DNA of 63,741 bases, counting the filler, from Reclinomonas americana ATCC 50394 (lineage: Eukaryota): the NCBI GenBank assembly GCA_048213135.1. It is 27 parts of 27 records of this genome, joined end to end, with 100 filler letters (N's around TTAATTAATTAA, not from the genome) between each part and the next. Parts side by side here need not be neighbours in the genome. Positions count along the whole stretch, not along the records: positions 41,865 to 43,772 come from AFZH01024098.1; 26 more parts are not named here. One strand, 5' to 3'. Made by a program: the position numbers and the translations under genes. Below are positions 1-63,741 of this stretch, one piece after another. The stretch's first letter is position 1, and every line of letters starts with the position of its first letter. The notes beneath the pieces were generated by a model. That model worked only from the letters and a program-made list of their open reading frames with translations, was not told the DNA's origin and did not search any database.

Positions 1-12620: not shown

Positions 12621-13229
12621 GTGACACGTCCCTTGCGGGATGCCCCGCAATTCTACCTGACCTCGCCGACGCCCTGCCCCTATCTGCCGGGCCGCGAGGA
12701 GCGCAAGGTGTTCACGCACCTCGTCGGTGCGCGGGCGCGCGACCTCAACGACGTGCTCTCGCAAGGCGGCTTCCGGCGCTCGCAGAGCATCGCCTATCGC
12801 CCCGCCTGCGAGACCTGCCGGGCCTGCATCTCGGTCAGGATCGTCGTCGCCGACTTCCGGCCCTCGCGCGGCTTCCGCAAGATCCTCTCGCATAACAGCG
12901 ACCTGATCGGCGAGGCGCTGCCGCCGCAGCCGCGTTCGGAGCATTATTCGCTGTTCCGCGGCTATCTCGACGATCGCCACCCCGAAGGCGGCATGGCGAC
13001 GATGTCGGCACTCGACTTCGCCATGATGGTCGAGGACACCCATGTCGAGACCAGCCTGATCGAATATCGCAGGCGCGGGCCCGATAGCGGTTTCACCGGG
13101 CGCGGCCAGGGCGACCTCTTCGCCTTCGCCCTGACCGACCGGCTGAACGACGGGCTCTCCATGGTCTATTCGGTCTACGACCCCGCCCTCGAAGCGCGCT
13201 CGCTCGGCACCTTCATGGTGCTGGAGCAT
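12621..13229 (+). CDS. bpt: Aspartate/glutamate leucyltransferase (arginyl-tRNA-protein transferase family), 3' truncated
   Basis: GTG start; [42 protein letters not shown] and [12 protein letters not shown]...RSLGTF. Confidence 0.92.
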
Positions 13230-13329
13230 NNNNNNNNNNNNNNNNNNNNNNNNNNNNNNNNNNNNNNNNNNNNTTAATTAATTAANNNNNNNNNNNNNNN
13301 NNNNNNNNNNNNNNNNNNNNNNNNNNNNN

Positions 13330-13835
13330 GTGACCCGGCGCGCGGCGGCTGGCAAGGCGTGACCTGGACGAGGGGCGGCATGCCATTGCCGCATCTCTGG
13401 CAGGACAATGCCGCCGTGCATTGGCATCCCTGGGCCGGTGACGCCCCGCCCAGCCGGCACCATTCCGTCTTCTTCGAGGGGCTGAAGGACCGCGCTTTGG
13501 CAGAGCGCGCTCGCATCCCGGTCGAGCGGATCGCCGGCCCGGTGCTGCTGGTCTCGGGCCGCGACGACCGCGCCTGGCCCTCCAGTCTCTATTCGCGGAT
13601 GGTGGTCTCGACCCTGAGCCGGCACGGCCATCGCCACCTCGTCCGCCATCTCGACTTCGACGATGCCGGCCACGCCATCAACCTGCCCTTCGTGCCGACG
13701 ACGCAGCTCAGCCGCGAGCATCCCGTCTCGAAGGTGCCCTACACCAGCGGCGGTACGCCCTCCGGCAATGCACGGGCCGATGACGGCTCCTGGCGCGGCG
13801 TCCTCGCCTTCCTGGCCGAGATCACCGGCCGCTAA
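13330..13835 (+). CDS. Acyl-CoA thioesterase/BAAT family C-terminal domain (5' truncated)
   Basis: ARIPVERIAGPVLLVSGRDDRAWPS, DAGHAI and GGTPSGNARA...W motifs. Confidence 0.85.
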
Positions 13836-13885
13836 ACCGTCATTCGTCCGCAAGCTGACATTCCGAGCCTTCGAAGGACACGATC

Positions 13886-14776
13886 ATGCCGACGCGAGAA
13901 CATCTGGAAGGCCAGTGGCGCGAATGGCGCCATGCCCATGTCGCCACCATGTTCCGCCCCTATGGCTGGACCGCGCTCGTCGCCCAATACTGGCTGGAAG
14001 AGGACGATCGCGACGTTGCGTTCGATCTCCTTCCCGGCCGCTGGTCGGTCGAGCAGGGCCGGGTCATCTTCACTCCGCCGGCTTCCGGTCCGACCCTGTC
14101 GGTGAATGGCGAATACCCCACAGGCCCGGTCGAGATCATCCCGGGGCGCAACCAGACCTATGGCCATGGCAGGAGCGTGCCCGTCTATTTCGGCGTGAAC
14201 GAGGTCGAGACCATCGTCCGCACCAAGCATGACGGCAGCCGGCTCTATGGCGTGCGCGTGCGCGATCCGCGCCAGGCGACACGCCTGGAGGATGCCGGCG
14301 TCACCGCCTTCGATTACGATCCCGCCTGGCGCATCCCCGGCGTCTACACCCCGGCGGAGCGCGTCGAATTCGAGGCCGAGACGGTGGAAGCCGGCGTTCG
14401 CGAGACGACACCGCGGATGGGGACCTTCACCTTCGAACTAGATGGCAAGAGCCACACGGTCGTGCTCATCGGCAAGGACACGCCGACCGGCGTGCAGCCC
14501 GTCGCCCATGTCCGCGACAAGACCAGCGGCCCGATCACCTATGGTGCCGGCCGGGTGATCGAATTGCAGTTCACGGATGAGGCGAACACCCGCATCGACT
14601 GGATCGACTTCAACTATGCGGTGGCGCTGCCCTGCGCCTTCACCAATTTCGTCACCTGCCCGCTGGTGCCCCCTGAGAACCATCTCGATTTCGAGGTGCT
14701 GGCCGGCGAGAAGCGCCCGGCGCAAAGCGTGGCGCGAACGATGACCTATCAGCCCAAGGTCAGGGCCTCCCGGTAG
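13886..14776 (+). CDS. DUF1684 family protein
   Basis: PYGWTALVAQYWL, YDPAWRI, DKTSGPITYGAGR and DFNYAVALPCAFTNFVTCPLVPPENHL...AGEK signature. Confidence 0.88.
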   Translation: MPTREHLEGQWREWRHAHVATMFRPYGWTALVAQYWLEEDDRDVAFDLLPGRWSVEQGRVIFTPPASGPTLSVNGEYPTGPVEIIPGRNQTYGHGRSVPVYFGVNEVETIVRTKHDGSRLYGVRVRDPRQATRLEDAGVTAFDYDPAWRIPGVYTPAERVEFEAETVEAGVRETTPRMGTFTFELDGKSHTVVLIGKDTPTGVQPVAHVRDKTSGPITYGAGRVIELQFTDEANTRIDWIDFNYAVALPCAFTNFVTCPLVPPENHLDFEVLAGEKRPAQSVARTMTYQPKVRASR

Positions 14777-14952
14777 AGCTTCGAGCCAAGGCGCGTCCAG
14801 AAACTGGTCCATCGCGATAGCATCCAACTGGACGTTCCGTCCGGACCAGCTCCGTGCTGATGTCACGGCTGGGCCAACCGCCCGGACAGATAATGACGCT
14901 CTGCCTCTGCCAATCCCGGACTGGCGCGACGGCATCGACGGGGATTCAAACG

Positions 14953-15777
14953 TTGACCGTCGCAGACATCGACCAGCTCGACCCGAGCAACGCGCCCCCG
15001 GCCGACACATCGCTCTCCGCCGCCGATATCGAGCGCTTCGGCCCTGATCCGGTGGGCAGCTTCCGCGCCAACCTCGCCGCCGTGAAGGAGCGCATCGCCA
15101 GAGCCTGCGCGCGCGCCGGGCGGGAGCGCACCTCGGTGCGGCTGCTGCCGATCACCAAGACGGTGCCGGCGCAGGTCCTGCGCTGCGCCTTTGCGGCGGG
15201 CATCACCGCTTTCGGAGAGAACAAGATCCAGGAGGCGATGGGCAAGCGCGAGGCGCTGGGCGACCTTGCCATCGACTGGAGCATCGTCGGCCATCTCCAG
15301 AGCAATAAGGTCAAGTACCTCAGCCGCTTCGCCCGGGAGTTCCACGCACTCGACAGCCTGAAGCTTGCCGAGTTGCTCGATCGGCAGCTGGAGCGCGTTG
15401 GCCGCAGCCTCGACGTCTATGTGCAGGTCAACACCTCGAACGAGGACAGCAAGTTCGGCCTGCATCCCGATGCGCTGCTGCCCTTCGTCGACAGGCTCGG
15501 CGAATTCCCGCGGCTGAAGCCGCGCGGCTTGATGACGCTCGCCCTGTTCAGCTCGGAGATGGCACGGGTGCGCCCCTGCTTTGCCCTGCTGCGCCGCCTG
15601 CGAGACGAGGCCGCCGCGCGCCATCCCGGCCTGACCGGCCTGTCCATGGGCATGACCGGTGATTTCGAGGAAGCGATCGCAGAAGGGGCAACCGTGGTCC
15701 GGGTCGGCCAGGCGATCTTCGGCAAGCGCCCCACTCCCGATGGGCATTACTGGCCGGGCTTCGCGAAGGCCGGCTGA
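14953..15777 (+). CDS. yggS: YggS/PROSC family PLP homeostasis protein (start uncertain)
   Basis: VRLLPITKTV, FGENKIQEA, GHLQSNKVK, VQVNTSNEDSKFG and LSMGMTGDFEEAIAEGATVVRVGQAIFG. Confidence 0.92.
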   Translation: MTVADIDQLDPSNAPPADTSLSAADIERFGPDPVGSFRANLAAVKERIARACARAGRERTSVRLLPITKTVPAQVLRCAFAAGITAFGENKIQEAMGKREALGDLAIDWSIVGHLQSNKVKYLSRFAREFHALDSLKLAELLDRQLERVGRSLDVYVQVNTSNEDSKFGLHPDALLPFVDRLGEFPRLKPRGLMTLALFSSEMARVRPCFALLRRLRDEAAARHPGLTGLSMGMTGDFEEAIAEGATVVRVGQAIFGKRPTPDGHYWPGFAKAG

Positions 15778-15867
15778 GCGCCTGCGAAACAAGGTTCTCC
15801 CCCGCCGCGAAAGCTGCGCAGAGCGCCACAAGACCGGGACATCAACGCTCCACCCTTGGGGGTTTCG

Positions 15868-15999
15868 ATGTTCACGCTGTCCCGCTCCGTCCTCTCCGGC
15901 CACGCCCAGACGCTCTTCACCGTTGCCGAAGCCACCTTCGCCTCGATGATCGTCTTCGGCACGGGCCTCGCCTTCGGCGCCACCATCGGCTTCTTTTGA
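15868..15999 (+). CDS. 43-aa small membrane protein (below ORF-track cutoff)
   Basis: MFTLSRSVLSGHAQTLFTVAEATFASMIVFGTGLAFGATIGFF*. It has GC3-rich codons, a hydrophobic C-terminus and lies 7 nt before the next ORF. Confidence 0.55.
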   Translation: MFTLSRSVLSGHAQTLFTVAEATFASMIVFGTGLAFGATIGFF

Positions 16000-16006
16000 G
16001 GCGGTC

Positions 16007-16216
16007 ATGCCGGCCGCCGCCACCTGGACCGCCCATCCGCATTTCAAGATCGGACGCGACCGCGAGGGCCACTGGATCGCGGTCGAGACGCATGGCCGCA
16101 GCGGTGGCTATTTCCGCAGCCGGGACGATGCCCTGCACTATGCCCGCGCCGAGACCGGCTCTTGCGTCGGCGCCGTGACGTTCAGCGCTCGCCCGCTGGC
16201 GCTGCGCCTTTCCTGA
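16007..16216 (+). CDS. Small conserved Hyphomicrobiales hypothetical protein
   Basis: 69 aa with the pattern IGRDREGHWIAVE...GGYF.SR..AL.YA; GAGG RBS upstream. Confidence 0.65.
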   Translation: MPAAATWTAHPHFKIGRDREGHWIAVETHGRSGGYFRSRDDALHYARAETGSCVGAVTFSARPLALRLS

Positions 16217-16222
16217 CCGCGC

Positions 16223-17563
16223 TCAGCGATAGAGATCGACCCGCGTCAGCGGCAGGCCGGACGGGCCCTTGCGCCGCTTCGAGACCAAGGTCTGGTTGAT
16301 CAATGCCCCGCCCCGCTCGAAGGCGAGCGAGCAGCCGGCCAGATAGAGCAGCCACATCCGCGTCCGCTCCGGCCCGACCTCCGCTTCCGCCTGCGACTTG
16401 TTCGCGTTCAGCCGCTCGAACCACAGCCGCGTCGTGCGCTGGTAATGCTCGCGCCAGCCCTCGACATCGTGCACCTCGAAACCGTAGCGCTCGAGATTGG
16501 CGATCGACATGCCCAAATGGTCGAGCTCGCCGCCCGGGAAGATGTAGCGCACCAGCGCCCGATACTCGGCCGGCATCTTGTTGAAGGCCNNNNNNNNNNN
16601 NNNNNNNNNNNNNNNNNNNNNNNNNNNNNNNNNTTAATTAATTAANNNNNNNNNNNNNNNNNNNNNNNNNNNNNNNNNNNNNNNNNNNNCAGCCGGTTCA
16701 CCGCCTCGGAAGTAGGTCGGGTGGTTGCGGATACCGACATGCTCGAACATGCCGATCGAGGAGATCTTGTCGAACTGCCCCTCCATCTGGGTGAAGTCCT
16801 TGAGGTGGAGCGTGACCTTGTCCTGCAGCCCGAGCGCCTCGACCTTTTCCCGCGCCAGCTTGAGCTGCTCCTCCGCCAGCGTCACGCCATGCGCCTCGAC
16901 GCCGTAGTGCTGGGCGGCATAGCAGACCAGCGCGCCCCAGCCGCAGCCGATGTCGAGCAGCTTGTCGCCAGGCTTCAGGCGCAGCTTGCGGCAGATCATC
17001 TCGAGCTTGTCGGTCTGCGCCCGCTCGAGATCGTCATGATCCTCGGTGAAATAGGCGCAGGTGTAGACCATGCGCTCGTCGAGGAAGAGCTTATAGAAGG
17101 CGTTCGAGACGTCGTAGTGATGGGCGATGTTGGCCTTGTTCGTCGCCGGCTTGCCGTCGCGGGCGATCTCGTCGCCCTTGATGTGCTGAACTGCCTGCGG
17201 CGCCTGCCCCGGTGCGAAGAGGAAGTGCCTGACCACATCGAACGCCGCCGTCTTAGAGATGCCGCGCGCCAGCCGGCCGACCTTGCCGTCCGGCCTGGCC
17301 GCGGCGAGATCGAAGATCGTGCCGTTCTCGATCGCGATGCGATCGGAGACGTGCAGATGCAGCAGCGTGTCGAGCTTGGGCTTGCGCAGCAGCGCCGCGA
17401 CGACGCCGGCATCGCGGATCGCGATCATCAGCCCGTCCGCCGGCCAGTCGGCCGGTATGCGCGAACCGTCCCAGAGCGAGAAGCCGAGCTTGAGTCCGAG
17501 CTTCTGATACGCCTCGGTCAGGAGCCGCCGCAGCGCCTCGATCCTCTTGCCGTCGCTGCTCAT
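16223..17563 (-). CDS. cfa: Cyclopropane-fatty-acyl-phospholipid synthase, split by a linker
   Basis: NIAHHYDVSNAFYKLFLDERMVYTCAYF, LLDIGCGWG and FDKISSIGMFEHVG in one contig; YIFPGGEL...VEGWREHY...R.W.LYLAGC in the neighbouring contig. Confidence 0.92.
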
Positions 17564-17736
17564 GCCTTGCCCGTTCCCACCATCATGCGGGCCCCTCTTA
17601 GCGCGGTTTGCGGCGGATCGGAATCCGGACCGTCGCGACGTGAGCCGCGACAGGACCATCGCAATTGGCGGCAATGCTCCTGCCGACCTGCGCGCAAAAC
17701 GTGCAGAACGCCGACTAAGCAACCATTGTCCGTTTC

Positions 17737-17744
17737 TTAACCAT
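17737..17744 (+). promoter_or_regulatory. TTAACCAT CtrA half-site-like motif upstream of chemoreceptor
   Basis: Exact TTAACCAT in an AT-rich patch about 60 nt upstream of the MCP start. CtrA control of chemotaxis genes is established in Alphaproteobacteria. Confidence 0.45.
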
Positions 17745-17805
17745 ACTCTGGTTTCATTCCAAAGTGGCCGAGGGGCGCCGCGCATCACGGTTGGGGAACC
17801 GCATC

Positions 17806-18764
17806 ATGTCGTCAGAGGATCAACTCGGCAGGCGGCTAGATTTCATGCAGCTCGACGGCGAGGCGCGTGGCCGCATCGCCGGGATGGAAAAGAGTATCCT
17901 CGGCGCCCTGCCCGGCGCCTTGGATGCCTTCTACAGCCAGGTCTCCGCCTTCCCCGAGACCAAGGCCTTCTTCAGCAACGCTGCCCATATGGACGGCGCG
18001 AAGAACCGCCAGATCTCGCACTGGAACCGCATCGCCAAAGGCCAGTTCGACCAGGACTATGTCCGGGCCGTCACCACCGTCGGCCAGATCCACGCCAAGA
18101 TCGGGCTGGAGCCGCGCTGGTACATCGGTGGCTATGCCCTGTTGCTCGAGAACCTGCTCGCGAAGGTGCTGGACGAGCGCTGGCCGAAGAGCCGTTTCGG
18201 CGGCAAGCTTCCCGGCGCGGCCGAACGCGGCGCCGAGATCGGCGCCATCGTCAAGGCCGCCCTGCTCGACATGGACTACGCCATCTCGGTCTATCTCGAA
18301 GCGTCCGAGGCCGCTCGCCTGAAGGTCGAAGCCGAAGCCCGTGCCGTCGAGGAGGCCAAGGCCAAGGAACGCGACAAGGCGATCGGTTATGTCGGCAGCG
18401 GCATGGCGGCGCTTGCCCGCGGCGACCTGACTCATCGCATGGCCGACGACATGCCGGCCGAATACGCCAGCATCCGCGACCATTTCAACGACGCCATGGC
18501 CAAGCTCGGCGAGATGGTCGCGAGCATCAAGACCAGCTCTTCCGCCATCGCCGCCTCCTCGCAGGAGATCAACAGCGGTGCCAACGACCTGTCGTCACGC
18601 ACCGAGCAGCAGGCGTCGGCCCTGCAGCAGACCGCGGCGACGACCGAGGAGCTCACCGCCTCGGTCAAGAGTTCGGCGCAGTCCTCGCGCGAGTCGGTGA
18701 CGCTCGCCGACAACGCTTCGGCCGTGGCGCGCACCGGCGGCGAGATCGTCAAGGACGCGATCGA
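17806..18764 (+). CDS. Globin-coupled sensor methyl-accepting chemotaxis protein (3' truncated)
   Basis: Protoglobin domain (RLDFMQL...FY...HAKIGLEPRWYIGGY...LDMDYAISVYL), a HAMP-like region and the MCP signalling start (LSSRTEQQASALQQTAA). Confidence 0.93.
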
Positions 18765-18864
18765 NNNNNNNNNNNNNNNNNNNNNNNNNNNNNNNNNNNN
18801 NNNNNNNNTTAATTAATTAANNNNNNNNNNNNNNNNNNNNNNNNNNNNNNNNNNNNNNNNNNNN

Positions 18865-19403
18865 AGCTCGCGCAGGCGGGCGGGAACGTCGTCGCGGTCG
18901 ACCGTTCCGGTCCGCGCTTGCGCCGGCTCAAGGCCAATCTCGAACGGCTCGGACTGAGCGCCGAGATCGTCACCGCCGATGTGACGGCCTTCGAGGCGGA
19001 GCCGTTCGACGCTGTCCTGCTCGACGCGCCCTGCAGCGCAACCGGCACGATCCGCCGCCATCCCGATGTCGCCTGGACCAAGCGACCGGAGGATGTCGAC
19101 AAGCTCGCCGCCCTGCAGGCGCGACTTCTCGACCAGGCGGCGCGGCTGACCAAGCCAGGCGGGCGCCTGATCTACTGCACCTGCTCGCTCGAACGCGCGG
19201 AAGGCGAGGCGCAGATCGAGGCCTTCCTGGCCCGAAACGACGGTTTCGCTCGCGATCCGATCAAGCCCGAGGAGATCGGCGGCCGGGCTGAGGCGCTGAC
19301 GGCTGAGGGCGAATTGCGCACGCTGCCGCACCAGCTTGCCGGCGAGACGCCGCGCCTCTCAGGATGGGCGGGATTTTACGCTTGTCGCCTGATAAGATCA
19401 TGA
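18865..19403 (+). CDS. rsmB: RsmB/NOP family RNA m5C methyltransferase (5' truncated)
   Basis: FDAVLLDAPCSATGTIRRHPD and GGRLIYCTCSLE..EGE. Confidence 0.9.
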
Positions 19404-19461
19404 CTCGATCGGGGATTCGCCTTCGCAGGGAGGCGGTGGGACGGCGAGGCAGCAGACTTCA

Positions 19462-20109
19462 TTGAACGGCTGGTCGGAGCGCGGGGGCCTTGCACGGGCA
19501 GCCATCGGCAGGGCGGCGCGACGCACGCGCGGCCAGGTTGCCGGTGCCAAGCGTGCGCTCTGGCCCTTCGGTCGCCTGCGCGCCAGCCGGCTGCTCTTCG
19601 CCCCGCACGACCTGCGCACCGCCGACCCGACCACGGCGAGCGACATCTATGCCGGCTATTTCGCCCTCGCCGGTCGTACCGTGAACTGCCATGGCGAATC
19701 ACCCTTCCTGGTCGCGCCGCCGAGCGAGGCCTGGTCCGAGGCGCTGCACGGCTTCGTCTGGCTGCGCCATTTGCGCGCCGCCGACACCGCGATCGCCCGG
19801 GCCAATGCCCGCGCCCTCGTCGACGAATTCATCGCGCGCCGGCATGATCGCGACGAGATCGCCCGCCGCCCGGCCGTCATCGCCCGCCGGCTCATGTCGT
19901 TCCTGTCGCATTCGCCGCTCCTGCTCGAAGGCGCCGACCACGCCTTCTACGAACGCTTCATCCGCCATGTCGCGCAGACCGCCGAGCGGCTGCAGCTCGC
20001 GCTTGCGGGCGCCGTCGAAGGCGCCGCGCGGCTGCAATGCCTGATCGCGATCTGCTTTGCCGCCATCTGCCTCGACGGCCAGGAGCGGCGCCTGCGCCGC
20101 TACGAGATC
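19462..20109 (+). CDS. Heparinase II/III family protein (3' truncated)
   Basis: RLLFAPHDLRTADPT.A.DIYAG.F and LHGF.WLRHLRA; this family typically follows rsmB in Hyphomicrobiales. Confidence 0.85.
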
Positions 20110-20779
20110 NNNNNNNNNNNNNNNNNNNNNNNNNNNNNNNNNNNNNNNNNNNNTTAATTAATTAANNNNNNNNNNNNNNNNNNNNNNNNNNNNNNNNNNN
20201 NNNNNNNNNACACATACACACACACACATACACACACAGTCCCACTCCTCCCTGAATCTCAGCTCACATGCGAGCGAGACGTACGCAACCTTTTCCTCAC
20301 TCCCTTCAGACTTGCCCCTCTCTCTCTCTCTCATTCTCCTCAATTACACTCTCTCGGCGCTCTCTCCACTGCCCCTCTGTTGCCTTTCTTATCTCTCTCA
20401 CTCACTCACTCATTTATGCTCCCTCCTCCCCACACCTGGCTTGCTTGCAGAGAGCGTGAGCGAGTCGAACTCAACCCTCTCGCTCACACCCTCAGACTTG
20501 CTAATCTCTCTCTCTCTCTTCTTCTTCTTCTTCTTCTTCTTCTTCTCATTCCCCTTTTACTCTCCTCTCCTCTCTTCTCCCATGCTGTCAATTGTCACTT
20601 CTTCCACATTCAGCCCGTCAAGACTTCCTGTGCCCGCAATACAGCACATCGCTTGGTAAATAGCAACTCCTCACACAGTACAGTCCTCTCTCGTGTGCCT
20701 AAACCCTCCTTTCCCTCGCCCAAACTCCCCCCTTCCCTTTATCGCCCTTCCCTTAACACCCCCTTCCCCTCACACGCAC

Positions 20780-26256
<5,477 letters not shown>

Positions 26257-26799
26257 GAGTGGTCAGCACGTGTGTGTGCGCGCGCGGGTTGCAATGAGGG
26301 GAGAGGAAGGGGTTGAGCGCGCTGTGGAGTTGCGCGCGAAGATGCGTTGTCCTGCAAGGCGGGAAACGTCGGCATTTGGTTTTCGTGTTTGTTCTTCGCG
26401 TGCGCACTTGCATCCTTGCTTGTCTCTCTCCTGCACGCATATGGTGCATGCAGGGGAAAGCGCTTTGCGATCAAGGCAAGATCCGGAAACTTCGGAATAT
26501 TAATATTTTGCTTCTGTGTTTCCCGCATCCGTGCCTGCTTGCAAACTGTCTTGCTTTTGGTCTCCTCCTCCGTATGCACATGGTGGTCAAGCAAGTGTGC
26601 ACGGAGAAGCAAGCGCGCGTCGGCGAGAGGACTTCGCGATCGGAACTTCGGAGATTTGCAACTCACTTCACTTCTCACGTTCCCTCCTCCCTCCTGCGCT
26701 GCAAACTCTGATCAGCAGATCTTATATTCCTCTCCTTGAGTAAAGAAGGACATCGAAAGGACAACTCACTTGTCTCTGTTATGTCAGTCCGCGCGCGCA

Positions 26800-27918
26800 A
26801 TGACCAGTACTAGTTCTCCCCCTTGGCCTCCTTCACTCCTGTGCAGGGATCTCTGCGAGTACACGCACTGGGTGTGGTCTCTCTCCATCGCCATCACTCC
26901 CGACGCTCAGCACGTGGTGAGTGCAGCGGGGATCGTAGACGACACAGTGCGCGTGTGGTCACTGGCGAGTGGAGCAGAAGTGCGACGACTGGCAGGCCTC
27001 GGAACAGCGGGCTTCAATGCTGCCGCTGTCACACCCGACAATCAGCACATTGTGGGTGGAGGTGATGATCAAATACTGAGTGTGTGGTCACTGGCGAGTG
27101 GCGAGGAGGTGCGACGATTGAAGGGGCACACTGAGGCGGTCTCCTCTGTCGCGGTCACTCCCGACGGACGGCACGTGGTGAGTGGGAGTCGGTATGGCAT
27201 TGTGCGAGTGTGGTCACTGGTGAGTGGCGAGGAGGTGTGGGTGTTGGTGGGGCACACGAGGTCGGTGGATTCTGTGACTGTGACGCCGAATAGTCAGCTC
27301 GTGGTGAGCGGGAGTGTTGACAGTACTGTGCGTGTGTGGTCGTTGGCGAGTGGCGAGGAGGTGCGACGGCTGAAAGGACACACTCGGGCAGTGTTTAATG
27401 TTGCCGTCACTCCCGATGGTCTGCATGCGGTGAGTGGAGGTGATGACAAGACGGTGCGGGTGTGGATGCTGGCGAGCGGGGAAGAGGTGCGACGGTTGGA
27501 GGGGCACGCTGGATGGGTGCAGTCTGTCGCTATCACTCCCGATGGACGACACGTTGTGAGTGGGGGCAATGACAGCACTGTGCGAGTGTGGTCACTGGCA
27601 ACTGGGGAGGAAGTGCAACGGTTGGAGAACAACTCTGGAAGCGTACTGGCTGTCGCCGTCGCCCCCGATGGTCAGCACATCGTATGTGGTATTGTCGACG
27701 GCAAAGTGCGGGTGTGGTCCACTCCGTGCGGTCTCGCTCAGCAGGAGCTTCGCGTAGCGCGTCTGGCCATGTGCAGTGTGCAGGATATGCAGGAGGAGGA
27801 GGAGGAGGAGGAGGCAGATCGGCGCTGCCTCGTGGAGATGGTACTGCGCTGCTTCCTCGTGGAGGAGGCGGAGGTCGTCGTGAATCGATGCTTCATCGAT
27901 GACAGCCTTCGACTGTGA
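26800..27918 (+). CDS. WD40 array gene 1: 7 WD40 repeats plus conserved acidic/helical C-terminal tail
   Basis: Intronless ORF of about 42-aa units GHxxxVxxVAVTPDGxHxVSGxxDxTVRVWSLASGEEVRRL, ending in the tail GLAQQEL...EEEADRRCLVEMVLRCFLVEEAEVVVNRCFIDDSLRL. Confidence 0.92.
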   Translation: MTSTSSPPWPPSLLCRDLCEYTHWVWSLSIAITPDAQHVVSAAGIVDDTVRVWSLASGAEVRRLAGLGTAGFNAAAVTPDNQHIVGGGDDQILSVWSLASGEEVRRLKGHTEAVSSVAVTPDGRHVVSGSRYGIVRVWSLVSGEEVWVLVGHTRSVDSVTVTPNSQLVVSGSVDSTVRVWSLASGEEVRRLKGHTRAVFNVAVTPDGLHAVSGGDDKTVRVWMLASGEEVRRLEGHAGWVQSVAITPDGRHVVSGGNDSTVRVWSLATGEEVQRLENNSGSVLAVAVAPDGQHIVCGIVDGKVRVWSTPCGLAQQELRVARLAMCSVQDMQEEEEEEEADRRCLVEMVLRCFLVEEAEVVVNRCFIDDSLRL

Positions 27919-28086
27919 CCTGCTTTCCCTTTCTCTCCTTCCGACAACCTGCCAGAGTTGTTCTACTACCCTGAATGAAGAAGGTGTTTTTAACTTGCCT
28001 GCACTCGGGGGTGAGTGAAAGATGTCCGCCACAAGAGGACACGCACTCCTTCTCACCTTCTCAATTCCTTCGTCGCCACGCCAGCC

Positions 28087-29175
28087 ATGACCTCCACTCC
28101 CACTACTCCTTTTCTGTGCAAGTGCCTCCACGGACATGACGCCACTGTGACGTCTGTCGCCATCACTCCCGACGGACTGCACATCGTGAGTGGCAGTGAA
28201 GACAAGACGATTCGCGTGTGGTCACTCGCGAGTGGAGCAGAAGTGCGACAGTTGAAGGGACACACTCTACCAGTGACTTGTGTTGTCGTCACTTGCGACG
28301 GACTCCACATTGTGAGCGCGGGTGATGACGAGACTGTGCGCGTGTGGTCGCTGGCGAGTGGCGAGGAAGTGCAACGACTGGAGGGACACACTTGGTTGGT
28401 GAAGTGTGTCGCCGTCACACCTGATGGACGACACATCGTGAGTGGGAGTATTGACGGCAGCATGCGAGTGTGGTCAGTGGAGAGTGGCGAGGAAGTGCGG
28501 CTGTTGAAGGGACAGTTCCGCAGTGTTATCTGTGTTGCCATCGCACCCGATAGCAAGTACCTTGTGTGTGCGAGTAATGACGAGGTGTTGCGAGTGTGGT
28601 CACTGGCGAGTTGGGAGGAAGTGCGACGGTTGGATGGGCACCCTGGGTGGGTATGGTCTGTCGCCGTGACTCCCGATGGTCAGCACGTTGTGGGTGGGTG
28701 TGATAACGGCTCAGTGTGCGTGTGGTCACTGGAGAGTGGCAAGGAAGTGCGACGAATGGTGGGGCACTCCGAGGCGGTTCTGTCTGTCGCCGTCTCTCCC
28801 GATGGTCAGCACGTGGTGAGTGGCAGTGATGACAGCACAGTACGAGTGTGGTCATTGGAGAGTGGAGAGGAGGTGCAACGGTTGGAGGGTCACGCAGGAC
28901 TCTCCTGCGCTGCCTCCGTCGCCCCCAATGGTCAGCACATCGTGAGTGGCGGTGTTGACTGCGTTGTGCGGGTGTGGTCCACTCCGTGCGGCCTCGCTCA
29001 GCAGGAGCTCTGCGCCGCGCGTTCGGCCATGTGCAGTGTGCAGGATATGCAGGAGGAGGAGGAGGAGGAGGCAGATCGGCGCTGCCTCGTGGAGATGGTA
29101 CTGCGCTGCTTCCTCGTGGAGGAGGCGGAGGTCATTGTGCATCGATGTTGGGCCGATGACAGCCTTCGACTGTGA
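28087..29175 (+). CDS. WD40 array gene 2
   Basis: Same architecture; start MTSTPTTP in gccATGa context. Confidence 0.92.
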   Translation: MTSTPTTPFLCKCLHGHDATVTSVAITPDGLHIVSGSEDKTIRVWSLASGAEVRQLKGHTLPVTCVVVTCDGLHIVSAGDDETVRVWSLASGEEVQRLEGHTWLVKCVAVTPDGRHIVSGSIDGSMRVWSVESGEEVRLLKGQFRSVICVAIAPDSKYLVCASNDEVLRVWSLASWEEVRRLDGHPGWVWSVAVTPDGQHVVGGCDNGSVCVWSLESGKEVRRMVGHSEAVLSVAVSPDGQHVVSGSDDSTVRVWSLESGEEVQRLEGHAGLSCAASVAPNGQHIVSGGVDCVVRVWSTPCGLAQQELCAARSAMCSVQDMQEEEEEEADRRCLVEMVLRCFLVEEAEVIVHRCWADDSLRL

Positions 29176-29346
29176 CGTGCTCCGCCCTTCTGTTTTCCCA
29201 CTCTTGCTTCTGAAGACAGCAGGTGTTGTTCTGTTCGCTTGAATGAAGAAGGGGCTGTGAACGTCCGGGGGAAGGGAAGTGGGCACCCAGGACACACTTC
29301 CTTTCCTTCTGTTGTCCTTTCCTTCCTTCCTTCGTCACCACGCGCC

Positions 29347-30169
29347 ATGACCTCCACTCCCACTACTCCCCTCCTGTGCAAGTGCCTCCACGGGCACACC
29401 AGCCACATCCGATGCGCTGCCTTCTCACCCACACTGCAGCACATCGTCACCGGGAGTGTGGACGGAACACTTCGCCTGTGGTCACTGGCGAGTGGAGCAN
29501 NNNNNNNNNNNNNNNNNNNNNNNNNNNNNNNNNNNNNNNNNNNTTAATTAATTAANNNNNNNNNNNNNNNNNNNNNNNNNNNNNNNNNNNNNNNNNNNNT
29601 CGGTGTCGAGCGGAGAGGAGGTGCGACGGTTGAAGGGACACACTGACCGCGTGTCGACTGTCGCTGTCACCCCCGACGGCGAGCACATTGTGAGTATCAG
29701 CGAGGACAAGACGGTGCGCGTGTGGTCGCTAGTGAGTGGCGAGGAGGTGCGACGGTTGGCAGGGTACTCCGATCGAGTGACGCCGGTCGCCATTGCTGCC
29801 ACTGGTCAGCATTTGGTGAGCGGGAGTGTCGACAAGTCGGTGCTGGTGTGGTCACTGGCGAGTGGGGAAGAGGTGAGGCGGTTGGAGGGGCATACGGCGA
29901 TTCCGTGCGCTGTCGCCGTCTCGCCTGACGGGCAGCATGTGGTGAGCGGCAGTCTCGACAACTCCGTGCTGGTGTGGTCCACGTCGTACGGCCTCGCTCA
30001 GCAGGAACTCCGCGCCGCGCGTCTGTCCATGCGTGTTGTGCAGGAGATGCAGGAAGAGGAAGAGGCACACTCAAGATGCCTCGTGGAGATTGTTCTGCGC
30101 TGCTTCGTGGTCGAGGAGGCAGCGGTGATTGTGCATCGATGCTTCGTTGATGACAGCCTCCGTCTCTGA
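29347..30169 (+). CDS. WD40 array gene 3 (interrupted by linker; may be pieces of two genes)
   Basis: N-terminus at 29347-29499 and C-terminal repeats plus tail at 29600-30169. Confidence 0.8.
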
Positions 30170-30316
30170 CGTTCTCTTCTCTTGGTTTTCCCTTTTTTGC
30201 TTCTAAAGACAGCGGTTGTTGTTATATATACGTGAATGAAGGAGGGGCTGTGTACTTCGGGGGGAGGGAAGTGTCCGTCAAGGACGCACACTTTATTCTC
30301 GCACACCACGCCAGCC

Positions 30317-31130
30317 ATGACCTCCACTCGCACTCCTCTCCTGCGCAAAAGCCTGCGCGGGCACACCGCCTCTGTGCTCTGCGTTGCCATCACTCCCGAC
30401 GGGCAGCACATTGTGAGCGGCAGTGAAGACAAGACTGTGCGCGTGTGGTCACTCGCGAGTGGAGCAGCAGTGCGACGATTGAAGGGACACTCTCACGCTG
30501 TGTGCGCTCTCGCCATCACCCCCAATGGACGGCACATTGTGAGTGGGAGTCGGGACAACACCGTGCGAGTGTGGTTACTGGCGAGTGGTGAGGAGATGCA
30601 CCGCTGTGACGGACACGTGGAGTGGGTTCGGTCGGTCGCCGTCACTCCCGATGGTCAGCACGTCGTCAGCGGCAGCTGGGATGAAACTATGCGAGTNNNN
30701 NNNNNNNNNNNNNNNNNNNNNNNNNNNNNNNNNNNNNNNNTTAATTAATTAANNNNNNNNNNNNNNNNNNNNNNNNNNNNNNNNNNNNNNNNNNNNGCGA
30801 GTGTGGTCATTGGAGAGTGGGAAAGAAGTGCTGCGGTTGAAGGGGCGTGCCTCTTGGGGGAATTATGTCGCCGTCGCCCCCGATGGTCAGCGCATTGTCT
30901 GCGGAGGTGTTCGCAAGATTGTGCGCGTGTGGTCCACTCCGTATGGTCTCGCTCAGCAGGAGCTCCGCGTAGCGCATTCCGCCATGCTTGCTGTGCAGGA
31001 GATGCAGGAGGAGGAAGGCGAGGAGGCAGATCGGCGCTGCCTGCCAGAATTGGTGCTGCGCTGTTTCGTGGTCGAGGAGGCAGCGGTGATTGTGCATCGA
31101 TGCTTCGTCGATGACAGCCTCCGTCTCTGA
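30317..31130 (+). CDS. WD40 array gene 4 (interrupted by linker)
   Basis: N-terminus at 30317-30696; last repeat plus tail at 30797-31130. Confidence 0.8.
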
Positions 31131-31289
31131 CGTGCTCTTCTCCCGGGCTTCCTCTCTTGCTTCTGAAGACAGCAGGTGTTGTTATGTTCGTGAATGAATT
31201 CTAGATGGTCAACTTGACGCACGTCGGGAATTCGAATGTCCGTCTCAAAATGGACACGCGATTCCCATTCATTCGTCGCCACACCAGCC

Positions 31290-32357
31290 ATGACCTCCGC
31301 TCCCACTACTCCTCTCCTGCCCCAGTGTCTGCGCGGACACACCGCCACTGTGCTCTGCGTCGCCGTCACTCCCGACGGGCAGCACATTATCAGTGGCAGT
31401 GATGACAAGACGATTCGCGTGTGGTCGCTGGCGACTGGCGAAGAAGTGCGACGATTGAAGGGACACTCTCGCGCTGTGTGCGCTGTCGCCATCACCCCCC
31501 ATGGACTCCACGTGGTGAGCGGAAGCAACGACAAGACAGTGCGCGTGTGGTCACTGGCGAGTGGCGAGGAGGTGCACCGATGTGAGGGACACACGCTGCC
31601 GGTCATGGCTGTCGCCATCACTCCCGATGGTCAGCACGCTGTGAGTGGCGGTGTTGACCAGCTGATCATTGTGTGGTCGCTGGTGAGTGGAGAAGAAGTT
31701 CGGCGACTGGAGGGTCACACGGATTTGGTGCGGTCGATTGCCATCACTCCCGACGGTGTGCACGTGGTGAGCGGCAGTTGGGATAAGACCGCGTGCGTGT
31801 GGTCGCTGGCGAGTGGGGAAGAGGTGCAGCGATTGCGCGCTCCGTCGACATCGTCCGTCGCCGTCACTCCCGATGGTCAGCACGTTGTGAGTGGAGGCAC
31901 GGAGAGCACTGTACGAGTGTGGTCGCTGGCGAGTGGCGAGGAGGTGCGGCGACTGGAGATCGACGACGAAGGGCTGCAGTGCATTGCGGTGACTCGCGAC
32001 GGGCAGCGCGTAGTGAGTGCGCACGAGGACCACACTGTGCGAGTGTGGTCCATGGCCAGTGGAGAGCAAGTGCGACGACTGGAGGGACACAGTGGATGGG
32101 TGATGTCTGTCGCCGTCGCTCCCGATTGTCAGCACCTTGTGAGTGGCAGCCGAGATAAGACGGTGCGCGTGTGGTCCACTCCGCACTGTTTTGCTCGGAG
32201 GGAGCTGGAGAGCGCGTGCTCGGCGATGCGCGCCGTGCAGGATGTGCAGGAGGAGGAGGAGGCTGATCGGCGCTGCCTCGTGGAGATTGTACTGCGCTGC
32301 TTCCTCGTGGAGGAGGCAGAGGTGACTGTTTCCCGGTGGTCAAGTCTCGGGCTGTGA
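31290..32357 (+). CDS. WD40 array gene 5
   Basis: Complete intronless ORF with 7 repeats and a slightly diverged tail (ADRRCLVEIVLRCFLVEEAEVTVSRW). Confidence 0.92.
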   Translation: MTSAPTTPLLPQCLRGHTATVLCVAVTPDGQHIISGSDDKTIRVWSLATGEEVRRLKGHSRAVCAVAITPHGLHVVSGSNDKTVRVWSLASGEEVHRCEGHTLPVMAVAITPDGQHAVSGGVDQLIIVWSLVSGEEVRRLEGHTDLVRSIAITPDGVHVVSGSWDKTACVWSLASGEEVQRLRAPSTSSVAVTPDGQHVVSGGTESTVRVWSLASGEEVRRLEIDDEGLQCIAVTRDGQRVVSAHEDHTVRVWSMASGEQVRRLEGHSGWVMSVAVAPDCQHLVSGSRDKTVRVWSTPHCFARRELESACSAMRAVQDVQEEEEADRRCLVEIVLRCFLVEEAEVTVSRWSSLGL

Positions 32358-32539
32358 CCTTGCTCCTTGTCTCATCTCGGTTTTTTCTGTCTCTTGATGT
32401 CTTTGCTTCTGTTCTCTTTCGCCTGCTTGTGTTGCTGGAGTGAATTCGTTGTACGTGAGGAAGCTGCGAAGTGGACAACAAGTGTCCCTATCCCAAAAGG
32501 ACGATTTCTCTCACACTCCTCCACACTCAAGAGCGAGTC

Positions 32540-32754
32540 ATGACCTCCCCTGCTCCTCCTTCTCTGCCGCACAAGCTCTTGGTACACACTAACCTCCTAG
32601 TGTGTGTCGCTGTCACTCCCGATGGCCAGTACATAGTGAGTGGCAGCAGCGACAAGACATTGCGCGTGTGGTCACTGACAAGTGGCGAGGAAGTGCGACA
32701 GTTGAGTGGGCACACCATGACGGTGGCCACTGTTGCCATCACTGCCGATGGTCG
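32540..32754 (+). CDS. WD40 array gene 6 (3' truncated)
   Basis: MTSPAPP...VAVTPDGQYIVSGSSDKTLRVWSLTSGEEVRQL. Confidence 0.85.
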
Positions 32755-33004
32755 NNNNNNNNNNNNNNNNNNNNNNNNNNNNNNNNNNNNNNNNNNNNTT
32801 AATTAATTAANNNNNNNNNNNNNNNNNNNNNNNNNNNNNNNNNNNNNNNNNNNNAAGCTGTCCTGCTGCGCCGGTTGAATAGTGGCAAGGGCCTCTGAGC
32901 ACCCCTCGAATCTGTCTCACGCGTCGAGATCGATCGGAAGCGTGTGGATTTTCAGACAAATGCCGCCGAAAAATCCGCCTGAGACAGGTTGACTGTTCAG
33001 ATAA

Positions 33005-33220
33005 ATCGCGGAATTGGGAAGCTGCTTCCTCTGCGCCGACCTCGGCATCACGCCGGAGCTCGAGCCGAGGGCGGACCACGCCTCCTACCTCGATTCCTGG
33101 CTGAAGGTTCTCGCCGATGACAAGCGCGCGATCTTCCAGGCAGCCGCACATGCGCAGCGCGCCGTCTCCTATCTGCATGATCTCCAGCCGGCCATCGCAG
33201 GCGAACGGGAGGCCGCATGA
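33005..33220 (+). pseudogene. ardC: ArdC-family antirestriction/ssDNA-binding protein, C-terminal remnant
   Basis: IAELGSCFLCADLGITPELEPRADHASYLDSWLKVLADDKRAIFQAAAHAQRAV. The upstream frame is closed by TAA and unrelated sequence. Confidence 0.8.
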
Positions 33221-33308
33221 TGGGCGCCCTCTTCTCCTCTCATCTGTTCGTCCTGATGCGACGAGATTTTCGCATCTGGCTCGGCTCTGATGGCGGGGAG
33301 GCAAGCTG

Positions 33309-34454
33309 ATGCTCCCGTCTCAACGCGCCAATCGAGAGGGCTTCACGCCCTCTCCCTTATCACCCCGTCTGCGCGTGGCGCCGGCGCTGGCGCCGATCGC
33401 CGTCACGCCGGTCTTGGACGACCTGCTTCGCCAGCATGCCGCCGTCGCCATCGGCGTCTCCGGCGGCAAGGATAGCCTGGTGGCCGCTATCGCCACCTTC
33501 GACTATCTAGACCGCATCGGGCATGCCGGTCCTCGCCTGCTGATCCATGCCGATCTCGGGATCGTCGAATGGGCGGATTCGCTCCCTGTGTGCGAACGGC
33601 TCGCAGAGCATCTCGGCGTTGAGCTCGCTGTCGTTCGCCGCGAACAGGGCGGCTTGATGGAGAGGTGGGAGAGTCGATGGCGCGCGAATGTCGCGCGCTA
33701 CGAGGATTTAAGCACCGTGACCCTCGTGTCGTGCTGGAGCACACCGGCGATGCGCTTCTGCACGTCCGAGCTGAAAACCTCGAAAATCCATGCTGCGCTC
33801 AAGCGGGGATTCCAAGGTCTTCCGATCATCAGCGTGACCGGCGTGCGGCGAGAGGAGAGTCATCGCCGGGCCCGCGCCGAGATCGCCGAGCGAAATGCGT
33901 CCAATGGCATCTGGACCTGGCGGCCGGTCCTCAACTGGACCGATGTCGAGGTCTTCGAGGCGCTCGATGCGCGTGGTGTCCTGCTTCACCCGGCATATCG
34001 GCAGTTCGGGCTGTCGCGTGTATCGTGCCGGTTCTGCATCATGTCGAGCCTCGCCGATCTCAAGGCCGCGAGCTGCCAGCCGGAGACCCATGACCTCTAT
34101 CGCAGGATGGTCGACCTCGAATGCCGCAGCACCTTCGCGTTCCAGGGCGCACGCTGGCTCGGAGACGTCGCTCCGCATCTCCTCGATGCCGACATCCGCG
34201 ACGCCCTGATGTTGGCGAAAGAGGCGGCCAGGCGGCGCGTCGCGATGGAGCGCCGCATTACCCGGCCGATGTAGTACCAGAAGGGCTGGCCGAGCCGCAT
34301 GCTCTCCGACTGCGAAGCGGATCTGCTCGCGGAGGTCCGCAGCGAGGTCAGCCGCCTGTTGCACCTGAACGCCCGGTATCTCGACCGTGAGGCAATCCAT
34401 GGCCGCTACGCAGAATTGCTGGCGATCCATCCCGGCGGACGGAGGCGGACATGA
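33309..34454 (+). pseudogene. PAPS reductase family protein with in-frame TAG at 34272-34274
   Basis: PP-loop VSGGKDS, RFCTSELK, TGVRREES.RRA and LSRVSCRFCIM. The frame stays open and coding-like after the TAG (YQKGWPSRML...RYAELL) to TGA at 34454. Confidence 0.75.
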
Positions 34455-35272
34455 GCGATGATCGCTCATCCTTGGCAGCGTTTGCGCAGGAGTGTGACGA
34501 TGGCCGCGCCCTCGGATTGCACGGCGCAGATTGGAGTAGTGATGGGCCACCGCCCGTTTCGGGCGGCCGCGCTCTATGCCTGCGGCACTGAGCCAGCCTA
34601 CGGCCGTCTCAGCCGATTCCGGTTACGATCGCTTGTCCGGCGTGCGCCCGGGATTGCCGCGGAGAAGTCCCGCCTTGGGACGGGCTCCAGCGAGAGAGTA
34701 GACCTTACGCACCAGACGATTCAGGACGCCGGCGAGCCGTCCTCCATCTCGCGCGGCCGCACCGGCCGATGGCGCATGAATGCACACTGGTTACGGCTTG
34801 GCACAGATGTCGGTCCTGGCCACCTGAGAATTGTGCTCCGGCCCACACCAACTCCAAGCCCGAGCGACGGCGGCCGTGAATCCGGGGGTCAATCCTGCGA
34901 GGCGTCGGCGGCTCAGAACGGGCTCGCGACCGGACGTGGCACAGGGAGGGGCGACGCCGGGGATAGTTCCGTCGCCGTTGGTCATGTCATCGAACGCCAC
35001 CGATGAGCCAGCGCCATGGCCAGGCAGCTCTCCGCTCTACCNNNNNNNNNNNNNNNNNNNNNNNNNNNNNNNNNNNNNNNNNNNNTTAATTAATTAANNN
35101 NNNNNNNNNNNNNNNNNNNNNNNNNNNNNNNNNNNNNNNNNCGCTACTTTTCGCACGCCAGCGTCACCTTTTTCGGCTGAGATTGTCATAGGCAGCTCGA
35201 AGCGGAAGTTTGGCGTCGCTAGTGTCGCAATCCTTCGGGGCACGATCCGGGCATTCCTTGTGACGCGACTGT

Positions 35273-35707
35273 CTAGCGTTCGGTCGGTTGGGTGGAGACC
35301 ACTTGATCCACCAGCCGACGCAGTTCTTCACGAACCGTGGTCCGGTTTCTGATGCAGTGCATCTTGAAGGCCTGCGCCTTGTCGATGGGGACCGTCGTTT
35401 GCAGCACCATGTGCTCGGGCTTCTCGACCGGGGCCGATGATATGGGGGCCGTTGGTCGCTCGGGATAATGAGCCGCGTCGGATGTCGGTGGGGTGTCGGA
35501 GTTCGCATTCTTAACGGGATCGTTCGTCATCCCGCCGACATCGAGGCTGCGCGGATCGCGTTGCGCCTGAAGCCGCAGATCCTGTGGTGGGTCGCCGATC
35601 TCGGTCAGCTCCTCGAGTCTTTGGAACGGGCCGGAGCTCCGCTTCTTTGGCAACGAGGGTAGCCGGCTGCCGGTCGCGGACACCGCTTTGTCGGGCTCCT
35701 CGGCCAT
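35273..35707 (-). CDS. Hypothetical protein with C-terminal ribbon-helix-helix-like region (ParG/VirC2-like partner)
   Basis: Start overlaps the parA stop. Disordered N-terminus, then LQTTVPIDKAQAFKMHC...VREELRRLV (beta-alpha-alpha pattern). Confidence 0.6.
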   Translation of the reverse strand: MAEEPDKAVSATGSRLPSLPKKRSSGPFQRLEELTEIGDPPQDLRLQAQRDPRSLDVGGMTNDPVKNANSDTPPTSDAAHYPERPTAPISSAPVEKPEHMVLQTTVPIDKAQAFKMHCIRNRTTVREELRRLVDQVVSTQPTER

Positions 35708-36417
35708 CAGCGCGCACTCCCCAACCGATTGATGATTTCCGCGGCGACGGCGTTCGTCTGATCCCGCGCCTCTTTAATGGGCCTGGTCTCGCCGTCGACC
35801 TCGTAAAGGGTGCCTGCCGTCGCGATCGCGCCAAAGGTAGGCCGCTGCGACAGATAGCTGTCGAACAGTTGCACCTCGGCTTTCGTCAATTGCGCGAGTG
35901 CCGTCCTGAAGGCCATGGTGTTCTTGTCGATGCCCGACACGCCGTTCATCAGCACGCCGTACGGAATCGTCCGGTGCCGCCCTCCGAGCAATTCGATTTG
36001 CCGGACCAGAGCCAGCGAGCTGTCGACATCGAAGACGTGTGGGCGGGTCGGGATAACAACGAAGTCGGCATACGCAACGGCGGCACCCATGGCCGCGCTC
36101 GCAGTCCCCTGGATATCGACGAGAATCAGGGAGTAGTGCCGCGCGTTCTTCAGTGTCTCGCCGAGAGCGGTGACATCGGTCACCGAGACCAGGTCGATAT
36201 CACGTAGTGCGAAGCCAACCTTCTTGCTGTTCCGGTACCAGCGCGAGGCGGATTCCTGCGGATCGGTATCGACGACAAGGACCTTGTGTCCAGCGGCCGC
36301 GAACTCGCCGGCGAGCAGGATCGTGGTCATGGTCTTTCCCGCCCCACCTTTGGGCGAGGCGATCGTGACTTGTAGGGCTTCGCTGTCAGGTTCGCTCACC
36401 TGGCGCTTTTCCTTCAA
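35707..36417 (-). CDS. parA: ParA/VirC1-like ATPase
   Basis: Deviant Walker A KGGAGKT, VDTDPQ and ILVDIQG...ADFVVIP. Confidence 0.9.
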   Translation of the reverse strand: MKEKRQVSEPDSEALQVTIASPKGGAGKTMTTILLAGEFAAAGHKVLVVDTDPQESASRWYRNSKKVGFALRDIDLVSVTDVTALGETLKNARHYSLILVDIQGTASAAMGAAVAYADFVVIPTRPHVFDVDSSLALVRQIELLGGRHRTIPYGVLMNGVSGIDKNTMAFRTALAQLTKAEVQLFDSYLSQRPTFGAIATAGTLYEVDGETRPIKEARDQTNAVAAEIINRLGSAR

Positions 36418-36684
36418 AGAACTTGAGTCATTCCACCATTCTGCAATGACGTCATTCGCTCAATATATCAAGCAAAGATCCGAAAAGTCACGTCGTTTCA
36501 GTCCCGGCTGAGGGGATGGGAGCGTGATGCGATGAGCGAATGACACGATGAGCGGCAATGCGAATGACAGAATAGAAGAATGAGAAGTTGACGGGATGGC
36601 CAGCAAGTCGAATGATGGAATGAAGTTATCGTCGGATTGTTAGATGTATTTATGAGTGCATTGCGGGTATTTTTGAGATTTAAT

Positions 36685-36715
36685 TGACAAGATACTCAAT
36701 TTGGGTCCAAATTGA
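36685..36715 (-). promoter_or_regulatory. Putative oriT (MOBP-type nic site with adjacent inverted repeat)
   Basis: The minus strand reads TCAATTTGG-AC-CCAAATTGA-GTATCTTG^TCA: a perfect 9-bp inverted repeat directly 5' of a YATCCTG-like nic motif. It lies between divergent parA and mobC/relaxase. Confidence 0.65.
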
Positions 36716-36783
36716 TCGGCAGGTCGCGCCGCCGGCGACCTGGGCCGGCTGCGCCGGCACCTTTCCCTTCCAAGGGAGCTTTC

Positions 36784-37191
36784 ATGTCTGCCACCAAGAC
36801 CCGAGCCGACGAACGCAAAAGAGCCCGCGTCGATCTCACGCCCGAGGTGAGCGCGTGGCTCGACGAGGCGTCACGGGCCTTTGGCTTGAGCCGCTCAGAG
36901 ACCCTTCGGCGCCTGATTCAGGCGAGCCTCGATGTCGGTCCGGCGCTCTCTGCCGAGAACTCCCGCACGGTCGCAGCGCTCGCATCCCAAGTCCGGATGG
37001 TGGGCCGGAACCTGTCGCAACTCGTTCACGCGATCCATGCCGGGCGCGCGCCTTCGATGGAAGCGGCGCTGCCGATCTGGGAAATCCTGGACGAGCGGGT
37101 GAGCGCGATCGATCATGAGCTGACTGCGATGACCGTGGCGTATGGTCTGAAGCTCCGTCGGGCCGCGCATATGCGGGAGATCGAGGCGTGA
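36784..37191 (+). CDS. mobC: MobC-like relaxosome accessory protein
   Basis: RHH-like N-terminus (LSRSETLRRLI) and QVRMVGRNLSQLVHAIH, matching the MobC L..IG.NLNQ motif; overlaps the next gene (GTGA). Confidence 0.8.
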   Translation: MSATKTRADERKRARVDLTPEVSAWLDEASRAFGLSRSETLRRLIQASLDVGPALSAENSRTVAALASQVRMVGRNLSQLVHAIHAGRAPSMEAALPIWEILDERVSAIDHELTAMTVAYGLKLRRAAHMREIEA

Positions 37192-38649
37192 GCGTCGATC
37201 AGGCCGCCTTGGATGGCATGGCGATGCAGATGCGCGCGCGCCTTGCGGCGGAGGCGGAGAATCGCCTGATCCGCCAGTCCAGGGCAGGGGAGGGATATTC
37301 CGCCCCGCGCCCATATTTCGCGGCGCGGCAGCATCACGGNNNNNNNNNNNNNNNNNNNNNNNNNNNNNNNNNNNNNNNNNNNNTTAATTAATTAANNNNN
37401 NNNNNNNNNNNNNNNNNNNNNNNNNNNNNNNNNNNNNNNCATCTCTCCGATGCCCGGGTGCAGGGCGATCGCCGGTTCAGCGCCCCCACCCGACAGATGA
37501 TCGCTGATCGTGTCGGCGCCGCGATCGGTATCCCAGCCGAGGCAGTCGATGTCGTTCCAGTTGGCAAGGCGAGCCACGGCAAGGCTGGTGTCATCTACCA
37601 GCTCTCTCGGCTGACCCATGACGGCAAGGCACGAGGCGGAGATGGCGAGGTGATCGCGACCGAGCCGCAGGTGCGCGCTGCGGCCCAGGCCTGGAGCAAG
37701 GCGCTCCGTTCCTTCTCGCCACGCGATACGATGCACATGATCCTGTCGGCGAAGGCCGGTGAGGACAAGGCGGCGCTGGTTCGGGCGGCGCGCGGGTTTC
37801 TGCACGAGCTGTTCCCCGAGCATAAATTCGCATTCGCGCTTCATGATGACAAAGAAGTCGATGGGCATATGCATGTCCACGTCATCGTCGCAGTCAAGGG
37901 CGAGGACGGGCAGAGACTGCGGCCGGGCCCGGCCGACCTGCGGAACTGGCGTGCGGTCTATGCGACTCATGCCCAGCAGCAAGGTCTCAAGATCGTCGCC
38001 ACTTCGGCCGCCTACCGCGCGTCGTCGCAGAGCTACGGTCCGCGCGACAAGGCGATTGTCGACGTCGCTGAACGGCCGCGCGCGGGGCGGGAGGCCCAGG
38101 ACCGAGCCTATGCGAAGGCCAATCCGCATGTCGTCGAGAAAGCGCGGCAGCGCATTCAGCGCGCCAGGATCAACCCCGTTCGGCTGCCGGAGACCGGGTC
38201 ACAACTCGCTGCCGCAGGCGAGGGGCTGCGGGACTGGCAGGCGGTCGCACAGGCGCAGCCGAACCATCCGGCTGCGGCTCAATATATTGCGCGGCTGACG
38301 CAAAGCCTCGCTTCGGGTAAGATTCTGGTCTCGCTCAATCAGTACCGAAAGGCATCGAACATGGCTGACGCGACCGCCGCCGAGATGCGGGAAAACCTGA
38401 AGGACATCAGCGAGGCCGTGGCGCTTGCTGCCGGCGTCATGGGGGGCGCGACGAAGATGGAGTTCCTGCGCCGGACCGCTGCGACCATGGAGAAGCTGGC
38501 AATCCAGACCGATCTCAAGGCCAGTCAGGAAAGCGGGCAGACGCACATGTCCGAGGACGAGGTGCACCAGCTTCTCGGTCCGCATGCTGATGCGCTGATC
38601 GCCCGCGCTCGCGAGATCGAGGCGGCTGAACAGCGCGAGGCCGAGCGGG
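37188..38649 (+). CDS. MOBP/VirD2-like relaxase (split by linker, 3' truncated)
   Basis: RDTMHMILS (motif II) and FALHDDKEVDGHMHVHVIV (HUH motif III), followed by GQRLRPGPADLRNWR..YA. The N-terminus is coupled to mobC. Joining across the gap is inferred. Confidence 0.85.
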
Positions 38650-39189
38650 NNNNNNNNNNNNNNNNNNNNNNNNNNNNNNNNNNNNNNNNNNNNTTAATTA
38701 ATTAANNNNNNNNNNNNNNNNNNNNNNNNNNNNNNNNNNNNNNNNNNNNCCTACTGCTCCTTTGTTCTCTTGCCTCTCGCAACCGCCCTCTCATTCACAT
38801 CCTCGCATATCTCTCACACAAACGTGGCCTCTCACTCATTTTTCCTTCTGCTCCTCAGCCCTCTTGCCTCTCGCAACTGCCCTCTCATTCACATCCTACC
38901 ATGTCTCTCGCACATACAGAAGATCTACTTCGTGGCTCACCTGCCTCTCCCGCTTTACTTCGTCTCACCTCCCGTCACCCACTGCTTTGTTCTTTCTGCA
39001 CCACACCATTCACTCTCACGCCCTTCTCTATCACCATTTCCCCTCGCCCACATATCTCTCTCAACGGTAATGCCTCCTCTCTCTCTCCCCTGTCTCTCTT
39101 TCTTCGCCGTCGTCCCTCCCTTTCCCCTTTCCCCCATCCCCCTCCTCCCTCTCTCTTTTTCCTCCCCTCCCTCTTTCCCTCCGCAACAC

Positions 39190-40200
39190 ACAGACCACAA
39201 ATTTGATACGTGCCAGGCGGATCCAGGGTGTACGAGGCGAGAGAGACCGCAGAAATAGTGGAAACCGTGGCCGTAATACGCGTCGGCGACACCGCGGTGA
39301 CCACAAAGGCAGCCGCCCGCAAGTCCATCGACGAACAGTCGGTGGCGAGTGAGAGGAAGTATGACAGTGGCGTGCCTCCAGGTGTGACTGAATTGCTGCC
39401 ACTGGCAGCGCTTGCAGCCAGCAACGGGAAGTCACCACTCGACAGGACCACAGTTTGCGACTTGATGCCCTGGGATATGGAAGGCGCGGAAGTGCTCTTG
39501 ACACGATCTGCACGGTCGCCTCGTTAGAAGAAAAGGATGATGTAATCTTGACAGCAAAATATCTCCAGCAGGAACGCAACAAATGGATACAGACGCCATG
39601 CTAAAGTAGCCTGCCAGGTCAGTGGACGACAGGCACTACTGCTGCTTCGCTGGTGTTGGCACCCCAGTCGTGTCGAATGTCCATGTGATGGTATAGGTCG
39701 TGCCATCAGACGCGATGCTGAAGCCGCTGATGATGGTGACCACATTCCCGCGGCAGTCGGCGTTCTTGAACAGTGTAAATGACGGCGTGGCAAAGGGGAC
39801 TGAGGCCACTGGCACCGTCAACACCACCACTTGTCCGAACAAACCGACGCGAAGACCGATTGTGCTCGATGTTGTTGTTGCGCCAGTGACTACAGACAGA
39901 TGCAAGAGAATGAGAAGGATGATGGATGTGAGCATGACATGCTGGGTGACCGTACCCATAGTGGTTGTGTTGCCGATTGTCACCGTGTATGACGACGCGA
40001 CGGTTGGGATTGAAAATGTTGGCAACGGCACTGCCGAAAACACAACAAGCACATGAGCAACTCATTTCGATCCCCGCACTCTTCGCACTCTCCACTCGTA
40101 CTCACAGACGGCAAGTTGGCCACCGGTGACGGCAGTGAACGATCCGACGCCACCAAATTGAATGCTGTAATCCACAGTGTGAGTAAAAGGAATACGCTGA
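39190..40200 (-). CDS. Exons of a large Ser/Thr/Val-rich eukaryotic surface or secreted protein (partial)
   Basis: Beta-rich exons with FTLFKNADCRG, YFLSLATDCSS and PGTYQIC motifs, similar to the exon at 46690-47060. Confidence 0.5.
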
Positions 40201-41864
40201 CTCAAGCTCGCTTCTCGCAGAGAGTAAGAGAAAGGAAAACAAGCTTTTGACGCAGAGAAACCACCGAAGACGACCAGAAATGCTCATTCAGTCTATGCAA
40301 ATACCTCCAGTCTACAAAGTCCATCCACTATCCTCTGCAATACGAACTCTATTCCAACGTAATTTCGTGCATCTCGCTCAACATACATGCTTTCATCCGC
40401 AGTGTCTCTCTGGCCACTGTTACAACTCACTCATTCTGTTCACCGTTGCTTCCCCATTCCTCCTCCCTCGACCTCCACTTTCTCCTTGCCAGCTGAACTA
40501 GTCTCACTCTCTCGCCCTCGCTCACTAACTCACGTAGCTGTCGCACAAGGAAGCAACCGCACATTCTCATTGGCCCCAGTTTCTATTCACTCCATCTCAC
40601 CTCTCACCTCCTCTCTTCTCTCTCTTCTTCCCCTTTCCTTTCTCTTACATTCCTTTATCTCCTCTCATCTTTCCTCTCATCCCCTCTCTCACACATTCTC
40701 CTCTTTTCCTCTCTCACTTCTCCTCCTTCTCTTCTCCTTTCTTCCCTTCTTCTTCTCTCTTCTCCTCCAGCCTCTTCTCGTCTCCTCCCCTCTCTTTCCT
40801 CTTCTCTCTTCCCATCACCCATTTCCCTTCTCCTTTCCTCTCTTCCATTCCGCTTCCCTTCTCCTCCCGTCTCTTCCCGTCTCATCCCCTCCCGTCTCCT
40901 CCTTGTCCTCTCCTCTCTTTCCTTCGTCCATTTCCCTTCTCCTCTCCTCTCTTCCATTCCGCTCTCTTCCCTTCTCCTCCTTCTCTTCCCCTCCCGTCTC
41001 CATTCCCTTTTCCTCCCCTCCCGTCTCCTCCTTCTCCACTTATCCCTTCCTTTCCCCCCTCCCTTCCCTTTTCCCATGTGCACACCGAACGTCGCTGAAG
41101 AAGATGGGCATGGAGAGCAACCAGCTGCGCCGAGTGGTGGACAGGTGCTGCATGGAGATGCTGTGGGCGGAATATGTGATCTTCGCTATCCGCTGCGCAG
41201 GTGAACTCGTTAGTATACAGCGACATCTCTTGCATCGAATACACATGTCTCACCAGCCAACTAACTCGACGAGTGTACTCTCGACGAATATGTCAAGTAA
41301 TTGAGGGCATCTCTTCGCCATGAAGAATACGACACGAAACCCTTGACCAAGGTGCAGCTGGACCAAAGATCATCTGCATCAGAAATAGATGCAGCCAGCG
41401 ACGACGACAAACAACCTGTATTGTGATTCGTCAGATCGCTGAGGTCATTTTGCACATTGTTAACGCCGAGCACATAGTTCGGCTTGGCGCATATTGCAAG
41501 CACGACAAGCTAGGGGTCCACGCGTGCCCGCATCATCCGTAAGCTACAAACGATCAAGTCGGCGGACAGTTTATGGTTGTTGATACACGAGCTTCCGTTT
41601 GCCCTTGTTACAAAATCACGCCGGTGAAATCAGGCAGGAAGGAGCCGACAATGCGCAGGAGTAGCTCTCCATCGTGGTGTGCAAGTGGTGAATCCTTCCA
41701 TCTTGGAAGAACACGCTGTCCATCAACCTCTGTACACATCCCGTCCGTGTGGCCTTCCAGTCCGNNNNNNNNNNNNNNNNNNNNNNNNNNNNNNNNNNNN
41801 NNNNNNNNTTAATTAATTAANNNNNNNNNNNNNNNNNNNNNNNNNNNNNNNNNNNNNNNNNNNN

Positions 41865-43772
41865 ACACGTACAGTCTTGTCTTGACTGCCGCTCACGACG
41901 TGGAGGCCATCTGGTGTCACTGCCACAGCCCTCACCGCTTTCGTGTGCCCTTCCAGTCGGCGCACTTCCTCGCCAGTTGCCACTGACCACACATGTACAG
42001 TACCGTCAGCACTGCCACTCACAATGTGCTGGCCATCGGGTGTCACTGCCACTGCGCTCACCACACTCGTATGGCCTTCAATTGGTTTTCTCGGCCACTT
42101 CATACCCGTCATATACGCCCCCGTGAAATCCGCCTCTCTCGCAAATGCCATGCACACATTCACCCCTCGCATATCCGCTCCCCTCCACACAGTCCTGTGC
42201 ATCACTGCATCCCTCAAGTCCGCACCGGGTATTCGCACACCGGACAGTTCGCGCCCGCTGAACGAGACCTCGGCGAGACACAGCGCACTGGCCGCACTCG
42301 ACGACACGGCAGCGACTCTTTCCTCCGTGCGTGAAAGAGCAATCACCTTCCACAGTACGTCATGGAGAGACGGATCAGCCTGCACTTGCTCGGCGACGAA
42401 TGACAGGATGGAATTAAGTCCCTGCAGCCAGCGAAGAAGGGGTGAGCGCATGTCGTGAGAGCGAATGATGGAAAGGATGCACTCACTTCATCCGATGTGA
42501 GCAGTGTCCGCTGGCCACTGAAGCTGGCGCACAGTCTGTCGAGCCGATCCTGCACCGAGGTAGGTTGACAATCATGCAGAATGAATGATCAGAGAAGCAT
42601 GACGATACTCACCTCCAACTCCACCTCCTCATCGGCCAACAACCGCACATCAGCCAGCCACGACTGAGCGGCAAAGTACTCCAGCACCGATTTGTGCATG
42701 AACTCCACACGCTGTTGCGATGCTCCGAGTCGACTCCACTTCAACAATGCCTGTGTCGTATCTCGAATGAGAACGCAGGGAATGCATCGCCATGAGAGAG
42801 GGACGACGCAACAGCGCGAACAAGGGAGTTCTGCAGCGGATCATCACGATCAAACCACTTGTTCCACACATGCTGCTCTGCGACAGCTTGTTGAGTGTGC
42901 TGTGATGAATGAAGGATAGTGAGCTGAGACACGCAGATGGAACAGGAATTGTAGCACACTTCTCATGTTGAACGTACAGACCTCGAGCTTTCCCTGCCGC
43001 ACAGATACCAAAGAGTGTTGCATCATCTCTCCAGCAAGCTCCGAGCAAAAGTCCCACACTCGCAGACAGAAATTCTCTTCCGATTCTTCGTCGCCATACA
43101 ACTGTGCAAGAATGATTTGTGTAAGAAGGCATGTATTCCACACTGTGATCCACAACCGCCAACGGCACACCTGACGAATGTGCACTTGGTGATGCTCAAA
43201 CTCCCAGCGCAGTTTGTGTTTGGCAAACGCCTCATACAAACGTGCACGAGTTACACGATTCGTGAAGAGTGCAGTACCACCGCCAGCGCCGTCATGGCGG
43301 TGCTGCAACCGTTCCAGATCTTCCATCACCAGAACAATCATATTCAACATCAGGGGCTGTTATGGAAATGGGGGAAAGGAGGAAAGTGAGTACCACCGCC
43401 GCCACTGCATGTACATGTGAAATTCTTTTGTTGTGCTGTCACTTTTCTTGTCGCTCTCGTACAACACTCTTCACGTCGATATCAGAGCGCACTCTGTTTC
43501 CTTCCATCATCAACGACTCACCGACGAAGCCAGTCCATCCAATCCCGGCGTGCGCTCGATCTGCTGCTTGTACTGCTCCCATGAGCGAGGGTGATCCGCT
43601 CGTGACTCCACAAACCTGCTCACACAAAAGTGAATGTGTAATCCAAGTGAACAAGCACGGCAGAGCAGCGATGGCACTCAACTTGTGCAAAAAGAGATCA
43701 ATGTCATCCTTGGAGAACAGACGCAGCATACATCGTACAAGCGTACGCTCCGACTGATGAAGCCGCTCGGCA
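41865..43772 (-). CDS. Spliced NACHT/STAND-pentapeptide-WD40 (NLR-like) protein, internal fragment
   Basis: Motifs appear in the expected order: LFSKDDIDLFL; PLMLNMIVLVM; VTRARLYEAF; FMHKSVLEYFAA (42702-42667, NACHT winged-helix signature); FSGRELSGVRIPGADLRDA...GADMRGVN...ADFTGA (pentapeptide); then WD40 repeats. The Walker A lies outside the contig. Confidence 0.8.
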
Positions 43773-43872
43773 NNNNNNNNNNNNNNNNNNNNNNNNNNNN
43801 NNNNNNNNNNNNNNNNTTAATTAATTAANNNNNNNNNNNNNNNNNNNNNNNNNNNNNNNNNNNNNNNNNNNN

Positions 43873-45771
43873 CAGCCGGCCCGCCAAGAGCGGTCCAAGT
43901 GACACCCAGGTCGGCCGACACGAAGTTCTGGTTGGTGTTGACTTGCGAGGCGTACAACAACCGTCCGTCGCCGCTCAGTTGCACGGCGCTCGCGAACGCA
44001 AACACGCCCACGGGCAAGCTGCGCTGCGCCCACGTGTGACCGCCATCCGTCGACACGGCAATGTCGTCGTCGACGGCGACAGCAGAGACGACAACTGTCG
44101 TGCCATCCTCGCTCATCGTTATCGACTGGAAAGAGACGTTGGAACCGGTCGACACGCCAGTCCATGTCGCCCCACCATTCTCGGAGATCCGGACGTCCAC
44201 CGGCTTGGCAGTGGTGATGGCGACCAGCTTCCTACCGTCGGCACTCATCACGACGCCGCGCACACGGAGAGAAGCGGTGTTGCTGAGGACTTTTGTCCAG
44301 GTCGCGCCCAGGTCTTGCGAAGTGAATACGCCACCGGCTGTATTTGCATACGACGCAGCAAGGTTTCGACCACTGCGACTTGCGGCAACAGTGGGAACGA
44401 AGCCGCTGAGGAGGCCAACCAGTGGGCTCACGCGTTTGATACAAGAATCCGCGCAGATAGCCACAGTTGCCGTCTGCTGCAGGCACACTTGTCCACCAGT
44501 GCACGCCTCCGTCATCGGCGTGCCGTTGCAGGAGAGCACGCTCATGCCGTCGGAGGAGCACACGGACTCGCCGACACCCAGCTGACACTGGCTGCAGTCC
44601 GACCCGAAGAAGCCAGCGGGGCACTGCGGCGGCGCACCGACAGTGACTCGGCCCACGGTGGTCCACGTGACAAGCGTCGTGTTGCCGGCTCCCGGGTCCT
44701 CCGTGGAAAACGTAAAGCCGCTCACAAACGTCTCGCCGCCGACCACGTGCGTCTGCAACGCGAGCGAGCTGTTCAATACGTGGTGGCTGATCACGGCTCC
44801 GCCACTGGACTTGGATTTCCAACCACGCAAGAACAGCTGCGTCGTCAAGGTGGCAGCGAGGAGTCCATTCGGCGCGTCTACCGAAATCAAGCTGATCGTA
44901 GCCGTGAGCGAGTCAGAGGTGTGCGTGGTCTCTGTTTTGGTGGACAGGTGTGAGATGCTTCTCATTACACAGAAAGAGAAAAGGCAGTAGCACACGCACC
45001 ACCCGCTCGCATAACAAAGCCCGTGCGGTTGGAAGCATCTTCACGGGCCGGGCCAATGGCAACTCGCGCATACAGGCGCTCTACTTGCGCGTCGCCGGTG
45101 ACAACGCCGTTGACGTCACCATCTGTGCGGCTGACGGATCCGTGTGACAGCACAAAGCTGTCGGAGAGTGTGGCCCCAGTAGCGTCAGGCGATGCCCGTC
45201 GTCTGGCGCGCACGCCAGTCAGTGCCACGGCCAGTGTTGGCACGGATGCGAAGGGGTACACGGCCGAGACGCTGCGTCGCTGCATTGATGAAGAAGGTAA
45301 GCGAAACACCGCGATGTACAAGAAAGAGACTCGTAGTCATACTCGCCACCAGCACAGATTTGTTGGTGGCTGCACTGAGCCAACCCTTACTGCTGAGTTG
45401 AACAGTGCGCGAGAGGGTGAAGGCGTCCGAATGATGCACGTAGTACGCGAGGTACGCTGCACGAATATGAAGGACGATTGTGAGTACAAAGCATTATCGA
45501 GGGGGGTTACACCACACACAGACACTCTGTCTCTCCCTCTCTCTCATTCTCTCTCNNNNNNNNNNNNNNNNNNNNNNNNNNNNNNNNNNNNNNNNNNNNT
45601 TAATTAATTAANNNNNNNNNNNNNNNNNNNNNNNNNNNNNNNNNNNNNNNNNNNNACTCTCTCTCTCTCTCCCATCTCTCTCACTCTCAGTCTCCCTCTC
45701 CCTCATTTCTCTCAGTCTCTCTCAGTCTCTCTTACTCTCTCCCTCTCTCTTCCATCTCTCTCTCTCTCCCA

Positions 45772-45802
<31 letters not shown>

Positions 45803-48486
45803 TCTCTTGCATACATACACCAAGCACGACGACGCACTCAATTCAATCTGCGGCACGTTGGCAGCGTCGACACTGGAGGTCACCACACACGAGACCACCA
45901 CCTTCTTGTTCGTCACCGCCGGCTCGCCACACAGCACACTGGTGTCGCCCACAACGTCACTTGCGCCGACACTCGTGTACCCGGTGAGACCGACAAGTAC
46001 TTGCGGTGTGGCGTAGAACGCACGCGCAAAGGTGAAACTCGTGGTCGTGCGAGTCGACACCACGCCGACAATCGGCGTCGCCATGGTGTTGAATGCGGAT
46101 TGCTGCTGCGAATCTGTGCCACCGGTGGTGACAGTCGACTGGGTGGTGCCCATGGCGGACAGCTGAAGTGCAGCCGACGCCTGGATGCTACCAGTCATCG
46201 GCACTTGTCCGACCAACACCGAGTAGCCCGACACCAGCAACTGGCCAGTCGATGTGTACGGTCCGTTGTTGATGGCCACACACAGGTTGGCGGCGGCACC
46301 GCCCGTCGGTGAATTGGGAGTCACCGACAGGCTGAAGAGAGAGCATCCACCGCCCGAGGTCGACTTGCACAGCAATGGACCGAGCACCGTCAACGAAGCA
46401 CCGACGCCGGTGACCACCGAGTCGTAGACCGGCGTGTCGCTACACTGCTGCCCGATGGCCACCAGCTTGAACACCGTGCACGAGTTGAAGCCGTTGGTGA
46501 TCGAGCCAACGTGGACAATGTTGGCACGCCCAAACGCAAGCACATGCGGGTTAACAAACGACACGGTTGATGCTGACGACGAAGGCGGATCCACGAGCAC
46601 AATGGAGCTGTTGGAGAGGAGGAGCAGCGGCGAAGTGGCGGAGGTGGGATGGAATCTAGCCAAATGACCGACGGGTGAGTGAGTGAGTGTGTACCGAGAG
46701 ACAGCTCAGGCCGGCAACATCAACAGACCGTCCACACAAGTGGTACACGCCAGCGGGGGCCACCAAACACGTGCCTGAAGCTGAGGCACCGAGCGACGGA
46801 GAGCCAATGTACGTCGCCGTTTCCACCGAGAAGATGACGGTGGTTTCGGTGACGCCCGCCGGGCCAAGGCTGACGGAAGTGGCTACCACGGGCGAGCCGC
46901 TGCAATCGCTGGCGGCATACAGACCGAACACGCCAAGGTCGGGGTTCCAGGTGACGGACGGAGGAAAGTTGTTGCCCTGAACCGTCAGCACCAGCTGCGA
47001 CGCTTGGCCGGTGTACAGCGCGGTTGGGGAGCCGTCGGATTCGGCCAGCGTGACTGCATTCACAAAGGAAAGGCAACAGTGAGGGGGGAGCAGGGGGAAG
47101 AGCATGGGGGAAGAGGAAGGGGGAAGAGGAAGGGGGAAGAGGAAGGGGGAAGAGCGAAGGGGGAAGAGGAAGGGGGAAGAGAACGGGGAAGGAGGGGGAA
47201 AGAGAAGGGAGCAGAGAGCGAGGGAAGAGATGGGCAAGAGTGAATAAAGAGTGGGGAAGCCCGAAAGGGGGAGACCAAGGGGGAAGACCGAGAGTGAAAG
47301 AGAAGGGGTCGAGCAAAGGGGGAAGAGCAAGGGGAGGAGAAAGAGGTAGGGNNNNNNNNNNNNNNNNNNNNNNNNNNNNNNNNNNNNNNNNNNNNTTAAT
47401 TAATTAANNNNNNNNNNNNNNNNNNNNNNNNNNNNNNNNNNNNNNNNNNNNAGCTTGCTGGTGTGCTTGCTGGTGTGCTTGCTGGTGTGCTTGCTGGTGT
47501 GCTGGCTGGTGCGTGCTGGTGTGCTGGTGGGCGTGCTGGTGTGCTGGTGTGCTGGTGGGCGTGCTTGCTGGTGTGCTTGCTGGTGTGCTTGCTGGTGTGC
47601 TTGCTGGTGTGCTTGCTGGTGTGCTGGCTGGTGTACTGGCTGGTGTGCTGGCTGGTGTGCTGGCTGGTGTACTGGCTGGTGTGCTTGCTGGTGTGCTTGC
47701 TGGTGTGCTGGCTGGTGTACTAGCTGGTGTGCTGGCTGGTGTGCTTGCTGGTGTGCTTGCTGGTGTGCTTGCTGGTGTGCTGGTGGGCGTTCTGGCTGGT
47801 GTGCCCTTGTCGACATCTGCGGCTCAGCGTCAGTGAGTCCAGGAGCAGTTACTGCAGCAGTAGGATATGTATTATGTAAATCGATATGTAGTCTTGTCAC
47901 ATGTCACGGGGTGGGGACAATTGGTCACAGGGCGAACAAAGCGAACACCACGTGACTCCCCGTGACGGGTGCGCAAGGCCAGTTTCGCAGCCGAGATTCC
48001 TGTCACGGGGTGTCACGAGGTGAGAGTGTCACCGACTTTCCGAACACCCCGTGACAGGAATCTGTCACGGGGTGTCACGGGGTGCAGCTAACTCCGTATG
48101 GTTGCCTCCAGCGACACCCCGTGACAGAGATTCCTTGTACCTGTGCATGGCAAGCGTGGAAACTCCAGCGGTGAAGGCGGTGGGGGCAAAGGCAAAGTCC
48201 ACAGCTTGATTCGCGACGCCTGCCTTGATGACAATCTCCGCCGGCGCGAATCCTGCGCAGCGACCGCGATGAGCACATACAGAAGAGAGCGAAAGCAAAC
48301 AGAGCAGTGAACGAAGGCGGCGAAACAAAAAATGCGCGCGAAACCACTAAAGATGCCGTTACAAGGGAAAAAAAAGGAGGAGAGACACTCACCGCTCTGG
48401 ATTGCAGCAGCGCCAGTGCAGAGACCGACGATGAGGAGCAACAGTGGAACCGCCCATGCCGAGCGCTGAGTGGCGGTCATCATCAT
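43873..48486 (-). CDS. Large multi-exon secreted/surface protein: signal peptide, beta-rich modules, H-lectin-like segments, EGF-like and BNR/Asp-box repeats (joining across linkers inferred)
   Basis: Signal MMMTATQRSAWAVPLLLLIVGLCTGAAA at 48486. Also FGLYAASDCSG...GVYHLC; FARAFYATPQVLVGLTG and YPFASVPTLAVALTG; CPAGFFGSDCSQC; and Asp-boxes SQDLGATW, SENGGATW, STDGGHTW and SADLGVTW. Confidence 0.55.
47453..47805. repeat. 12-bp tandem minisatellite (GCTGGTGTGCTK)n, about 28 units
   Basis: Directly visible, with no spacers; probably intronic. Confidence 0.95.
47993..48134. mobile_element. MITE-like element: 126 bp (48001-48126), 14-bp TIRs, 8-bp flanking direct repeat
   Basis: TGTCACGGGGTGTC at 48001-48014 and GACACCCCGTGACA at 48113-48126; GAGATTCC at both 47993-48000 and 48127-48134. 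Confidence 0.6.
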
Positions 48487-49069
48487 GTTGTCTGTGTGGA
48501 GGAGAGAGTGCAGTATGTCAGAAACAGAAGCGGCGCGCACGCAAGAAAAAGACGACCCACTCACCGAGATGTGGCTGCTTGTGCTCTGCTTAGAGTGCCT
48601 CGTCTCTCCTCACGCAATCACGCACACACACACACACACACCCGGCCGACAGGGGACATTTGTTCGGTTGACGACGGACGTCGTCGCTCGCTGATCACGA
48701 CGCTGACTGTGTACGGCACTGTGTGTGGCGCGAATGCAAAGGGTAGTTGCCATCATTCGCGACGCCTGGTCCCAAACGGCGGAGTTGCTCCGTGTCGGCG
48801 ATGGAACGTGGAGAGCGATATCTCTTTGGAAAGAGCAGCATTCGCCTGGCGATCTTATCTGCATGCAGCACCAATGTCATGAGGAAAGGGGGAGCAAAAG
48901 AAGTGTGAGAAAGGAGAACCCGGATCCGTGACAAGAAGAACAGGGAAAGAGAAGTAAACAGCAGAAAGTGAGGGGAAGAGCGCGAGCGAGAGAGAGAGAG
49001 AAATGACTACAAAGGCAATGAGCGGGGAGTGAATGGCAAGAGCACGACGAGGTGATGCGCGATAGACAG

Positions 49070-49129
<60 letters not shown>

Positions 49130-49253
49130 AGAAGACGACGAGAGAGAGAGAGANNNNNNNNNNNNNNNNNNNNNNNNNNNNNNNNNNNNNNNNNNNNTTA
49201 ATTAATTAANNNNNNNNNNNNNNNNNNNNNNNNNNNNNNNNNNNNNNNNNNNN

Positions 49254-51282
49254 GAGGCGTCTCGCTGCCGGGCTCAGAGGTGCCGGGCGACGTGCCTTCC
49301 CCGGTCGACGGAGTCGTCGGCGTCTCCTCGCTCGGTGTCGACGGCTCGGCAGTCACAGGAGGCGTTTCGGTGACCGGCTCGGAGGTCGTCGGCGGCGTGC
49401 CGCTGCCGTTCCCGCTCGACGGCGTCTCGACCTCGGGCGAGGTCCCGGTCAGCGCCGAACCGACCGAGTCGAACGGCACGGAGTCGATGCCATGCGCCTG
49501 CGCCACCGACCCCGAGACGAAACCATAATTGCCGTTCGTCGCGTCGACGAAGCCCGCCTGGCTCGTCTCGGTACTGCCGGTATCGCCGCCCTGGCGCTGG
49601 AAGCTCGCCAGCGAGACGTCGGCGATGGTCAGCTCGCCACCATTCGGATTGTAGTAGACATTGTCGTGGATCAGGCTCGGATCGGTCTGGTCGGTATCGA
49701 TCGTGTTGCTGCCGTCTCCGGAGACCTGGATGAAGTTGTTGTAGGTCTCGTTGCCGTCGATCGGATTGTCATCGGCTACGATCGTCGAGATTCCGTACTT
49801 GCCGTTGTCGAGCAGCGTGTTGTCGTGGATCTCGTTGTTCGATCCACCATGGATAAGGATGCCGCTGAACGTCGTCCCCTGGACGAAGTTGCCGTAGATC
49901 TGGGCATTGCTCGCCATGTTGTCGAGGTAGATGCCGGAGCTCCAATCTTCCGCGAAGCCGCCATCCTTGGTGTTCGTTCCACCGGTGTCGACGATGGTGT
50001 TGTAGCGGATGATGCTACCGTCCGCGCCGGAATCGTCGGCCGAGAACAGGTAGATGGCGCCAGTATCGGGCGTCTGCTGCCCGGAATGACGGATATCGTT
50101 GTATTCGATGGTGTTGCCGCCGGACTGGATGTCGGGATCGTAGTTGACCTCGGAGATGCCGAAGCGCGGCACGTTCGTGATCGTGTTGTGGTCGATCTGG
50201 TTGCCCGCCGACTCCTGCATGTCGATCGAGCCGTACTGGACGAACACCTCGTTCGAATGGTCGACAGTGTTGTTGGTGACGTGGTTGCCGCTCGTCCCCG
50301 CCGTCATGGCGATGGCGCTCGACCAGGTGTGCTCGAAGCTGTTGCTCGAGACGGTATTGCCGCTGCTGTCGCCGTGCAGGGCGACGCCGACGCCGACATT
50401 GACGAACTGGTTGCCCTCGATGACCACGCCGTTGGCGTCGTTCACCTCGATCGCGGCGGTGGTCGGGTCGCCCGAGCTCGAGGCGGTGTCGGTAAAGGTG
50501 ATGCCCTTGACGGTGACGTTGTCCGCTCCGTCGATGGAGATGATGCTGTGGTCGCCGGAGACGACGCCGCCCTCGCCGGTGAAGCCGTCCGGAGCCTTGT
50601 AGGAAATGGTCTGCGTCTGCTCGTCATAGGACCATTCGCCGACATTGTCCGGCGTGTCCTGGGAGACGTAGTAGCGGCTCGCGGCGCCAAGATCGTAATT
50701 GGCCTCCGTGGTGAAGGTCATCACATTGCCTTCGACCGAGGCGATGGTCAGCACTTCGCTGGAATAGCCGTTCTCTGTGAAGACCGTGACCGTGTCGCCG
50801 GCTTTCGGCTGCTCGCCGGCCGGGTAATCGGACGGATCGAACGCCATCGACTTCTGAGCATCATATCCCGCCGGCAGATCCTGCCCCCAGAGCCAGCCGC
50901 CATGAACCGGATCGCTCGGATCGACGTCGGGGTAACGGCTTTCGGTCTGCTTCTCGCCGTTGACGGTGAACTGCTGGACATCCTGCGCATCGACATGCGC
51001 CGTCCAGATTCCGTTAGCACCTTGCGTCCAGCCGCTCACCTGCGTGCCGCCGCTGATCACGACGTTCTGCCCGGACATCGCCACGATGGATGAACCGGAA
51101 TCGGCGGAGGTCAGCTTGAGAGCATCATCCACATAATAGGTGCCACCGGCGATGTAGACCGTGTCCGCACCCTTGCTCTGGTGCATGGCTTCGACGGCCC
51201 GCTCCAGCGTCTGGAAAGATGAACTTTCATTCAATCCCGTATTATTATCGCTTCCGGTGGTCGAGACGTAAAATGTGGCCAT
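49254..51282 (-). CDS. Right-handed parallel beta-helix repeat protein (putative secreted glycanase), 3' truncated
   Basis: TFYVSTTGSD.N.G start, VVISGG...W, many PbH1 repeats, DTGAIY and GIYLDN.ASN..IYGN, then a Pro/Thr/Ser/Glu linker. No signal peptide. Confidence 0.85.
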
Positions 51283-51867
51283 AAAGGGGCTCCTTTTTTG
51301 GCTGCAACACGTTAAGTGATCGCTGCCTAGATACCCTTGAGGCCTGATTCGGTGCTACCGGAACTGACGAGCCCTTACTCCGAAGGATTAGTTCATTCGG
51401 ATTAGTCATCTTGTTTTGGCGCACTATATCAATGGATTGTTTCTTGGCGCAGTCTCCCCCGCCCTGTTGATGGATTGGCCTGATCGGCTCCGAGGCGCCA
51501 GTTTACAGCGCAGGCGGAGCCCTCAAATGGCCTTATTCTCGCAGCCAGAAGGCGAAATCACCCCATAACTCAACGCGGCCTTGTCCGAATCGGTTCCACC
51601 ATCCGCATGGCAGATGGTCAGGTGATGGTCGCAGAACCGGGCGCTTGCGGCGAGGCGATCGACATAGGCCCGGAAGGCGGCCAACGTCCCGACCGGGCGT
51701 TGGCAGCCGTCGCAGATCACCAGCGCCTCTCCCGAGAGGTCGCTCGGCAGATGAACGGCGGGCGATCCACAACCCTGGCAGCTGAACCCGCCAGCCTGCG
51801 GCGCCGGCGCAGATGCGCCGAGATCCGGGGCTGGCGAGCAGCGCGGCGTAGCGATGCAGGCGGCTGC

Positions 51868-63741: not shown

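What the first reader, a model, noticed from the sequence alone, without database searches (positions are those of the whole stretch)
26800..32754. Tandem array of at least 6 intronless, hypervariable stand-alone WD40 genes: candidate diversified recognition repertoire
Seen: six head-to-tail genes 147-182 bp apart. The three complete copies each have 7 repeats of about 126 bp. The scaffold is near-invariant (VAVTPDG.H.VSG..D.TVRVWSLASGEEVRRL.GH). Variation concentrates just after GH(T) (e.g. EAVSS, RSVDS, RAVFN, GWVQS, LPVTC, WLVKC, DLVRS) and in SG[SG]xDx. The genes lack introns although the flanking XRN1 is intron-dense. Known: high-identity WD40 repeats varying at these top-face positions characterise fungal HNWD/HET-E non-self receptors that evolve by repeat shuffling. 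Inference: this is an amplified family of sensor or decoy propellers without an NTPase domain, which may be an undescribed protist immune/recognition system.
Basis: partly seen in the sequence, partly recalled or inferred. Interest (0 to 1): 0.8.

Follow-up and report, generated by a model that had tools for sequence, protein, structure and literature searches.

The report
Tandem stand-alone WD40 propeller gene family
A protist genome fragment carries a row of about six related, intron-free genes, each encoding a seven-bladed WD40 propeller plus a shared tail of unknown function; the copies differ mostly on the ligand-binding face, which is normal for this repeat type and does not by itself show an immune role.

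Summary
The WD40 genes are real. The window, however, is 27 short contigs joined by artificial linkers, and the "array" lies on three of them (24801-29499, 29600-30696, 30797-32754). There are three complete genes (G1, G2, G7; 355-372 aa, 7 blades each) and five truncated pieces, so 6 to 8 genes. They sit head to tail with homologous 147-182 bp spacers and have no introns, beside an intron-split XRN1.

- Copies are old paralogues: 58-72% aa identity, pS about 0.5.
- Blades are 50-55% identical within a gene, far from the about 85-100% of fungal HNWD repeats.
- Variation does peak at the top-face positions (11, 12, 14, 30, 32). The same positions are the most variable in unrelated database WD40 proteins of this repeat subtype.
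- dN/dS at top-face sites is about 0.8-1.0, not above 1. The scaffold gives 0.3-0.4.
- Terminal blades keep positional orthology, so this is birth-and-death duplication, not concerted evolution.
- A conserved 60-aa acidic/helical tail is nearly orphan. Its only relative among 1.84 billion cluster representatives is a Reclinomonas americana EST product.

Best reading: a lineage-specific family of binding adaptors with a shared tail. An immune role is neither shown nor excluded.

The parts
24804..26262 (-). 5' exons of an XRN1-type 5'-3' exoribonuclease gene, divergent from G1. The gene continues on the two preceding contigs (22882-24700 and 20210-22781).
   Evidence: Pfam XRN_N positions 25-95 here, XRN_N 158-221 plus XRN_M 2-33 on the next piece, and XRN_M 172-324 on the one after, all on the - strand in separate frames. 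The '[15 protein letters not shown]' start is in ORF 25948-26262.
26800..27918 (+). G1: complete intronless gene, 372 aa, 7 WD40 blades plus a 61-aa tail.
   Evidence: ORF; Pfam WD40 4.7e-57; blades.
27919..28086 (+). 168-bp spacer between G1 and G2. It is homologous to the other spacers and is part of the roughly 1.26-kb duplication unit.
   Evidence: Alignment A3 shows conserved blocks and a conserved context before the ATG.
28087..29175 (+). G2: complete intronless gene, 362 aa, 7 blades plus a 60-aa tail.
   Evidence: ORF; Pfam WD40 1.3e-70; AF2 model with mean pLDDT 88.7, 7 blades, and tail helices 300-322 and 329-341 at low confidence.
29347..29499 (+). G3p: 5' fragment (51 aa: N-terminus plus blade 1), cut by the contig end.
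29500..29599 (.). Artificial linker between contigs (N44-TTAATTAATTAA-N44), not genomic sequence.
29600..30169 (+). G4p: 3' fragment (blades 5-7 plus tail plus stop). It may be the same gene as G3p across a gap.
30317..30696 (+). G5p: 5' fragment (N-terminus, blades 1-2, most of blade 3), cut by the contig end.
   Evidence: It is the closest relative of G7 (84% nt in blades 1 and 2).
30697..30796 (.). Artificial linker between contigs.
30798..31130 (+). G6p: 3' fragment (end of blade 6, blade 7, tail, stop). It may be the same gene as G5p across a gap.
31290..32357 (+). G7: complete intronless gene, 355 aa from the conserved MTS start (373 aa from an upstream in-frame ATG at 31236), 7 blades plus a 55-aa tail.
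32540..32754 (+). G8p: 5' fragment (71 aa), cut by the contig end. The following contig is bacterial.
41865..43772 (-). X9: a separate multi-exon gene on another contig. Its last exon joins pentapeptide repeats to WD40 blades of the same subtype as the array, and it runs off the contig end. It is related context, not part of the array.
   Evidence: tblastn 60% identity to G2 blades; Pfam Pentapeptide 1.2e-9 and WD40 7.6e-22; frames. Its blades are 50-61% identical on average to array blades, against 33-35% to 958 database blades.

Best explanation
This is a lineage-specific (jakobid-type protist) multigene family made by tandem duplication of an intronless unit of about 1.26 kb (gene plus spacer).

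Each gene encodes a small cytosolic protein with two parts:
- a closed seven-bladed WD40 propeller, in which the N-terminal strand completes blade 7;
- a conserved, acidic, partly helical tail of about 60 aa that has no known family.

Shown:
- The gene anatomy and the propeller fold.
- Old divergence between copies.
- Purifying selection on the scaffold and the tail.
- Near-neutral replacement rates at the D-A and B-C loop (top-face) positions.
- Positional orthology of the terminal blades, which indicates birth-and-death evolution.
- A local 3' gene-conversion tract between the neighbours G1 and G2.
- A cDNA (EST) of a family member from Reclinomonas americana.

Inferred:
- The propellers act as binding adaptors whose top faces have diverged to take different ligands.
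- The shared tail couples all of them to one common partner or location.
- On this reading the family works like a panel of interchangeable substrate or ligand receptors, rather than a rapidly shuffling immune repertoire.
For: - Anatomy: 3 complete ORFs and 5 fragments, all without stops, with 7 blades in 3 of 3 complete genes.
- Fold: AF2 gives a 7-blade propeller with pLDDT about 97 over the blades. The closest solved folds are bacterial PkwA 5yzv (39% identity, rmsd 1.0), designed 7-blade WRAP-T, and WDR5.
- Duplication unit: 4 of 5 spacers share conserved blocks.
- Distinct copies: 58-72% aa identity to G2; pS 0.49-0.53 over blades 1-6.
- Selection, 56 same-position blade pairs: scaffold dN/dS 0.29, top-face sites 0.93.
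- Selection, tree-based counts on three supported blade clades: 0.36 for the scaffold, against 0.84 for top-face sites (1.04 against pooled synonymous changes).
- Tails: dN/dS 0.17-0.57.
- Blade tree: blade-1 clade UFBoot 99, blade-7 clade 98, G5p_b2+G7_b2 97.
- Conversion: G1-G2 identity is 86-98% over roughly 220 bp at the 3' end, against 52-79% elsewhere. pS is 0.11 in the tail, 0.29 in blade 7 and 0.51 in blades 1-6.
- Variable sites lie in the top loops: 2.20 bits, against 1.21 in the bottom loops.
- Eukaryotic origin: the array is on the same contig as the intron-split XRN1. The only tail relative among 1.84 billion representatives is a Reclinomonas americana EST product.
Against: - There is no direct evidence that any copy binds anything, or that the tail has a partner.
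- dN/dS of about 1 at top-face sites is equally what complete lack of constraint would give.
- In the youngest pair (G5p/G7, blades 1-2) top-face pN (0.174) is below scaffold pS (0.32). At least there, the face is conserved rather than diversifying.
- No expression data exist for these very copies. The EST product is only 59-62% identical to them.
- Contiguity of the three contigs rests only on the XRN1 order.
- The tail is modelled at low confidence (pLDDT 47-69).
- Several blades have lost the DH[ST]W tetrad: 9 of the 30 blades complete at the four tetrad positions. This could mean some decay.
Confidence: 0.55

Rival explanations
1. Recognition or immune repertoire. The stand-alone propellers would be sensors or decoys for non-self ligands. 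They might work with multi-domain WD40 proteins of the same repeat lineage, such as X9.
For: - The most variable positions are the top-face ones. The four that I equate with the HNWD selected codons have mean entropy 3.10 bits against 1.45 overall; only 9 of 111,930 four-site sets are as high.
- dN/dS at those sites is not below 1.
- The organisation is tandem and the family is lineage-specific.
- The same genome has a multi-exon gene ending in pentapeptide repeats plus WD40 blades of the same subtype.
Against: - Repeats are only 50-55% identical within a gene.
- There is no sign of ongoing concerted evolution, and blade number is fixed at 7 in 3 of 3 genes.
- dN/dS is not above 1.
- The youngest pair conserves its top face.
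- The same variability pattern occurs in unrelated database WD40 proteins.
- No NTPase or death/effector domain was found.
- X9's upstream part has no detectable STAND family match.
Confidence: 0.15
2. Redundant or drifting paralogues. The function (if any) resides in the scaffold and tail, and the top face is simply unconstrained, so its variation has no meaning for specificity.
For: - dN/dS is about 0.8-1.0 at top-face sites, with pN 0.58-0.63, near saturation.
- Several blades have lost tetrad residues.
- GC3 is a little lower than in XRN1 exons (0.65-0.75 against 0.75-0.84).
Against: - All 8 pieces keep open frames despite pS of about 0.5.
- The scaffold and tail are under purifying selection.
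- The top face is conserved between G5p and G7 in blades 1-2.
- From general knowledge of WD40 proteins, not tested here: the top face is the usual binding site.
Confidence: 0.15
3. Bacterial genes: either contamination, or a recent horizontal transfer of a bacterial WD40 gene that then amplified.
For: - The genes have no introns, in an intron-rich genome.
- The assembly holds bacterial contigs.
- The nearest sequence and structure relatives of the propeller include bacterial WD40 proteins.
Against: - The array is on one uninterrupted contig with intron-split XRN1 exons.
- GC is 56-60%, like the other eukaryote-type contigs and unlike the 65-70% bacterial ones.
- The best database identity is only 39-51%, and over the propeller alone.
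- A relative is found as a Reclinomonas EST product.
- Contamination is therefore very unlikely. An ancient transfer of the repeat type cannot be tested with repeats this consensus-like.
Confidence: 0.05
4. Assembly artefact: one or two genes mis-assembled into several copies.
For: The assembly is highly fragmented. Contigs break inside the repeats (29499, 30696, 32754).
Against: - All pieces differ strongly. The best blade pair is 84% nt identical, and whole genes are 61-66% aa identical.
- Two complete genes and the start of a third lie on a single contig.
Confidence: 0.02

Closest known systems
Fungal HNWD/NWD (HET-E, HET-D, HET-R) NACHT-WD40 non-self recognition genes of Podospora anserina (Paoletti 2007, PMC1805685, passages read; Dyrka 2014, PMC4986451, passages read; Chevanne 2010, PMC2873952, search listing only)
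   Same: - 42-aa WD40 units of the same consensus type.
- The most variable sites flank a conserved V and a conserved D on the top face. These are my positions 12/14 and 30/32, which I equate with their codons 7/9 and 25/27 from the pattern alone, not from an alignment.
- Several paralogues per genome.
   Different: - No HET or NACHT domain.
- Internal repeat identity is 50-55%, not about 85-100%.
- Terminal blades are orthologous by position rather than homogenised.
- Blade number is fixed at 7.
- dN/dS is not above 1.
- There is an extra conserved C-terminal tail.
- The genes are in a tight tandem array.
Prokaryotic and 'moderately/highly repetitive' WD40 proteins (Hu et al. 2017, PMC5587647, passages read), e.g. 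Thermomonospora curvata PkwA WD40 domain (PDB 5yzv; paper PMC6113231 seen in search listing only)
   Same: - Consensus-like repeats with DH[ST]W tetrads.
- Internal identity is in their 0.4-0.7 'moderately repetitive' band by my measure.
- Conserved scaffold with diverse hotspot sites.
- Best structural match, and the best sequence matches (39-51%) are of this kind.
   Different: - Those proteins are usually multi-domain (kinase, FHA, NB-ARC and others appear among the hits), and often have more than 7 repeats.
- Here the propeller stands alone with an orphan tail.
- The genes are eukaryotic and tandemly arrayed.
WDR5-type single-propeller adaptors
   Same: Seven-blade propeller of about 300 aa; Foldseek TM-score 0.77-0.78 on the query and about 0.9 on the target, at about 30% identity.
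   Different: WDR5 is a single-copy, highly conserved chromatin adaptor (general knowledge). It has no such tail and no tandem paralogues.
Families of WD40 substrate receptors that share a short docking module (for example WD40 plus a C-terminal SOCS box, or F-box plus WD40). Recalled from general knowledge, as an analogy for the mechanism only.
   Same: A variable propeller paired with a short conserved module common to all members.
   Different: No SOCS-box, F-box or other Pfam family matches the tail, even at E up to 5. Membership is not claimed.

Membership tests
WD40 repeat beta-propeller (Pfam PF00400) | Several WD40 repeats above the Pfam gathering score. | tested here: met
   188-234 bits against a cutoff of 27; 5-7 stretches in each of 3 of 3 complete genes.
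WD40 repeat beta-propeller (Pfam PF00400) | Closed propeller of 4-stranded blades. | tested here: met
   AF2 model with 28 blade strands in 7 blades, pLDDT about 97. Foldseek probability 1.00 to solved 7-blade WD40 domains.
Moderately repetitive WD40 proteins (Hu 2017: internal identity 0.4-0.7) | Internal repeat identity between 0.4 and 0.7. | tested here: met
   Mean within-gene blade identity 0.53 (G1), 0.50 (G2), 0.55 (G7). My identity measure may differ from theirs; I read the definition as passages only.
HNWD/NWD fungal NLR-like genes | NACHT NTPase domain upstream of the repeats. | tested here: not met
   Only 8-16 residues precede blade 1. The previous gene's stop is 147-182 bp upstream. 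No NTPase family in Pfam.
HNWD/NWD fungal NLR-like genes | N-terminal effector domain (HET or other). | tested here: not met
   Same as above.
HNWD/NWD fungal NLR-like genes | High internal repeat conservation (about 85% aa or more over at least 100 aa; Dyrka 2014). | tested here: not met
   Within-gene means 0.50-0.55, within-gene maximum 0.71; overall maximum 0.79.
HNWD/NWD fungal NLR-like genes | Concerted evolution: repeats group by gene or genome, not by position. | tested here: not met
   Blade-1 and blade-7 clades by position, UFBoot 99 and 98. Internal blades are unresolved, with one off-register pair (G1_b5+G2_b2) at 84.
HNWD/NWD fungal NLR-like genes | Repeat-number polymorphism. | not testable with these tools
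   All 3 complete paralogues have 7 blades. There are no strain data, and no sequencing run was listed.
HNWD/NWD fungal NLR-like genes | Positive selection (dN/dS above 1) at the four top-face codons. | tested here: inconclusive
   These sites are the most variable, but dN/dS is 0.93 (pairs) and 0.84-1.04 (tree counts). Sites are near saturation. The 1.3-3.3 seen in single close pairs rests on 5-17 synonymous sites.
STAND/NLR-type protein (for the separate gene X9) | P-loop NTPase (NACHT or NB-ARC) domain. | tested here: inconclusive
   The contig starts inside the gene. The exons present give no Pfam, PDB or database match. Two short motifs merely resemble, from my recall, motifs downstream of NACHT domains.

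The most novel reading that the evidence does not exclude
The array is the free-standing sensor or decoy arm of a protist innate recognition system. On this reading, propellers of one repeat lineage exist both fused to signalling modules (X9-like genes) and as a tandem panel of stand-alone proteins. The shared orphan tail would plug the stand-alone proteins into a common effector. That would be a split, NLR-like architecture in a deep-branching eukaryote (a jakobid).
Probability: 0.12. Interest if true: 0.75.

Novelty: new member of a known kind. Interest (0 to 1): 0.32.

Why it matters
Jakobids are deep-branching, bacterivorous eukaryotes whose nuclear gene families are little described. A tandem, intronless WD40 family with an orphan tail is a compact case of birth-and-death evolution of a binding module. 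It is a candidate for lineage-specific adaptor or recognition functions.

The main value of this check is corrective:
- The window is a concatenation of contigs.
- The repeats are not HNWD-like in their dynamics.
- The 'variable top face on a conserved scaffold' pattern is generic for this WD40 subtype, so it should not be read as evidence of immunity on its own.

Tried and rejected
- Whole genome: none is held for this window.
- Earlier findings of this scan: nothing by place, sequence or words.
- Sequencing runs: none was listed for 26600-29499 and no RNA holder was listed. Read depth, copy number and expression of these copies could therefore not be examined, and read laying was not used.
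- Full-length G2 against 5.8 billion proteins: 3318 hits at E<=1e-10 among 8000 scored candidates. The 120 listed have 25-51% identity and cover only the propeller. No family member was found.
- The three complete proteins are not in the 15-billion collection by exact look-up.
- Tail:
  - Pfam gives nothing meaningful at E up to 5 (one chance-level LCE6A match at 0.017).
  - The ESM Atlas gives no usable hit.
  - Of 41 metagenome loci found with a blade-7-plus-tail alignment, none encodes the tail (best tblastn E 2.9).
  - A tail homodimer job gave no support (score 0.02, mark 0.32; controls not run).
- A possible zinc site (C-x7-C...H-x-C) in the tail was rejected, because the H and the last C are not conserved in G1, G7 or the EST product.
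- A C-terminal peroxisomal signal was considered because jakobid Pex7-like WD40 'Gcp' proteins are reported with PTS1 (preprint 10.1101/790865, passages read). The ends here (…SLRL, …SLGL) do not look like PTS1 from my recall, and no Gcp sequence was available to compare.
- X9 upstream exons: no Pfam, PDB or database relatives.
- XRN1 fragment search for organism affinity: best hits are green algae and a fish at 45-58% identity, which is uninformative.
- Contig end overlaps: none beyond a trivial 6 nt.
- Literature: searches for Reclinomonas/nuclear genome/WD40, jakobid/NACHT/WD40/NLR and Andalucia godoyi/WD40/gene family listed no paper describing such an array. Supplements were not consulted.

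Full report
**1. What the window is**

The 63,741-base window is not one stretch of genome. It is 27 pieces of 1.2-5.5 kb joined by 26 identical 100-base linkers (44 N, TTAATTAATTAA, 44 N).
- Pieces of 53-61% GC carry intron-split eukaryotic genes.
- Pieces of 65-70% GC carry plain bacterial genes: alanine racemase, cyclopropane-fatty-acid synthase, protoglobin, PAPS reductase, ParA/VirC1, a MobA/VirD2 relaxase, Wzz and a polysaccharide exporter.

This is therefore a fragmented assembly of a protist together with bacteria.

The finding (26800-32754) spans three pieces:
- A: 24801-29499
- B: 29600-30696
- C: 30797-32754

Two linkers lie inside the supposed array, and the finding ends at a contig end. 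The order of pieces is probably meaningful. An XRN1-type gene runs on the minus strand, in correct order and orientation, through three consecutive pieces: XRN_M 172-324 on 20210-22781, XRN_N 158-221 and XRN_M 2-33 on 22882-24700, and XRN_N 25-95 on piece A. Adjacency of A, B and C is nonetheless not shown by the sequence itself. Contig ends do not overlap.

**2. Anatomy**

All genes are on the + strand.
- Piece A holds G1 (26800-27918, 372 aa), G2 (28087-29175, 362 aa) and the start of G3p (29347-29499).
- Piece B holds the end of G4p (29600-30169) and the start of G5p (30317-30696).
- Piece C holds the end of G6p (30798-31130), G7 (31290-32357, 355 aa) and the start of G8p (32540-32754).

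That makes three complete genes and five fragments. The count is six genes if G3p/G4p and G5p/G6p are each one gene across a gap, and eight if not.

Four of the five are clearly homologous, with conserved blocks and a conserved context before the ATG. The duplicated unit is therefore gene plus spacer, about 1.26 kb.

Each complete protein has four parts:
- 8-16 N-terminal residues
- a first strand that stands where strand D stands in every later unit
- exactly seven 42-residue units (one of 43, one of 40)
- a tail of 55-61 residues that is acidic (net charge -4 to -9)

Pfam sees only WD40. AlphaFold2 on G2, with a 28-row alignment, gives a seven-bladed propeller (mean pLDDT 88.7, about 97 over the blades). 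The tail is modelled as two helices (300-322 and 329-341) at low confidence. The nearest solved structures are the bacterial PkwA WD40 domain (5yzv, 39% identity, rmsd 1.0 Å), designed 7-blade WRAP-T proteins, and WDR5 (about 30%).

The genes have no introns. The neighbouring XRN1 appears as at least six separate frame segments, and another gene (X9, below) has several short exons.

**3. Where the variation lies, and a control**

I put 33 blades (30 full, 3 partial) in one 42-column register. Shannon entropy is highest at the following positions:

| Position | Entropy (bits) |
|---|---|
| 14 | 3.64 |
| 11 | 3.51 |
| 12 | 3.19 |
| 30 | 3.16 |
| 7 | 2.78 |
| 32 | 2.65 |

V13, D31 and W37 are conserved. 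By the model's strands, these sites are the D-A loop, the start of strand A, and the B-C turn. From established WD40 knowledge this is the top face. Top loops average 2.20 bits and bottom loops 1.21.

Paoletti et al. 2007 (PMC1805685, passages read) found four HNWD codons (7, 9, 25, 27) under positive selection, flanking conserved codons 8 and 26. By the same flanking pattern these correspond to my 12, 14, 30 and 32. This equation is inferred, not aligned. Their mean entropy here is 3.10 bits against 1.45 overall, and only 9 of 111,930 possible four-site sets are as high.

The pattern is not special to this locus, however. I sliced nine unrelated database hits in the same way.
- One gave too few blades.
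- Four (P0013, P0025, P0075, P0119) have irregular spacing and 25-39% blade identity, so their ranking is not informative.
- In the other four (P0023, P0022, P0058, P0037), with regular 42-aa spacing and 51-75% blade identity, the most variable positions are again 10, 11, 12, 14, 30 and 32.

Hu et al. 2017 (PMC5587647, passages read) already describe conserved repetitive WD40 repeats with diverse 'hotspot' sites, frequent in prokaryotes, fungi and protists.

**4. How the copies evolve**

The copies are old and distinct.
- Identity to G2 is 58-72% aa.
- pS is 0.49-0.53 over blades 1-6 between complete genes.
- Blade-to-blade identity:

| Comparison | aa identity | nt identity |
|---|---|---|
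| Same position, different gene | 58% | 66% |
| Different position, same gene | 53% | 64% |
| All other pairs | 52% | 61% |

- The maximum is 79% aa, and within-gene means are 0.50-0.55.

This is far below the 'about 85%' to '100%' of HNWD repeats and the 85% criterion for high internal conservation. It falls in the 0.4-0.7 'moderately repetitive' band of Hu 2017.

A maximum-likelihood tree of the blades shows:
- blade 1 of five genes grouped together (UFBoot 99; G1's aberrant blade 1 excluded itself)
- blade 7 of five genes grouped together (98)
- blade 2 of G5p and G7 grouped together (97)
- internal blades unresolved, with one off-register pair (G1_b5+G2_b2, 84) and weak within-gene groupings (47-52)

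This is birth-and-death duplication of whole seven-blade genes. At most there was old, limited blade rearrangement, and there is no ongoing concerted evolution.

One clear local exchange exists. G1 and G2 are 86-98% identical over about 220 bp at the 3' end, against 52-79% elsewhere. pS falls from 0.51 (blades 1-6) to 0.29 (blade 7) and 0.11 (tail).

**5. Selection**

With an a-priori top-face set (positions 7, 10, 11, 12, 14, 15, 30, 32):

| Method | Top-face sites | Other sites |
|---|---|---|
| Nei-Gojobori, 56 same-position blade pairs | dN/dS 0.93 (pN 0.58, near saturation) | 0.29 |
| Parsimony counts on trees of three supported blade clades | 0.84 (1.04 against pooled synonymous changes) | 0.36 |

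- Single close pairs give 1.3-3.3 at top-face sites, but on only 5-17 synonymous sites.
- In the youngest pair (G5p/G7, blades 1-2) top-face pN (0.174) is lower than scaffold pS (0.32).
- Tails have dN/dS of 0.17-0.57.

In short, the scaffold and tail are under purifying selection, and the top face evolves at about the neutral rate. There is no demonstrated excess of replacements, and the test has little power at this age.

**6. The tail and the organism**

The tail has no Pfam family. In a search of 1.84 billion cluster representatives it has one relative (E 4e-19, 65% identity). That relative is a 116-residue product of a Reclinomonas americana EST in EukProt, which covers blade 7 plus the tail. 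It is 59-62% identical to each window copy.
- None of 41 metagenome loci retrieved with a blade-7-plus-tail alignment encodes the tail.
- The family is therefore, as far as these libraries show, confined to a jakobid lineage.
- At least one member is transcribed there.
- A bacterivorous jakobid would also explain the bacterial contigs (inference).
- I found no paper describing such an array.

**7. A related gene elsewhere in the window**

On contig 41865-43772 (minus strand) a multi-exon gene ends in one exon that joins pentapeptide repeats (Pfam 1.2e-9) to WD40 blades, and runs off the contig. Its two blades are 50% and 61% identical on average to the array's blades (maxima 64% and 80%). Against 958 database blades the averages are 33-35%, so it belongs to the same repeat lineage.

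Its upstream exons match nothing. Two short motifs remind me of motifs that follow NACHT domains, but this is recall, not a test.

**8. Interpretation**

Shown:
- A real, eukaryotic, tandemly duplicated, intronless family of stand-alone seven-blade WD40 proteins with an orphan conserved tail.
- A scaffold and tail under constraint.
- Top faces that have diverged.

Inferred (confidence about 0.55): the members are adaptors with diverged ligand specificities, tied to a common partner or place by the tail.

Rivals:
- An immune or recognition repertoire (0.15). This is not excluded, since top-face dN/dS is not below 1 and a fused relative exists. It lacks every dynamic hallmark of HNWD genes.
- Unconstrained drift of the top face (0.15).
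- Bacterial origin (contamination very unlikely; an old transfer is untestable).
- Assembly artefact (rejected).

Absence of introns in an intron-rich genome suggests origin by retroposition or transfer before amplification. I could not test this.

**9. Verdict**

| Item | Verdict |
|---|---|
| Observation | partly confirmed |
| Kind | new member of a known kind (repetitive WD40 propellers), with an orphan tail as its only unexplained feature |
| Interest | about 0.3 |

Noticed in passing
whole window; linkers e.g. 29500-29599, 30697-30796, 32755-32854: The window is 27 contigs joined by 26 identical artificial linkers (N44-TTAATTAATTAA-N44). Any feature that crosses a linker is not contiguous sequence.
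   Followed up: yes
11427-20109, 32855-38649, 49254-58122: High-GC (61-70%) contigs carry ordinary bacterial genes, including a plasmid-like pair: ParA/VirC1 at 35710-36459 (-) and a MobA/VirD2 relaxase at 37440-38648 (+). They also carry capsule/polysaccharide export genes (Wzz, Wza-like). These are probably food or contaminant bacteria in the protist assembly.
   Followed up: partly
41865-43772 (-): A multi-exon gene (X9) has a last exon that fuses pentapeptide repeats to WD40 blades of the same lineage as the array. Its upstream exons have no detectable family, and the gene is cut at both contig ends.
   Followed up: partly
28023-28041, 30272-30285, 31237-31256, 32483-32502: A small inverted repeat, TGTCC-N5-12-GGAC, lies 45-64 nt upstream of the ATG in 4 of 5 spacers. 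Window-wide the pattern is not enriched (7 matches against 5.25 expected). It may be a conserved promoter or UTR element, or simply inherited with the duplicated unit.
   Followed up: partly
about 28915-29135 and the matching part of G1 (about 27655-27880): There is a 3' gene-conversion tract between neighbours G1 and G2: 86-98% nt identity and tail pS 0.11, against 0.51 over blades 1-6.
   Followed up: yes
24409-24689 and 24804-25800: A (GA)n microsatellite of about 145 copies and GA/AG-rich low-complexity sequence with a 105-bp tandem repeat lie inside what appears to be an XRN1 intron. They produce long spurious ORFs on both strands.
   Followed up: no
43874-45040 (-): An ORF of 389 aa with weak BNR/Asp-box and Sortilin-Vps10 matches (E about 2e-7, the Sortilin match below the Pfam cutoff), on a 60% GC contig of unclear origin.
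   Followed up: no
27592-28541, 28998-29444, 30953-31618, 31554-32339 (-): Long antisense ORFs (148-262 aa) run across the WD40 genes. I take them to be by-products of the repeat's composition, not genes. This was not tested.
   Followed up: no

What the first reader, a model, noticed from the sequence alone, without database searches (positions are those of the whole stretch)
41865..43772. NACHT-pentapeptide-WD40 NLR-like gene whose WD repeats match the stand-alone array
Seen: post-NTPase STAND motifs (TRARLYEAF, FMHKSVLEYFAA), a pentapeptide block (GVRIPGADL), then GHTSVVSAVAVTPDGQHIVSGSADGTVHVWSVATGEEVRRLEGHTKAVRAVAVTPDGLHVVSGSQDKTVR. This has the same consensus, including GEEVRRL, as the array at 26.8-32.8 kb. 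Known: NACHT-pentapeptide-WD40 proteins are expanded in Mortierellaceae fungi, their Mycoavidus endosymbionts and some cyanobacteria. Inference: the array may derive from, or exchange repeats with, NLR sensor domains and so act as a repeat reservoir.
Basis: partly seen in the sequence, partly recalled or inferred. Interest (0 to 1): 0.72.

Follow-up and report, generated by a model that had tools for sequence, protein, structure and literature searches.

The report
Fragment of a eukaryotic NLR-like gene
This 1.9-kb piece is the middle of an intron-containing gene for an NLR-type immune-receptor-like protein from an unidentified eukaryote, a known kind of protein, and its sensor repeats resemble the nearby WD40 genes only at the protein level.

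Summary
The window is 27 short contigs joined by N44-TTAATTAATTAA-N44 spacers, and the finding is exactly contig 18 (41865-43772). The gene lies on the minus strand and runs off both contig ends.

With seven GT..CAG introns removed, it gives 444 open codons. These cover the end of a NACHT-type NTPase, a helical/winged-helix part, a helical linker, a pentapeptide beta-helix with the family motif GVRIPGAD, and the first two WD40 repeats. The product matches a profile of NACHT-pentapeptide-WD40 proteins (Cyanophora, Linnemannia, Mycoavidus, one metagenome protein) from position 145 to 529 of 533. Walker A and B and the N-terminal effector lie off the contig and could not be recovered.

The host is a eukaryote with about 60-nt introns and no close sequenced relative. 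No fungal protein was among the named XRN1 hits, so Mortierellaceae has no support, and high-GC bacterial contigs share the window. The gene is a long branch, 18-25% identical to every relative.

The "repeat reservoir" idea is not supported. NLR and array repeats share their consensus. Where they share a residue, they use the same codon in 368 of 871 cases (0.423, against 0.419 expected by chance). The longest exact DNA match is 15 nt.

Verdict: a new, fragmentary member of a known family.

The parts
41865..43772 (-). Whole of contig 18: an internal fragment of one gene, open at both contig ends. It has 8 exons and 7 introns and gives 444 codons without a stop.
   Evidence: Spacer map and splice model. 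The exons are 43771-43683, 43615-43522, 43356-43171, 43101-42982, 42899-42813, 42750-42613, 42549-42487 and 42421-41865.
43522..43771 (-). Exons 1-2 with intron 1 (43682-43616, 67 nt). They encode the last part of the NACHT-type NTPase domain, after sensor 1 (peptides LFSKDDIDLFLHK and WEQYKQQIERTPGLDGL).
   Evidence: They align to positions 145-205 of my NOD profile. Walker A and B lie at profile positions below 145 and are off the contig.
43357..43521 (-). Intron 2, 165 nt, GTGAGT..ACAG.
42613..43356 (-). Exons 3-6 with introns 3-5 (43170-43102, 42981-42900 and 42812-42751). They encode the helical and winged-helix parts of the NOD module (PLMLNMIVLV, TRARLYEAF, VEFMHKSVLEYFAA).
   Evidence: Profile positions 206-391. 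The region is collinear with Linnemannia and Cyanophora proteins in tblastn.
42275..42612 (-). Intron 6 (42612-42550), exon 7 (42549-42487), intron 7 (42486-42422) and the first 49 codons of exon 8. Together they encode a three-helix linker ahead of the beta-helix.
   Evidence: AlphaFold2 model: helices at 2-15, 18-29 and 34-49 of exon 8, mean pLDDT 87.1. Profile positions 440-490.
42092..42259 (-). Pentapeptide-repeat beta-helix of about ten five-residue units. It starts at the family motif L-x-GVRIPGADL.
   Evidence: Pfam Pentapeptide at 24.9 bits against a cut-off of 20.2. GVRIPGAD is invariant in 13 of 13 aligned sequences. The model shows a strand mark every five residues from 58 to 108.
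41867..42085 (-). WD40 repeats 1 and 2. The second is cut by the contig end one residue before its Trp.
   Evidence: Pfam WD40 at E 7.6e-22 with two stretches. The model shows six beta strands at 121-179. Foldseek matches to WD40 propellers have rmsd about 1 A over about 70 residues.
26740..32754 (+). Comparison object, not part of the gene. It is a tandem cluster of at least five stand-alone WD40 genes spread over contigs 11-13. Each has an MTST..-type start, about seven repeats and a roughly 65-aa tail ending in DDSLRL.
   Evidence: The tail has no detectable homologue.

Best explanation
Contig 18 is an internal fragment of a nuclear, intron-bearing gene from an unidentified eukaryote. It encodes an NLR-like STAND protein of the NACHT-pentapeptide-WD40 family.

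By analogy with characterised NLR/STAND proteins, I infer the following mechanism; none of it is shown here. The C-terminal WD40 propeller or propellers bind a ligand or guard a target. The pentapeptide beta-helix and helical linker act as a rigid spacer. Ligand binding releases the NACHT NTPase for nucleotide-dependent oligomerisation. That brings together an N-terminal effector domain, which lies off this contig; relatives carry an ARM-like solenoid or a TIR-like domain there.

The WD repeats are the same protein-level repeat type as those of the tandem stand-alone WD40 genes at 26.7-32.8 kb. The two sets have not exchanged DNA recently. Their likeness reflects old common descent or shared constraint on a widespread repeat type.
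For: Shown:
- WD40 and Pentapeptide pass Pfam's curated cut-offs.
- Seven introns all start with GT and end with CAG. They measure 62-165 nt and have 49% GC, against 56% in the exons. Removing them leaves 444 codons without a stop.
- The spliced product matches a profile of eight relatives' NOD-plus-linker regions in one stretch, positions 145-529 of 533, at 129.6 bits. In the whole window only contig 18 matches that profile.
- Three of 37 hits cover 96% of the linker-pentapeptide query. All three are 1774-1881-aa Linnemannia-type proteins; two carry precomputed NACHT and Pentapeptide domains and all three carry ARM_5 and WD40.
- The closest relatives of exon 8 are Cyanophora paradoxa proteins, at 38.7% and 39.6% over 194-197 aa. 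Their N-terminal parts give weak NACHT, TIR_2 and ARM_5 hits.
- GVRIPGAD is invariant in 13 of 13 aligned family members, which include Mycoavidus and Nitrospirae MAG loci.
- The AlphaFold2 model (pLDDT 87.1) shows three helices, a period-5 beta-helix and WD strands.
- Eukaryotic host: XRN1 exons lie collinear on contigs 9-11 with 60- and 62-nt GT..CAG introns.
- No recent exchange with the array.

Inferred: the sensing and oligomerisation mechanism and the nature of the effector.
Against: - Walker A, Walker B and the N-terminal domain are not on the contig, so NTPase competence and the effector are unknown.
- Pfam's NACHT model does not hit any piece of the contig. Even the Cyanophora relatives score below its curated cut-off, at 21-23 bits against 26.7.
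- I chose the intron borders by eye from GT/AG signals, reading frame and homologue alignment. No RNA data were available.
- Identity to every relative over the NOD region is only 18-25%, and the branch is long and unplaced.
- Only two of an unknown number of WD repeats are visible, so later repeats could behave differently towards the array.
- Codon usage differs somewhat between the fragment and the array genes (for example CGT 0.24 against 0.06, and GC3 0.61 against 0.65-0.75). The window is a mixed bin, so a shared genome for the two is not proven.
Confidence: 0.8

Rival explanations
1. Repeat-reservoir model. The stand-alone WD40 array donates repeats to, or receives them from, the NLR sensor domain by recombination or gene conversion, as in fungal NLRs with highly internally conserved repeats.
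For: The two sets share a repeat consensus, including VWS..GEEVRRL. The Trp-Ser dipeptide occurs in 28 of 30 array repeats and in the one complete NLR repeat, but in only 136 of 2635 repeats (5.2%) of the 150 best database proteins. The two NLR repeats nest among array repeats, sister to A1_u4 with SH-aLRT 94. The best array identity (73.6%) exceeds the best database identity (66.7%).
Against: Synonymous sites carry no shared signal: 0.423 observed against 0.419 expected, while array-array comparisons give 0.572. The longest exact match is 15 nt, against up to 83 nt within the array. The repeats are not highly conserved at DNA level anywhere: mean array-array nucleotide identity is 0.616. Trp-Ser is not unique to this genome; a Mycoavidus NLR has it in 10 of 13 repeats.
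Confidence: 0.08
2. Contig 18 and the WD40 array come from different organisms within a mixed bin. Their likeness would then be only the general likeness of this WD40 repeat type.
For: The window mixes contigs of 65-70% GC carrying bacterial genes (Wzz, Poly_export, relaxase, VirC1-type ParA) with intron-bearing contigs of 53-60% GC. Contig 18's neighbours do not continue its gene. Codon usage and GC3 differ from the array. Synonymous sites are saturated between the two.
Against: Intron size and borders on contig 18 (62-82 nt, GT..CAG) match those of the XRN1 gene on the scaffold that holds the array (60 and 62 nt). The array is more similar to the fragment than any of the roughly 200 database proteins compared. 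The Trp-Ser signature is shared.
Confidence: 0.2
3. The fragment is a decaying pseudogene, or a bacterial gene broken by frameshifts or assembly errors, and not a spliced eukaryotic gene.
For: No single frame is open across the contig. The motif AANAITIL, conserved in relatives, is degenerate here (SSSAASAL). The branch is very long.
Against: Every frame change coincides with a GT..CAG interval of 62-165 nt and lower GC, and the spliced frame has no stop in 444 codons. The spliced product scores higher against the family profile (129.6 bits) than its four pieces summed (about 102 bits).
Confidence: 0.07

Closest known systems
NACHT-PPR-WD40 NOD-like receptors of Mortierellomycota and Mycoavidus cysteinexigens (Ciach et al., Evol Lett 2024, PMC11291939; passages read)
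   Same: The domain order matches: end of NACHT, winged helix, helical linker, pentapeptide beta-helix, WD40. The junction motif G-[VI]-R-I-P-G-A-D is shared. Linnemannia proteins P0001, P0002 and P0008 are collinear with the contig.
   Different: Identity is only 22-24% over the NOD region and 26-28% over exon 8. The fragment groups with neither the fungal-Mycoavidus clade nor any other. It carries seven spliceosomal introns. No fungal protein was among the named hits to its host's XRN1 exon. Its N-terminal domain is unknown; the Linnemannia proteins have ARM_5 there.
Cyanophora paradoxa (glaucophyte) predicted proteins P0138, P0068 and P0051 from EukProt
   Same: These are the closest relatives of exon 8, at 38.7-39.6% identity, with the same order of NOD motifs, pentapeptide and WD40. 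They are also eukaryotic.
   Different: Over the NOD region they are no closer than the others, at 23-24%. Their WD repeats end in Trp-Asp, not Trp-Ser. I found no paper describing them. Searches returned only one paper holding both Cyanophora and NACHT, and it does not treat this family.
Bacterial NACHT (bNACHT) anti-phage proteins (Kibby et al., bioRxiv 10.1101/2022.07.19.500537; passages read)
   Same: They are STAND/NACHT proteins whose C-terminal sensors can be beta-propellers or pentapeptide repeats. The paper proposes repeated transfers of NACHT genes from bacteria to eukaryotes. Bacterial loci with the same linker-pentapeptide-WD40 module exist in Mycoavidus and Nitrospirae MAGs.
   Different: None of the tested bNACHT proteins is shown to have this architecture in the passages I read. 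The clade assignment given in earlier scan notes ('clade 11') does not appear in the main text, and I could not see the supplementary table. The present gene is eukaryotic.
Podospora anserina HNWD/NWD NLRs (HET-E, HET-D, HET-R) with highly internally conserved WD40 repeats (PMC12222747, abstract from the search listing only; the rest is recalled)
   Same: They have the NACHT plus WD40 sensor architecture. The idea of repeat shuffling between paralogous loci comes from this system.
   Different: The repeats here are not highly conserved at DNA level: mean 62% nucleotide identity, with synonymous sites at the chance level between NLR and array. A pentapeptide spacer is present here. From recall, not tested here, it is absent from HET-E-type proteins.

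Membership tests
NACHT NTPase (STAND class) | Walker A P-loop (GxxxxGK[ST]) and Walker B acidic motif | not testable with these tools
   The contig begins at profile position 145, after Walker B and sensor 1. No other contig in the window matches the profile. No whole genome is held. No close relative was found in genome or metagenome collections.
NACHT NTPase (STAND class) | Match to the curated Pfam NACHT model (PF05729) | tested here: not met
   None of the six frame pieces hit it at E up to 1. This is expected, because at most about 25 of the model's 167 positions can lie on the contig. The Cyanophora relatives reach only 21-23 bits against a cut-off of 26.7.
NACHT NTPase (STAND class) | Post-P-loop NOD elements in order: the end-of-domain F-x-x-x-x-[IV]-x-x-[FY] motif, P-[LF]-x-L helical motif, L-Y-x-x-F helix, and winged-helix F-x-H-[KR]-[ST]-x-x-E-Y-F | tested here: met
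   All are present and collinear with relatives (LFSKDDIDLF, PLMLNM, RLYEAF, FMHKSVLEYF). They align as a single 129.6-bit stretch.
NACHT-pentapeptide-WD40 NLR-like family | Helical linker followed by a pentapeptide beta-helix that opens with G-[VI]-R-[IV]-P-G-A-D | tested here: met
   Pfam Pentapeptide is above its cut-off. The motif is invariant in 13 of 13 aligned sequences and is present in Linnemannia, with close variants in Cyanophora, Mycoavidus and the metagenome relative. The structure model agrees.
NACHT-pentapeptide-WD40 NLR-like family | WD40 propeller directly after the pentapeptide block | tested here: met
   WD40 at E 7.6e-22 with two repeats, then the contig ends. The number of blades is unknown.
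NACHT-pentapeptide-WD40 NLR-like family | N-terminal effector or adaptor domain (ARM-like or TIR-like in relatives) | not testable with these tools
   It lies off the contig. Relatives: ARM_5 in P0001, P0002 and P0008; weak TIR_2 in P0051 and weak ARM_5 in P0138.
NLRs with highly internally conserved, exchanging repeats (Podospora HNWD type) | Near-identical repeat units at DNA level within and between loci | tested here: not met
   Nucleotide identity is 0.60-0.62 between NLR and array, 0.616 within the array and 0.76 between the two NLR repeats. Synonymous identity is at the chance level. The longest shared word is 15 nt.

The most novel reading that the evidence does not exclude
The fragment comes from a soil eukaryote with no sequenced close relative. 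This organism holds its own old, intron-invaded branch of the NACHT-pentapeptide-WD40 family, equidistant from the glaucophyte, Mortierellomycota-Mycoavidus and other bacterial branches. If so, the family is far older or more widely spread in eukaryotes than the single Mycoavidus-Mortierella transfer in print. The same genome would also have spun off the repeat type into a tandem cluster of stand-alone seven-bladed WD40 genes with a private C-terminal tail, for instance as detached sensors or decoys working with NLRs.
Probability: 0.2. Interest if true: 0.55.

Novelty: new member of a known kind. Interest (0 to 1): 0.3.

Why it matters
NACHT-pentapeptide-WD40 receptors have been discussed mainly as a gene family shared between Mortierella-type fungi and their Mycoavidus endosymbionts. 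This is an intron-rich, deeply divergent copy in an unrelated, unidentified eukaryote, and Cyanophora has similar genes. Together they suggest the family has a wider and older eukaryotic distribution than that. This bears on how often NLR-type immune genes moved between bacteria and eukaryotes.

For the scan itself there is a practical lesson. This window is a chain of short contigs from a mixed bacterium-plus-eukaryote assembly, so neighbourhood arguments across the spacers are unsafe. Protein-level repeat likeness should also not be read as DNA exchange without a synonymous-site test.

Tried and rejected
- **Whole genome.** None is held for this window, so the full gene could not be recovered. 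My NOD profile found no second piece anywhere in the window.
- **Genome and metagenome collections.** The search for related loci found no close relative in genome contigs (best a Mycoavidus MAG at 39%) or in metagenome contigs (best 38%).
- **Sequencing runs.** One DNA run is listed (X1, labelled rhizosphere metagenome), holding 8% of the sampled words. When laid, it gave eight pieces, the longest 151 nt of the stretch, most under 95% alike. None bridged an intron or extended the contig. No RNA holder is listed, so the introns could not be checked with reads.
- **Exhaustive HMMER search with exon 8.** It was swamped by WD40 proteins (366,196 hits at E up to 0.001). Only re-screening the 150 listed proteins by tblastn picked out the informative ones.
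- **Tail of the stand-alone WD40 genes.** Residues 318-386 of the frame 28015-29172 gave no homologue among proteins of 212-676 aa.
- **ESM Atlas on the linker-pentapeptide part.** It returned only generic pentapeptide clusters.
- **Foldseek against PDB.** It returned only WD40 propellers; the beta-helix part did not surface in the 50 ranks shown.
- **Earlier scan notes.** There were none for this genome or for look-alike sequence.
- **Reading as a frameshifted bacterial gene.** I considered and rejected this; see the rival explanations.
- **Host identification.** The one conserved exon I could afford to search (XRN1) gave only 45-58% matches to green algae, a fish and unnamed sequences. The lineage stays open.
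Full report
**What the window is**

The 63,741-base window holds 52 runs of exactly 44 N. They are arranged as 26 spacers of the form N44-TTAATTAATTAA-N44. The spacers cut the window into 27 contigs of 1.1-5.5 kb, with GC from 0.53 to 0.70.

The finding's coordinates, 41865-43772, are exactly contig 18 (1908 bp). No whole genome is held for the window.

The contigs are of two kinds:
- Those with 65-70% GC carry long uninterrupted frames with bacterial-type domains: Wzz, Poly_export/SLBB, MobA/VirD2 relaxase and VirC1-type ParA.
- Those with 53-60% GC have fragmented frames, GA/CT microsatellites at their ends and eukaryotic genes.

Pieces of one XRN1 5'-3' exonuclease lie collinear on the minus strand of contigs 11, 10 and 9: XRN_N 25-95, XRN_N 158-241, XRN_M 2-33 and XRN_M 172-324. 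WD40 genes also continue across the spacers between contigs 11, 12 and 13. Contigs 9-13 are therefore one scaffold.

Contigs 17 and 19 do not continue the gene of contig 18. Arguments from neighbourhood across spacers are unsafe here.

**Check of the observation**

The 207-aa open frame 42487-41867 passes Pfam's curated cut-offs for two families:
- WD40: E 7.6e-22, 77.2 bits against a cut-off of 27, two repeats.
- Pentapeptide: E 1.5e-5, 24.9 bits against a cut-off of 20.2.

The five upstream frame pieces hit no Pfam family.

**Gene model**

No frame is open across the contig. Every frame change coincides with an interval that begins with GT and ends with CAG. The seven intervals are 67, 165, 69, 82, 62, 63 and 65 nt long. 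Their GC is 0.49, against 0.56 in the flanking coding parts.

Removing them leaves eight exons and 444 codons without a stop, open at both contig ends. I chose the borders by eye from GT/AG signals, reading frame and homologue alignment. No RNA data were available to confirm them.

Two introns of the XRN1 gene on the array scaffold are 62 and 60 nt, also GT..CAG with pyrimidine-rich 3' parts. This fits one eukaryotic source for both loci but does not prove it.

**Family**

*Word-based search.* I searched with the linker-pentapeptide part of exon 8 (residues 1-115) among longer proteins. This gave 37 hits among 566 candidates.
- Three hits cover 96% of the query. They are 1774-1881 aa long; two are named Linnemannia elongata and L. 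gamsii, and two carry precomputed NACHT and Pentapeptide domains.
- The other 34 are pentapeptide-only proteins.
- The three long proteins also have an N-terminal ARM_5 domain, at E 2.7e-51 to 8e-54, and are collinear with the contig in tblastn.

*Exhaustive HMMER search.* This search with exon 8 was flooded by WD40 proteins. Re-screening the 150 listed hits showed that the best matches extending through the linker and pentapeptide part reach 38.7%, 39.6% and 37.5% identity over 192-197 aa. The first two, and a third relative (P0068), are Cyanophora paradoxa predictions from EukProt. Other relatives are a Mycoavidus cysteinexigens 'NACHT domain-containing protein' and a Reticulomyxa filosa protein.

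*The Cyanophora N-terminal parts.* They contain a P-loop, a Walker B motif, the motif NPFTL, the helix ELY..F and the winged-helix motif FLHKTLLEYF. Their Pfam hits are weak and below the curated cut-offs: NACHT at 21-23 bits, TIR_2 at 24 bits and ARM_5 at 18 bits.

*Profile test.* I built a profile of 533 positions from the NTPase-to-linker regions of eight relatives: three Cyanophora proteins, three Linnemannia-type proteins, one Mycoavidus protein and one metagenome protein.
- Against the six-frame pieces of contig 18, four minus-strand pieces hit in collinear order, at 4.1, 8.9, 19.1 and 69.6 bits.
- Against the spliced product, one continuous stretch hits from position 145 to 529, at 129.6 bits.
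- In the whole window nothing else matches at E up to 0.01.

*Junction motif.* An alignment of exon 8 with twelve loci from Mycoavidus MAGs, a Nitrospirae MAG and metagenome contigs shows G-V-R-I-P-G-A-D invariant in 13 of 13. Linnemannia, Cyanophora and Mycoavidus proteins have close variants.

*Structure model.* An AlphaFold2 model built on that alignment has mean pLDDT 87.1. It shows three helices, a strand mark every five residues from 58 to 108 (a pentapeptide beta-helix), and six WD strands. Foldseek returns WD40 propellers only.

*Conclusion on family.* The fragment is a member of the NACHT-pentapeptide-WD40 family. It starts just after sensor 1. Walker A and B and the effector domain are off the contig and cannot be tested.

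**Source and relationships**

- The XRN1 exon gave 11 hits at 45-58% identity. The named ones are green algae and a fish; none is fungal. The search is word-based and returned few proteins, so a Mortierellaceae source lacks support but is not excluded.
- In a maximum-likelihood tree over the 385 shared profile columns, the fragment is a long unplaced branch (length 2.1). It is 18-25% identical to every relative. Cyanophora forms one clade, and Linnemannia with Mycoavidus forms another with 95/96 support.
- The public genome and metagenome collections hold nothing closer than 39% and 38%.
- One run labelled rhizosphere metagenome holds short pieces related to the contig. This is too little to name a habitat.

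**NLR repeats against the array**

The 'array' is a tandem cluster of at least five stand-alone WD40 genes. Each has a short MTST..-type start, about seven repeats and a roughly 65-aa acidic/hydrophobic tail ending in DDSLRL. The tail has no detectable homologue.

*Protein level.* The likeness is real but not exclusive.
- The 72-aa NLR stretch is 60-74% identical to the five array frames that hold two full repeats.
- Unrelated database proteins reach 60-67% over the same stretch.
- The Trp-Ser dipeptide in place of Trp-Asp is shared by 28 of 30 array repeats and by the one complete NLR repeat. It is rare in the 150 database proteins (136 of 2635 repeats), but a Mycoavidus NLR also has it in 10 of 13 repeats.

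*DNA level.* There is no sign of kinship beyond chance.
- Mean nucleotide identity between NLR and array repeats is 0.60-0.62. The array-array mean is 0.616, and the two NLR repeats are 0.76 identical to each other.
- The longest exact match between NLR and array is 9-15 nt, against up to 83 nt within the array. The best blastn match is 73.4% over 188 nt.
- At positions where the residue is the same, the codon is the same in 368 of 871 cases (0.423). The expectation from pooled codon usage is 0.419. Array-array comparisons give 2642 of 4619 (0.572), and the two NLR repeats give 15 of 20.
- In a tree of 28 repeat cores (84 nt each; I left out units of odd length and the non-repeat A1_u0), the two NLR repeats pair with each other (SH-aLRT 80). 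They sit among array repeats, but 17 of 25 inner branches are unresolved.

Recent exchange or a 'reservoir' role therefore has no support for the two visible repeats. A remote common origin remains possible. Later repeats of the NLR are not on the contig.

**Mechanism**

This part is inferred, not shown. By analogy with characterised STAND/NLR proteins, the WD40 propeller or propellers would bind a ligand. The pentapeptide helix and linker would act as a rigid spacer. The NACHT module would oligomerise on nucleotide exchange and bring together an N-terminal effector. In relatives that effector position holds an ARM-like solenoid or a TIR-like domain.

**What is in print**

- 'NACHT-PPR-WD40' NOD-like receptors shared by Mortierellomycota and Mycoavidus are described in PMC11291939 (passages read).
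- Bacterial NACHT proteins with beta-propeller or pentapeptide sensors, and repeated transfers to eukaryotes, are described in the Kibby et al. preprint (passages read). Its supplementary table was not visible to me, so the clade assignment cited in earlier scan notes is unverified.
- NACHT-WD40 proteins in Chlamydomonas are described in PMC4773052 (passages read).
- Searches turned up no paper on this architecture in glaucophytes or other protists. The library is partial, so this does not show that no such paper exists.

**Verdict**

The NLR reading is supported as far as a 1.9-kb fragment allows. The reservoir inference is not supported. This is a new, fragmentary and divergent member of a known family, from an unidentified eukaryote in a mixed assembly.

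Noticed in passing
whole window; spacers at e.g. 1956-2055, 41765-41864 and 43773-43872: The window is 27 contigs of 1.1-5.5 kb chained by N44-TTAATTAATTAA-N44 spacers. It mixes contigs of 65-70% GC carrying bacterial genes with contigs of 53-60% GC carrying intron-bearing eukaryotic genes. It therefore looks like a contaminated or mixed bin, and adjacency across spacers mostly means nothing.
   Followed up: partly
20210-26135, minus strand (contigs 9, 10, 11): One XRN1-type 5'-3' exonuclease gene is spread collinearly over three contigs, with introns of 60-62 nt (GT..CAG). Its best database matches are only 45-58% identical (green algae, a fish). The eukaryote therefore has no close sequenced relative.
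   Followed up: partly
26740-32754, plus strand (contigs 11-13): A tandem cluster of at least five intron-less stand-alone WD40 genes lies here, only about 100-250 nt apart. Each ends in a conserved tail of about 65 aa (..QELR.A..AM..VQ.MQEEEE..DRRCLVE.VLRCF.VEEAEV.V.RCF.DDSLRL). The tail has no detectable homologue. The function of these genes is unknown.
   Followed up: partly
24801-25780 (contig 11): A purine-rich low-complexity stretch translates into Glu/Arg/Lys-rich frames. It contains a repeated unit of about 40 codons (..[26 protein letters not shown]..). It lies between the XRN1 5' exon region and the WD40 cluster.
   Followed up: no
35142-38649 (contigs 15, 16): A VirC1/ParA-type ATPase (35710-36459, minus strand) and a MobA/VirD2-type relaxase (37440-38649, plus strand) lie on two neighbouring contigs of 61-66% GC. 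This suggests a plasmid or integrative element in the bacterial fraction.
   Followed up: no
49254-57731 (contigs 22-24): Bacterial exopolysaccharide genes lie here: a Wzz/tyrosine-kinase-like chain-length determinant (51868-54318, minus strand), Poly_export/SLBB (55006-56391, plus strand) and a right-handed beta-helix protein (49254-51354, minus strand).
   Followed up: no
43873-45040, minus strand (contig 19): A BNR/Asp-box, sortilin-Vps10-like repeat protein fragment runs off the contig end next to contig 18. It is unrelated to the NLR gene.
   Followed up: no
L010-L015 (six contigs of one metagenome): One metagenome holds at least six different contigs encoding the same linker-pentapeptide-WD40 module, at 34-38% identity to the query. 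This points to a lineage-specific expansion of the family in some organism of that sample.
   Followed up: no
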